DNA from: Candidatus Enterousia sp.
GTDB lineage: Bacteria; Pseudomonadota; Alphaproteobacteria; Rs-D84
Length of the DNA stretch: 64,000 nucleotides
Assembly: GCA_045593065.1 (NCBI GenBank)
Contig: JAZNVZ010000002.1
Span: 71,183 to 135,182, forward strand
Direction: 5' to 3'
The notes under the pieces were generated by a model. The model did no database searches, was not told where the DNA came from, and was given only the letters and a program-made list of their open reading frames with translations. Both the position numbers and the translations under genes were made by a program. Positions 1 through 64,000 of the stretch are shown in pieces (position 1 is the stretch's first letter; every line of letters starts with the position of its first letter).

Positions 1-7
1 TGATAAA

Positions 8-514
8 ATGACAGATATGCGTTATTACGAATTGTGTAAAATTATGGCATCGCATGGCGTGTTTCAAGATGTTGATTTTATCAAGGCAAACAAGGGTAAT
101 GACAGTGGTGTATATCGTGTTGCCCAGGCGGCAATAGGGTCTTTTGGTAAAATAGAGCAGCCGTATATGTTGAAACATTATGCGCAATCTATTCGCGGTG
201 CGGTTGAAGCGCGTTCGTATATGACAGAGCCCCAGGCCGCACGGGTGCTGTTCCATTTGTGGTTGATTGTGCAAAATCCTGATGTGTCGGGTGTGTTAAA
301 TCTGGAAATTGCAAATTTGGCCGACCAAGGTTTAATCGGTGATGCTGTGGCGGGACAGTATGTAAAACAACTGTCCAATGCCAGTCAAACTCAAAATTTT
401 TCAGCATTGTTGGCGGCATATAGTCAGGGAAACAACAAAAGGGATATTCCTGTGTTTTGTAAACGGGCATATTATCAAATTGCAGATATATACAAACAAA
501 TGAAAACGCGTTAA
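8..514 (+). CDS. hypothetical protein (168 aa), no recognisable motifs
   Basis: Intact ATG ORF with a stop just upstream and a rho-independent hairpin downstream (523-550); no family recognised. Confidence 0.45.
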   Translation: MTDMRYYELCKIMASHGVFQDVDFIKANKGNDSGVYRVAQAAIGSFGKIEQPYMLKHYAQSIRGAVEARSYMTEPQAARVLFHLWLIVQNPDVSGVLNLEIANLADQGLIGDAVAGQYVKQLSNASQTQNFSALLAAYSQGNNKRDIPVFCKRAYYQIADIYKQMKTR

Positions 515-522
515 TAAAATAA

Positions 523-550
523 AAATCTGGCGATTGCCAGATTTTTATTT
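523..550 (+). terminator. rho-independent terminator
   Basis: Hairpin atctggc-gatt-gccagat followed by a T-run. Confidence 0.55.
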
Positions 551-610
551 GTATCTGGGTTGCAAGATATAAAAATTCGTGCTATCATTTGTGGGACAAA
601 GGAATTAAGT

Positions 611-1825
611 ATGCAAAATAGTTTGATGTATGAATTGCGCGCGCGCGGGTTTATTAACCAGTGTTCGAATATGGATGCGGTGGCGGATTTGTTGGATAAC
701 GGACAAATCGCGGTTTATTTGGGGTCTGATCCAACGGCGGACTCGCTGCATGTGGGACACCTGGTTCCGGTGATGATGATGCGCTGGTTGCAAAAATATG
801 GGCATAAACCATTGATGTTGGTTGGTGGCGCCACAGGGCGTATTGGCGACCCGTCTGGTCGTGATACAGGGCGACCCATGATGACCGAGGATGTTTTGCA
901 AAAAAATATTGCGGGTCTTAAAAAATCTTATTCTAAATTTTTGCGTTTTGGTGATGCGGCGGCGGACGCGTTAATTGTTGATAATTATGATTGGATGAAA
1001 AAATATTCTCACTTGGATTTCTTGGCACAATATGGGTTAGATTTTACAATTCCGCGTATGTTATCTATGGAAAGTGTTAAAAAGCGTTTGGAAAACGGTA
1101 TGACATTTTTGGAATTTAATTATATGACTTTCCAGGCGGTCGATTTCTTGACACTTTATCGTGAACATAATTGCGTGCTGCAACTGTGTGGCGCAGACCA
1201 ATGGGGCAACGCGATTATGGGTGTGGAATTGATACGCAAAAAATGTGGCCAAGAAGCATATGTATTATCAACATCCCTGATTACGGATTCTAATGGAAAT
1301 AAAATTGGAAAATCTGCGGGTAATGCGGTTTGGGTTAATGAAGATAAAACATCCGCATATGAATATTATCAATATTTCCGTAATACGCCGGACGAATTGG
1401 TTGAAAAGTTTTTGAAAATCTTTACAGAAATTCCGTTGGACGAGATTGCAAAATTGTCGGCATTGCAAGGTGCTGAATTGAACGAGGCAAAAAAAATTTT
1501 GGCATTTGCCGCAACAGAAATCGCACATGGGGTGGACGCTGCGCGTGATGCGGAATCTGCCGCGGCGGCATTGTTCGCGGGTGGCGCAAATTTATCAAAT
1601 GTGCCGTCTGTTGAAATCAAAATGGCAAGCGATATGAAAGTTTTGGATTACTTGGTCGCAATCGGCATGTTTGATTCTAAATCCGAAGCGCGCCGCATGG
1701 TCGAGCAGGGCGGAATCCAAATCGATGGCAATAAAATCACCGACAAAGAATTTGTTGTCGTTGCCGCGCCAGAGCATATGGTGCAAAAAGGCAAAAAGGT
1801 ATTTTTGAAAGTAATTTCAAAATAA
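611..1825 (+). CDS. tyrS: tyrosyl-tRNA synthetase
   Basis: Class I aaRS HIGH-type motif (HVGHLVPV), KMSKS-type motif (KIGKS), C-terminal S4-like domain; ATG at 611 (MQNSLMYEL) chosen over the longer upstream in-frame extension. Confidence 0.9.
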   Translation: MQNSLMYELRARGFINQCSNMDAVADLLDNGQIAVYLGSDPTADSLHVGHLVPVMMMRWLQKYGHKPLMLVGGATGRIGDPSGRDTGRPMMTEDVLQKNIAGLKKSYSKFLRFGDAAADALIVDNYDWMKKYSHLDFLAQYGLDFTIPRMLSMESVKKRLENGMTFLEFNYMTFQAVDFLTLYREHNCVLQLCGADQWGNAIMGVELIRKKCGQEAYVLSTSLITDSNGNKIGKSAGNAVWVNEDKTSAYEYYQYFRNTPDELVEKFLKIFTEIPLDEIAKLSALQGAELNEAKKILAFAATEIAHGVDAARDAESAAAALFAGGANLSNVPSVEIKMASDMKVLDYLVAIGMFDSKSEARRMVEQGGIQIDGNKITDKEFVVVAAPEHMVQKGKKVFLKVISK

Positions 1826-1832
1826 AACACCG

Positions 1833-1861
1833 TTGCATTGGTTCCCAAAAAATGTTATAAT
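1833..1861 (+). promoter_or_regulatory. sigma70-like promoter (TTGCAT-17-TATAAT) upstream of the 1888 ORF
   Basis: TTGCAT at 1833-1838, 17 nt spacer, TATAAT at 1856-1861, then GAGGGAG SD and ATG at 1888. Confidence 0.45.
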
Positions 1862-1887
1862 GTCAATATAACAGAGGGAGAGAAATC

Positions 1888-2712
1888 ATGTTAAAACCAA
1901 TCGTTTGTGCGGCATCTATGATGCTGATTTGTGGCACATCATTTGCGGCATTGCCAACCGTGAAATTAAATAATCAATACAGAAATACGGTGAACAATTC
2001 TGGGGTAGTCAGTGCGCCCGTATCTTATGACAGCCCTGTGATGGTCAGCAAGACCAGTGATATTACCACAGCGATAGGTAAAAATTATGTTGGTAAACCT
2101 TATGTCGGATATAATAATTCAGGCAGCGCAACAACTGCTGATTTGCGTCAAGATATTGCTAATTTGGAAAGCAAAATTACCGATGTTTTGGATGATTTAC
2201 AAAATTTGTCTGACAAGGTAGAGGCGGTTGCAGATGATATTCCCACGATTGGGTTGGTTTTGCCAAACAGAATGGATGATTTAGAAAAACGGCTTGATGG
2301 CGTTAACAAACGCATGGAATTAATAGAACAGCAAGATTTGCCAGGATATATTGACAAGGTTTCTGGCGAATTAAATGCACAAATGCAAAAAATTGCCGAT
2401 ATTGATAGGGTGACAGGCGAAGTAAAAGATGAGTTGGATAAACGTATGTCCAAAGTTGGCACAGAAATCGAAAGTTTGCAAAAACAGACCAAAGATTTAC
2501 AAACGACTTATTTGAATATCAGTGATACATTGCGCGATGATGTGCAGAAAAAAGTAGCGGCAAACGCTGAACATATCAGCGAGTTGAAAAACGGTTTGCA
2601 AAATGCAAATTTGTCGGTTATTGATTTGCAGAATAATGTTAGCGATATAAAAAAGCAAATGGAAAGTATGGAACAAAGAATTATTAGTTTGGAAGAAAAG
2701 ATGCAAAAATAA
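1888..2712 (+). CDS. secreted coiled-coil protein (signal peptide, heptad-rich), function unknown
   Basis: N-terminal hydrophobic signal (MLKPIVCAASMMLICGTSFA); long Q/E/K/L-rich coiled-coil region; good SD. Confidence 0.6.
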   Translation: MLKPIVCAASMMLICGTSFAALPTVKLNNQYRNTVNNSGVVSAPVSYDSPVMVSKTSDITTAIGKNYVGKPYVGYNNSGSATTADLRQDIANLESKITDVLDDLQNLSDKVEAVADDIPTIGLVLPNRMDDLEKRLDGVNKRMELIEQQDLPGYIDKVSGELNAQMQKIADIDRVTGEVKDELDKRMSKVGTEIESLQKQTKDLQTTYLNISDTLRDDVQKKVAANAEHISELKNGLQNANLSVIDLQNNVSDIKKQMESMEQRIISLEEKMQK

Positions 2713-2772
2713 TAATTCATAAAATATTAAAAAAAAATGGGCAAGCGCCCATTTTTTTGATACAATAAATCC

Positions 2773-3852
2773 GTGATAAAATTTTTTAGATTATTTTTTG
2801 TGTGTATATTTGCAGCAATTACATTGCCTGCGGTGGCGAATACAGAACTGGCCAAGATTCAATCGCAAATTCGCCAAACTGAACAGCAAAATAAAAAATT
2901 ACAAGAACAGGTTAAAAAATCTGATAAAAATGTGGCGCAAACCAAGCAGGATTTGGTGCGAACCGCCGACAGAGTCAGTTCTTTGGAAGAACAACGCGGT
3001 AAAATGCAAATCAAAATCGAAGAACTGGATGCACAACGCGAAAAAATTGCGCGTGAATTGGCGGCAAACCAAGGACGGATTTTGGATGCAATATCTGGGA
3101 TGCTGTATATGGCCAATCACCCCAGTTTTGATGTGAATGATATGCACGAATATGTGTTGACATCATCTGTGTTGTCTGGGATGTCGCAACAATTTGATGC
3201 AGAAATTCAAAAGGCATCGCGCCAGTTGGATGAATTGGCCAAAATTATCAATGCACGCAATGTCGAAAAAGAAAAATTGGATAGAACAGCAAAAAAATAT
3301 ACTCTGGAACGCAATGCGTTGGACAAATTATTAAAAACACGCAGTGCACAAAACGAGAAATTAAAAAATCAACAAATTGCGTTACAGAAAAAATTACGCG
3401 CGTTGTCTGAAAAGGCAAAAAGCATTTCTGAATTGTCTGCCGGGGTCGGCAGTTCGCAAATGTCCAGCGATGAACGGTTTTCGCGGCGCAAATTAAATTT
3501 GCCTGTGCGTGGACGCGTTGTTGTGCATTTTGGTGAAAAGACCGCCTTGGGATTAACATCTGACGGTTGGCGGATTAAAACGCGTGGCGATGTTTTGGTA
3601 ACGGCACCTGCGGATGGGGTGGTGAAATTTGCTGATGTTTTCCGTGGATTTGGGCGCGTTGTGATTATATCTCATAAAAATGGTTATAATACTGTGATTA
3701 CGAACATGGGGCGCGTGGATGTTGTCCCAGAACAAGAAGTTTTGGCAGGCGAGCCAATCGGTCGTATCAGTGCAGATAAATCAGAAACATATATAGAGGT
3801 TCGCCGTGGCAACAAGGCGGTTAATCCTGCGCGTTTGTTCAAAGAAGAATAA
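2773..3852 (+). CDS. EnvC-like murein hydrolase activator (coiled-coil plus degenerate LytM/M23 domain)
   Basis: Signal peptide, long coiled coil, C-terminal M23-like domain lacking the HxxxD and HxH metal ligands (WRIKTRG / TYIEVRRG in their place), as in EnvC; GTG start at 2773. Confidence 0.7.
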   Translation: MIKFFRLFFVCIFAAITLPAVANTELAKIQSQIRQTEQQNKKLQEQVKKSDKNVAQTKQDLVRTADRVSSLEEQRGKMQIKIEELDAQREKIARELAANQGRILDAISGMLYMANHPSFDVNDMHEYVLTSSVLSGMSQQFDAEIQKASRQLDELAKIINARNVEKEKLDRTAKKYTLERNALDKLLKTRSAQNEKLKNQQIALQKKLRALSEKAKSISELSAGVGSSQMSSDERFSRRKLNLPVRGRVVVHFGEKTALGLTSDGWRIKTRGDVLVTAPADGVVKFADVFRGFGRVVIISHKNGYNTVITNMGRVDVVPEQEVLAGEPIGRISADKSETYIEVRRGNKAVNPARLFKEE

Positions 3853-3855
3853 TTT

Positions 3856-4560
3856 TTATTTGGTGCGTTTATTCAGCGCTTTGATTATATCGTGTTGTGT
3901 TTTTAACATACTGTCGCACATGTATGTTGTGTATGCTTTGTTGTCGCCTTGTAATCGCGCGCGCAGCATGTCAACATATTGTTGTGTGTCGTGTTTTTTG
4001 TTAAATAATATTGGGGTATAATTATTTTGCAATAAATACCAATTCATAACAATACGCCCAGTGCGTTTATTAAAATCACAGAATGGTTGTATGGCAATAA
4101 TATTGTAATGAATGTCAAATGCCTTGGTCAAAATGTTGTTTTTGTCAGTATTCATTTTGTAAATGGCAGTATTCAATAAATCAATAACTTTTGTTGGGTC
4201 TGGTGCTGGGGCGCCCAAATTATATGCCATGCAATATCTAAAAGTACCGCCAGAAATACCGCAGTTATTATTTTGCGCGATTATTGAATTTATATGACAT
4301 ACATCAGCCATAGTAATAGGGTGTTTTGTTTTTAATCGTTGCAAAACATAATCCCAGGCATTTGCCATATTGCGTATGTTTGTAAAGTCCGTAATCCCTG
4401 TGTTATTTGGTTGCAACCTTTGTGCTTCGTTACCAAATTCACTGTATGCATAACTTTGTAAATTCCAACGCAGGAAACCATCGCCATGTGTCAATGGTTT
4501 TATCTGGGTTTCATTGATTTGTTTAATAAGATTTTTTTTATCTTTCATATTTGATATCAT
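3856..4560 (-). CDS. Fic/Doc family protein with non-canonical motif (QPFCDFNKRTGR)
   Basis: Fic core motif HPFx[DE]GNGRxxR is recognisable as IQPFCDFNKRTGRIV; catalytic His replaced by Gln and a Doc-like NKR in place of GNGR; start taken at ATG 4560 (MISNMKDKK). Confidence 0.65.
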   Translation of the reverse strand: MISNMKDKKNLIKQINETQIKPLTHGDGFLRWNLQSYAYSEFGNEAQRLQPNNTGITDFTNIRNMANAWDYVLQRLKTKHPITMADVCHINSIIAQNNNCGISGGTFRYCMAYNLGAPAPDPTKVIDLLNTAIYKMNTDKNNILTKAFDIHYNIIAIQPFCDFNKRTGRIVMNWYLLQNNYTPILFNKKHDTQQYVDMLRARLQGDNKAYTTYMCDSMLKTQHDIIKALNKRTK

Positions 4561-4692
4561 AATACACAAAACTGTTTTGTCAATAAAATTAAATTTGTGT
4601 ATTAAAAATACGAATTTTCGTGTTGCAGTAAATCTTTTTTTTTAATATGCTGTGTTCATAGTGGGCACGAGGAAGAGAAAGGATTCCAAATT

Positions 4693-6144
4693 ATGTTAAA
4701 AAAAATCTGTGTATGTTTGGCTTTGTTAACATTTTCTGTGGATTGTTTTGCCGCGAATAAATCAACACAGCAAGAACCTGTGGAACATTTGACCGATGCG
4801 CAAATCTATCAAGAATTACAAAAATTGGCGTTGGTTTTTGAAACGGCGCGCGATAATTTTGTCGAAGAAGCAGACGAAAAGAAAATGTTAGAGGCCGCAA
4901 TGAACGGCATGTTGGCGGAATTAGACCCACATTCTTCGTATTTGAATACCGATGATTTCAAAGATTTTAATGATAAATCCCATGGCGAATTTGGCGGTTT
5001 GGGGATTCAAATCACGTCTGACCGTGGGGCGATTCGTGTTATTTCGCCGATTGATGATACCCCCGCGGCCAAGGCAGGAATCAAGGCCGGTGATTACATT
5101 ACCCGCATTGATGATGAACAAGTGTTTGATATGACATTGAATCAGGCCGTTAAAAAAATGAAAGGGCGCCCCGGCACCAAGGTTAAATTAACTATTGTAA
5201 ACGAAGACCACGAAACCAAAACATTGGTGTTGAAACGCGATATTATCAAGGTAAAATCTGTCAAATTCCGCGAAGTGCAACTGGCGGATGGCGATGAAGA
5301 TACACCACGGGTTGGGTATATTCGTATTTCTGATTTTGGGGCAACAACTGTCAAAGAATTAAATGATGCAATCAAAAAATTAGAAAAGGCCAAGGTCGTT
5401 GGCTATGTCTTGGATGTGCGTAATAACCCAGGCGGGTATTTGACTGCGGCGATTGGTGTGTCGGATGCGTTTTTGGACGATGGCGAAATTGTGTCCACGC
5501 GTGGCAAAGAAAAAACAGATGTTGACCGCAGTTTTGCAAAACCTGGGGATTTAACGAATGGCAAACCGATTGTTGTGTTGATAAACCATGGTTCTGCATC
5601 GGCATCCGAAATTGTTGCAGGCGCGTTGCAAGATAATGGTCGTGCGTTGGTGATGGGGTCGCAAAGTTTCGGCAAGGGCAGTGTGCAACAACAAAAACCG
5701 TTGGGTGATGGGACCGCTATTCATATCACTATTGCGCGTTATTATACCCCCAGTGGACGTTCCATTCAAAACGAGGGTATTACCCCTGATGTCCCTGTTT
5801 TGCAATCGCGTGTCAAGGTGTTGGAAAAACGCGATAGCGAATATTCCGAGGCATCATTCAAAAATTCTTTGAAAAATGAAGATGCAAAAAAGACCAAGAA
5901 ATCTAAAAAAGATTCCAAGGTTAGGGATGATGATGACGATGATGAAGATATTGATGATAAAGATTTGACCGATGAAGAAAAAGATGCGCGTGATTATCAA
6001 CTGCAACGCGGCGTTAGTATGGTTATTGCAATGACAAAAATGCAAATGACCGTGGATGACAGACGCGCCGTTGTTGATGCAGAAAACGCCGAAAAAGAAA
6101 AGGCCAAAGAAAAAGCCAAGGCCAAAGCAGAGAAAGAAAAATAG
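4693..6144 (+). CDS. ctpA: carboxy-terminal processing protease (S41 family, PDZ domain) with highly charged C-terminal tail
   Basis: Signal peptide; PDZ segment (GIKAGDYITRIDD); S41 catalytic region (HGSASASEIVAGALQD, KGSVQ); C-terminal 100 aa low-complexity acidic/lysine stretch (DDDDDDEDIDD...KEKAKEKAKAKAEKEK). Confidence 0.85.
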   Translation: MLKKICVCLALLTFSVDCFAANKSTQQEPVEHLTDAQIYQELQKLALVFETARDNFVEEADEKKMLEAAMNGMLAELDPHSSYLNTDDFKDFNDKSHGEFGGLGIQITSDRGAIRVISPIDDTPAAKAGIKAGDYITRIDDEQVFDMTLNQAVKKMKGRPGTKVKLTIVNEDHETKTLVLKRDIIKVKSVKFREVQLADGDEDTPRVGYIRISDFGATTVKELNDAIKKLEKAKVVGYVLDVRNNPGGYLTAAIGVSDAFLDDGEIVSTRGKEKTDVDRSFAKPGDLTNGKPIVVLINHGSASASEIVAGALQDNGRALVMGSQSFGKGSVQQQKPLGDGTAIHITIARYYTPSGRSIQNEGITPDVPVLQSRVKVLEKRDSEYSEASFKNSLKNEDAKKTKKSKKDSKVRDDDDDDEDIDDKDLTDEEKDARDYQLQRGVSMVIAMTKMQMTVDDRRAVVDAENAEKEKAKEKAKAKAEKEK

Positions 6145-6162
6145 TAAAAATATCATAAAATA

Positions 6163-6197
6163 ACAGGGACAAAAATTTGTCCCTGTTGTTTTTTTGT
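6163..6197. terminator. bidirectional rho-independent terminator between convergent ctpA and 6212 gene
   Basis: Hairpin cagggac-aaaaattt-gtccctg flanked by A-run and T-run. Confidence 0.6.
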
Positions 6198-6211
6198 TGG
6201 TTATTTATGTT

Positions 6212-7606
6212 TTATGGGTTGGTATATTCTTCGCCGCTGTCGTCATATACAGAATACACGGTGCCACCAACATTAATTTTCAGGTATTGGTCGACATTAT
6301 CACTCATTTTAATATTTGCAGTAGACATGTTGGCATAATAAATCGTATTACCAATCTGTACATTTAATGTGCGTGTGGTTTGTCTGTTTTGACGCAAATA
6401 AATTGTATTTGTGCCGATATGTAATTCATATCCGCAATCGTTGGCCTCGTCTGCGCCAAAACCGTGCCCAACCGTGGTTAATCCTGTTGGGCATTGTGTG
6501 CGGATGTCGCTGTTGTTTGCGGACCAATATCCCGGTCCCACAGCAACACATACGCCGTTGTTGCGATAATAGCCGCCACCACACATTGTTCCAGAATCTG
6601 GGACCCATGCAGCATAAAATGTTTTGGGGGTTGTGGTATAAATTGGAATTGTTTGGGACATGGCGCAATCCGTCAGTGCGGAATCTGTGCACCATCCGGC
6701 AAATGTATAGTTTTGCTTTGTCGGTGTGCCAGAAATCGTTGTTGCCTCGTCGTCCCAGAATGTTGTTGGTGCGCCTGTGTAATTTGTTCCGCCGTCTAAT
6801 ACATATGTAATTGCGTATTGGGTTGCACATGATACCTTGGAATTCCAGTATGATTCATACCCTGTTATATATTGACGATGATTGGTCCCAGTGCATGATG
6901 TATCCAAACCTGTATTGTAAAATATGCTGGACATCATGGATGTTCCATACGGGTGCCCGTTTTGAATTAGTCCCCCAAATGTGGATGGCGGAATAAATCC
7001 AGACAATGATGAACAATTATAAAAAGCTTGATAAAATGTATAGTTGTATGCATCTGTTATCCCACGGAATAAATTTTCGGGAATAGATGTTATTTTTTTG
7101 CAATTATAAAATGTTCTGTAAAATCGGGGGCGCAAAGCATCCGTGGTGCCCAATATTGGGAACACAGCAGACAAATCGCCACTGATTTCAGTAAAATAAT
7201 CTTTGTTCGTGTTAGACGGTCTAAAAGAAATTGCGGGGGTTGTTGTACCATTGTAATACCCCGTGGCCACACCCCCAATTCGTATCTTGTATTCCCCTGG
7301 TTGAGAATACTGGTGTGTGATTGAATCAAGTGTTGTATTGTTGCGTGGTTTTGTTTCTGCATCACTGTTGTCGCCCCAATCAATATAAAATGTGCCGATG
7401 GCAGAGATGGAGAATGATACAGAGGTGTTTTTTTTGGACGTTTCGGCAGTAATGGTGAATTTTACATCCACACAGGAATTGTCCGGCAGGGTGATTTGGT
7501 CGGTGGTACATGCGTTTGCGGTATTTATTGCACCAAATAACAGCGCCACGGCATACCCCGTACGCATTGCAAATAATTGAAGATTTGATATTGTCAAATT
7601 ACGCAT
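6212..7606 (-). CDS. secreted cysteine-containing repeat protein, paralog of the N-terminal region of the 1116-aa protein at 29456-32806 (BspA-like LRR-type FxxCxxL repeats)
   Basis: Signal peptide (MRTGYAVALLFGAINTANA-C); N-terminal 150 aa alignable with the 29456-32806 product (FTITAETSKK...GTFYIDWGDNS vs FTVTTTNMAAN...GTFYVDWGEGT); repeated FYNCxxLxxIP motifs. Confidence 0.6.
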   Translation of the reverse strand: MRNLTISNLQLFAMRTGYAVALLFGAINTANACTTDQITLPDNSCVDVKFTITAETSKKNTSVSFSISAIGTFYIDWGDNSDAETKPRNNTTLDSITHQYSQPGEYKIRIGGVATGYYNGTTTPAISFRPSNTNKDYFTEISGDLSAVFPILGTTDALRPRFYRTFYNCKKITSIPENLFRGITDAYNYTFYQAFYNCSSLSGFIPPSTFGGLIQNGHPYGTSMMSSIFYNTGLDTSCTGTNHRQYITGYESYWNSKVSCATQYAITYVLDGGTNYTGAPTTFWDDEATTISGTPTKQNYTFAGWCTDSALTDCAMSQTIPIYTTTPKTFYAAWVPDSGTMCGGGYYRNNGVCVAVGPGYWSANNSDIRTQCPTGLTTVGHGFGADEANDCGYELHIGTNTIYLRQNRQTTRTLNVQIGNTIYYANMSTANIKMSDNVDQYLKINVGGTVYSVYDDSGEEYTNP

Positions 7607-7699
7607 CAATATAAAACCATCCCCCCACGTTTGTTGCGCTAAATCCTGATACCAGAATTGTAAGAAGTTCTGGCATTAAAAGCAAGGAGTAAAAATAAA

Positions 7700-7726
7700 A
7701 TCGGCACAAGGCCGATTTGATTTTTA
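7700..7726 (-). terminator. terminator downstream of tRNA-Ser(GCT)
   Basis: Hairpin tcggc-acaag-gccga with a flanking T-run on the minus strand. Confidence 0.5.
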
Positions 7727-7816
7727 TGGCGGAGCGTGTAGGATTTGAACCTACGGACCGCGTTACCACGGTCACGGATTAGCAATCCGCTGCATTTACC
7801 CCTCTGCCAACGCTCC
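7727..7816 (-). tRNA. tRNA-Ser (anticodon GCT)
   Basis: Reverse complement folds as a cloverleaf: acceptor GGAGCGT/ACGCTCC, anticodon loop TTGCTAA, long variable arm, encoded CCA end. Confidence 0.85.
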
Positions 7817-7862
7817 GGATGGTTGATATTATATATTTTTTTTTAATAAACACAAGCCAAAA

Positions 7863-9656
7863 TTATTTTGTTTTTGTGCTGGATTTAAATTGCATGTCAT
7901 ACAGCGTTTTGTATGCACCGTTTTCATTTTGTAATAACTCTTCATGGGTACCTGATTCAACAATTACACCTTCGTTAATAACCAAGATTTTGTCCGCATT
8001 GCGAATTGTTGATAATCTGTGCGCAATCACAAATACGGTTTTGTCGCGCATCAGGTTTTCTATCGCTTTTTGAACCACGGCCTCGGCCTTGTTGTCCAGG
8101 GCAGATGTTGCCTCGTCTAACACCAAAATAGGGGCGTTTTTCAAAAATGCACGCGCAATCGCCACGCGTTGTTTTTGCCCGCCAGACAGCAATACACCGC
8201 GTTCCCCAATTTGTGCGTCCAGACCGCCAGGAATCGTTTTTAACACATCGTCCAAACATGCCATTTTTACCGCTTGGTCTAATTCTTCGTTGGTTGCATT
8301 TTCGTTGCCCAGCATAATGTTTTCGCGAATCGTGCCCGCAAACAAGAAATTATCTTGGAATACAACACCGATATTTGCGCGCAACGATTTTAATGTAATG
8401 TCGCGAATGTCCACACCATCAATGGTAATCGCCCCAGATGTTACATCGTAAAAGCGCGGTAATAAACTGACCACTGTGGATTTGCCACCGCCAGAATTGC
8501 CAACGAATGCGATGGTTTCGCCACGTTTAACACGGAAATTGACATTTTTTAATACAGGAACCCCTTGATTATATTCAAATGAAACATTTTTATATTCGAT
8601 TTCATGGATGTCTGGGTTCATGTTTTGGGCGTTTTTGTGGTCTTTGATTTTGGGTTCCATATCCAAAATTTCGAACACGCGTTCAATCGCCAAAAACGAC
8701 ATTAACACATTGTTGTATGTTCCGCCAATAGATTTAATCGGTGTGTACAACATGATTAATGCAGTCAAGAAAGACACAAAACTACCCGCTGTGATTGTGC
8801 CATTCAAAATCAAATATGAACCAAACCAAATCGCCAAACCAATACCAATGGATAAAATAACATGCATAACTGGGGTCAACCAACGGGTGCGTTGCAACAT
8901 TTTCATACGCAGTTTAAATACGCCGTGTAATACATTTTCAAATTTGCCTTGTTGGGTGCCGTCTAAATTATATGCGATGATTGTTTTGTTGCCATTATAT
9001 GTTTCGTTGTATGCAGTCAATAACGCAGAATCTGCCAAAATGGTTTTTGCCATAACATCGTTTATCTTTTTGCGAACCAGTGTCATTGGCAACATTGCAA
9101 ATATCATAATTGCAACGCACACCACCGCCAGTTGCCATGAATTATAAAACAGCACAAAAATCAACGATACAGCAGTAAAAAATTTTTGAACAAATGTTTT
9201 TAAATTGTTTAATAGCCCAGCACATGCCATATCTGCATTGTTATTAAACATAAAAATAACATCCCCAGAATTTTTCTTGCTGAAAAAATCTGTTTCAAAC
9301 ATCAGCATTTTTTTATACAAATCTAATTTCAACAGATTTGTGGTTTTTGCGCCAACCCATGTGTTCAAGTATTGCGCAATATAACGAAACACGCCCTGGA
9401 CAACAGTAAAACCGATAATCATTAACGGAATGTACCATGCGGTTTGCAGGTTTTTATCCACCATAACCACATCCATATACGGTTTTAATGACATGGCGAT
9501 AACCGCGTCCAACGACCCAACAGGAATTGCCACCAATATAGACAACAATCCACGGAACCAATATGGTTTCATATATGGCCACATGCGTTTGTAATTTTGT
9601 ACAAACATGTTGCGTAAAACTCTTTCGCGAATTTCTTTGCTCAGTTTTTTCCCCAT
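7863..9656 (-). CDS. msbA: ABC transporter permease/ATPase, MsbA-like lipid exporter
   Basis: Six-TM N-terminal domain plus C-terminal ABC ATPase (GNSGGGKST Walker A, LSGGQKQRVAIARA signature, LVLDEATSALD Walker B); 597 aa. Confidence 0.8.
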   Translation of the reverse strand: MGKKLSKEIRERVLRNMFVQNYKRMWPYMKPYWFRGLLSILVAIPVGSLDAVIAMSLKPYMDVVMVDKNLQTAWYIPLMIIGFTVVQGVFRYIAQYLNTWVGAKTTNLLKLDLYKKMLMFETDFFSKKNSGDVIFMFNNNADMACAGLLNNLKTFVQKFFTAVSLIFVLFYNSWQLAVVCVAIMIFAMLPMTLVRKKINDVMAKTILADSALLTAYNETYNGNKTIIAYNLDGTQQGKFENVLHGVFKLRMKMLQRTRWLTPVMHVILSIGIGLAIWFGSYLILNGTITAGSFVSFLTALIMLYTPIKSIGGTYNNVLMSFLAIERVFEILDMEPKIKDHKNAQNMNPDIHEIEYKNVSFEYNQGVPVLKNVNFRVKRGETIAFVGNSGGGKSTVVSLLPRFYDVTSGAITIDGVDIRDITLKSLRANIGVVFQDNFLFAGTIRENIMLGNENATNEELDQAVKMACLDDVLKTIPGGLDAQIGERGVLLSGGQKQRVAIARAFLKNAPILVLDEATSALDNKAEAVVQKAIENLMRDKTVFVIAHRLSTIRNADKILVINEGVIVESGTHEELLQNENGAYKTLYDMQFKSSTKTK

Positions 9657-9675
9657 GGTATTTTTGCCTTTGTTG

Positions 9676-11415
9676 TTATTCTGTTACAGGTTCTGGTTGA
9701 TAAATTTCGACATCGCGTGTCATGGCAATAAATTTTTCTGCGCGGCGCGCGGGCAATTCGTCCACTGGCACATCGCGCAAAGATTCCAATGCACCGACAA
9801 CAGAATTTGCAACTAATTCCATTGTTGTTTGCCAATCATTGTGTGCGCCACCTGTGGGTTCGGCAATAATGCCATCAATCACATTCAGGTTTGCCATGTC
9901 GCGCGCAGTTAATTTCATTGCGCTGGCGGCGGCGGCCTTGAATTTATTGTCGCGCCATAAAATGGATGCGCATGATTCAGGGGCAATCACAGAATAAATT
10001 GCGTTTTCCATCATTAAAACCTTGTCGCCAGTTCCAATCGCAATCGCGCCCCCAGAACCGCCTTGACCCACATTGACCGCAACATACGGTGTTTTGATAG
10101 CCAATCCTGTTGAAATTGCCGCGGCGACTGCCTGGGATTGACCGCGTTCTTCGCTTTCACGGCCAGCAAACGCCCCAGCAGTATCAAATAATGAAATCAC
10201 AGGTAGGTTAAAACGTTCGGCCAAACGCATCATACGGACGGCCTTGCGATAACCGTCAGGATTTGCCATACCAAAACGATGTTTTTGACGGGTTTCAATC
10301 GTACGACCAGATTCTTGGCCGATAATTACAGCCGGAATTCCGCGCCAAAAACCGATGCCACTGGCCATTGCGGGGTCTTCGGCATAACATCTGTCGCCGG
10401 CCAGGTATGTCCAATCGTCCACAATCCCGGCGATATAATCCAAGAAATGCGGTCTGTTTTCATGACGCGCCAACAATACTTTGTCATAAGCATCTGTTTC
10501 GCCCATGCCACGAATTTTTTTATCTTTGTCAAATTTTGGTGTTTGTACCTTGATAACCTTTGGGGTAATGGTTTGATGTGTTAATACGCGTAAAATGCGC
10601 GCAATGTTGTCGTGCAAATCTGCGCGCGCAGACACAATGTCGACCATACCGTGTTCGTATAAATAATCAGCGGTCTGGAAATTGCCAGGTAATTTTTCAC
10701 GAATGTTTTGTTCAATTACACGGCGTCCAGCAAACCCAATACGGGCGCCGGCCTCGGCAATATGGATGTCGCCCAACATGGCAAAAGACGCGGTTACGCC
10801 ACCAAATGTCGGGTCTGTTAAAACAACGATATATGGGATTTTTTTGTCGTGCAATTTGTTGACAGCCACGGTTGTGCGCGCCATTTGCATCAATGATAAA
10901 ATATTTTCTTGCATGCGTGCGCCACCACTGGATGTAACCATGACAAATGGTCGATTTAATTCAGCAGCGTGTTCCATCGCAGCAATAATTCCATCGCCAG
11001 CCACGCGCCCCATAGACCCCATCATGAAAAATCCGTTTAATACACAAATAGTAGAATCAATCCCGCCGATTTTTCCATCAGCCGCCACAACAGCATCCGG
11101 GTCCCCGGTATCTTCGCGGGCGGCGGCCAAGCGGTCTTGGTATGATTCGCGGTCAACGAATTCCAATGGGTCATCTGTGGATACAGGTAAATTTAATTTT
11201 TGCCAATTTGCATCATCGAATAATAAATTAAATCTTTGTTTTGGGGTCATAATAAACACATGACCACAACGCGGACATACATAATGATTATCCTTGTAAT
11301 CGCGATAATATACCAATTTTCCGCAAGATTCGCATTTAATCCACATCAATTTAGGAACGCGATCGTATCTTGTGCGTTCTTGGTTTTTTATGCCCGTTTT
11401 TGATTTGAAAAACAT
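9676..11415 (-). CDS. accDA: acetyl-CoA carboxylase carboxyltransferase, fused beta (AccD) and alpha (AccA) subunits
   Basis: N-terminus has the AccD Zn-ribbon (CESCGK...CPRCGH) and CT-beta domain; C-terminal half aligns to AccA from about residue 70 (RPHFLDYI...GQESGR...LPVISLFDTAGAF...GGSGGAIAIG); one continuous 579-aa ORF. Confidence 0.8.
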   Translation of the reverse strand: MFFKSKTGIKNQERTRYDRVPKLMWIKCESCGKLVYYRDYKDNHYVCPRCGHVFIMTPKQRFNLLFDDANWQKLNLPVSTDDPLEFVDRESYQDRLAAAREDTGDPDAVVAADGKIGGIDSTICVLNGFFMMGSMGRVAGDGIIAAMEHAAELNRPFVMVTSSGGARMQENILSLMQMARTTVAVNKLHDKKIPYIVVLTDPTFGGVTASFAMLGDIHIAEAGARIGFAGRRVIEQNIREKLPGNFQTADYLYEHGMVDIVSARADLHDNIARILRVLTHQTITPKVIKVQTPKFDKDKKIRGMGETDAYDKVLLARHENRPHFLDYIAGIVDDWTYLAGDRCYAEDPAMASGIGFWRGIPAVIIGQESGRTIETRQKHRFGMANPDGYRKAVRMMRLAERFNLPVISLFDTAGAFAGRESEERGQSQAVAAAISTGLAIKTPYVAVNVGQGGSGGAIAIGTGDKVLMMENAIYSVIAPESCASILWRDNKFKAAAASAMKLTARDMANLNVIDGIIAEPTGGAHNDWQTTMELVANSVVGALESLRDVPVDELPARRAEKFIAMTRDVEIYQPEPVTE

Positions 11416-11419
11416 GTGT

Positions 11420-11698
11420 TTATCCGTTCATTTTTTTGGTTAATTCGCGGCTGGGTTTGAACAAAATGGTTGTGTTCGCAGCAATCGCCTGGGGGCGGCC
11501 CGTTGACGGATTATACCCAATTTTAGCCGCACGATTGCGCGGCTGGAAAGTGCCAAAACCGCGAATTTCGATACGGTCGCCATTTGCCACCGCGTCAATC
11601 ATAGATTCGGTAACAGTATCCAACATGGCCGCGGCATCGTTTGTGCGCATGCGTTTAAAACTGACCTGGATACTGCGAATAACGTCAGAACGTTTCAT
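11420..11698 (-). CDS. IHF/HU family DNA-binding protein
   Basis: HU/IHF fold signature (RIEIRGFGTFQPRNRAAKIGYNPSTG...ILFKPS); start taken at ATG MKRSD (track start is a TTG). Confidence 0.8.
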   Translation of the reverse strand: MKRSDVIRSIQVSFKRMRTNDAAAMLDTVTESMIDAVANGDRIEIRGFGTFQPRNRAAKIGYNPSTGRPQAIAANTTILFKPSRELTKKMNG

Positions 11699-11799
11699 AG
11701 TTTGTAATCCTTTTGTTATTACTGACAATTTAGCAAATCAGGCAAATATATCAAGTGTTTTTTATGAAATATGCGGTTTTAGGAATTTAATGAAATGGA

Positions 11800-12045
11800 T
11801 TATCTGGTTTTGAATTCTTTGTAAAAAACAGGGGTGTATGTTGGGCATATGGCGGGCGTATCAGGGGTGGATAAAACAGGGAATGTGTTGTTTGTAATAT
11901 TATTTTGTTTAACTGGTTCGGTTTTTTCATAACTAATAGAATTGCAAATCAATACCCATCCCGCAGAAACCAGCAGGGCGGCGGTCACGGATACAATAGC
12001 CCTGATTCCAGATATTTTTTGCTCTTCGGTTAGGCGCGATTTCAT
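11800..12045 (-). CDS. small membrane protein (81 aa), hypothetical
   Basis: ATG MKSRLTEEQ followed by a single TM helix (IRAIVSVTAALLVSAGWVLI); weak support. Confidence 0.3.
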   Translation of the reverse strand: MKSRLTEEQKISGIRAIVSVTAALLVSAGWVLICNSISYEKTEPVKQNNITNNTFPVLSTPDTPAICPTYTPVFYKEFKTR

Positions 12046-12209
12046 AATGTTATCCCGAATTTTGTATTGCTTTCGTATAATTAAAACACAAAATGCATAA
12101 TTTGTCAATACGATTTTTGTAAAAAAAATTGGTGCAATCCAGAACCAATGTTTTTTGTTTTTGTCCACAAACAACAAAAGCCCGCACATTCGGGGCTTTC
12201 GTTGTTTTG

Positions 12210-12455
12210 TTATCTAATTTTTCTGGCAAATGCAGAAATACCTGCGCCCGTCACAATAGAAACTGTACCGGCAACAACTTTGACAATATCTGACTTTTTC
12301 TGTTGTGATGTCCGCACTGTTTCAGATGCGCATGCACCATTGAAAATAAATATAAATCCAGCAATGGCCAAAATAAATGCCAACCCGTCAAAGCCAACAG
12401 TTCTTTTGACATTGTCGCTTTCTTTTTTTATTTCGTTTTTAATATTGTTTTTCAT
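12210..12455 (-). CDS. small hypothetical protein (81 aa) with hydrophobic segment
   Basis: ORF with a TM-like segment (LAFILAIAGFIFIF) and a downstream hairpin terminator at 12174-12212. Confidence 0.35.
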   Translation of the reverse strand: MKNNIKNEIKKESDNVKRTVGFDGLAFILAIAGFIFIFNGACASETVRTSQQKKSDIVKVVAGTVSIVTGAGISAFARKIR

Positions 12456-12779
12456 TGTTTATCCTTTTAGCTGGCACTAATATAATACAAAAAAATAGTT
12501 TGTCAAGATATATCGTGCCGAATTCTCCCCTAAAAATTTTGTTTGTTTTGCGTGAGTTTTGCATTCACGCCAGGGTTATTGGGCTGTTGTGTTTATCAAT
12601 TTGCACCATAGCGATTCGATATTTAGGGTTATCGAACCAGTAATCCTGTACTTTCTTAGGTGGTGCGACAGCATAACCATTGTCCTGTTTTGTCGCGCCA
12701 ATCTTGGGCAAAGCCCGAAAGTCGATTTATTGTAGCAAAAAAAATTATTTAATGCAAATGTTTTTTTGTGTGCTGCGAA

Positions 12780-13345
12780 TTTCTTGGCATTCCAATCGTC
12801 ACCCCGCCGCAGGGCGGGGCCCAGTTGGCGCAATGCGCCAACTTGTGTAATAAAGCAAAAAAACACAAGTTTTGCGGAACGCAAAACTGGATACCGCGCG
12901 TCCGCGGTATGACGGGACTGTTTATTCCCCCGCCACAAAATCGTCACCCCGCCGCATAATCGTCATTCCGGCGCATGCCGGAATCCAGTTTGCGGAGCAA
13001 ACTTGCTCACTTATTACACAAGTCCGCCTATGGCGGACTGGATACCGCGCGAAATTCGCCCACGAAAATTTGCAATTTTCGCGGGGCCCGAAACCGCGGT
13101 ATGACGATTCTGTGGCGGAATCATCAAAATTCAAATAACACAAAAAATATTTGTGATTATAATCAAAATATGATACAATACCCAGCGACAGGTAAGGGAG
13201 AAAACCAATGAAACCCGCAGACAACAAGTAGATGACGCAAACGAAGTTTGCGGAATCGTCACGGTTGCCCCGCAGTCACGGCGCCGGGAGCGCAGCGAAC
13301 GCAGGCGGACGAGGGAATCCTACACACACCTGGAAACGAACGGAG
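12780..13345. repeat. GC-rich cluster of short palindromic repeat units (REP/MITE-like) in an otherwise AT-rich intergenic region
   Basis: Recurring units: aatcgtcaccccgccgc (x2), ATTCCGGCGCATGCCGGAAT inverted repeat, tggataccgcgcg...cgcggtatgacg (x2), tttgcggaacgcaaa / tttgcggagcaaac, tgaaacccgcaga (x2); no credible ORF. Confidence 0.6.
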
Positions 13346-13377
13346 AGATAATTATGAACAACCTGAAACCCGCAGAA

Positions 13378-13412
<35 letters not shown>

Positions 13413-13505
13413 TAGATAACATCTATTGGATGACAGATTATTAATATCGACTGGGCGCGGATGCGTTCGGTCGATATTTTTTTACATATAACGAAAGGAG
13501 AAAAC

Positions 13506-13868
13506 ATGAAACGAATTTTAGTTTTTGCGATTGGCGCGCTGTTTTTGCTGGATGGCCATGCGGCGTTGGTTGTGAATAATAATGGTCCGCAAAAGGATTG
13601 GCAAAACAATATAGAATACCAAGAAGCGCAAGAAATCGCGGCATTAGAAAACGATATTCGTTTATTGGATGCAGAAATTGCAAAGTGTCAAAAAAAGAAA
13701 AAAGCATGGACTGCGGCAACCATCGTTGGTGGCGTGGGTGTTTTGGCGACAGGAACTGCGGCGATAGTTCAAGCGTCCAAGAAAAAAGAACAAAAAACAG
13801 AATTGTCGTCCAAGCAAACAGAACTGAAACAGGCGCAGACAGAGTTAAACAGGTTAAAAAAGGATTAA
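13506..13868 (+). CDS. secreted/membrane coiled-coil protein, first of a tandem paralog pair
   Basis: AAGGAG SD then ATG; signal peptide (MKRILVFAIGALFLLDGHA), coiled coil, Gly-rich TM segment (AATIVGGVGVLATGTAAIVQ), then charged tail. Confidence 0.55.
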   Translation: MKRILVFAIGALFLLDGHAALVVNNNGPQKDWQNNIEYQEAQEIAALENDIRLLDAEIAKCQKKKKAWTAATIVGGVGVLATGTAAIVQASKKKEQKTELSSKQTELKQAQTELNRLKKD

Positions 13869-13871
13869 AGA

Positions 13872-14744
13872 ATGAAAAAATATGCGATTATTGGAATAAT
13901 AGTTGGGCTGATACCGACATATGTGTTTGGTGCCAGTGTGCGGTATAACCAGTTGATAGAAAAAAAGCAACGCAAGATGCAAGAATTAGAAAAATGCACA
14001 GGGAATGTAAATGCTTGGAAAATCGCTGGCATATCAACGACTGGATTGACGGCGGTTGGTGTTGCTGGCAATGTTGTGTTGGCAAAACAACGTGGTGATT
14101 TGGACAAAAGTATTCAAAACACAACGAACCAAATAAGCACAACCAAAGACAAGATAGCTGAATTAAAAGCAAAAAAACAAAAATCAGGGCCCAGCGAAAC
14201 AGAACAAACCCCTGCGCAACCGGAAACCCCTGCAACAGAATCTGACAACACTTGGCAAACATTGACCGATGAACAAATGAAAGAATTCTGTTATTCGCTT
14301 GTATACAATGATGAGTCGAACGACAATCTATTTGATGACGATGCTTTTCAAGAACTGAGTGATTATTATTATGAAGATGAAGGAAGGAAGCCTGTCTATG
14401 GATTTTCTAATGACGTGGATGGAGAAAAACCTGATTATTATAATTATGACTCCTCAACACGTACATGTACGTTTATATATGTGGATAAGGAAACCCGATA
14501 TGCTGGGGTGGCCTGTATCAAATTTCCAGAAATAAAGGTAGTAAAAGTCGCAGACGGCAGTGCATCAGAAGATGCAGACGACGAATGGGATATAGACGGT
14601 AAGGTTTTTACGCTGGACTTTGAAGAAGATGGTGAGTCATATTGGGTTGGCAACAAAACGCGGTTGGATGACAATGATGCCGCTTCAAGTAATTATATAA
14701 ATGAAAACCAAGAGTATTGTATAAAAACCAGCGCCAGTCATTAA
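13872..14744 (+). CDS. secreted/membrane coiled-coil protein with acidic C-terminal domain, second of the tandem paralog pair
   Basis: Same architecture as 13506 ORF (signal, coiled coil, C-x-G-N...AWKIAGISTTGLTAVGVAGNVVLA TM segment) plus a 170 aa D/E-rich C-terminal extension. Confidence 0.6.
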   Translation: MKKYAIIGIIVGLIPTYVFGASVRYNQLIEKKQRKMQELEKCTGNVNAWKIAGISTTGLTAVGVAGNVVLAKQRGDLDKSIQNTTNQISTTKDKIAELKAKKQKSGPSETEQTPAQPETPATESDNTWQTLTDEQMKEFCYSLVYNDESNDNLFDDDAFQELSDYYYEDEGRKPVYGFSNDVDGEKPDYYNYDSSTRTCTFIYVDKETRYAGVACIKFPEIKVVKVADGSASEDADDEWDIDGKVFTLDFEEDGESYWVGNKTRLDDNDAASSNYINENQEYCIKTSASH

Positions 14745-15219
14745 TTAACCCGCACCGCCCGTTTGTCCTGTTTTATCATGATGAAAACAGATGGGCGGTT
14801 TTCCCCCGATAAACAATAAAAAAGTAGGGCGAAAGGATTGGCTCGGCATAAATGCCTGCGCCGCATTCGTTAGCACTCAAACTTCGCAAGGCTCGTTTTC
14901 GTTTACTCATAATCGAACCAGACAACTTCGTTGTGATGTATCAAATCCAAATTTCGCAACGATCACAAAATTAAAACCACCATAAAGGTGGTTTGAATTT
15001 TCTGGTCGGGGGCAATTCCCCCTCGATACACAATAACAAAAATCTATAAAAATTCGTGGGGACAAAAACTCCATTTTTATGATTTTTTTAATTGTGTATT
15101 CTCGTATTCACCATGCGTGTCTTGTTGGCTGTCGCCAACAAAAACTTCGTTTTCAAACGGCACCTGTCGTGCCGTTGACACTCTGGCGCATCCTTTCGCC
15201 CCGATGTAAACAGTTTAAT

Positions 15220-15253
15220 AAAAAAAGACCATCTTGTGATGGTCTTTTTTTAT
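15220..15253. terminator. hairpin terminator immediately 3' of tRNA-Pro
   Basis: agaccatc-ttgt-gatggtct flanked by A7 and T6. Confidence 0.6.
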
Positions 15254-15259
15254 TAAATC

Positions 15260-15336
15260 TGGTCGGGGCGAAAGGATTCGAACCTTCGACACCTTGGTCC
15301 CAAACCAAGTACTCTACCAGACTGAGCTACGCCCCG
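15260..15336 (-). tRNA. tRNA-Pro (anticodon TGG)
   Basis: Reverse complement CGGGGCGTAGCTCAG...anticodon loop TTTGGGA...TTCGAATCC...CGCCCCGACCA; 77 nt with CCA. Confidence 0.85.
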
Positions 15337-15435
15337 AAACAGACCACAGTATAACATGTTTTTTACTGATTGCAAGTGCAATTCTTAAAAAATATCTTGT
15401 GTATTTTATGTGTTTTGTTTTAGAATATTTATGAA

Positions 15436-16425
15436 ATGAAGGGATTGTTCAAAATTTTGCCTGTGTTATTAGTGCTGGTGCCGTTGGCGGGGTACGGGCG
15501 CAATGTCGTGTCGCGCGCTGCCCGGGTGACCAGTACGCCAACAGCAGGATACACATACAATTATATGTACCCTTATTTGAATAATCAAATGCGCCAGACA
15601 TTAAATCCAGGTGATGCCAATGACCAGAGTACCAGTCCTATAAATGTTTTGGTGCGTACCACACCAATGGCGGCGGCCCAAAATACCCAGGTTCGAAATG
15701 TTGCGCCGCGCCGGGCATCGCGTTCGGCGATAAATGCGGGTGGGGCAACGCCCAACAATAATCAAACAGTGGCGCGTTCCGCGCGGGGCAGTTATGCGCC
15801 AGCAACGGCAGTATCAAATATATCAAACGCGAATCGCAATGTTGCGCCGCGGCGGGCGGTTGCGCGTTCTGGGCGTTCAAATAATGCGTCAACAGTGGCA
15901 ACTGTGAATTATGCGGTTGGGGGCCGTTATGTGTCGTCCAGTCAATGCTTGTCTGATTATATGGAATGTATGAACAGTTATTGTGTGCGCACAGATATGC
16001 CGTATAATCGTTGTTTTTGCAGTTCTCGGTTGGCCCAGATTGATGGAACATACCAACCGCAAATTGATTCGTTGGTGCAACAGGTTTTGCGCGCCCGTGA
16101 TACAACCGCGTGGACAGATGCGGAAATGGCAACATATTGGTATGAAAATATTGGACAATATGTCGGCGAAAATACTTGGCAAAATCTGGACGATGCATTG
16201 GATATTGATTGGTCTGATGCAGGTGAACGTATGCGCGGTCAAAATGCCTATCTGGCGGGACACGAATATTGCGTGAATAATTTGAAAAATTGCGCGTATG
16301 CATCGCCAAATATGCGTGATTTATATCGGTCTGAAATTTCGCGTGATTGTACGGATTATGAAAATTCGTTAAAACGGTTAAAGACCGCATTGGAATCTGT
16401 GTTGGAAACATATCAAAATCAATAA
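15436..16425 (+). CDS. secreted protein with Ala/Arg/Asn-rich repeats and C-terminal Cys-motif domain
   Basis: Signal peptide; repeated NVAPRRA...ARS units; C-terminal CLSDYMECMNSYC motif resembling CTEKFMKCLTEFC in the 22392 product. Confidence 0.55.
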   Translation: MKGLFKILPVLLVLVPLAGYGRNVVSRAARVTSTPTAGYTYNYMYPYLNNQMRQTLNPGDANDQSTSPINVLVRTTPMAAAQNTQVRNVAPRRASRSAINAGGATPNNNQTVARSARGSYAPATAVSNISNANRNVAPRRAVARSGRSNNASTVATVNYAVGGRYVSSSQCLSDYMECMNSYCVRTDMPYNRCFCSSRLAQIDGTYQPQIDSLVQQVLRARDTTAWTDAEMATYWYENIGQYVGENTWQNLDDALDIDWSDAGERMRGQNAYLAGHEYCVNNLKNCAYASPNMRDLYRSEISRDCTDYENSLKRLKTALESVLETYQNQ

Positions 16426-16604
16426 GTTTCGCACATTTTATTGTGGCGATAAATATTGCGTGCTAAATCATCGCTGATAACATCCCAATCTGGGGCGTGC
16501 CCGAAAATTAAATCGCAATCGTGGTGTGTTTCAATCGGCAATGGTGTATTTTGCGCGCAAGATGTTACGAATATCGCGCATCCCAGTACGATAAGTTTCT
16601 GCAT
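16419..16604 (-). CDS. small putative lipoprotein (61 aa)
   Basis: AAGGAA SD, signal peptide with lipobox-like VTSC; overlaps the next ORF by 74 nt. Confidence 0.35.
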   Translation of the reverse strand: MQKLIVLGCAIFVTSCAQNTPLPIETHHDCDLIFGHAPDWDVISDDLARNIYRHNKMCETY

Positions 16605-16758
16605 TTATTTTTTCCTTTTTTATTGTTTGGGTTTGGTTGTGTTCGATGGTTTGTGTGATTATTTCTTGGGTGCATTTGGTGCGACCAACATGATGCCCAA
16701 TTAAATATATTCCCATCAATAGTGCGATAATTGCGCCATATAAATATATTTTAGTCAT
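16531..16758 (-). CDS. small membrane protein (75 aa), hypothetical
   Basis: AAGGA SD then ATG MTKIYLYG, one TM helix; overlaps 16419-16604 in another frame. Confidence 0.3.
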   Translation of the reverse strand: MTKIYLYGAIIALLMGIYLIGHHVGRTKCTQEIITQTIEHNQTQTIKKEKINAETYRTGMRDIRNILRAKYTIAD

Positions 16759-16769
16759 GTGAATCCTTT

Positions 16770-16800
16770 GATAAAAAAAAGACACCCGAATGGGTGTCTG
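16770..16800 (-). terminator. rho-independent terminator downstream of rho
   Basis: gacaccc-gaat-gggtgtc hairpin followed by T8 on the minus strand. Confidence 0.65.
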
Positions 16801-16822
16801 GATAATTTTTTGCTGATGTTTT

Positions 16823-18091
16823 TTACTGATTCATAGAATTGAAAAAATCATCGTTCGTTTTTGTTACGCGTAATTTATCCAATACAAATTCCATTGCCTC
16901 GGCCACGCCCATTGGGTTGATAACGCGGCGCAAAACATATGTTTTAGACAATATTTCTTTGCTGACCAACAAATCATCTTTGCGTGTGCCAGATTTTGTG
17001 ATGTCAATAGCAGGATAAATGCGTTTGTCGGACAATTTTCTGTCCAAAATAATTTCGCTGTTGCCGGTTCCTTTGAATTCTTCAAAAATAACCTCGTCCA
17101 TTTTGGAACCCGTATCAATCAAAGCAGTTGCGATAATTGTCAATGAACCACCACCTTCGATATTACGGGCGGCGCCAAAGAATCTTTTTGGTCTTTGCAA
17201 TGCGTACGCATCAACACCACCGGTTAAAACCTTGCCAGATGATGGAACGCAAGTGTTGTATGCGCGCCCCAAACGGGTGATAGAATCCAACAAAATCACG
17301 ACATCTTGGCCGGATTCAACCAATCTTTTTGCCTTTTCGATAACCATTTCTGCCACCTGGATATGGCGGGCGGCCGGTTCGTCAAATGTAGATGAAATTA
17401 CTTCGCCTTTGACACTGCGTTGCATATCGGTCACTTCTTCGGGGCGTTCATCAATCAACAAAACAATCAGTTTTACATCTGGATAATTTGTTGCGATAGA
17501 ATGCGCAATATTTTGCAACATAATTGTTTTACCAGTGCGTGGTGGCGCAACAATCAGTGAACGTTGCCCTTTGCCGGTTGGAGAAATCAAATCGATAACG
17601 CGTGCGGTTAAATTACGACCTTTGTCGGTATCGGTTGGAACCTCCATTTTCAGCATTTCATCTGGATAAAGTGGGGTCATGTCATCAAAAGAAATACGAT
17701 GACGCAATTTTTCAGGTGTGTCGCCGTTAACCTTTTCAATAGTTTCCAATGCAAAATAACGTTCGGATTCGTTTTGTGGTGCTTGGATTATACCTTCGAT
17801 ATAATCGCCAGTTTTCAAACCGTATTTTTTAATCAAATTTGGCGATACATACAAATCGTCCGGCCCCGCCAGATAATTACTTTCTGGGGCGCGCAAAAAT
17901 CCGTATCCATCAGGCAGACGTTCCAATACGCCATCACCGATTAACACGACATCCTTGTCCGCCGCATAAACGCGCATAACGGCAAAACGTAATTGCTGAA
18001 CATTTAATTGCGATGGGTTTTCAATACCCATATCTTCGGCAATTTTTAACAGTTGCTGTGGCGATTTTGCCTTTAATTCATTAATATTCAT
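16823..18091 (-). CDS. rho: transcription termination factor Rho
   Basis: N-terminal RNA-binding domain, RecA-like ATPase (PPRTGKT Walker A), 422 aa, high identity to the canonical Rho pattern throughout. Confidence 0.92.
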
Positions 18092-18229
18092 AAAAAGTCC
18101 TTTTGGAAAATTGGGCAGAATTCGCCCGTTGAGATAGGCATATTATATACAAATTTGATAAAAATGTCAAGAAATAAAGAAAACGCACTTGAATTTTTGG
18201 TAATTTTGGTTTAGAATATGCCGTGCGTT

Positions 18230-18306
18230 GCGCCCATGGCTCAACTGGATAGAGCAACAGATTTCTAATCTGTGGGTTGCAGGTTCGAGTCCTGCTGGGC
18301 GCGCCA
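18230..18306 (+). tRNA. tRNA-Arg (anticodon TCT)
   Basis: GCGCCCATGGCTCAACTGGATAGAGC...anticodon loop TTTCTAA...GGTTCGAGTCC...GGGCGCGCCA; 77 nt. Confidence 0.85.
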
Positions 18307-18488
18307 TCCGTCTTTGCTAACGCAAATCCGCGATTAGCAATTTTTTTATTATGTGGAATTAGCAGGACGAGAACCGACCAAAGTTGCGTCAGCAACGACA
18401 GGTTCGACAACGAGTAGATTTTGCAAACAAAGTGCAGCAAAATCGTTAGGAATGCCCCACAGCCGGCACAATTTTGTGCCGAGCGAGG

Positions 18489-18508
18489 GAGTCCTGCTGG
18501 GCGCGCCA
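18489..18508 (+). repeat. 20 bp direct repeat of the tRNA-Arg 3' end (gagtcctgctgggcgcgcca), 182 bp downstream of the gene
   Basis: Exact copy of tRNA positions 18287-18306; att-like scar. Confidence 0.75.
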
Positions 18509-18514
18509 TAAATT

Positions 18515-18541
18515 CAAAACCGCCAACCTGGCGGCTTTTTA
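18515..18541. terminator. hairpin terminator (aaaccgccaacctggcggcttttt)
   Basis: GC stem with T-run; sits at the 3' end of the convergent 18539-19684 gene. Confidence 0.55.
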
Positions 18542-19684
18542 TATGTCTGCGGCGTGGGCAGATGCCCATGCCCATTGCAAATTATATCCGCCCAAATCGC
18601 CCGCGATATCCAGCACTTCGCCAATAAAATACAGGTTTGGACATAATTTTGATTCCATTGTTCTTGATGATATTTGCGCTGTATCAATACCGCCACGCGT
18701 AACCTCGGCCAATTCCAATGTTTGCAAGGCAGGTTTTGCGATTTTTATATTTGCAATTTTGTCAGTAATGTCGCGTAGTTCGCTGTCGCGCCAATCAGCA
18801 ATGTTTCGCGTGTCGCCGTTTGTGATAAATTCTGCCACGCGTTCTGGCAATTTGGTGGCGAGTATTGTTTTTAACTGTTTTTTTCCGTTTGTTTTTTTAT
18901 TTTCGCGCAGCCAATCAAATATCTCTATGTTCGGCAATAAATTTATTGTAATGCCGTTCGATAAATCCCGCGCTGTTGCGCGATAAATCGCCGGGCCGCC
19001 CAATCCAAAATGCGTAAACAACATATCGTCATGGATTATATCGCGGTTGATTTTAATTTCGACCGGGATTGATATTCCAGATAACCCGGCATTAAAAAAA
19101 TCTGTCTTGATTGCGCACAGTGCAGGGCGAATTGGCACGATTTTATGCCCAAATTGTTTCGCAATTTTGTATCCAATGTCGCTGACCCCCAGGTTTGCAT
19201 AAGACATGCCGCCAGTTGCAACAACTAATTTGTGTGCAGAATATGTTGCGCCATTTATTGTCATTACAACGAATTTATTATCAATTTTGTGGACAGAATT
19301 CACAGTGGCGTTTGATAGAATTTTCGCGCCGTGCGCGTCTGTCAGTAATGCGTTGATAATTTTTGTAGATGATTCCGCAAAATATTGGCCAGGTGTTTTT
19401 TCATAAATTTTAATACCATGTGATTTTACCCAATCGACAGTATTTTGGGGTGTCCAACGTGCCAATGCGCCGCGTACAAAATCAGGGTTTTGCCCAAAAT
19501 AATGGGTGTGATTAGCACGCAAATTTGTAAAATTGCATTTGCCACCACCAGAAACACCAACCTTGCGCCCAGGTGTGGCACCCATATCCAGCACACACAC
19601 CGATTTACCGGCGGATACGGCACGCGCCGCTGCCATTAATCCGGATGCGCCTGCGCCAATAATAATAATGTCAAATGTGTTCAT
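18539..19684 (-). CDS. FAD-dependent flavoprotein, HI0933/YhiN-like family
   Basis: N-terminal dinucleotide-binding motif DIIIIGAGASGLMAA, 381 aa, family-typical length. Confidence 0.75.
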   Translation of the reverse strand: MNTFDIIIIGAGASGLMAAARAVSAGKSVCVLDMGATPGRKVGVSGGGKCNFTNLRANHTHYFGQNPDFVRGALARWTPQNTVDWVKSHGIKIYEKTPGQYFAESSTKIINALLTDAHGAKILSNATVNSVHKIDNKFVVMTINGATYSAHKLVVATGGMSYANLGVSDIGYKIAKQFGHKIVPIRPALCAIKTDFFNAGLSGISIPVEIKINRDIIHDDMLFTHFGLGGPAIYRATARDLSNGITINLLPNIEIFDWLRENKKTNGKKQLKTILATKLPERVAEFITNGDTRNIADWRDSELRDITDKIANIKIAKPALQTLELAEVTRGGIDTAQISSRTMESKLCPNLYFIGEVLDIAGDLGGYNLQWAWASAHAADI

Positions 19685-19776
19685 ACCACTGATTTTGGCA
19701 TAATAGGTCGCAAAAATAAAGCATTTTAATTTTTTGGCTTGCGTCCGTCAAAAAAAGGTGTAATAATCGCACCCGT

Positions 19777-19853
19777 GGGTTAGTAGCTCAGTTGGTTAGA
19801 GCGGAGCGCTCATAACGCTTTGGTCGTGGGTTCGAGTCCTACCTAACCCACCA
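19777..19853 (+). tRNA. tRNA-Met (anticodon CAT); elongator/initiator/Ile2 identity not resolved
   Basis: GGGTTAGTAGCTCAGTTGGTTAGAGC...anticodon loop CTCATAA...GGTTCGAGTCC...CTAACCCACCA; G1-C72 paired, so probably not initiator. Confidence 0.8.
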
Positions 19854-19859
19854 CAAAAA

Positions 19860-19886
19860 ATCGCACATGCTTTGTGCGTTTTTTTA
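19860..19886 (+). terminator. terminator after tRNA-Met
   Basis: cgcaca-tgcttt-gtgcg followed by T7. Confidence 0.55.
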
Positions 19887-19922
19887 TTTCTATTTTTAGT
19901 GTGTTTGGTATAGAATTGCGGT

Positions 19923-21194
19923 ATGACCGAATTAGTGCAAATTTTGAGTGATGTGCAAAAACAGGCGTTCAATACGATTGAACACACAAATTCTAATGTT
20001 TTAATTATGGGGCAGGCAGGCACCGGAAAATCTACATTTGTGAATTATTTAAAATCTGCATCGGCGAAACGCATTGTGTGTGCATGTCCTACGGCGGTCA
20101 GTGCGTTGAACATTGGTGGGCAAACAATTCACAGTTTGTTTCAAATTCAACCGCGTGATTTCATCATGCCTGAATTTTTGAAATTAAAGGCCAAAACACG
20201 AAATATATTGGCGGCAACAGATGTTTTGATTGTTGATGAAATATCTATGGTTGCGCCAGATTTGCTGGATGCAATGGATTTATTGGCGCGTCAGGCGCGG
20301 CGCAATAACGCACCGTTTGGCGGAATTCAAATTGTAGCAATCGGCGATTTGTACCAACTGCCGCCGGTAATTACAAATGACGCAACAAAATATTATAAGC
20401 AAGAATATGGTTTTGAAAATTCATATTTTTTCGATAGTCATGTATATGCCCGTGCGGATTTTTTGCGATTTTCTTTTAACCGGGTGTATCGTCAAAATGA
20501 TGGCGAATTGTTGGAAAATCTGGTGCGGTTGCGTGGCGGTGATTTAAATGCGCTGGAATTTTTTAATAAATGCAAAATTAATGACCCAGAATGTCGTGCT
20601 AATGCGGTATTAATCACACCTTATCGCGCAATGGCTGAAAACATCAACGCATCACGATTGCGGGAAATTAATGCACCAGAGTATGCTTTTACTGGTGAAT
20701 TGACTGGAAATTTTGTAGAAAAAGATGTGCCTGCGCCGATGCGTTTGGTATTAAAAGTTGGGGCTTTGGTTGTTTTTGTTAAAAACAGTGATAAATGGCA
20801 TAACGGTTCAATGGGTCGCGTTGTGGAAATTGGTGCGCGTGAAATTCGGGTGCAATTATTGGATACATCGCGAACGATTGTGTCTGTACGACCTGAAAAA
20901 TGGGAAAAAATTGAATATGTGCGTGATGATAATGACCGGTTAACCGAACATGAAATTGGTTCGTATAAACAATTCCCGTTGAATTTGGGGTACGCCATGA
21001 CAATTCACAAGGCGCAAGGAAAAACCCTGGATGCGGTGGTGGTTGATATTTCGCGTGGCGCGTTTGCACATGGCCAGACCTATGTCGCGTTATCACGGAC
21101 ACGCGCTGCGTGCGATATGCATGTGGCAAACATGTTGCGTCCACGCGATGTTATTTTTGATAAACGCGTTCTGGATTTTATGAACGCAGAATAA
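19923..21194 (+). CDS. PIF1/RecD-like superfamily 1 DNA helicase
   Basis: Walker A GQAGTGKST, DExx-like LIVDEISMV, conserved helicase motifs through the C-terminus; 423 aa. Confidence 0.75.
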   Translation: MTELVQILSDVQKQAFNTIEHTNSNVLIMGQAGTGKSTFVNYLKSASAKRIVCACPTAVSALNIGGQTIHSLFQIQPRDFIMPEFLKLKAKTRNILAATDVLIVDEISMVAPDLLDAMDLLARQARRNNAPFGGIQIVAIGDLYQLPPVITNDATKYYKQEYGFENSYFFDSHVYARADFLRFSFNRVYRQNDGELLENLVRLRGGDLNALEFFNKCKINDPECRANAVLITPYRAMAENINASRLREINAPEYAFTGELTGNFVEKDVPAPMRLVLKVGALVVFVKNSDKWHNGSMGRVVEIGAREIRVQLLDTSRTIVSVRPEKWEKIEYVRDDNDRLTEHEIGSYKQFPLNLGYAMTIHKAQGKTLDAVVVDISRGAFAHGQTYVALSRTRAACDMHVANMLRPRDVIFDKRVLDFMNAE

Positions 21195-21216
21195 TCTGTT
21201 GCAGGTTGCGGAAAAA

Positions 21217-22291
21217 TTATTGCATTTTTTGCAGATACGCCAACATAAATTCGTCTAAATCCCCGTCCAATACAGCAGTTGAATCTGTGTTTTCTACATT
21301 GGTACGAACATCTTTGATTAATTGATATGGGTATAAAACATAGTTTCTAATTTGACTGCCCCATTCAATTTTCTTTTGTGCAGCCAATGCGGCATTTTCT
21401 TCGGCCTCGCGCTTTTTTAATTCCAGTTCGTACAGGCGGCTGCGTAATATTTTCATTGCCATATCTTTGTTTTGAAATTGGCTGCGTTCGTTTTGGCATG
21501 TAACCACAGTATTCGTTGGGATATGCGTAATACGAACCGCGCTGTCTGTTTTATTAACATGTTGTCCGCCAGCACCCGAAGAACGATATGTGTCAATACG
21601 CAAATCTTTGTCGTTGATTTCAATTTCAATATTGTCGTCAACATCAGGCCAAACATCCACAGATGCAAAACTGGTCTGGCGTTTGCCATTGGCATTAAAC
21701 GGAGAAATGCGAACCAGTCGGTGTACGCCGATTTCGCCCCTTAACCAACCGTATGCATTATCGCCGTCAATTTTTATTGTTGTGCTTTTTAATCCAGCAA
21801 CATCCCCAGGGTGTTCGTCAACAGTTGTGCAAGAAAACCCGTGACGTTCTGCCCATCTGGTGTACATGCGTGCCAACATTTGTGCCCAATCCATGGCCTC
21901 GGTCCCGCCTGCGCCGGCCTGGATAAATACAAATGCGTTGTTTTTGTCGTTTTTACCATTGAATAATGTGATAAATTTTGCGTGTTTTGCGCGCACAGAC
22001 AAAGATTCAATCGCATTAATAACATCTGGGTCATCGGGGGCCATTTGATATAAATCAACCAGGTTGTTATAATCTGTTTCTAACGCTAAAAAATCAGCCA
22101 ATGTTTTTTCCAGACCAGATTTTTTTTGTAATAACAAACGCGCAGAATCAGGGTCATTCCATAAATTTTCGTCTGCGGTCTTGTCGTTTAATTGTGCAAT
22201 TTCAGCCCGTAAATTATCAGGGTCAAAGAAACCCCCTTAACGCGCTAATGTCGTTTTGAATTTGGGACAAGATGTCATTTTGTATTATCAT
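21217..22291 (-). CDS. prfB: peptide chain release factor 2 with programmed +1 frameshift
   Basis: GGQ motif (SGAGGQHVNKTDSAVRITHIPT); short ORF1 (MIIQNDILSQIQNDISALRGFL) ends at the CTT TGA C shift site preceded by internal SD AGGGGG; the +1 frame continues DPDNLRAEIAQ... into the long ORF. Confidence 0.85.
22222..22237 (-). promoter_or_regulatory. RF2 autoregulatory +1 frameshift site (AGGGGG TTT CTT TGA C)
   Basis: Minus-strand sequence AGGGGGTTTCTTTGAC 22 codons into prfB; canonical SD-assisted CUU UGA C motif. Confidence 0.8.
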
Positions 22292-22391
22292 CTGGGTGGT
22301 ATGTTATCAATTTAGTTTTACAAATCAATAAATAATTGCATTTGTTGCCAGAATATGATAAAATCACTTTATAAGTGAGAGAGGCCTGTAT

Positions 22392-23657
22392 ATGAAAAAT
22401 ATCATTGCTTTGTGTGGTTTGTTGGGATTTGTATTATGTGCGCATGATGCGCTGGGGGTTGGTGTTGTTGGCGGTGTATCTAATTCTGGGGATGCCAACA
22501 CCAGTCGGGGCAGTTCGTTAATCACCAGTCCAAATACGGGTTCAAATGGTGTGCGTGGCAACCAGGCAATCGCATCTGCGTATAAACAGGCACAATTACG
22601 GAATTTTTATATCACAACCCAGGTTGATGTGGAAAGTGCATGTACAGAAAAATTTATGAAATGTTTGACTGAATTTTGTGGCGGGACGGTTGTAACTGCT
22701 GGGGTGGTGCAAAATCGTTGTCAATATGTTGATCAAAATGATTTGTACAACTATGCATTACTATGTGTGCAGAGTGATACAACCAGATTATTGCCACAAT
22801 ACGATGTTAATTCCGCACGCAGCAGCGGACCGATGAATACGGCGGCCCAGTTATGCCCACCATACGCATCATCCAGTGTGATGACTTATTTGTCCATGGC
22901 CAATATGGCAGACCAATTATCCAAGGCCAGTTCGAATTTATGTATCCAAAGACGTCAAGAATTACAGGCCGCAATGTCTTGTCATTCTGCGGCATTGACA
23001 TACGGGAACGAAACCACCAGTAAATTGGTTTCTCATTTGACAGATTATTGTGGTTCTGGGGTGCCAGGTGGGTCCGCAGAAATGGTGTCGCGGTTTGCAA
23101 ATGCCGGGAACATAGGCGCAAATGTTTGGGGATGGGCGGAAAAAATCGTATCTTTGGATGTTAATTCCAAGGGTGCAGATTGGCAGGCCGCGATGGATAA
23201 TGTTTTGGTTGGATATACGAATCGCATGAATTTGGCGTGTGGTGATAATTTACAGGTAAATACAGGAACACAAACTGTATCTACGACTGGGACAACGGCA
23301 TTGTTAACAGCGGCGGCATTGGTGGGAAATACTGTTGGAAATTCTGGAAATGCTGGCGCACAATATAACAATCCAAATGCGTATCAATCATTGTGGATGG
23401 ATGTTCTGTCAAATTATAATATATTGGATTCAAATACCGCAACCCAGGTTGTTAACGCGGCATTGGTGAATACTGCATTGACATCAAATCCATTTTTAAC
23501 CAGTGCCCAAATGACACAAATGCAAGATGCATACAAACGTGGCACCAAGGTTTTCATCATTCGTGATGGTGTTCGTTGCTTTATTGTTCCTGTGCAAACA
23601 TTGACAGACAGTGAAACATCTATGGTTGCGACACAGTTTTCTACATGCAGAAAATAA
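22392..23657 (+). CDS. secreted protein (signal peptide, Cys-motif domain, Gly/Thr/Asn-rich), hypothetical
   Basis: Signal peptide MKNIIALCGLLGFVLCAHDALG; CTEKFMKCLTEFCGG motif; no enzymatic motifs. Confidence 0.55.
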   Translation: MKNIIALCGLLGFVLCAHDALGVGVVGGVSNSGDANTSRGSSLITSPNTGSNGVRGNQAIASAYKQAQLRNFYITTQVDVESACTEKFMKCLTEFCGGTVVTAGVVQNRCQYVDQNDLYNYALLCVQSDTTRLLPQYDVNSARSSGPMNTAAQLCPPYASSSVMTYLSMANMADQLSKASSNLCIQRRQELQAAMSCHSAALTYGNETTSKLVSHLTDYCGSGVPGGSAEMVSRFANAGNIGANVWGWAEKIVSLDVNSKGADWQAAMDNVLVGYTNRMNLACGDNLQVNTGTQTVSTTGTTALLTAAALVGNTVGNSGNAGAQYNNPNAYQSLWMDVLSNYNILDSNTATQVVNAALVNTALTSNPFLTSAQMTQMQDAYKRGTKVFIIRDGVRCFIVPVQTLTDSETSMVATQFSTCRK

Positions 23658-23679
23658 TAATTGTGCAAAATACGATGAA

Positions 23680-23712
23680 ATGCCGCCCGAAAGTTTGGGC
23701 GGTATTTTTTTA
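23680..23712 (+). terminator. rho-independent terminator after the 22392 ORF
   Basis: gccgccc-gaaagttt-gggcggt followed by T7. Confidence 0.6.
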
Positions 23713-23759
23713 TGTGTACACTTGTTTTATTGGTCAAAATTTGGTATAATAATCATATT

Positions 23760-24911
23760 ATGAAGGTATCAAGACGAACGCTTTTGAAAATGTCTGGGGT
23801 TGGTGTTGCGGCATTTACAATGTTGCCGCGTGTCGCATTTGCGGGTCGAAATTCTGTTTTGTCGTTGCGCACAGGAAACCAACCAGGTGGAAAAACGCGT
23901 TTGGTAATTGAAACATCTGCGCGGCCATCTTATGATTTGTCATATCCTGCGAATCAATTAATTGTATCGTTGCCAAATACTGTGGCGGGTGGTGTTGCGC
24001 CAAAATTGGCTGATGGAACATTGGTGAAAAATTTACGCCAGGTGCAAAATGGCGACAAATTACAGATTGTCGCAGATTTGCGCGGTAATGTTGTGCCGAT
24101 TGAAAAATCTGGGGTTATGATTTTATCTCCAAATGGCGACAGTGAATATCGTTTAGTATTTGATTTTGTTGGTGGGGCATCTGGGGCATCTGGAACGGCG
24201 GGCGGAACAACGGCAAAATCTGCAACGCCGGCAAAAAAATATGTCGTCGTGATTGATGCAGGCCATGGTGGCAAAGACCCTGGGTGCATTGGCAAGGGTG
24301 GTACCCAGGAAAAAACAATCGTATTGTCTGTGGCCCGAAAATTAAAGCGCGAATTAGATGCGATTGGATTTAAAACATATTTAACACGCAGTGATGATAC
24401 TTACTTAAAATTAGGGGACAGGGCGGCGATTGCCGAAAAACGGCATGCTGATTTGTTTTTGTCGCTGCATGCCAATGCGAACCCCAGTCGACAAACCCGT
24501 GGATATTCAGTTTATACATTGTCTGAAAAGGCATCGGACGAAGAGGCACGCAAATTAGCGGAAACAGAAAACGCGGTTGATAAAATCGGGGTTGAAGGGT
24601 TTGCTGGGTTTTCCAAAGAAATCCGTGTGGCATTATCGTCTTTGCAACAACGCGCGGTGGCGGAATTGTCCGAAGAGTATGCGTCAACATGTGCGCGTGC
24701 CATGAATAATGCGGACATTGCCCGTTTGCCGGGGCCAAACATTCGTCATGCGCCGTTCGCGGTTTTGCGTTCGACTGTGCCTGGGGCTTTGATTGAATTA
24801 GGACATTTATCGAATGTTGCCGAAGAAAAATTATTAAAATCGGATGCGCACCAAAACAAATTGGTTCGTGCGATTGTAAAATCTGTAAAAAATTATAATT
24901 TTGATGTTTAA
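23760..24911 (+). CDS. amiC: N-acetylmuramoyl-L-alanine amidase (Amidase_3, AmiC-like) with Tat signal
   Basis: Twin-arginine signal MKVSRRTLLKMSGVGVAAFTMLPRVAFA; N-terminal AMIN-like domain; catalytic domain VVIDAGHGGKDPG...SLHANA. Confidence 0.85.
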   Translation: MKVSRRTLLKMSGVGVAAFTMLPRVAFAGRNSVLSLRTGNQPGGKTRLVIETSARPSYDLSYPANQLIVSLPNTVAGGVAPKLADGTLVKNLRQVQNGDKLQIVADLRGNVVPIEKSGVMILSPNGDSEYRLVFDFVGGASGASGTAGGTTAKSATPAKKYVVVIDAGHGGKDPGCIGKGGTQEKTIVLSVARKLKRELDAIGFKTYLTRSDDTYLKLGDRAAIAEKRHADLFLSLHANANPSRQTRGYSVYTLSEKASDEEARKLAETENAVDKIGVEGFAGFSKEIRVALSSLQQRAVAELSEEYASTCARAMNNADIARLPGPNIRHAPFAVLRSTVPGALIELGHLSNVAEEKLLKSDAHQNKLVRAIVKSVKNYNFDV

Positions 24912-24952
24912 TTGTTGAAATTAAAAAGAAAATATATATAATCGACCCATAC

Positions 24953-25043
24953 GGAGATGTGGCAGAGCTGGTTGAATGCGCGCGACTCGAAATCGCGTAT
25001 ACGGGCGACCGTATCGGGGGTTCGAACCCCTCCATCTCCGCCA
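24953..25043 (+). tRNA. tRNA-Ser (anticodon CGA)
   Basis: GGAGATGTGGCAGAGCTGGTTGAATGC...anticodon loop CTCGAAA...long variable arm...GGTTCGAACCCCTCCATCTCCGCCA; 91 nt. Confidence 0.85.
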
Positions 25044-25191
25044 GGAATAAAAAGGCACGCGATTTATTGCGTGTATTTTTATTCGTGTGATGTTTTGGGT
25101 TCGAACCAACGAGTGGGGGTTCGAACCGTAGCAAAAAGGCGGAATAACGCCGGTTTGCCCACAGGGCAAATTTTGCAAGGTGGCGAAGCAC

Positions 25192-25208
25192 CCCCTCCAT
25201 CTCCGCCA
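25192..25208 (+). repeat. 17 bp direct repeat of the tRNA-Ser(CGA) 3' end (cccctccatctccgcca), 149 bp downstream of the gene
   Basis: Exact copy of tRNA positions 25027-25043; the intervening 148 bp also contains T-arm-like fragments (gggttcgaacc x2). Confidence 0.7.
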
Positions 25209-25368
25209 TCCGCTTTCGGGTTTGCCCACAAAATTTTTCAAATTTTGCGGGGGCCCGTTTTCGCTATAGCGAGATTGCATCCAGCAAGAAATAATATGCG
25301 ATTTTTTGTATTTGTTTTGTGTTTTGAAATGTGATAAAATATTGTTGTATATAGATGGGGGGGGATTT

Positions 25369-26247
25369 ATGAAAAATTATATTGTTATCTGTGTGTTGTG
25401 TGGTTTGATGTTGCCTGCATTTGGTGCAAATCGTTCTATGATTGCGGCGGCGCCAGCCGGCAACGACAGTGTTCGTGCCACCGCCATCAAGAATAATCAA
25501 TTTGTAATAAACAACAAATCAAATGACAATGTTAAATCGTCTGTGCGCAAACAACATGGTGTTGCCGTTTTATCTGCGGTGCCTGTGGATGAAACCCCGG
25601 GTGTCAGTGTGGTTGATGATGACCCACGGCCTGCGGATTCGCGTATATTAGAAAATGCCACGAAACGCGCCGCGTGTGTTGATAATAATGTTGGCGCATC
25701 AAACACATTTGTGTGGGCATCCCGTAACAGCAATACATCCAGTTATTCAACAATGATAGAAGATACAGAAAATCCTGAAAATAATGTTTGTTTTGTCGCG
25801 GTTTCTATGCAGTCCAAGGATTCACGTGTAAATATTTCTGATATCCAACCGCGTTATTTTGCAATGGGTGATGTGGTAAATTGCGGGTCTTGGGTTGACC
25901 AGGGTGTTTTAGAAAAACGCATTCTTGACGGCAAAAAAACGGTTCGTGTGTTGTCTGCGGTTGGCGCGGCGGTTGGTGGTGCGGCATTGGGTGTCGGCGC
26001 GATGGAGGCATTTGGAAACAAACTGTTGGCAAAAAATGATAGTTTGTCGGGATTAGAAGGACAAAGAGCGTTGGATGATGATAATTTGTTGGTTTCCAGG
26101 TTGTTGTCCGTCAAAGGGTCGGATGATTATAACAAAGTATATCAGGCCATAGAAACGCTTGCAGACGGTTGTAAAAGCTCGAACGATGGTGTGTGCGCAA
26201 AACACAACTGGAATCAAATAAAATCTCAGTTGGATAGCAGACAATAA
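25369..26247 (+). CDS. secreted hypothetical protein
   Basis: Signal peptide MKNYIVICVLCGLMLPAFGA; Gly/Ala-rich hydrophobic segment; no motifs. Confidence 0.5.
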   Translation: MKNYIVICVLCGLMLPAFGANRSMIAAAPAGNDSVRATAIKNNQFVINNKSNDNVKSSVRKQHGVAVLSAVPVDETPGVSVVDDDPRPADSRILENATKRAACVDNNVGASNTFVWASRNSNTSSYSTMIEDTENPENNVCFVAVSMQSKDSRVNISDIQPRYFAMGDVVNCGSWVDQGVLEKRILDGKKTVRVLSAVGAAVGGAALGVGAMEAFGNKLLAKNDSLSGLEGQRALDDDNLLVSRLLSVKGSDDYNKVYQAIETLADGCKSSNDGVCAKHNWNQIKSQLDSRQ

Positions 26248-26264
26248 CATACGGAGGAAATGAT

Positions 26265-27014
26265 ATGTCTATCAAAAAATTTATGGTTTTAGCAATTTTA
26301 TTGACACCGTGTGTTGGTATTAATGCCGCAAACGCCGCAAACTTGAAGTTTAATGATAACACGAGTGCGAATACCAAGAACGGGTTTTATTATATTTATG
26401 ACCTTAATGAAAAAAGTAATGTGACCGGTGTGTATGATGAATATGGTGGCAAGCAGACAAAATATAAGAATAGTGGCTTGGTACAAACTTGTAATGGTCA
26501 AAATTTAAGATATTACAACGATTGGGAAAAATATGCGAGTGCGGTTGTTATTGATTATGACTGCACAATTTACTACCACTGCAATAACCAAGAATCAGGG
26601 CAAGGCGACAGCGCATTTTTTAACGGCGCAGATTGCTGGCCGTCTTGTGAAGGTATGACAACCAAGGATAAATCTGGTTCGTCTTCATCATCATCTGGGG
26701 GTGATGCGACTGGTACTAGCACACCATCAGCCAACCAGGAATCACCATTGGTACGCGCGGCGGAGATAGTTGATAATTTTTCAAATGGTTTTGGTAAGGC
26801 CAATCAGTGGGTAAATGCGGATGGTGGTTTTAATACTGCGCGTTTGGTGTCTGATTCTGTTGCGGGTGTGCTGTTGGGTAGTGCAGGCGGCGTTATAACC
26901 GGTGTGGTTGTTAAAAAGAATCAGGTGAAAAAAGGATTCGAAGATATTTCTTGCAGTGTCGGTGGACAGATTTTGGGTAATTATGGTGATGATATTCGTA
27001 TCAGTAATCAATAA
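26265..27014 (+). CDS. secreted hypothetical protein with Ser-rich linker
   Basis: Signal peptide MSIKKFMVLAILLTPCVGINAANA; several Cys; SSSSSGGD linker. Confidence 0.5.
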   Translation: MSIKKFMVLAILLTPCVGINAANAANLKFNDNTSANTKNGFYYIYDLNEKSNVTGVYDEYGGKQTKYKNSGLVQTCNGQNLRYYNDWEKYASAVVIDYDCTIYYHCNNQESGQGDSAFFNGADCWPSCEGMTTKDKSGSSSSSSGGDATGTSTPSANQESPLVRAAEIVDNFSNGFGKANQWVNADGGFNTARLVSDSVAGVLLGSAGGVITGVVVKKNQVKKGFEDISCSVGGQILGNYGDDIRISNQ

Positions 27015-27049
27015 AATATAACAATATAAACACTGTATTTTAATGTTTT

Positions 27050-27084
27050 TGTTCTGCCCCAACCATAGGGCAGAATTTTTTTTA
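27050..27084 (+). terminator. rho-independent terminator
   Basis: ttctgcccc-aaccata-gggcagaa followed by T8. Confidence 0.65.
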
Positions 27085-27196
27085 GCAATTCCGCACAAGT
27101 GGTAGAGCGCACAAACAGGCAGAGTATTAATAATCTTGACAATATATATATTTGTGCTATTTTTGACAAAAAGAACCCAAAAAAAAGGATGCAAAT

Positions 27197-28237
27197 ATGA
27201 AATCCAAAAAAACAATTTTTACTGTTGGCATGGCGACATTATTGTCTGTGGTGACAGCTAATTCTAAAAACCGCACAGAAAACATAGCAACGCCTGAACC
27301 TGTGCGTAATACAGTTGTTGAACCCCGCGATACGGTGGCGGCGGCCAATGATTCTGTGATTTATAATGCGGCAAATGAAAAATCAACCGATGTGTCGGGT
27401 GTAAAACCGCGCATTGTTAAAACCCAGGCAGATGTATTACACAATAAAATTGTACAATCTGCAAAACCCATTATTATTGATGCTTTACAAGATTTAGAGC
27501 GTGTTTTGGCGTCTTATTCGTTGAACATAGATTGGAATGCGCAACGCGCAGAATTGATGAATATTTTGTCGCCATACGGCGAAGATTTAGATACGCCAAA
27601 TCGTGAAAGCGCGCGTTTGTTTGAATATGCGTGGAATCAAAATGAATTCTTGCGCGTATTGTTGCAGAAAAACAAAGTGTTCAGTAAATATGATGAACGC
27701 ACCCAGGCAGAAATTCAACGGTTTGTGATTCGTTGGTATGTTGGGACTATGCGCGAATTAAAACAAAACAGGGTGGCGTTATCTAAACAATTTGCAGAAT
27801 ATTATCCTGTGTTGAATTTGGATGATGTTCCCCAAGATTTACAAAAATTGTTTGCGGATTATGACCCTGCGGTTATGCAAAACGGCAACAAAATTTCGTA
27901 TGGTTATAAAAAATTATCAAATGCGCCTGTGTCTATTGAACGCAAAATAACCGTACGCAGTGGGAATATAAATCCTGCATTCTTTAATGTTGATAGCGCA
28001 AATTATGAATTAATATCTGTGGGAAAATACAGATGGCAAGTGTCCAGAACATTGGGCAATACGGTTGAAACATCGCCGGCGTTTTATTGTGCGGCTGATT
28101 TTGATACAGTATGGACATTTGGCGCACGCGATAATAGTTTTGTTGCCACCGCATATGGCGCAAAACCAGGTGTGCAAATATCTGTGTCTAATGTTTTATA
28201 TCAACGCGCTGCAACAAAAAATGACAAAGTGCGTTAA
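27197..28237 (+). CDS. secreted hypothetical protein (346 aa)
   Basis: Signal peptide MKSKKTIFTVGMATLLSVVTANS; no recognisable catalytic motifs. Confidence 0.5.
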   Translation: MKSKKTIFTVGMATLLSVVTANSKNRTENIATPEPVRNTVVEPRDTVAAANDSVIYNAANEKSTDVSGVKPRIVKTQADVLHNKIVQSAKPIIIDALQDLERVLASYSLNIDWNAQRAELMNILSPYGEDLDTPNRESARLFEYAWNQNEFLRVLLQKNKVFSKYDERTQAEIQRFVIRWYVGTMRELKQNRVALSKQFAEYYPVLNLDDVPQDLQKLFADYDPAVMQNGNKISYGYKKLSNAPVSIERKITVRSGNINPAFFNVDSANYELISVGKYRWQVSRTLGNTVETSPAFYCAADFDTVWTFGARDNSFVATAYGAKPGVQISVSNVLYQRAATKNDKVR

Positions 28238-28391
28238 TGTGTAAAACAAATTGTTGAATAATACCGCCAGATTTCCTGGCGGTATTTTTTGTGTGTTGTA
28301 TGGTATTATTTTACCATATCAATTTTTCTTGACTTTTTTGCGGGGTTGGGGCATAATGCTGTCAGTTTAAAACAAACAAAGGGTTAAACAA

Positions 28392-38454: not shown

Positions 38455-39228
38455 TCAATGTTTTTCAAATACCAAAACCCGTGTAATTTCACCTAAATCT
38501 TTTACAGATTTTATAAAAATCCATCCGTTATCTTGGAAAATTTTTATAACAGATTTTTCCATGTTTATTCCAATTTCCAGATAAATGCGGCCCGAGGGTT
38601 TTAACCAGTTTAATGCGGTTTTTGCAATTTTTTCGTATGCCGCCAATCCGTTATGTTTCGCAAACAATGCCATTTTTGGGTCGTGCATCGCGCCAGAATC
38701 CACACGGGTGTCATCGCGGTCAATGTATGGGGGATTTGATACAATTACATCAAATGTGTTGTGTGGTAATGCGTGTGGGTTGCCAAAATCGCCGTGTTGG
38801 ACGATAATTTTTTTATCCAGTTTTAAATTGTGCACATTTTTACAGGCAACACGAATCGCCCGATATGATTTTTCCAACGCGATACCATTGGCGTTTATGT
38901 TTTTTGTAATTGCACAAATTATGCACCCTGTACCTGTTCCTAAATCGGCGATATTGATATTATGTGCATGTGCGTAATCTTTTATAACACATTCAACCAG
39001 TGTTTCTGTGTCTGGTCGTGGGTCCAGTGTCCATTTATTCGTATAAAATCGTAATCCATAAAACCATTTGTTGTGAATAATCTTGGCAACTGGCACATTT
39101 TTGCGTAATTGATGCGAAATGCGCCACATGCGTATTCGCGACATATTGGGTATGGCATCGCATATTATTCGGGCGACATGCGGGCCTGCGATATTTGATA
39201 AAATCTTGAACGCTTGATTTGTTGTCAT
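38455..39228 (-). CDS. prmC: release factor glutamine N5-methyltransferase (PrmC/HemK)
   Basis: SAM motif I DLGTGTGCII and NPPY motif (VIVSNPPYI); 257 aa. Confidence 0.8.
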   Translation of the reverse strand: MTTNQAFKILSNIAGPHVARIICDAIPNMSRIRMWRISHQLRKNVPVAKIIHNKWFYGLRFYTNKWTLDPRPDTETLVECVIKDYAHAHNINIADLGTGTGCIICAITKNINANGIALEKSYRAIRVACKNVHNLKLDKKIIVQHGDFGNPHALPHNTFDVIVSNPPYIDRDDTRVDSGAMHDPKMALFAKHNGLAAYEKIAKTALNWLKPSGRIYLEIGINMEKSVIKIFQDNGWIFIKSVKDLGEITRVLVFEKH

Positions 39229-39249
39229 AAATTTATTATAATAGGTTTC

Positions 39250-40509
39250 ATGAAAAAAGTAAAAGAATATCTTGATACAAATATTTTAACCAAGGTTGTT
39301 ATGTGGTTGGCGGTGTTGCTGACGGTGGTGGCGTTGGTGTTGGTAATTGCGCATGGTTCTGGGGCGGTTAAAAATGATGCTGCGGGGCCGGACACTTGTA
39401 AATCTGTGGTGTCTGTGAATTCTGGGGATACTTTGTCTGGTCTTTTGTCCCAGCAAGGATTAACCCACGCGCAAATAAGTGAAATTGTACGAATTTTGAA
39501 GACCCAGGGAATTACTGGATTGCGTGCCAACAGGGATAAAATCGAATTTGTTCGCGCCACAGACAATGCGCCTGTGGATAAAATTGTGGTAATTCCATCC
39601 CCATGGCGTCAGGTTGAATTGACATGTGATGCCGGGGGGGCATGGCAATGCAATACCATTGATATTGAACGCGATACGCGCGCGGTTTACAAATCTGGGG
39701 TTATTTTGGACGGGGACAGTTTTTATCTGGCGGGTCAGCGCGCGGGGATTCCTGCGGGGATTTTGGCGGATGTGTACGATTTATTGGCGTTCGAAATGGA
39801 TTTTGAACGCGATGTCAGGGCGGGTCAAAAATTTTCGGTATTGTACGAAGAAAATTTTTCTGGTGGCGCCAAGGTTGATAATGGACATGTGCTGGCGGTA
39901 TCTTTTGATGCGTTGCGTGGTAATGTGAAAATGTATCGTTTTAAAAAGAAAGATGGCACCACAGGATATTATGACGAGAAAGGTAATGGCGCAATTAAAT
40001 CTTTGAAACGCACACCAATCAATAATGCCAAGGTTACCAGCAGTTTTTCAACCCGCCGCAAACACCCTGTGTTGGGATTTACGCGCGCACACAAAGGTGT
40101 TGATTTCCGTGCATCGACAGGTACACCAATTCCTGCCGCTGGCGCAGGGCGCGTGGTAAAAAAAGGGTATAACAGCGGACACGGAAATTTTGTGCGAATT
40201 CGCCACAATGGTACATTTGAAACACTGTATGCGCATATGTCCCGGTTTATGAAGGGCGTGAATGTTGGCACAACCGTTCGCCAGGGACAAACAATCGGTT
40301 TTGTTGGGTCTACGGGGTTGTCTACGGGGCCGCATTTGCATTACGAGGTTATCAAGGACGGTAAACATGTAAACCCGTTAACGGTTAAATTGCCCGCGAT
40401 AAATAATCTGGATGCTGCGAACAAGGAAAAATTTTTGGAATATCGGCGCGCATTGGATGACGGTATAAAATATTTGGCTGAACATCCGCATTTGTTTATT
40501 GTGTTGTAA
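39250..40509 (+). CDS. M23 family murein endopeptidase with LysM/OapA-like N-terminal domain (MepM-like)
   Basis: TM anchor; LysM-like (SVNSGDTLSGLLSQQGL); intact M23 motifs HKGVDFRASTGTPI and GPHLHYEV. Confidence 0.8.
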   Translation: MKKVKEYLDTNILTKVVMWLAVLLTVVALVLVIAHGSGAVKNDAAGPDTCKSVVSVNSGDTLSGLLSQQGLTHAQISEIVRILKTQGITGLRANRDKIEFVRATDNAPVDKIVVIPSPWRQVELTCDAGGAWQCNTIDIERDTRAVYKSGVILDGDSFYLAGQRAGIPAGILADVYDLLAFEMDFERDVRAGQKFSVLYEENFSGGAKVDNGHVLAVSFDALRGNVKMYRFKKKDGTTGYYDEKGNGAIKSLKRTPINNAKVTSSFSTRRKHPVLGFTRAHKGVDFRASTGTPIPAAGAGRVVKKGYNSGHGNFVRIRHNGTFETLYAHMSRFMKGVNVGTTVRQGQTIGFVGSTGLSTGPHLHYEVIKDGKHVNPLTVKLPAINNLDAANKEKFLEYRRALDDGIKYLAEHPHLFIVL

Positions 40510-40538
40510 AAAAATCCCGCATTTGCGGGATTTTTTTA
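40508..40538 (+). terminator. rho-independent terminator
   Basis: aaaaaaatcccgc-attt-gcgggattttttt. Confidence 0.65.
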
Positions 40539-40609
40539 TGAGAATATGTGCCTGTGGTGCGATATTTGTTTGTTTGGTATAATTTTCATCAAACCAAAGG
40601 AGATAGAAT

Positions 40610-41095
40610 ATGAAAACTTTTTTTACTTTGATTGCTGCGATACTTATTGCTTTTATTCCCGGCGTAATCGGGGTGTTGTTTACCCCAGTTACGGGCCACA
40701 CAGATGCGTGGTACAATACTTTGGCAAATTCTGCGCTGACACCACCACCGATGGTGTTTAGTGTTGCATGGACCATTTTATATGTTTTACTGGGTATCGC
40801 GTTGTTTTTTGTTTGGCGTGCCAAAACCAGAGGACGCAAATCAAAAGGTGTTAGTGCAGCAGAATGGTTGTTCTTTTTTCAAATGGTGTTGAATGCACTG
40901 TGGAGTTATGTGTTCTTTGGATTGCACATGACAACATTAGGGTTGTTCGTGTTATTAGGATTACTGATAGTGTCTATTTATATGGCGCGTGAATTCAAAA
41001 CAGTCAGCAAAACCGCATATTACCTGGTGTGGCCGTATATTGCATGGTTGATATTCGCGTTTTATTTGAATGGTGTGATTGTTTGTATGAACTAA
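40610..41095 (+). CDS. tspO: TspO/MBR family tryptophan-rich sensory protein
   Basis: Five TM helices with conserved Trp/Pro pattern (PPPMVFSVAWTILYVLLGIA, WSYVFFGLH). Confidence 0.8.
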   Translation: MKTFFTLIAAILIAFIPGVIGVLFTPVTGHTDAWYNTLANSALTPPPMVFSVAWTILYVLLGIALFFVWRAKTRGRKSKGVSAAEWLFFFQMVLNALWSYVFFGLHMTTLGLFVLLGLLIVSIYMAREFKTVSKTAYYLVWPYIAWLIFAFYLNGVIVCMN

Positions 41096-41418
41096 ATTTT
41101 CAAGATTTTTGTTCTGGAATCACCCATGTTTAATCGTTTCAGCCCCAGTTCTTCAATGTAATCGGGGCTGTTTTGTTGAACCAACTGGATGTGTTTTTTT
41201 AATTGGTCCAGTTTAGATTGTTCCATTACCAACTGTTGTTGGGCAGTGTTCAACCGCCAAATGTTTATCACAAATCCTTGGATGGTTGTTTTGCCAGTAA
41301 ATATGCCAATCGACCAAAATACGGCCACAATCGTCATAATAACGCCCCATTTGCCATGGATGCCAGCGGCCCATGCACGCGCAATAAATGAAAATAAATT
41401 TTTGATTTTTTCTTTCAT
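41092..41418 (-). CDS. ftsB: FtsB/DivIC-like septum formation initiator
   Basis: Single TM then coiled coil (LVMEQSKLDQLKKHIQLVQQNSPDYIEE..LGL); start taken at ATG MKEKIK. Confidence 0.55.
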   Translation of the reverse strand: MKEKIKNLFSFIARAWAAGIHGKWGVIMTIVAVFWSIGIFTGKTTIQGFVINIWRLNTAQQQLVMEQSKLDQLKKHIQLVQQNSPDYIEELGLKRLNMGDSRTKILKI

Positions 41419-41437
41419 ACATGCCATTATATCACAA

Positions 41438-42358
41438 ATGTTAGAAAAAAAGAATTTTTTTGTTGCACCATTGGCTGGAATCACAGACAGGCCGTTTCGC
41501 CGTATTGTGCGACAGTTTTCGCCAGATGCATCACTGGTTACGGAAATGATTTCTTGTCATTCTTTGGTGGCACAGCACAAAAATTGTCCGCGTAATTTTG
41601 ACAGATATGATGACGAAGGTAATATCGGTGCCCAGATTTTTGGTGCTGATGTTGATTTGATGGCAGATGCGGCCCGTATTTTGCAAGATAATGGCGCAAA
41701 ATGGATTGATATAAATATGGGGTGTCCTGTGCCCAAGGTTGCAACACGCGCAGGGGCGGGGGCGTTTTTAATGAAAAATCATAAATTAGCGGGCGATATT
41801 ATGCGCGCAGTGGTGCGTGCGGTTGATATTCCTGTGTCTGTGAAAACGCGTTTAGGATGGGACGATGCTAATAAAGATTGGCGAGACCTGGTGGATATTG
41901 CCGCGGACAGTGGTGTGCGTTTTGTTGCCTTGCACGGTCGTACACGGTCGGCGGGGTATGTTGGTTTGGCGGTACATCCATGTGTCGCAGATTGTCCAAT
42001 TCCAATTATTGCCAATGGCGATATTAAAACTGCTGGGGATGTTATGGAAATGGAAAAATTGGGCTATACAGGGGTCATGTTGGGGCGTGCAATGTTGGGT
42101 GCGCCCTGGAAATTGGCAGAAATTAATGGTTATACCCCCCCAGAAAATATCGGGCAAATTGTATTGCAGCATTTGAATTTGGTACTGGATTATTATGGTG
42201 CGCGTACAGGGGTGCCGATGTTTCGCAAACATGCGGCATGGTATTCAACAGGATTGCCTGGCGCATCGGCGTTCAGGGTCATGGTTAATCAAATTACAGA
42301 CGCAAACGAATTAAAATGCAAAATATGTGAATTTTGGGGTTGCGTTGACAAAATATAA
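41438..42358 (+). CDS. dusB: tRNA-dihydrouridine synthase
   Basis: Dus signature (FFVAPLAGITDRPFRRIVRQF, DINMGCPVPKV, catalytic Cys region); start at ATG MLEKKNFF. Confidence 0.85.
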   Translation: MLEKKNFFVAPLAGITDRPFRRIVRQFSPDASLVTEMISCHSLVAQHKNCPRNFDRYDDEGNIGAQIFGADVDLMADAARILQDNGAKWIDINMGCPVPKVATRAGAGAFLMKNHKLAGDIMRAVVRAVDIPVSVKTRLGWDDANKDWRDLVDIAADSGVRFVALHGRTRSAGYVGLAVHPCVADCPIPIIANGDIKTAGDVMEMEKLGYTGVMLGRAMLGAPWKLAEINGYTPPENIGQIVLQHLNLVLDYYGARTGVPMFRKHAAWYSTGLPGASAFRVMVNQITDANELKCKICEFWGCVDKI

Positions 42359-42402
42359 CGGTATTATATCATTGATATATAATTATCCAAAGAGGACAGA
42401 AT

Positions 42403-43248
42403 ATGAATGAAGAAAACATCGTTGAACAAAAAACAGAATTGACTGCGGGCGATATGTTGCGTAATGCGCGTACCCAGGGGCGCAGAAAACGTGAAATCAG
42501 CACTATCGCTAAACAATTATGTATATCTGAACAATTTTTAGAGGCGTTGGAAAATTGTGAATATAAAAAAATTCCAGAAATCGTGTATGTATTGGGCTTT
42601 GCCCGTAATTATGCGATGGAATTGGGTTTAGACCCTGATGTAATCGTGAATAAAATCAAAGATGAACTGGGAATTGAACCAGAATGCGAAACAACCATCA
42701 CAAATGAAGACCTGGAAGAACGCGACAGGGCGATGGCATTCAAGGCCAAGGCCCAAGAATTGTTGCGAAAATCGATTGAATATATTCGTAAACATTGGTT
42801 GTGGTTCGCTATTGGCGCCGGGGTTATCGTGTTGTTGATGTTGATAATCATTATTTTTGGTGGTTCATCCAACGATGAAAATGCGGACGCAACCCCGAAT
42901 GCCCCAGTGGCCGAGGTTGTCGCAATCGAAGAACCTGTGTACAATATTCCTGTGCGCGAACGGTTTGGTAAAGAAAATATGGCCAAGGCCAAGGTTGTTA
43001 TCCAAGCAATAGAAGATTCGTATGTCGGTGTAGAAAACGCCAAAGGTGTTACGGTGTTTGGCAAAACATTAATAACTGGCGATGTGTTTTATGTGCCAAA
43101 TGGTACCGGATACAAGGCAAAATTTGGCAATGCTGGTGGGGTTGATATTTGGGTCGAAGGTAAATTGGCACCAAAGGTTGGCGCAAACAAAACATCCAAA
43201 AAGGATGTTTCGCTTAATCCTGAATCTTTGATGAAAAAAGCCAAATAA
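42403..43248 (+). CDS. rodZ: RodZ-like cytoskeleton protein (HTH plus TM)
   Basis: N-terminal XRE-type HTH (GDMLRNARTQGRRKREISTIAKQLCISEQFLEALE), single TM (WLWFAIGAGVIVLLMLIIIIF), periplasmic C-terminal domain. Confidence 0.6.
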   Translation: MNEENIVEQKTELTAGDMLRNARTQGRRKREISTIAKQLCISEQFLEALENCEYKKIPEIVYVLGFARNYAMELGLDPDVIVNKIKDELGIEPECETTITNEDLEERDRAMAFKAKAQELLRKSIEYIRKHWLWFAIGAGVIVLLMLIIIIFGGSSNDENADATPNAPVAEVVAIEEPVYNIPVRERFGKENMAKAKVVIQAIEDSYVGVENAKGVTVFGKTLITGDVFYVPNGTGYKAKFGNAGGVDIWVEGKLAPKVGANKTSKKDVSLNPESLMKKAK

Positions 43249-43329
43249 TTTATGGTTAATATCGTGGGTGCGATGATTTTTTGTCGCGCCCATTGTATTT
43301 TTTAATAAATTGATTATATTTTAATTACT

Positions 43330-46167
43330 ATGTCAGGACAGATAAAAATTCGCGGTGCACGCGAAAATAATCTTAAAAATATTGATTTAGACATACCAAA
43401 GAATAAATTGGTGGTGTTTACTGGTGTGTCTGGGTCTGGAAAATCATCTTTGGCATTTAATACCATTTATGCCGAAGGGCAGCGCCGTTATGTCGAATCG
43501 CTGTCTGCGTATGCACGGCAATTTTTAGATATGCAAAAAAAGCCCGATGTGGATTTTATCGAAGGGTTGGCCCCAGCAATTTCTATTGAACAAAAAACAA
43601 CATCAAAAAATCCGCGTTCGACAGTTGGAACGGTAACAGAAATTTACGATTATTTGCGTTTGCTGTGGGCGCGTGTTGGTGTGCCTTATTCGCCAGTAAC
43701 CGGGTTGCCAATCAAATCCCAGACCATTGCAGAAATGGTCGATTGGACCATGAAAATCCCATCAGGAACACGAATTTATGTTATGGCGCCGTTGGTGCGT
43801 GATCGCAAGGGCGAATATCGCAAAGAACTGGCGTTTTTGGTAAAGCAGGGTTTTCAACGCGCGATTATTGATAATGAATTGGTTGATTTGGGGGCAATGC
43901 CTCAACTGGACAAAAATAAAAAGCATAATATTTTCGTAATTATTGACCGTTTGCAAATGCCGGCGGCAGATGATGCAAATATTGATGAATTTAAATCGCG
44001 CCTGTATTCTTCGTTCGAGGGTTCTTTGCGTTTGGTGCCTGGTGTGGTTTTGGTTCGCCGATTAGATACGAATGCGGACACATTGTATTCGCAAAATTAT
44101 GCCTGCCCAGTCAGCGGATTTACTGTGCCAAAAATAGAACCGCGGTTGTTTTCGTTTAATGCGCCATTGGGTGCGTGCCAAACATGTGGCGGATTGGGTG
44201 TACAATTAAACATATCGCCAGATTTGGTTGTCCCAGACCCATCAAAATCTATTTTATCTGGTGCGATTGCACCATGGTCGCGTGGCGGCATGTTGACTCA
44301 ATACGACCATTTGTTGGATGCGTTGCACAAAAAATATAAAATTTCATTGTCTAAACCATGGCATACTTTGCCCCAAGAACACAAAGATATTATTTTATAC
44401 GGTACAGGGGACGAAGAAATCAAGATTAATTGGAATGGATTTGTTTATTCTAAACCATTCGAAGGCGTAATTCCAAATTTGGAACGGCGTTTACGCGAAT
44501 CTGACAGTGATGCCACGCGTGCAGAACTGGCAAAATATCAAACTGCAACAGAATGTCCAATGTGTCATGGCAAACGTTTGAATATCCAGGCATTATGTAT
44601 CAAAATAAATGGTTTTGATATCATGGATGCGTGTGATTTGTCGGTGGCGGATTCTTTGCGGTGGTTTCGTGATTTGCCAAATCATTTAAGTTCCCAAGAA
44701 AACGACATCGCAAAAATTGTGTTGCGGGAAATTACAGACAGATTGTCTTTCTTGGAAAATGTGGGATTGGGGTATTTGACTTTGTCGCGCATGGCGGGAA
44801 CATTGTCCGGGGGCGAGGCCCAACGTATCCGCTTGGCATCCCAGATTGGTAGTGGTTTGTCTGGTGTATTGTATGTATTGGATGAACCGTCCATTGGGTT
44901 GCACCAAAGCGATAATGATAAATTGCTGGATACATTGAAAATGCTGCGCGACAAAGATAACACAGTTATTGTTGTCGAACATGACGAAGACGCAATGCGC
45001 AGTGCAGATTATTTGGTCGATATTGGTCGTGGTGCGGGTATAAACGGTGGAAATGTTATCGCGTTTGGTACCCCACAACAAGTAATCGACAATCCAGATT
45101 CTATCACAGGACAATATTTATCGGGCGTTCGCAAGATAGAGGTGCCGTCCAAGCGCAGAACTGGCAATGGTCAATCTATTAAAATCATGGGTGCGCGCGC
45201 AAACAATTTGAAAAATATTGATGTTGAAATTCCATTGGGAAAATTTGTTGCGTTGACCGGGGTGTCTGGGTCTGGCAAATCTACATTGTTATTAGATACA
45301 TTGTATCCTGCATTGATGCGCGCAATGTATAATTCTAAATTAGAGGTCGGCGCGCACGACATTATTCGTGGAATGGAAAATGTGGACAAGGTTGTTGATA
45401 TAGACCAATCGCCCATCGGGCGCAGTCCGCGCAGCAATCCTGCGACATATGTTGGTGTGTTTACAGATATTCGTGATTTCTTTGCCGAATTGCCCGAGGC
45501 CAAGGCCCGCGGATACACATCTGGGCGTTTTTCATTTAATGTCAAAGGCGGTCGATGCGAGGCATGTCAAGGTGATGGTCAAATCAAAATCGAAATGAAT
45601 TTTTTGGCAGATGTTTATGTCGAATGCGAAAAATGCCACGGGACGCGTTATAACGAAGAAACTTTGGCCGTGAAATACAAAGGCAAATCGATTGCTGATG
45701 TTTTGGATATGACGGTCGAAGAGGCGTACAGATTCTTTATCAATGTGCCAAAAATTGCCCGCAAATTAGAATTATTAAAACGCGTTGGATTGGAATATAT
45801 TAAACTGGGACAGAGTTCTTTGGATTTATCTGGGGGCGAGGCCCAACGTATCAAATTATCCAAAGAATTGAGTGCGCGCAGTACCGGGCAAACAATTTAT
45901 ATCTTGGACGAACCGACAACAGGTTTGCATTTCGAAGATATCAAAATGTTGCTGAATGTGCTGCAAGAATTGGTTGATGCAGGCAATACTGTTGTCGTGA
46001 TTGAACACAATTTAGATGTTATTAAATCTGTGGATTGGGTAATAGATTTGGGCCCAAATGGCGGTGATGGCGGCGGGCGCGTTGTTGCAACTGGCACGCC
46101 AGAGCAGGTCGCATCCGTCCCAGAATCTTTGACGGGTAAATATTTAAAGAAATATTTGAACAAATGA
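43330..46167 (+). CDS. uvrA: excinuclease ABC subunit A
   Basis: Tandem ABC ATPase modules ([12 protein letters not shown] / [14 protein letters not shown]), zinc-finger Cys clusters, LSGGEAQRI signatures; 945 aa. Confidence 0.95.
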
Positions 46168-46204
46168 TAAATGTTTGTTAAAATCTGGACAAAAGGAGTG
46201 ATAA

Positions 46205-46714
46205 ATGTTTGGTTTTGGTAAAAAGAAAAAAGAAGAAGCAACAAACGCGTCTGCAGACGAAGTGAAAATGCCGTCTGGTATGCGTGAAACTGCGGAACGC
46301 ATGATGTCTGGGCAATTTGACATGAACGATATGTTGGCGCAGTTAAAGCAAATTCGTAAAATGAGCAATTTCAGCGGTCTGTTGAAAATGGTGCCTGGTA
46401 TGTCTGGGGCGGTTAATGCGATGAAAGAAAAAATTAAAGACGGTAGTGTCGATGCTCAAATTAAAATTTTGGAAGCGATGACCGCCGAAGAACGCGCTGA
46501 CCCAGAAAAAGTTTTCGCAAATGCCAAGGCGCGTATTGCAGAAAGCGCGGGTTGTTCGGTTCGTGATGTTGAACACATTATCAAACAGTATTTGAATATG
46601 AAACGCCAAATGGCAATGATTCAACGCATGGGCGGGATGGAGGCCGTTATGCAACGCATGCAACAAAATGGTGGTATGCCAGGCAATATGCCAGGTACCC
46701 CGGGGGCAAAATAA
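46205..46714 (+). CDS. ffh: SRP54/Ffh M-domain-only protein (stand-alone ORF or 3' gene fragment)
   Basis: Aligns to the Ffh M domain from the FDLNDF helix to the Met/Gly-rich C-terminus (FDMNDMLAQLKQIRKM...AKARIAESAGCSVRDVEHIIKQY...GGMPGNMPG); no NG GTPase domain; own AAAGGAG SD. Confidence 0.65.
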   Translation: MFGFGKKKKEEATNASADEVKMPSGMRETAERMMSGQFDMNDMLAQLKQIRKMSNFSGLLKMVPGMSGAVNAMKEKIKDGSVDAQIKILEAMTAEERADPEKVFANAKARIAESAGCSVRDVEHIIKQYLNMKRQMAMIQRMGGMEAVMQRMQQNGGMPGNMPGTPGAK

Positions 46715-47016
46715 TGAAAAAGAATTTAGTCGATAACGCACAAATTATTTCTGTATCAAATGTGAACCCAGTTTATAACAAACACGGGCGCATTGTTAAA
46801 TGGACGGTCGTTGCAAAATATCGGTTATCGTCCAGTGATTTGTTTAATCCGTATGATATTTCGTCCCCTATGTTCGAAACTGTGATGATGCGAACATATA
46901 CTTTCCGCGATTGGTTTGGTTTTGGGTATGACCGTGCATGGAATTTTAGAATAAAATGCTTGGGTGAACTGGATACAATTAGACGCGCATTAAGGCAAAA
47001 TGAAAATACTAAATAA
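46714..47016 (+). CDS. hypothetical protein (100 aa), start overlaps ffh-fragment stop (TAATG)
   Basis: ORF translationally coupled to the upstream ORF; no recognised family. Confidence 0.4.
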   Translation: MKKNLVDNAQIISVSNVNPVYNKHGRIVKWTVVAKYRLSSSDLFNPYDISSPMFETVMMRTYTFRDWFGFGYDRAWNFRIKCLGELDTIRRALRQNENTK

Positions 47017-47659
47017 AAAAATTGCCGCAAAAAAATCTTCGGCTGCTTGGATTCAACGCCAGGCGGCAGACCCGTATGTTGAACGCGCACATCGGGATGG
47101 GTACCGTGCGCGCGCGGCATATAAATTGATTGAAATGAATGAAAAATTTCATTTCTTGAAAAATGGTCAGGTTGTTGTCGATTTGGGTGCGGCACCGGGG
47201 TCTTGGTCGCAATATATTGCGCGTGAATATCCGCGTTCAAAAATTTTTGCAATGGATTTGTTGGAAATTACACCAATAAATAATGTTGAATTTTATCAGG
47301 GCGATTTTACCAGTGACGAGGCGTTAAATTGGCTGGAATCCCGATTAGGATTGCCGCATGATGAAATGGGACATGGCACGGCAGATGTTGTGGTGTCGGA
47401 TATGGCACCGAATACGGTTGGGCATAAAAAGACAGACCATATTCGTCAAATGGTGTTGTTGGAATATGCGTTTGATTTTGCTGTGCGTGCGTTGAAACCG
47501 GGCGGGACATTTGTTGCAAAATCTTTTACCGGTGGCACAACAAACGATTTGTTGAAACAAATCAAAGAAAGATTTGAAAATGTGCATCATATAAAACCGC
47601 CTGCATCGCGCAAAGACAGTGTGGAAATGTTTATTGTTGCGACCGGCTTTCGCGGTTAA
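47000..47659 (+). CDS. rlmE: 23S rRNA (uridine2552-2'-O)-methyltransferase RlmE/FtsJ
   Basis: Full-length alignment to the RlmE pattern (YRARAAYKLIE...VVDLGAAPGSWSQY...DVVVSDMAPN...PGGTFVAK). Confidence 0.88.
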   Translation: MKILNKKIAAKKSSAAWIQRQAADPYVERAHRDGYRARAAYKLIEMNEKFHFLKNGQVVVDLGAAPGSWSQYIAREYPRSKIFAMDLLEITPINNVEFYQGDFTSDEALNWLESRLGLPHDEMGHGTADVVVSDMAPNTVGHKKTDHIRQMVLLEYAFDFAVRALKPGGTFVAKSFTGGTTNDLLKQIKERFENVHHIKPPASRKDSVEMFIVATGFRG

Positions 47660-47725
47660 AAAGTATTATATTTTGGTTCTTTTTATGATATAATCCCCTT
47701 TGGATAGGTCAGGGGATTTTTTATT

Positions 47726-49498
47726 TTGATGCAACGGGATAACACCAAAAATTTACGAAATGATAAAAAAGAAAAGCCGTCTTGGCGGTGGCGGTTGTTG
47801 TGTTTTTTCTTTAATTTGTTTTTGGTTGGTGTGATTTTTATCGTTGGTTATGTTGGTGTTATTTATCTGCGTATGCCGTCTTTGGATTCTATATTGCATG
47901 AAAAGCGTTTGCCAACAATCGTTTTCATGGATGATAATGGGGTTGAAATTCGCAGTTCTAATCGTATTATGGGAACGCCGGTATCTGTTGAAACTTTGCC
48001 GCCGCATGTGTGGCAATCAATTATCGCAATCGAAGATAAAAGATTTTTTGAACACGGGGCCATTGATATGCGTTCTACATTGCGCGCGGTGTTTTTGAAT
48101 CTTTTCCGTGGACGATTTGCCGCAGGCGGTTCGACCATTACTCAACAGACAGCAAAAAATATTTTCTTGTCGCGCGATAAAAAAATTTCACGCAAAGTGC
48201 AAGAATTGATTTTGTCGCAATGGTTAGAAAATAGATTTTCCAAAAACCAAATTTTGGATTTGTATATGAATCGCGTGTCTTTGGTTGGTGGCATGCGCGG
48301 AATCGATGCGGTGGCGCGTACCATGTTTGGTGTCGGTGCCAAAGATTTATCGATTGCACAATCTGCCCAGATTGCCGCGATGTTAAAAGCGCCAACATAT
48401 TACAGTCCGTTAAAGAATCCAGAAAAAAATATTGCGCGTGCGCGTGTTATATTGGCGGAAATGGTACGACAAAAATTTATCACATTAAATGATGCACGAA
48501 TTGCGGCGGCGCAATTAAAACAGGCACCCGGCATGCGCGACACAAATATATATCGTTATTGGACAGATTATGTGACCGATGAATTGGAATCTGTGTTAGG
48601 GGTGTTGGACAGCGATGTTTATGTGCATACAACTTTGAATAGGGCTTTACAAGAACGCGTTGCCGCCGTGTTGCCAAAACATACGGGCGAACATCAGGGC
48701 GCGGTTTTGGCAATGGCGCGTGATGGCGCGGTGCGCGCAATGTCGGGCGGGGCGAATTATCAAACCAGTCAGTTTAACCGTACATTGGCAATGCGCCAAC
48801 CGGGCAGTACTTTTAAATCTGTGGTGTATTTAGTGGCATTGGAAAATGGTTTAACCCCAGAATCTTATGTGAACGATTCGCCGTTTTCGATTGGCGATTA
48901 TAACCCAAAAAATTATAACGAACATTATTATGGTGATATACCATTGGCTGTGGCGTTCGCAAAAAGTGTGAATTCTGTGCCGATTAAATTGACCAAACAA
49001 TACGGTATTGATGCGGTGTTGAATATGGCGGGACGATTGGGTGTTGGCACAAAATTAAAGCGCGAATATTCAACCGTATTGGGGGCCAGTGAAATGACAT
49101 TGATTGACTTGACCAATATTTATGCGGTTATTTGGAATAATGGACAATCTGTGCATCCGTATTCTATTACAAAAATTACAAAACCAGATGGCACGATTTT
49201 ATACGAACGAAATCCATCGGAACCAATCCAAATTTTGCAGCCAGAAACAGTATCCGCAATGACTGGATTGTTGGCGAATGTTGTTGCGCCCGGGGGAACC
49301 GGGCATCGTGCGTCTGCGCCCAATGTGTTGGGCGGAAAAACAGGCACCAGTAATAACAACAGGGACGCCTGGTTCATTGGTGCCACAGATAATAATATAA
49401 TCGGTGTTTGGATTGGAAATGATGATTTCTCGCCTATGTCATCCAAGGTTACGGGTGGAACTATACCGGCTGAAATATTTCGTTCCATAGTACAATAG
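47726..49498 (+). CDS. class A penicillin-binding protein (glycosyltransferase plus transpeptidase)
   Basis: GT51 motifs (IIAIEDKRFFEHGAID, RFAAGGSTITQQ), transpeptidase SxxK (STFK), SxN (SVN), KTG (KTGTS); N-terminal TM anchor; 590 aa. Confidence 0.85.
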   Translation: MMQRDNTKNLRNDKKEKPSWRWRLLCFFFNLFLVGVIFIVGYVGVIYLRMPSLDSILHEKRLPTIVFMDDNGVEIRSSNRIMGTPVSVETLPPHVWQSIIAIEDKRFFEHGAIDMRSTLRAVFLNLFRGRFAAGGSTITQQTAKNIFLSRDKKISRKVQELILSQWLENRFSKNQILDLYMNRVSLVGGMRGIDAVARTMFGVGAKDLSIAQSAQIAAMLKAPTYYSPLKNPEKNIARARVILAEMVRQKFITLNDARIAAAQLKQAPGMRDTNIYRYWTDYVTDELESVLGVLDSDVYVHTTLNRALQERVAAVLPKHTGEHQGAVLAMARDGAVRAMSGGANYQTSQFNRTLAMRQPGSTFKSVVYLVALENGLTPESYVNDSPFSIGDYNPKNYNEHYYGDIPLAVAFAKSVNSVPIKLTKQYGIDAVLNMAGRLGVGTKLKREYSTVLGASEMTLIDLTNIYAVIWNNGQSVHPYSITKITKPDGTILYERNPSEPIQILQPETVSAMTGLLANVVAPGGTGHRASAPNVLGGKTGTSNNNRDAWFIGATDNNIIGVWIGNDDFSPMSSKVTGGTIPAEIFRSIVQ

Positions 49499-49508
49499 TT
49501 TATAATGG

Positions 49509-49552
49509 CATATCTGCTGGTTGTTTGTTCGTTCATGTACCGTTTTGTACAC
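49509..49552. repeat. 44 bp direct repeat copy 1 (contains palindrome TGTAC-N6-GTACA)
   Basis: catatctgctggttgtttgttcgttcatgtaccgttttgtacac; second copy at 49606-49649 with one mismatch. Confidence 0.85.
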
Positions 49553-49605
49553 TACACTTACAAACAACGGCGCATCTATACCATTATAAACTATTGTTGT
49601 TGTTG

Positions 49606-49649
49606 CATATCTGCTTGTTGTTTGTTCGTTCATGTACCGTTTTGTACAC
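49606..49649. repeat. 44 bp direct repeat copy 2
   Basis: catatctgcttgttgtttgttcgttcatgtaccgttttgtacac. Confidence 0.85.
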
Positions 49650-49750
49650 CGCACTCGCGTTTATTTTTTTGTATTTATGGATAAAAATCATTTTTTTTAT
49701 GTCGTATTTTATGGTATAATCTTGGTATAACTAAATAAAGCGAGTAGAGA

Positions 49751-50731
49751 ATGAAAAAATCTGTCTTAGTTTTTTTAACAAGTTTTTTTGTGGTATCTGG
49801 GGCAAATGCTAACTGGCAATACCCTGTGGACAAGGCGCAAGATACATGGGGCGGTGATGACGGCATGCGTTTTGTGTTGTCTGTGCGTGGTGGTGCGGCA
49901 TATGGGCGCGCCAAAATAAAAAACGAGATTGGTGGCTTGACAGGTCAATATGTTCAAAATGCAGATACAGGCGAAATCGTTACATTGGCGTGGTATAATT
50001 ATATGAAAGACCAAGGGTATATTACAGATGCTGACCCGTATTATGATGCGGGATATGGGCGTTTGGGTGATTTGCCTGCTAAAAAAGATTATGCCGAGGT
50101 TGCTTTTGCTGCGGGATTCAGTGCCGGGTTCACTATACCAAATTCGCCACAATGGCGTTTGGAATTTGGATTTGATCATATCGCTGAAACAGAATATAAT
50201 CAAAGCCCGCTGTTTGATGGAACAATGGTGTTGACCAGTGGTTTGTCAGTAGATGCACAAAGTGGCGCTGTACAATCCAGTTTGGCCAGTGATATTTACA
50301 GTGTGATGGCATTTTACGATTTCTTTAGCGGCGTTCAAAAACCGATGAATACATTAATTCCATACATTGGTATTGGTGGCGGATATGCTGATACGAAAAC
50401 AGTGTTGCAATTAACTGATTCTTATGGGGATTTATCGGATGTGTACGAATTGCAGAATTTTGGTATTATGGATGATGCGGGCGTTATACAATTTAACAAG
50501 GCAGAAACCCATACATCAAATTTAGCCCCAGTCGCCGCGATTGGTGTTTCGTATGGATTCAGTGATAAAATGTTCTTGGATTTCGGGGTTCGTGCAATGT
50601 ATTTGCCGAAAATAAAATGGCAATTAACAAATGGCGAAACAACCACAGATGCCCAAAAACGGCGCGATTGGTTTAATGCTGAAAACATGATGTATATAAA
50701 CGCCATGATTGGATTGCGTGTAGAATTTTAA
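49751..50731 (+). CDS. outer-membrane beta-barrel protein
   Basis: Signal peptide MKKSVLVFLTSFFVVSGANA; alternating amphipathic beta-strand pattern; C-terminal aromatic terminus (IGLRVEF). Confidence 0.7.
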   Translation: MKKSVLVFLTSFFVVSGANANWQYPVDKAQDTWGGDDGMRFVLSVRGGAAYGRAKIKNEIGGLTGQYVQNADTGEIVTLAWYNYMKDQGYITDADPYYDAGYGRLGDLPAKKDYAEVAFAAGFSAGFTIPNSPQWRLEFGFDHIAETEYNQSPLFDGTMVLTSGLSVDAQSGAVQSSLASDIYSVMAFYDFFSGVQKPMNTLIPYIGIGGGYADTKTVLQLTDSYGDLSDVYELQNFGIMDDAGVIQFNKAETHTSNLAPVAAIGVSYGFSDKMFLDFGVRAMYLPKIKWQLTNGETTTDAQKRRDWFNAENMMYINAMIGLRVEF

Positions 50732-50782
50732 AAATAATACTTGCAATATCAAAAAAAGTATGTCAATATACATGCACAAATT

Positions 50783-50859
50783 GCGAGCGTAGCTCAGTTG
50801 GCTAGAGCGCAACCTTGCCAAGGTTGAGGTCGAGGGTTCGAGCCCCTTTGCTCGCACCA
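50783..50859 (+). tRNA. tRNA-Gly (anticodon GCC)
   Basis: GCGAGCGTAGCTCAGTTGGCTAGAGC...anticodon loop TTGCCAA...GGTTCGAGCCC...TTTGCTCGCACCA; 77 nt. Confidence 0.85.
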
Positions 50860-50955
50860 AAGTTTTAAAACCGTCCGTTAGGGCGGTGTTTAATTTTGTC
50901 GGCAAAGGGGCGAGAATCTCGCCGTAGTGAAACGCAGGCGGATTGCGAGGCGAGG
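50843..50955 (+). repeat. 113 bp direct repeat, left copy (tRNA-Gly 3' end plus 96 bp)
   Basis: 112 of 113 identical to 54245-54357; a further 18 bp copy of the tRNA 3' end lies at 50976-50993. Confidence 0.9.
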
Positions 50956-51200
50956 TTATGAAATAACCGAAGTACTTTGCTCGCACCAAAGTTAAAATGT
51001 TAGAAATCCGGGCATTTGCACCGGATTTTTTGTTTTATATCGCAAATTACCGGTGCGGATAATGTTTTGAATTTTCAACATTTTTTGCTTTGCATACAAA
51101 AAACGCAGAAATCCGCCGTTTTTTGATAATTTACTATATCGGGGAAATAGTTTCTATCCAAATATGATGCAAAAAGTGCCCATAAGGGCACTATTTTTAA

Positions 51201-52124
51201 TTAAATTAAATCCGAATATGGCAAAGACTTGATATATTTTTCCATATAAACCCAGTCAGGTTCACCTTTATTATCGACAGGTAGTTTTATTTGATGCAAC
51301 ACAAAATCTTTTTGACGATATTGTCGTCCATATGCATACCTATACTTATCCATACTTATAACGGATGCTATAAATAATTTTATAAATTTGTTCAATGGCG
51401 TTTTTTCTTTTAACACTAAAATATTATCATCACAAGCAAAATCATATGACCTATAAAAACAATTACAAAACATATCAATCGTTATTGAGTTGTTGTATAT
51501 TTTCATTTCTGGATTTGATATATAATCAGATATACCCTCGTTTGATGCACCAGCCGTTGCCAATGGTATTTTACCAGGAATTCTGTTTTCTTTTGTTAAA
51601 CGCACTCCACGAGCAACACCGAACAAATCGGACAACTTAAAATGTTTCCATTTTGTCGTATCAAATTGTGATTCTTTGCGTTTTATTTTTGTACCAATTG
51701 AGCTGTAATCAATTTTGTATTTTTTTAACCAATCCGGCAATGGCGGCAAATTGATGTTTTTCAACGTTTTGTTCGCCTGACGGCCATAACTATAACGATA
51801 CGCATTCATTTTTATGACATGGCAATAAAACAATTTTTCTTCCAATGACATTTCTTTTTTAGGTATAAGCAAATATAAATCACGTCCACTGTAAAAAGGC
51901 TTATCTTGAACAAAGGTTGATAAAACACTGCCACCGCCAGCACACGTAAGTATTCCTGCCGGTTGTGGTTCTTTCCCAGAAATGCGTTTTACCCTTGCTA
52001 CAACACCATTGTTTTCAGCCGTTCTGGCAACAAAATTTATTGCATCTGCATCATCGGACTGTTCCAGAGCATCAAGTTCTAGATTTATTCCATATTTAAT
52101 ATCAAATAATTCAGATACTAACAT
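51201..52124 (-). CDS. restriction-modification specificity subunit (two tandem target-recognition domains; BcgIB-like)
   Basis: Internal two-fold repeat (SELFDIKYG...YRYSYGRQANK vs LSDLFGVARG...YRYAYGRQYRQ); directly downstream of and co-oriented with the MTase-ENase gene. Confidence 0.65.
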   Translation of the reverse strand: MLVSELFDIKYGINLELDALEQSDDADAINFVARTAENNGVVARVKRISGKEPQPAGILTCAGGGSVLSTFVQDKPFYSGRDLYLLIPKKEMSLEEKLFYCHVIKMNAYRYSYGRQANKTLKNINLPPLPDWLKKYKIDYSSIGTKIKRKESQFDTTKWKHFKLSDLFGVARGVRLTKENRIPGKIPLATAGASNEGISDYISNPEMKIYNNSITIDMFCNCFYRSYDFACDDNILVLKEKTPLNKFIKLFIASVISMDKYRYAYGRQYRQKDFVLHQIKLPVDNKGEPDWVYMEKYIKSLPYSDLI

Positions 52125-52126
52125 TG

Positions 52127-53989
52127 TTATTTACTCGTTTTTATCAGGTATGCCAGATAATTTTTTACCGTCTGTTCAAAATCAGATTGTTTCAAATTTG
52201 AATAATCGGTTTCCATATACGCTTCACATAACCACTCATCATTCCATTTAACAGGTTTTTTGGCGGTCAACCCATCTTTGACATCCAAATTTTCATATAA
52301 ATCCAGCCACTCTTTTTTGATTTTTTCCCAACGATTGAATTTATCAATGCGTCCAAGTTTTTTTGCTTTCACAAAACCATCATTTTTATAATATCCAAAG
52401 AACGTTTGTTTTGTTGAATCATGCGGTTTATGTGCTGTCCAAACCATGACACATACGTTGGTGTTGGCATTGTTTGAATAAAATATATCATCCGGCATTG
52501 AAAACACCGCTTTTAATGTATGGTGTTTGAACAATTTTTCACGTTCTGTTTTAAATTTGGTTCCGATTGCACAAGACATAGGCACAACCACAACCCCAGT
52601 TCCGCCAGGTTCTAATAAATCCAACATATTTTGAACAAAAGCCAGTTCAGTATGGTCTTTTTGTGAATACGGTGGGTTAATCAGACCAACATTTAAATGT
52701 TTTTCTTTTAACCATTTAACAATATCTGCACTAAAACAGTCGCCATATTTTATATTTGATTTACCATCACCACGAACAATCATATTTGCAATAGCCAATG
52801 TATAAATATCGTCATTAAATTCTACACCATATAAATGATTGCGTTTTATGTCGTCTATCTCATTGTCATTCGCGCCTTTGAACATTTTTGACATTGCCGA
52901 CACCAAAAACGCCCCAGACCCACAGCAAATGTCGACAACTTTACTATTTTTATTTACACCGGCCAAATCACACATAAATTCTGTCAAATGTTGCGGTGTT
53001 AAAACTATTCCTAATCCTTTACCATCACCGCCACTATATTTTACAAATTCATGATAAAATATTCCAAGTGCATCAATTGCACTATCTGCATAATCCATCA
53101 TTGGTTTAATTTTTCTATCCAATTCGGATATATACCATAATAAAGAATTATCTTCATTCAATGGAATGTCTTTAATTTTTCCGTCTTTTCCTATTTTTTC
53201 AAAATGCTTTTTTATGTCGCTAATCTTATCTTGTCTGATATCGCTGTTATCTAAAACGGTTATGATTGCATCTTTTAACAAACTCATTAAAGACCTAAAA
53301 GAATTCTGGTTTTGATAATTATTTACAAAATCATCATCTTTTAATGCGATTAAAATTCCGGCAATAAAGACGGGTTTATCTTTTTCCGTAATTTTTAAAA
53401 TACGTAAATTATCATGCATAACAAGTGCCAACTTACGAATTTCATCAATCGACACTTTTTTGCTAACTTTTTCACCTTTAACCATACGTAAATAATTTTC
53501 CGGGGCATATAAAACATCTTTACCTTTGCTTAATTCTTGTGGTTTTTCTTGACCTTTGCGCCAATCAAAAGCGCTAACCTTGTAATTATCCGATGATGTT
53601 CCAGATACAGCAATCGCAATCACATTAAAATAATCTTTGATAAATTTTGCATAATACAACGCACCGTCCACCGCAAACGCTTCCGGTTGATTCCAATTTT
53701 CTGATTCATGCTTTTTTAACGATGCTTTACATTCAACAACGATAACCGTATCACGTGCTTTGTCAAATGTTATCACAAATTCCGGTTTACCAATTCCTTT
53801 GCCACCACAATCATATTGATTCAAATCACAAATCTTTGGTTTGCCACCGGCACGTTCCAATGCTTCACGTAAATCACCGTTAATTTTTGATGCATCAGAT
53901 TGTGGATAAACAACACCCCATGAATTTTTACCGAGTGCAAAATCCATCTCTTTTTGTGTTAAATCCTCGGTTAAACGTTCACTTGCCAT
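52127..53989 (-). CDS. Type IIB/IIG-like restriction-modification protein: N-terminal PD-(D/E)xK nuclease fused to gamma-class N6-adenine DNA methyltransferase (BcgIA-like)
   Basis: Nuclease motif FDKARDTVIVVECK; MTase motif X GIVLTPQHL, motif I DICCGSGAFL, motif IV NPPY (GLINPPYSQ); 620 aa. Confidence 0.78.
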   Translation of the reverse strand: MASERLTEDLTQKEMDFALGKNSWGVVYPQSDASKINGDLREALERAGGKPKICDLNQYDCGGKGIGKPEFVITFDKARDTVIVVECKASLKKHESENWNQPEAFAVDGALYYAKFIKDYFNVIAIAVSGTSSDNYKVSAFDWRKGQEKPQELSKGKDVLYAPENYLRMVKGEKVSKKVSIDEIRKLALVMHDNLRILKITEKDKPVFIAGILIALKDDDFVNNYQNQNSFRSLMSLLKDAIITVLDNSDIRQDKISDIKKHFEKIGKDGKIKDIPLNEDNSLLWYISELDRKIKPMMDYADSAIDALGIFYHEFVKYSGGDGKGLGIVLTPQHLTEFMCDLAGVNKNSKVVDICCGSGAFLVSAMSKMFKGANDNEIDDIKRNHLYGVEFNDDIYTLAIANMIVRGDGKSNIKYGDCFSADIVKWLKEKHLNVGLINPPYSQKDHTELAFVQNMLDLLEPGGTGVVVVPMSCAIGTKFKTEREKLFKHHTLKAVFSMPDDIFYSNNANTNVCVMVWTAHKPHDSTKQTFFGYYKNDGFVKAKKLGRIDKFNRWEKIKKEWLDLYENLDVKDGLTAKKPVKWNDEWLCEAYMETDYSNLKQSDFEQTVKNYLAYLIKTSK

Positions 53990-54244
53990 AAATCTTTCCT
54001 TCCTTTACGCAATAATTATAGAAGTTTTTTTACAATCACCACAATAAAAAAATCATTCTCTCGGTATCTATTATACCACAAAAAATAATCGCAAATAACA
54101 AAAACGTAAAAAAATCGTTTGCTTTTACCAAAAAACACGATAAACCCAAAGGGTGTTAGGCAAAGCGTCAGGCAAACTGATAAAAAAGCAGGTAAAAAGC
54201 GGTCAAAAGGGTTAAAAAATTGGCTAAAAATGGTCAAATGCGTT

Positions 54245-54357
54245 CCCCTTTGCTCGCACCAAAGTTTTAAAACCGTCCGTTAGGGCGGTTTTTAATTTTG
54301 TCGGCAAAGGGGCGAGAATCTCGCCGTAGTGAAACGCAGGCGGATTGCGAGGCGAGG
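54245..54357 (+). repeat. 113 bp direct repeat, right copy
   Basis: cccctttgctcgcaccaaagttttaaaaccgtccgttagggcgg...gcgaggcgagg. Confidence 0.9.
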
Positions 54358-54432
54358 CGACATATAGCCATCGAAGTACTTGACAAAATGAAATAATGCA
54401 CTATAATTGTCTTTGTCAATAAACCAAGGGAG

Positions 54433-54927
54433 ATGATTGTGGCACACAAAGATGTAAAATTAACAAAAACACAAAGTCAATACCTGGCGCAATACAAGTA
54501 TGATATCAGTAATGCCGTGATTGATAAATTTGGTGGTTCTTATCAAAATTACGAAACATTATGCAAGACATGGCGTCAACAAATGGATTACAGACCAGAA
54601 ATTGAAGAATTTATTTTATCTAATAATAACATTATATTGGTAAAGGCCTTGCCAGATTATGCTATGCGTGATTTGAATTGTATGTATGGTTTGTGCAACG
54701 GTATTGCCGAATATTTATCAAAATACATGATTAAAAAATCTGCGGGATTGACCAGGGCGACTGTCCAAAATGAAATTGTGAACAGAATATTTTTTAATTC
54801 GCCTGTATTTATAAAACATTTCCAGGCAAGATATAAAAAACCTTTGGATTTAGATAACGCGGGTTGGGTTAATGCAAATCCTGGGGTTGTCGCGATGGCA
54901 AACGCATTAAAAGCAAAACAATATTAA
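54433..54927 (+). CDS. hypothetical protein (164 aa)
   Basis: AAGGGAG SD, clean ORF, hairpin terminator at 54948-54977; no family recognised. Confidence 0.5.
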   Translation: MIVAHKDVKLTKTQSQYLAQYKYDISNAVIDKFGGSYQNYETLCKTWRQQMDYRPEIEEFILSNNNIILVKALPDYAMRDLNCMYGLCNGIAEYLSKYMIKKSAGLTRATVQNEIVNRIFFNSPVFIKHFQARYKKPLDLDNAGWVNANPGVVAMANALKAKQY

Positions 54928-54947
54928 ATAATTTAATGCGTTGTGAT

Positions 54948-54977
54948 TAAACCGCATCGTTTGATGCGGTTTTTTGT
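54948..54977 (+). terminator. rho-independent terminator
   Basis: accgcatc-gtttg-atgcggt followed by T6. Confidence 0.65.
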
Positions 54978-55046
54978 CAATATTTAATTTGTTGAAATTG
55001 TTATACTATATTGACTATAATTCAGCGTGGCCAAATAGGAGTTGTC

Positions 55047-56156
55047 ATGACGCAAATATTATCAGGTGTATATTTGGATTATTCTGATGTTTTAATTCGT
55101 CCAAAAATGGGAATAAATCTTAACTCTCGCAAAGATGTCGAATTACAAAGGTTGTTTAAATTTAAACATGGTCAAACGCGAACAGGATTGGGAATATTTA
55201 ATGCCAATATGGCAACCGTTGGTAATTTTACAATCGCAAAAAAATTACTGGCGCGCGGCATGTTTGCCACATTGCACAAACATTATACAGTGGATGAAAT
55301 AGGGGAATTTATTAAATCTGCGCGTGCGGACAATGTGCCGTTGGACAATTTGTTTATTACCATCGGGCTGAAAAACATAGATGACGAAATTGCAAAATTA
55401 AAAGATTTAGAATCAAAATATGGTTGGATAGCACCGCGTAATATCTGCATGGATGCACCAAATTTCTATATCCAGAAAGCATTAGATGCGTTAAAGCGTG
55501 TGCGCACGGAATTTCCGGATTCTGTTATTATGGCGGGCAATATTGCCAGTGGCGATATTTGTTTGAAGCTGTTGGACTATGCCGACATTATCAAATGTGG
55601 CATTGGCAGTGGGTCTGCGTGTCTAACGCGTCGCCAGACAGGTTGCGGAACGCCGATGGTGTCGCTGATATTAGAATGTGCGGATATTGCGCATTCTGTG
55701 GGCGGTCATATTTGTGCAGATGGCGGAATTGTTGATGTCGGCGATATTTGCAAGGCATTTTGTTTGAATGCGGATTTTGTTATGGCGGGCGGCATATTTG
55801 CTGGCACTGACGAGGCCGAAGGCGAACGCCAAGAAAAACATTATCAAACAAATGAAATCATTGATGGCGCGCCGGTTGTGAAAACCAAATATTTCAAGGC
55901 ATATTACGGCATGTCGTCTGAATATGCGAATAATAAATTTGCAGGCGGAATGGGAAATTATAAAACCAGTGAAGGACGCGAATTGTTGATACCATACACT
56001 GGCGCGGTTGATAAAATTTTGCAGGATATCACGGGCGGAATCGCATCTTGTTGCACATATATTGGCGCGGCATCTGTGAAACACATGGCAAAATGCGCAA
56101 CGATAATACAGGTACACAATCAATTAAACAAGGTGTTTGAAAAATATTCTGTATAA
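55047..56156 (+). CDS. guaC: GMP reductase (IMPDH/GMPR family, no CBS insert)
   Basis: Near-collinear with the GuaC pattern (YSDVLIRPK...SRKDVELQRLFKFKHG...ANMATVGNF...CGIGSGSACLTRRQTGCGTP...ADGG...YYGMSSE); AGGAG SD. Confidence 0.85.
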   Translation: MTQILSGVYLDYSDVLIRPKMGINLNSRKDVELQRLFKFKHGQTRTGLGIFNANMATVGNFTIAKKLLARGMFATLHKHYTVDEIGEFIKSARADNVPLDNLFITIGLKNIDDEIAKLKDLESKYGWIAPRNICMDAPNFYIQKALDALKRVRTEFPDSVIMAGNIASGDICLKLLDYADIIKCGIGSGSACLTRRQTGCGTPMVSLILECADIAHSVGGHICADGGIVDVGDICKAFCLNADFVMAGGIFAGTDEAEGERQEKHYQTNEIIDGAPVVKTKYFKAYYGMSSEYANNKFAGGMGNYKTSEGRELLIPYTGAVDKILQDITGGIASCCTYIGAASVKHMAKCATIIQVHNQLNKVFEKYSV

Positions 56157-56197
56157 TATATTGTCGTATAATTCAATCTAAGTAAAGGAAATCGTAC

Positions 56198-57586
56198 ATG
56201 TTAATTCAAGAAAATGTGTTATCCCGAACCCAACAACATGATGCAGAAAATTTGGCAGCCATAGACAACGCAGTGCACGCAGGGCGTATAAATGAAGAGG
56301 CCGCCGATTATATGCGCGTCATGTATTCAAATGGCATGGATTGGTTTCGCGAGGTCTTTCATTTTCTGGGCAAATGTTTGGGCGCCCCAAAGGCCGCGGT
56401 TGTGCCATACGACCGAGAACATAATACTGGCATAAATATCAAAATGAAAATCGCGGACATTAACCCACTGGAAACATATTTGGTGCAACATCGTCTGGAT
56501 GCAGACCCAATGAGAAACCAGTTCTTTACATCGCCAGAAAAATGTCAAATCGATTTGTCTGTATCGTCTATTGTAACGGTAATTGTCGCGGCACAAAAAA
56601 GCGTGGACAGGGCGTTGGATAAAATCACAGGCAAATATTATATGCAATATTTAGAATCTGTGTTGGATGTTGTGAAAAATATTTTAGAACCACATTGTGA
56701 TAATCAGTCGATTAAGACATTGGAACGCGATATCCGGGAACAATTTGCCGCGCAATATATAACCAATGCTGCCGAGGTTGTATTGCGATTAATCGATACA
56801 GCAGATAAAAATGTAATTGTGAATTTGGTGCGCGCATTGGATAAAATTCGCAAACCATATACTCGTCTCAGCGATGTGTGGCGCATTAAATGTTTGTTCG
56901 ATTTAATCCCCCAGGCGCGTACTTTTATTGAAAGAATGCAAGAATTGATGCCTGACAGAATTTTGGAAATTCGTGATAAATTTTATGATATCAAAAATCC
57001 GCGTAATTACAGGGACGCAAAAATAATTATCAATATTGGCAAAGATGGCGCGGTGGTGCCCATGGAAATTATTTGCCAGGTGCGTAAATTTTTCGAAGCA
57101 GAAATTAAAACTCATAATAACTATGAAACAATCCGTTTAACCGAAGCATGCCGTGATGCCAGCAAAGAACAAGAATCATCTAACTATATGGAACACGGCG
57201 TTCAGCAATATAATTTGATGATTGTGGAATGTTTGGACGATTTGTTTGAACGGGTGGGGTGGAACATTTTGTATTCGCACGACCATAATGTATCTATGTT
57301 CGAAGGTTTTCCAAAAGATTGCAAATTGTATTATCCGCAATATGTTATGGATTCTATTCGTGGAAAATTGTTGTTGGCGGTGGAAAATGAAATATTTCAT
57401 ATTAACCAGGTGCCTGTAAAGTTAACCAAAGAACAAGAAAGCCGAATATTTTTATTTATGGCGCATTTTATATTGGTTGCGGCAATGCCTTATGTCAAGG
57501 CAGATTGGAAAGTTTCTGCGGATACTATGGCGGGTAAATTATTTAATTTTGTAATGAAAGAAGTTCAACGTTATTACAAAAAATAA
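56198..57586 (+). CDS. hypothetical protein (462 aa); weak resemblance to nucleotidyltransferase / RelA-SpoT-like synthetase motifs
   Basis: AAGGAA SD; segment YRDAKIIINIG...VPMEIICQVRKFFEAEIKTH loosely resembles the RSH YxxxHxxV / EIQIRT / AExxH pattern; not conclusive. Confidence 0.45.
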   Translation: MLIQENVLSRTQQHDAENLAAIDNAVHAGRINEEAADYMRVMYSNGMDWFREVFHFLGKCLGAPKAAVVPYDREHNTGINIKMKIADINPLETYLVQHRLDADPMRNQFFTSPEKCQIDLSVSSIVTVIVAAQKSVDRALDKITGKYYMQYLESVLDVVKNILEPHCDNQSIKTLERDIREQFAAQYITNAAEVVLRLIDTADKNVIVNLVRALDKIRKPYTRLSDVWRIKCLFDLIPQARTFIERMQELMPDRILEIRDKFYDIKNPRNYRDAKIIINIGKDGAVVPMEIICQVRKFFEAEIKTHNNYETIRLTEACRDASKEQESSNYMEHGVQQYNLMIVECLDDLFERVGWNILYSHDHNVSMFEGFPKDCKLYYPQYVMDSIRGKLLLAVENEIFHINQVPVKLTKEQESRIFLFMAHFILVAAMPYVKADWKVSADTMAGKLFNFVMKEVQRYYKK

Positions 57587-57712
57587 TTTTGTGTGTGGCA
57601 TAAAAACATAATTCTATTTACTTGCGTTAAATTCAAAAACTGTTTACAATAATACCAGGTTCTGGGTGGAATTTTAACCAGAACCATAACAAGCATAAGG
57701 AAAGGATTGGTT

Positions 57713-58063
57713 ATGCGTCAAGGAAAGGTTAAATGGTACAACGGTAAAAAATGTTTTGGATTTATCAGTCCAGACACCCCAAACGAAGATGGTAATACGG
57801 ATGATGTATTTGTGCATTCCAGTGCATTAAAGGCCGCCGATATTAGATTTTTGAACGAAAACGATATTGTCGAATTCGAAGAAGAACCGCGCAACGGCAA
57901 ATTATCTGTGACAACAATCAAATTGATTCAACGCGATGAAGAGGCCGCTCGCCGTTTTCAAGAACGCCGCGCAGAACGCCGCCGTGCCCGCGAAGAACGC
58001 AAATCTCGCGAGGAACGCGAAGAAAAATCTGCCCGCCGTGGATTCGCATTCTGGAAAAAATAA
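57713..58063 (+). CDS. cspA: cold-shock domain protein with Arg/Glu-rich C-terminal tail
   Basis: CSD motifs GKVKWYNGKKCFGFI and VFVHSSAL; C-terminal 45 aa ERRAERRRAREERKSREEREEK extension. Confidence 0.85.
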   Translation: MRQGKVKWYNGKKCFGFISPDTPNEDGNTDDVFVHSSALKAADIRFLNENDIVEFEEEPRNGKLSVTTIKLIQRDEEAARRFQERRAERRRAREERKSREEREEKSARRGFAFWKK

Positions 58064-58091
58064 AATTTTTTGTCAGGTTTAAATTGCCCGC

Positions 58092-58122
58092 GTTTGTGGG
58101 CAATTTTTATTTTGTATCTCTT
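58092..58122 (+). terminator. rho-independent terminator after cspA
   Basis: attgcccgcgtttgtgggcaat followed by a T-run. Confidence 0.6.
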
Positions 58123-58176
58123 GATTTTTTGTGCAATTTGAATTATATTTGTCATAACAAACCCAAGGAGTAAAAA

Positions 58177-58719
58177 ATGACAACGGTGCTAATCGTTTTA
58201 GGAATTTTGATTTTATATATTGTGTTTTCTTACAACGGATTGGTCGCCCGCCGCAACCAATCGCGCGAGGCATGGGCAACAATCGATACCCAATTAAAAC
58301 GCAGGTACGATTTGATTCCTAATTTGTTGGAATCTGTCAAGGGCGCAGCAAAACACGAAAAAGAAACATTAAATGCGGTAATTGCTGCACGTAATACGGC
58401 AATGTCTGCCACAGGCGCGGCGGACCGTGGCGCGGCAGAAAATGCGTTGTCTGGGGCGCTCAAAAATATTTTTGCGTTGGCGGAAAGTTATCCAAATCTA
58501 AAGGCCAACGAAAACTTTTTGGAATTGCAACGGGAACTTGCGGATACAGAAACAAAAATCCAGGCCGCGCGTCAATTTTATAACAATGTTGTGATGGGAT
58601 TGAATACTGCGATTGAACAATTCCCAACAAACTTGATTGCGCGTATGTTTGGTATTATGCCTGAAAAATTGTTTGAAATCGATGATACCGAACGCCAGGC
58701 GCCAAAGGTTAAATTCTAA
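58177..58719 (+). CDS. lemA: LemA family protein
   Basis: N-terminal TM then LemA core (YNGLVARRNQSREAWATIDTQLKRRYDLIPNL...ESYPNLKANENFLELQ). Confidence 0.85.
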   Translation: MTTVLIVLGILILYIVFSYNGLVARRNQSREAWATIDTQLKRRYDLIPNLLESVKGAAKHEKETLNAVIAARNTAMSATGAADRGAAENALSGALKNIFALAESYPNLKANENFLELQRELADTETKIQAARQFYNNVVMGLNTAIEQFPTNLIARMFGIMPEKLFEIDDTERQAPKVKF

Positions 58720-58727
58720 TAAAATCT

Positions 58728-58761
58728 GTCCCCCAGGGTGCGCCCTGGGGAATTTTTTTTG
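58728..58761 (+). terminator. rho-independent terminator after lemA
   Basis: ccccaggg-tgcg-ccctgggg followed by T8. Confidence 0.65.
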
Positions 58762-58822
58762 TTTTACACATTGACAAAGATTTATATTCGTGTAATATAA
58801 GCTGCACAAAAGAGGTAATGGT

Positions 58823-59272
58823 ATGGATTTGCATTATATTATTTGGACCGTAACAGAATTCAAAGACAAGATAGATTATGTGAATAAATTGGTGGGTGTT
58901 TGTGATTGCGACAATCCCGTGGTAGAGGTGCTTAATGAAACACACCTGACGAAAATATATAATATGAAATACACAACATATGAACGTGAGTATAAAAAAA
59001 TTAGTAAGTGTGAAGACATTATCGAGTTTAATGGCTCTATTGTTAAGTTTGCCAGACATTTGGATTATAGGTTTGACCGCGAGTTTGACTTGGATAAAAT
59101 CGGTTATATTGGCTGGAAACTGGGCGTATTGCAAAAAGCATTAGACAACAGAATCAAACAGCAAGAAAAAGTAAAAATGCGTGCTGAAAAAGCGAAAAAT
59201 ACAAGCAATTTGCAGACTAAAATACGGTATGCGTTGTTTAACAAGATTTTGGACCGCAATATTGGTCTGTAA
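58823..59272 (+). CDS. hypothetical protein (149 aa)
   Basis: AGAGG SD; no recognised motifs. Confidence 0.4.
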   Translation: MDLHYIIWTVTEFKDKIDYVNKLVGVCDCDNPVVEVLNETHLTKIYNMKYTTYEREYKKISKCEDIIEFNGSIVKFARHLDYRFDREFDLDKIGYIGWKLGVLQKALDNRIKQQEKVKMRAEKAKNTSNLQTKIRYALFNKILDRNIGL

Positions 59273-59427
59273 TTTCAAGAAAAAACTTGATTTTCTAAAC
59301 AAAATACTCTAATATATGCACCGCTGGGTAATCAGAACTGATTAAACGGCGGTGCTTTTTGGTCCCGTCCGCGATAAGGATTCTGTTGATACCTGGCACC
59401 GAAAAACCAAAAACAAAAGGATAAATT

Positions 59428-60060
59428 ATGGCAAGAGCCGGTGCAAAACGTAGCACACGTAAATTGAAAATCGCTCGTTCTTTGGGCGTAAATTTGTGGG
59501 GTCAGGCAAAATCCCCATTTAACAAACGTAAATATAAACCTGGCCAACATGGTCCAACATCTCGTGGTGGCAACAACTCTGATTACGCAAAACAGATGCG
59601 CGCAAAACAGACATTAAAGGGTTATTACGGCAATATCGGTGAAAAAAAGTTCCACGCATATTATGCCGAGGCCGATAATATGAAGGGCGATACCCCAGAT
59701 AATTTGATTGCTTTGTTGGAACGCCGTTTGGATGCGGTTGTGTATCGTGCAAAATTGGCACCAACTGTATTCTCTTCTCGTCAATTAATTAACCATGGTC
59801 ATATCATGGTAAATGGTAAACGCGTCAAGATTCCATCATATCGTGTTAACCCGGGCGATGTTATCACAGTCAGCGAAAAAGCAAAACAAATGCCATTGGT
59901 CGTATTGGCTTTGGAATCTGGTGAACGCAATTTCTGCGACTATGTAAATGTGGACAGTGCAAACTTTACTGCGACATTTGTTCGTGTACCTGCATTTGCA
60001 GACGTTCCATATCCTGTACAAATGTCACCAGAATTGGTCGTTGAATTCTATTCTCGTTAA
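59428..60060 (+). CDS. rpsD: 30S ribosomal protein S4
   Basis: S4 pattern (PGQHG...LERRLDAVVYR...SRQLINHGHIMVNGKRV...NPGDVI); 210 aa. Confidence 0.9.
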   Translation: MARAGAKRSTRKLKIARSLGVNLWGQAKSPFNKRKYKPGQHGPTSRGGNNSDYAKQMRAKQTLKGYYGNIGEKKFHAYYAEADNMKGDTPDNLIALLERRLDAVVYRAKLAPTVFSSRQLINHGHIMVNGKRVKIPSYRVNPGDVITVSEKAKQMPLVVLALESGERNFCDYVNVDSANFTATFVRVPAFADVPYPVQMSPELVVEFYSR

Positions 60061-60080
60061 TCATACGGGAAAACAAATAC

Positions 60081-60107
60081 AAAAACCGCCGAAACGGCGG
60101 TTTTTTG
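60081..60107. terminator. bidirectional terminator between rpsD and xerC/D
   Basis: aaaaaccgccgaaacggcggtttttt. Confidence 0.65.
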
Positions 60108-60123
60108 TTTGAATATAATTAGT

Positions 60124-61044
60124 TTAATTTTCAGGGTCGATGGCGCGGGGGTGCGCGTGGGCATAAATGTCGTTTATTTCCGCCATATTTACGCGCGTAT
60201 ATAATTGGGTTGTAGAAAGTGATGCGTGCCCCAATAATTCTTGTAAACTGCGCAAATCTGCGCCGCCGGACAGCAATGCGGTTGCAAATGTATGGCGCAG
60301 GGCGTGTGGTGTTACATAATCAGGTAATTGCAAATATGCGCGTAACTTTTCAACCGTTTTTTCCGCCATTCGTGCCGACATGGGCAATCCACGGACACTG
60401 CGAAACAATGGTTTTGTTGCATCGCCCATATATGGACATATGTCTAAATATTTTGCAATCGCATCATTGACCGCGGGTAACACCGGAACGATTCTTTCTT
60501 TGTTGCCTTTGCCAATTATGCGCAAAGTGTCAGGTCGATTTTGCATGTCGCATACGCGCAGTGATAATGCCTCGGAAATACGTAAACCACACCCAAAAAG
60601 TAATGTTATTAACGCCCAGTCGCGTGCGGCAATCCACGGATGGTTTTCGTCAATAGCACGGACGGCTGATTGCATATCTTGAACCTGGGTTGTTTCGATT
60701 GCTTTGGATAATTTGCGTGGAACTTTTGGGGACGAGATTAGGGCGATTGCCTCGTTTTTTATATCGTATTTTCGTGCAATAAATTTATAAAATCCGCGCA
60801 CAGATGACAATGCCCGTGCGGTGGATTTGTGTTCCATATTTCTGCGTGCGCGGTCAGCCAACCATGCCCGAAAACAAATCGTGTCAATACGACCTAAATC
60901 ATTTGGCAATAGTTCTGCGTTTGCCCAACGCACATAAAACGACAAGAAATCGCGAATATCTGTTTCATACGCTGTGGCGGTATGCGTGGAATATTGTTTG
61001 GTATTCAGTAAATAATCTATAAAATTGGCGATAATTTCGTTCAT
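60124..61044 (-). CDS. xerC: tyrosine recombinase XerC/XerD family
   Basis: N-terminal core-binding domain; catalytic R...HxxR...Y region (HALRHTFATALL...LGHASLSTTQLYTRV); start taken at ATG MNEIIANFIDYL. Confidence 0.82.
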   Translation of the reverse strand: MNEIIANFIDYLLNTKQYSTHTATAYETDIRDFLSFYVRWANAELLPNDLGRIDTICFRAWLADRARRNMEHKSTARALSSVRGFYKFIARKYDIKNEAIALISSPKVPRKLSKAIETTQVQDMQSAVRAIDENHPWIAARDWALITLLFGCGLRISEALSLRVCDMQNRPDTLRIIGKGNKERIVPVLPAVNDAIAKYLDICPYMGDATKPLFRSVRGLPMSARMAEKTVEKLRAYLQLPDYVTPHALRHTFATALLSGGADLRSLQELLGHASLSTTQLYTRVNMAEINDIYAHAHPRAIDPEN

Positions 61045-61045
61045 T

Positions 61046-61762
61046 TTACCTGATTTCAAATGTTGCAGACACTTGGACTTTGACATCGGTATCTTTGGAT
61101 GTTAATGTGCCAAATGCGCCGGCATCCATTGCCTCGGCAGTGGCCTTGGCGGCCATTAATCTATAATTTGCCGTTGGGTGCATGTCGTATGTGGCGTTTC
61201 CATAAGATACAGATAACAGTTTACCGATTGTACGGTCATCCCCACTAACCAACGCGGTTGCGCGTTCTTTGGCGTTGCGGACGGCATCGCCCAAACATTT
61301 TTCCATTATGGGTTGTAATGTTTCGCGACTGCTAAACATTTGCAAATTTCCAACATAAATATTTTCTTGACCAGCAAATTGATTTAGCACGGTTTCAATG
61401 GTGTCCATGTTCGCGGCAGAAACCTCGACAGCGATGGTGGTTTCGGTGCCCAAATTTACAGATTTTTGGGTTTGGTGGTTCCATTCGCTTTTTTCATAAG
61501 AATTAAATTCTGTTGTTTGAGATTTTACATCCAAAGTTGACAAAAACTCGTTGATTTCAGCAATCTTTTTTGTTGCGGCACGCATTGATGTTAATGCGTT
61601 TTTGTCCAATGTCGTAACCCGTAAAGTGATGGCGGTACGGTCGCGTGGCGCGGTTGTTAAACATTCGCCATTTGTGGACACGGTTCGGGTGGTTTCTGGG
61701 TAAAAATATGCGTAACCCACGACCGCTAAAATTGCGCCTAAAATCCAAGTTGCTATTTTCAT
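61046..61762 (-). CDS. SIMPL domain (DUF541, YggE-like) periplasmic protein
   Basis: Signal peptide MKIATWILGAILAVVGYA; SIMPL-like pattern of alternating beta/alpha regions; 238 aa. Confidence 0.7.
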   Translation of the reverse strand: MKIATWILGAILAVVGYAYFYPETTRTVSTNGECLTTAPRDRTAITLRVTTLDKNALTSMRAATKKIAEINEFLSTLDVKSQTTEFNSYEKSEWNHQTQKSVNLGTETTIAVEVSAANMDTIETVLNQFAGQENIYVGNLQMFSSRETLQPIMEKCLGDAVRNAKERATALVSGDDRTIGKLLSVSYGNATYDMHPTANYRLMAAKATAEAMDAGAFGTLTSKDTDVKVQVSATFEIR

Positions 61763-61791
61763 GTTTATCTCTCCCTTTGATATTTATTTTT

Positions 61792-62787
61792 TTATCCCAA
61801 CATAACCCGTTTTACGCGTTCTATTGTTTTATTGGCGATTTCACGGGCGCGTTCAGCACCGTTTGCTAAAATTGTGTCTAATTCATCGGTGTGTGCCATT
61901 AAATAGTCATATTTTGTACGCGGCGCAGCCAATGTATTATTGATTTTTTCAAACAACATTTTCTTGGCATCGCCATATCCAATTTTACCATTTTCGAATA
62001 ATTCGCGCATATTTTTAATTTCGGTATCTGTACCAAAATGTTTGTACAATAAATATATGGTCGATTCATCAGGATTTTTTTTCTCGGTCGGTAATTTACT
62101 ATCTGTGATTATTCGCATAATTTTCTTTTTTAATTCATTTTCTGGTGCAAATAATGGAATTGTATTATCATAAGATTTACTCATTTTGCGGCCGTCCAGT
62201 CCAGGGATTAAACCGATGTCGCGCCCAATCTGGGGTTCTGGCAACCGGAACACATTGCCGTATGTGCGGTTAAAGTATTCGGCAATATCGCGTGCAAATT
62301 CCACATGTTGTTTTTGGTCTGCACCAACGGGTACAATGTCGGCATTATACAATAAAATGTCTGCGCTCATTAAAATAGGGTATGTGTATAATCCCATGTT
62401 GACACCGTTATCAGGGTCATCGCCCGCGGCGGCATTTTTTTCCAACATGGCCTTGTAAGAATGTGCGCGATTCATTAATCCTTTTGGGGTTATGTTCATT
62501 AAAAATGTATTTAATTTATATATTGCATCAATATCTGATTGACGGAATAAAATGGCATTGTCCAGATTTAACCCCATTGCCACCATTAATGCCGCAATTT
62601 CGTATGTGTGTGTTTGGATTTGTTTGGCATCGTGTATAGAATTCAGTGCATGCAAATCCGCAATAAAAACGACAGTTTTATGTGTTTGCGATTGTTCAAT
62701 CAATGATTTTATTGCGCCGATATAGTTGCCCATGTGTGGGGTTCCAGTTGGCTTGATTCCTGTTAAAATAATTTTATTATCTGCCAT
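61792..62787 (-). CDS. trpS: tryptophanyl-tRNA synthetase
   Basis: Class I motif TGTPHMGNYIGA and KMSKS; 331 aa. Confidence 0.9.
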   Translation of the reverse strand: MADNKIILTGIKPTGTPHMGNYIGAIKSLIEQSQTHKTVVFIADLHALNSIHDAKQIQTHTYEIAALMVAMGLNLDNAILFRQSDIDAIYKLNTFLMNITPKGLMNRAHSYKAMLEKNAAAGDDPDNGVNMGLYTYPILMSADILLYNADIVPVGADQKQHVEFARDIAEYFNRTYGNVFRLPEPQIGRDIGLIPGLDGRKMSKSYDNTIPLFAPENELKKKIMRIITDSKLPTEKKNPDESTIYLLYKHFGTDTEIKNMRELFENGKIGYGDAKKMLFEKINNTLAAPRTKYDYLMAHTDELDTILANGAERAREIANKTIERVKRVMLG

Positions 62788-62855
62788 TGGTTATACCTTT
62801 TTATTGTCTTTATTACTTTATCAGTTTTTTTTAAGGAAAGCAAGGGATGCCGTAA

Positions 62856-62885
62856 AGAAAAAGCCCCCAAATGGGGGCATTTTTA
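62856..62885 (-). terminator. terminator downstream of the RNase J gene
   Basis: gccccca-ttt-gggggc followed by T5CTTT on the minus strand. Confidence 0.55.
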
Positions 62886-64000
62886 TTTTTGCACAAAGTG
62901 CACGCTGTATTGTGGCTTTTTATCAGCCCCCAACGATGCGCGCACGACCCGATTAGATGCCGTTTGGACTGCACGAACCAGGTTGTTTTTATCTTTGCGT
63001 TCGGTTTTGGTCAAACCATCAATCGCCTTGGTTATTTCTATTTGAATTTGCCGTTTCATGAAACCTGTGTCGTCCGTTTCAAATATTCCGGCACTGGAAA
63101 CCTCTGGCGTGCCTTTCAAGAAACCTTTTTTGTCGATTGGCAATGTAACAAAAACCGCGCCATTTGTGGCAATTTTTTTGCGGTTTTTATATACTTGGTC
63201 ATCAGCACTGCGTTCGGTTTCGCCCTCCATAACAACAAAGCGTGTTTCGATTGTTTCGGCAACATAGGCCTCTTGCCCATCTTGCAACGCAATCATTTCG
63301 CCGTTGTGAACGACCATCATCTGTTTTGCGCCGCCGCGTTCCATTGCCATTTTACCATTCAACATTTCGTTGATATAATCCCCGTGCATTGGGATTGAAA
63401 CCTGGGGATGAACCATGTCATAAAATCGTTCTAATTCAGGACGACCCGCATGCCCAGATGCATGCACATGGTCTGTATCAAATATGGTATGCGTTTTAAT
63501 TCCCATGCGTGCCAATTTATTATACAGGTAAGACACATCTTGTTCGCGGCCTGGAATAATAATCGCGCTGAAAATAATTGTATCGGTTGGCATCAATTTT
63601 AATTCTTTGACATTGCCATGGCACAAACGGGTCAACATTGCGAATTTTTCGCCTTGGGAACCGGTTAAAAATATCGCTTGTTTTTCAGCAGGTAAATCTT
63701 TGATTTCGCTGTGCAGATAAATATCGCCTGGGTCTAAATAACCAAATTCAATACCGATTTTGCGAAATTCTGGCAGTCCAACAAATGGTACAGGGTTTGG
63801 ATTGCTGCGTTCTTTGATTGCGGCAATGCGTCCCGCGGCATGTGCGGCCTCGGCGAACATCTTTAATCTGGCGATGCTGCGCGAATATCCGGTTACGAAT
63901 ACGCGGCCTGGGGCATTTTTCATCAATTCAGTCAATGTATCACGAACCTGAATTTCTGTTGTTTGGACACTTTGTCTGGAACTGGATGTTGAATCGCAAA
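62883..64000 (-). CDS. rnj: ribonuclease J-like MBL/beta-CASP RNase (partial; N-terminus beyond window)
   Basis: beta-CASP and C-terminal motifs (HASGHAGRPELERFYDMVHPQVSIPMHGD); the reading frame stays open upstream of the track's TTG start through position 64000. Confidence 0.72.
   Translation of the reverse strand, partial: CDSTSSSRQSVQTTEIQVRDTLTELMKNAPGRVFVTGYSRSIARLKMFAEAAHAAGRIAAIKERSNPNPVPFVGLPEFRKIGIEFGYLDPGDIYLHSEIKDLPAEKQAIFLTGSQGEKFAMLTRLCHGNVKELKLMPTDTIIFSAIIIPGREQDVSYLYNKLARMGIKTHTIFDTDHVHASGHAGRPELERFYDMVHPQVSIPMHGDYINEMLNGKMAMERGGAKQMMVVHNGEMIALQDGQEAYVAETIETRFVVMEGETERSADDQVYKNRKKIATNGAVFVTLPIDKKGFLKGTPEVSSAGIFETDDTGFMKRQIQIEITKAIDGLTKTERKDKNNLVRAVQTASNRVVRASLGADKKPQYSVHFVQK

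Follow-up and report, generated by a model that had tools for sequence, protein, structure and literature searches.

A restriction-modification gene pair of BcgI-like architecture in a probable decayed island beside tRNA-Gly(GCC) of Candidatus Enterousia sp.

Architecture of the gene pair and its described relatives

BcgI and BsaXI/CspCI are type IIB restriction enzymes with a separate specificity (S) subunit (PMC3592470, PMC4081073, PMC11997821), and in BcgI Glu53 of the PD...EXK motif is essential (PMC3592470). They share a plan in which an N-terminal PD...ExK nuclease is followed by a gamma-class N6-adenine methyltransferase in one polypeptide (RM), a separate HsdS-like subunit carries two recognition domains, the genes are adjacent, and the motor subunit is absent. 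The same plan was found behind a tRNA-Gly(GCC) gene in the window, the whole 64,000-nt stretch of Candidatus Enterousia sp. DNA that was analyzed. The two genes and the DNA segment shared with other genomes are as follows (L numbers below denote the loci compared).

51201..52124, minus strand: specificity subunit (S), 307 aa, two TRDs (Pfam Methylase_S, PADLOC Specificity_II)
52127..53989, minus strand: RM fusion, 620 aa, with nuclease (P69 E70 ... E86 C87 K88), helical linker, and gamma-class N6-adenine methyltransferase
51216..54044, minus strand: mobile RM cassette, 2.8 kb, the stretch of DNA that recurs in other genomes with unrelated surroundings (blastn)

Both genes are intact and, as the first-pass annotation of this DNA had described them, co-oriented; they lie 2 nt apart with S downstream. 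They are the only genes between the direct repeats described below; there is no separate methyltransferase, and no HsdR/Res (ATP-dependent motor) was found near them. The pair fits the BcgI/BsaXI-type architecture because several lines of evidence agree. First, Pfam N6_Mtase matched residues 305-612 of RM (7.5e-31), and Methylase_S matched two stretches of S (3.5e-17). Second, PADLOC REase_MTase_IIG matched RM at full length (1.4e-101; 637-position profile), starting from RM residue 63, and Specificity_II matched S through PDLC03594 (1.4e-42) and PDLC03591 (6.6e-29), the latter pairing S residues 2-299 with profile positions 11-325 of 341. Third, P69/E70, E86/K88, motif I (DICCGSGAFL, 353-362), and NPPY (438-441) are invariant in 40 homologues, with motif I ahead of NPPY and the methyltransferase distal to the nuclease; the motifs quoted at first pass (VIVVECK, GIVLTPQ, DICCGSGAFL, and NPPY) are all present. 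Finally, Foldseek gave a collinear full-length alignment with RM.BsaXI, BpuSI, and DrdV. Because the AF2 model is poor over its methyltransferase half (pLDDT 30-60) and global TM-scores are consequently low, this comparison relied solely on how far the alignment extended and on the N-terminal domain. The N-terminal domain itself was modeled confidently (residues 1-170, pLDDT 85-96): PE opens strand 71-75, ECK closes strand 81-88, and helix 106-117 and strand 122-132 come next. From motifs and model together, the RM N terminus carries a PD-(D/E)xK nuclease domain with a predicted catalytic role. The BcgIA/BcgIB architecture proposed at first pass is therefore upheld.

The likeness to BcgI is one of architecture, not of direct sequence comparison. 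BsaXI differs in that its RM protein has 916 aa compared to 620 aa here, and the sequences are only distantly related (E 3.3e-5, methyltransferase part only). The type I core (HsdM2-HsdS) is also similar: the best sequence and fold (PDB) matches to residues 300-560 were HsdM proteins (StySJI M, 1.8e-14; EcoKI M), and S matches Methylase_S. In contrast to type I systems, there is no HsdR, and the methyltransferase carries the nuclease as an N-terminal fusion. By analogy we infer two-sided (type IIB) cleavage, a class that sequence alone cannot tell from one-sided type IIG enzymes with a separate S subunit. If the BcgI analogy holds, two RM subunits would bind one two-TRD S subunit, and the complex would recognize a bipartite site, place a methyl group on adenine in both half-sites, and cleave at fixed positions any DNA that lacks the modification. 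The system is intact and probably active, and it adds an enzyme of BcgI architecture from an uncultured gut alphaproteobacterium to a family with more than 4,700 database relatives, most of them annotated just as "N-6 DNA methylase."

The cassette that carries the two genes also occurs elsewhere. Over 51216-54032 it is 97% identical to L001-L003, where it lies in a defense island (blastn). It is 91% identical in L004, behind tRNA-Pro with a 501-aa integrase, and in L097-99, behind tRNA-Pro with the integrase absent. In L005 it is 82% identical and sits between rpsK and rpoA. The TRD-coding segments have been swapped among these homologous cassettes (they differ in L004, L005, and L097-99). No inverted or direct repeats that would account for movement were found at the cassette boundaries. 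This distribution indicates that the 2.8-kb cassette moves independently of the island that holds it here, apparently hopping among islands and tRNA sites and even into an operon for ribosomal proteins.

Repeats, core copies, and the ends of the island

Two further kinds of described system resemble the surroundings of the genes. The first is the island at a tRNA 3′ end, including its tandem arrays and integrase-less remnants. The locus shares with such islands low-GC cargo adjoining a regenerated tRNA, flanks on both sides in which the tRNA 3′ end is directly repeated, several successive core copies, and variable defense cargo with a conserved element arm at one end. Unlike the usual tRNA islands, the island in the window has no integrase, and its site is a secondary core copy ∼130 nt downstream of the tRNA, outside the gene. 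The second is the repeat-flanked RM unit described by Furuta, Abe, and Kobayashi in 2010 (PMC2853133), for which site-specific recombination, long target duplication, and chance insertion between repeats were distinguished. An RM-only insert, long direct repeat flanks, and the absence of a mobility gene are common to those units and to this locus, which joins the first and third classes in having a tRNA core site and an insertion between preexisting repeats. The features outside the two genes are listed in order.

50783..50859, plus strand: tRNA-Gly(GCC) (ARAGORN; Rfam tRNA, 65.9 bits); core copy c1 is formed by its final 17 nt (50843-50859)
50843..50955, plus strand: left copy of the 113-nt direct repeat, made of c1, terminator T1 (50870-50887), and spacer block A (GGCAAAGGGGCGAG...TTGCGAGGCGAGG)
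50860..50974, plus strand: unit U1, host-type tRNA-downstream unit with T1, block A, hairpin GGTTAT-GAA-ATAACC (50954-50968), and GAAGTA
50975..50993, plus strand: core copy c2, CTTTGCTCGCACCAAAGTT, 19 nt, the putative left junction of the island
50994..51200, no strand assigned: left arm of the island; a hairpin at about 51005-51032 resembles a terminator, and the S gene has its bidirectional terminator at 51175-51192
54110..54244, plus strand: conserved right end of the island (RE), with phased GGTNAAAAA motifs; its end, ...GGTCAAATGCGTT, abuts the core directly
54245..54357, plus strand: right copy of the 113-nt direct repeat, with core copy c3 (54248-54266), T1 (54269-54292), and block A
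54267..54379, plus strand: unit U2′, the other host-type unit; its hairpin (about 54356-54373, L085-like) is degenerate and is followed by CGAAGTA
54380..54407, plus strand: consensus promoter TTGACA-16-TATAAT, native flank of the 164-aa gene, collinear with cargo-free relatives
54433-54927, plus strand: conserved 164-aa gene (p164), served by the promoter at 54380..54407

The ARAGORN call confirmed the tRNA-Gly(GCC) reported at the island edge, and its 77-nt sequence is identical in L006-L009, L048, L087, L094, and L095. A repeat search likewise recovered the 113-bp direct repeat of the first-pass annotation, with 112 of 113 positions identical (99%) and a sole mismatch (50888 G versus 54290 T). 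A 55-nt part of it occurs at only two places in the window (0 expected from shuffles). The true repeated unit is ∼135 nt rather than 113 nt, because CGAAGTACTT resumes after both long copies (50969-50978 and 54372-54381), past a divergent patch of 15 to 20 nt. The hairpins of the two ∼135-nt units differ completely despite the 99% identity of the 113-nt copies, which means that gene conversion or a mosaic origin is needed. The third copy of the tRNA end noted earlier is present, with corrected limits: it has 19 nt from 50975, not 18 from 50976. The CTTTGCTCGCACCAAAGTT sequence consists of 14 nt from the tRNA 3′ end and the 5 nt that follow, and it has three copies in the window compared to 0.01 expected; c2 and c3 are identical at 19 of 19 positions, and c1 lies within the intact tRNA.

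The island is most likely the segment 50994-54266 (3.27 kb, one repeat copy counted), between the second and third core copies. GC content between the repeats is 0.334 compared to 0.411 for the window, 8 points lower. The left arm had no match in any locus compared. RE is 80% identical to L008 13185-13335, beside a serine recombinase gene, and 93% identical to L093 and L094 over 54153-54244. In L008, L093, L094, and L095 it is joined, over about 92 to 135 nt, to the same core with other cargo, and in these independent genomes the junction always reads ...AAATGCGTT|CCCCTTTGCT. A conserved RE across differing cargo and a precise right junction point to a site-specific element. A scan of viral contigs for the RE-core junction gave no matches. 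One of the four metagenome matches to this junction, L096, was set aside as a chance match.

No recombinase gene lies between the repeats (50994-54244), as the first-pass annotation had said in suggesting that the island might be decayed, and decayed is how it looks. The window holds no serine recombinase, and its only tyrosine recombinase is Xer-like (60124-61086), 6 kb away; this gene was the sole trans-acting candidate found in the window. Relatives carry a recombinase of the small serine type (Resolvase domain), compared to the usual tyrosine integrase of tRNA islands, and its link to the island family is putative. Such a gene adjoins RE in L008, and an N-terminal remnant of it is present in L094. 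A serine recombinase would be a weak candidate for the island's integrase, because the L008 copy is without the C-terminal HTH and the intact homologues, in L020, L087, and L009, adjoin neither RE nor the tRNA core.

Cargo-free relatives and the origin of the arrangement

The synteny PBP-OMP-tRNA-Gly-...-p164-GMPR is held in relatives, with nothing or other cargo in between; the genes flanking the insert in the window encode an OMP, the 164-aa protein, and a GMP reductase-like protein. At this locus the insert is missing in L048, L087-L092, L009, and L085. Two states were found among such relatives. L048 has neither unit nor cargo, and L087, L088, L089, L091, and L092 carry the unit of tRNA end, terminator, spacer, and hairpin in tandem without cargo. 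Once 50994-54266 is removed, the window and the tandem-unit relatives align end to end, into the p164 promoter, and c2 also terminates unit U1 in cargo-free relatives. The empty site is inferred from other species, since the search turned up no conspecific genome; L085 comes nearest, with 84 to 87% DNA identity, and exact-protein searches of the genome collection with the flanking OMP, p164, and p462 gave no matches.

These comparisons bear directly on the repeat. The first-pass annotation had placed the insertion at tRNA-Gly, and for the locus this stands, relatives being empty or holding other cargo there. Its further claim, that the 113-bp repeat is the att site made by the island, finds no support: a homologous tandem unit exists without cargo, and the arrangement it had named as evidence against itself, the sequence twice in relatives with no cargo, was found at the species level. 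The repeat is best read as a host duplication that was split apart, because the cargo-free relatives carry the tandem units. We accordingly favor, at a probability of roughly 60%, a decayed island between c2 and c3 within host tandem units, belonging to a family with a conserved RE and carrying a mobile RM cargo of BcgI/BsaXI style. The host clade (Candidatus Enterousia-like) has one to two tandem units behind tRNA-Gly(GCC), each consisting of a tRNA 3′-end copy, terminator, conserved spacer, hairpin, and GAAGTA. Entry of the 3.27-kb island between the second and third core copies would have produced the 19-nt flanking repeat and pushed the two host units apart, giving the apparent 113-bp repeat. 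Members of the family share the right end joined precisely to the core and differ in cargo. The copy in the window, having no recombinase, would be a stranded remnant that moves only through repeat recombination or with help in trans.

A rather unlikely alternative is that the tRNA-Gly gene itself was the integration site of a single island comprising everything between the 113-bp repeats, the short third copy among it, with these repeats as attL and attR and an attP that shared the 113 bp. The final structure is formally compatible with this, and the right repeat opens with CCCC exactly as the tRNA does. Att identity segments of around 100 bp are known in some tRNA-integrating elements (SLP1). 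Long tRNA att repeats were noted by Furuta et al. as well (PMC2853133). A good example in its favor is L094, in which an island of the same family lies between 64-nt repeats (core plus that host's terminator) and contains no core copy of its own, which shows that long repeats matching the host can have another origin as well. However, the tandem units are already present in cargo-free relatives, and L095, with the same layout (unit-c2-island-RE-c3-unit), repeats only the short core around its island. In addition, an attP arm 99% identical to the species-specific terminator and spacer of the host would need prior residence in the same species, and the internal c2 copy is left without a role.

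It is improbable that RM DNA was instead inserted downstream of the tRNA independently of an integrase, duplicating about 113 bp of target by the route described by Kobayashi's group. The operational criteria of PMC2853133 (RM-only cargo, no mobility gene, and a repeat of >30 bp) describe this locus, and in L094, L008, and the window the left-hand core has on its right a copy of the respective host's post-tRNA spacer. But such a duplication by definition requires an empty site with one copy, and relatives hold either two copies without cargo (the L087 group) or none (L048). The precise right junction and the RE conserved across cargo likewise speak for a site-specific element, and so does the overlap between the repeat and the tRNA 3′ end, which PMC2853133 takes as a mark of site-specific recombination.

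The near-identity of the two long copies across 3.3 kb raises a third alternative, that RecA-type, Campbell-like recombination through the 113-nt repeat moves the segment today, as a 3.4-kb circle with one repeat copy and no site-specific enzyme. A repeat of 113 nt at 112/113 identity would suffice, a recombinase is absent from the island and its vicinity, and the near-identity suggests ongoing exchange or conversion. As the whole explanation this seems very improbable: the first arrival, the RE-core junction shared across species, and the 19-nt c2/c3 junction are all left unexplained, and no circular form or polymorphism was observed. It would complement, not exclude, an island that entered between c2 and c3. 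Finally, the RM genes could be ancestral to the host and the repeats a chance or local duplication unrelated to mobility. Duplication of the tRNA-tail unit is indeed host-borne and independent of cargo, but this possibility is effectively refuted by the lack of RM genes at the locus in all relatives, the 8-point drop in GC, the copies with 91 to 97% identity in unrelated contexts, and the island end common to islands with other cargo.

The locus is thus largely ordinary, made of known kinds of RM system and tRNA-side island. An insertion most likely split a host duplication here, and so a long direct repeat next to a tRNA cannot be assumed to be the att site of the cargo within it.

Units behind tRNA-Gly and other tRNAs

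Units homologous to U1 lie behind tRNA-Gly in L006, L007, L008, L085, L087, and L095, and the U1 hairpin shows compensatory changes between species in 4 of its 6 pairs. U2′ runs directly into the promoter of the next gene. Rfam assigned the repeat units to no known RNA family, whether the region or the entire window was scanned. A reading of the unit as a pseudo-tRNA or minihelix was dropped, there being no ARAGORN or Rfam call and no convincing cloverleaf. The hairpin, GAAGTA, and tRNA-tail copy were also considered as a CRISPR-like repeat-spacer (e.g., a homing guide); this was rejected because hairpin and copy lie anywhere from 6 to about 33 nt apart among the units, and there are no cas or Tn7-like genes.

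A tentative and rather doubtful idea is that Candidatus Enterousia-like genomes conserve the tRNA-downstream units as a family of structured elements, decoy landing pads or miniature elements and not mere scars. As decoys, they might allow islands and defense cassettes to build up while the tRNA stays untouched; as miniature elements, they might be nonautonomous and copy the tail of each tRNA. Recurrent tRNA-tail units may merit separate study as sites in reduced genomes where integration is concentrated.

Tail copies are not confined to tRNA-Gly. In the loci examined, 12 of 50 tRNAs have their own last 13 to 17 nt copied within 400 nt downstream, and the tRNAs concerned are those for Gly, Arg, Ser, Lys, His, Pro, and Ala. 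Sequence blocks are common to the units behind most of them, with the Ala unit falling outside the alignment.

The restriction-modification cassette between the repeats

The arrangement proposed in the first-pass annotation, a tRNA-Gly followed by a 113-nt direct repeat with two genes between its copies, was confirmed by ARAGORN, repeat search, alignment, and ORFs. Three details required correction: the genes lie on the minus strand, the third copy of the tRNA 3′ end is 19 nt long and not 18, and the repeat extends to ~135 nt. The features are as follows.

50783-50859: tRNA-Gly(GCC) (ARAGORN)
50843-50955 and 54245-54357: 113-nt direct repeat, 99% identity (repeat search)
Starts at 50846, 50975, and 54248: 19-nt repeat family CTTTGCTCGCACCAAAGTT (repeat search)
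51201-52124, minus strand: ORF of 307 aa, the specificity subunit (S)
52127-53989, minus strand: ORF of 620 aa, the nuclease-methyltransferase fusion (RM)

Both the 113-nt repeat and the 19-nt family are far above chance (shuffled sequences are expected to give 0 and 0.01 matches, respectively). Pairwise alignment of the 113-nt copies showed a single mismatch in 113 positions and, beyond them, a divergent patch of 15 to 20 nt followed by CGAAGTACTT, which is common to both copies. Because the similarity resumes past this patch, the repeated unit is really ~135 nt long. The two ORFs, separated by a 2-nt gap, fill the interval between the repeats, where the GC content is 0.334 compared to 0.411 for the window.

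Several lines of evidence support the identification of these proteins as a BcgI-type RM and its S subunit. First, Pfam placed N6_Mtase at residues 305 to 612 of the 620-aa protein (7.5e-31) and Methylase_S over two stretches of the 307-aa protein. Second, in PADLOC the RM protein gave full-length matches to REase_MTase_IIG (1.4e-101, and 1e-76 to a profile of 637 positions), and the S protein matched Specificity_II (1.4e-42, and 6.6e-29 to a 341-position profile). Third, 40 aligned homologues with 61 to 88% identity show no variation at residues P69, E70, E86, C87, and K88 or in motif I and NPPY. Fourth, the AF2 model of RM is confident over residues 1 to 170, where PE opens one strand and ECK closes the next, the classical PD-(D/E)xK layout. 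Finally, the top Foldseek matches of RM were HsdM proteins, and its whole chain was collinear with RM.BsaXI (type IIB), BpuSI, and DrdV; HMMER searches against PDB sequences found StySJI M (1.8e-14) and RM.BsaXI (3.3e-5). Type IIB enzymes carry an N-terminal PD-D/EXK domain with a gamma-class methyltransferase distal to it, and in BcgI, CspCI, and BsaXI the S subunit is a protein of its own with two domains, in a 2RM:1S ratio (PMC4081073, PMC3592470). The RM and S proteins of the window share every feature of these enzymes that can be examined in a sequence, which supports a restriction-modification system of BcgI architecture, with two-sided (type IIB) cleavage as a prediction. The RM family is large, with 4,739 matches at an E value of ≤0.001 among 8,000 scored candidates, and plasmids from many different phyla carry full-length relatives with 35 to 40% identity, whose sole annotation is "N-6 DNA methylase."

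The tRNA-Gly locus in related genomes and the meaning of the repeat

The neighboring PBP1A gene pointed to Candidatus Enterousia and related uncultured gut and rumen alphaproteobacteria (82 to 83% identity). In relatives (L numbers denote the compared loci), the order PBP1A (PBP), outer membrane protein (OMP), tRNA-Gly, a variable segment, the gene of a 164-aa protein (p164), and GMP reductase is conserved, and the content of the variable segment differs genome by genome.

Table. Content between tRNA-Gly and p164
L048: terminator, nothing more
L087, L088, L089, L091, L092: unit duplicated in tandem, without cargo
L008: 6.3-kb island
L085: 214-aa gene
L095: 0.9-kb insert

In the L087 group, the unit runs in the order CTTTGCTCGCACCA, AAGTT, terminator, GGCAAAGGGGCGAG...TTGCGAGGCGAGG, hairpin, and CCGAAGTA, and the second copy is truncated, without the hairpin or CCGAAGTA. 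In the window, the DNA downstream of the site (54433-57586) holds a conserved trio: p164, a GMP reductase-like gene (55011-56156, under the NCBIfam cutoff), and a gene for a 462-aa protein; the 164-aa and 462-aa proteins had no match in Pfam, NCBIfam, or PADLOC. Low GC content (0.33 to 0.37) extends over 54250-55500. The PBP1A and OMP genes are separated by intergenic DNA that contains a 51-nt direct repeat (49508-49558 and 49605-49655, 94% identity, 97-nt spacing).

The 113-bp repeat had been taken as an unusually long att site. Relatives in which the tandem unit is present without cargo, the finding that the annotation had named as refuting, speak against this view, though all of them are other species. 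Look-ups for the flanking genes found no genome of the same species. Removal of 50994-54266 from the window leaves a sequence that can be aligned over its whole length with the sites of L087 and L091, which lack cargo, from the tRNA across both units and into the p164 promoter (TTGACA/TATAAT). The layout of L095 is that of the window (tRNA, unit, second core copy of the tRNA 3′ end, island, right end, third core copy, unit, promoter), and the terminators of its two units differ, so that the repeat around its island is the short core only. The simplest reading is that the tandem duplication of tRNA tail and spacer would be the host's own. The island would then be located at the second core copy (50975-50993), with the 19-nt repeat on both sides. 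Host-matched repeats could also arise by unequal exchange between core copies, by gene conversion, or by a route with long target duplication. The island in L094, of the same right-end family, lies between 64-nt repeats made of the core and that host's own terminator, with the internal core copy absent, and any of the three could yield such repeats. Overall, the comparisons support the concept of an island and revise the meaning of the 113-bp repeat, with a duplication belonging to the host as the simplest reading.

The island right end and the spread of the cassette

The right end of the island, ~92 to 135 nt (54110-54244), recurs in other genomes and is always joined to the tRNA-Gly core as ...AAATGCGTT|CCCCTTTGCT.

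Table. Loci sharing the right end (identity to the window) and their cargo
L093 (93%): HsdR-like and M-S fusion proteins, C5 methyltransferase-like protein, PLD-like nuclease
L094 (93%): 288-aa gene
L008 (80%): glycosyltransferases

In the L093 island (4826-9743), the HsdR-like protein is 829 aa and the M-S fusion 807 aa long; these two, the C5 methyltransferase-like protein, and the PLD-like nuclease look like defense proteins when their sequences are read by eye. In L008, a 191-aa Resolvase-domain gene stops 16 nt before the right-end arm, and in L094 an N-terminal remnant of this gene lies 1.1 kb upstream of the arm. The gene is tentatively regarded as the recombinase of the island; its L008 product has no C-terminal HTH, and the intact homologues in L020, L087, and L009 do not adjoin the arm. 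Neither gene nor remnant is present in the window, which bears out the earlier remark that no integrase is encoded inside and makes the island a remnant without its own recombinase. The island is decayed and occupies a hotspot associated with a tRNA.

The DNA common to other genomes is limited to 51216-54044, that is, the two genes and a promoter region of ~50 to 100 nt. No terminal repeats were found at the cassette ends, and the copies differ in their TRD-coding segments.

Table. Settings of the cassette in other genomes
L001 to L003 (97% identity): defense island with AAA_15, AbiU2, and DUF4268 genes
L004 (91%): behind tRNA-Pro, beside a 501-aa tyrosine integrase
L097 to L099: tRNA-Pro site of L004, integrase absent
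L005 (82%): between rpsK and rpoA

In L005 (10001-14198, GCA_017475605.1), the cassette and two unknown genes lie within the ribosomal protein operon, and the S gene looks truncated.

Repeat units tied to tRNA 3′ ends

Of 50 tRNAs in the compared loci and the window that are followed by 250 nt or more of sequence, 12 have their last 13 nt copied no more than 400 nt downstream. Four blocks are common to the units that follow Gly, Arg, Ser, Lys, His, and Pro tRNAs: a terminator followed by TTTTAATTTTG; GACGAGAACC; AGGTTCGAC..GAGTA; and CGAAG.A directly 5′ of the tail copy. The Gly-unit hairpin has stem variants between species (GGTTAT/ATAACC, GGCGGC/GCCGCC, GGCAAC/GTTGCC, and GGTGGC/GCCACC), with compensatory changes in four of six pairs and 95.8% of cells paired in a sample of only eight sequences; none of 500 shuffles reached the observed score. 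The units had no Rfam match. Throughout the clade, they look like one family of repeats linked to the 3′ ends of tRNAs. They may be what is left of islands of a single family or may have a function, a reading of low probability.

The hairpin sits shortly before the second tRNA-tail copy, at 50954-50968 in the window and at homologous positions in L006, L007, L008, L085, L087, and L095. The start of spacer block A (50902-50916) is an imperfect inverted copy of the T-arm/acceptor 3′ strand of the tRNA (50837-50851; GGCAAAGGGGCGAGAA versus TTCGAGCCCCTTTGC), which is kept in relatives and reaches 16 of 19 nt in L006, L007, and L087. Elsewhere in the window, tRNA-Arg(TCT) and tRNA-Ser(CGA) (in the segments 18230-18508 and 24953-25208, respectively) have exact copies of their last 17 nt, without cargo, 202 nt (18492-18508) and 165 nt (25192-25208) downstream; both copies end structured units in the style of the tRNA-Gly unit. 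Tail copies also occur behind tRNA-Lys, His, Ala, and Pro in L022, L032, L035, L038, and L097. Directly 3′ of secondary tail copies of tRNA-Gly and tRNA-Pro in different genomes is a motif, CCCTTCGC...GCTTCGGGTGGCA or TCCGTCTTCGC (L006, 13107-13132; L097, ~283-320; L008, 13336-13360), a candidate for the left end of a different family of islands.
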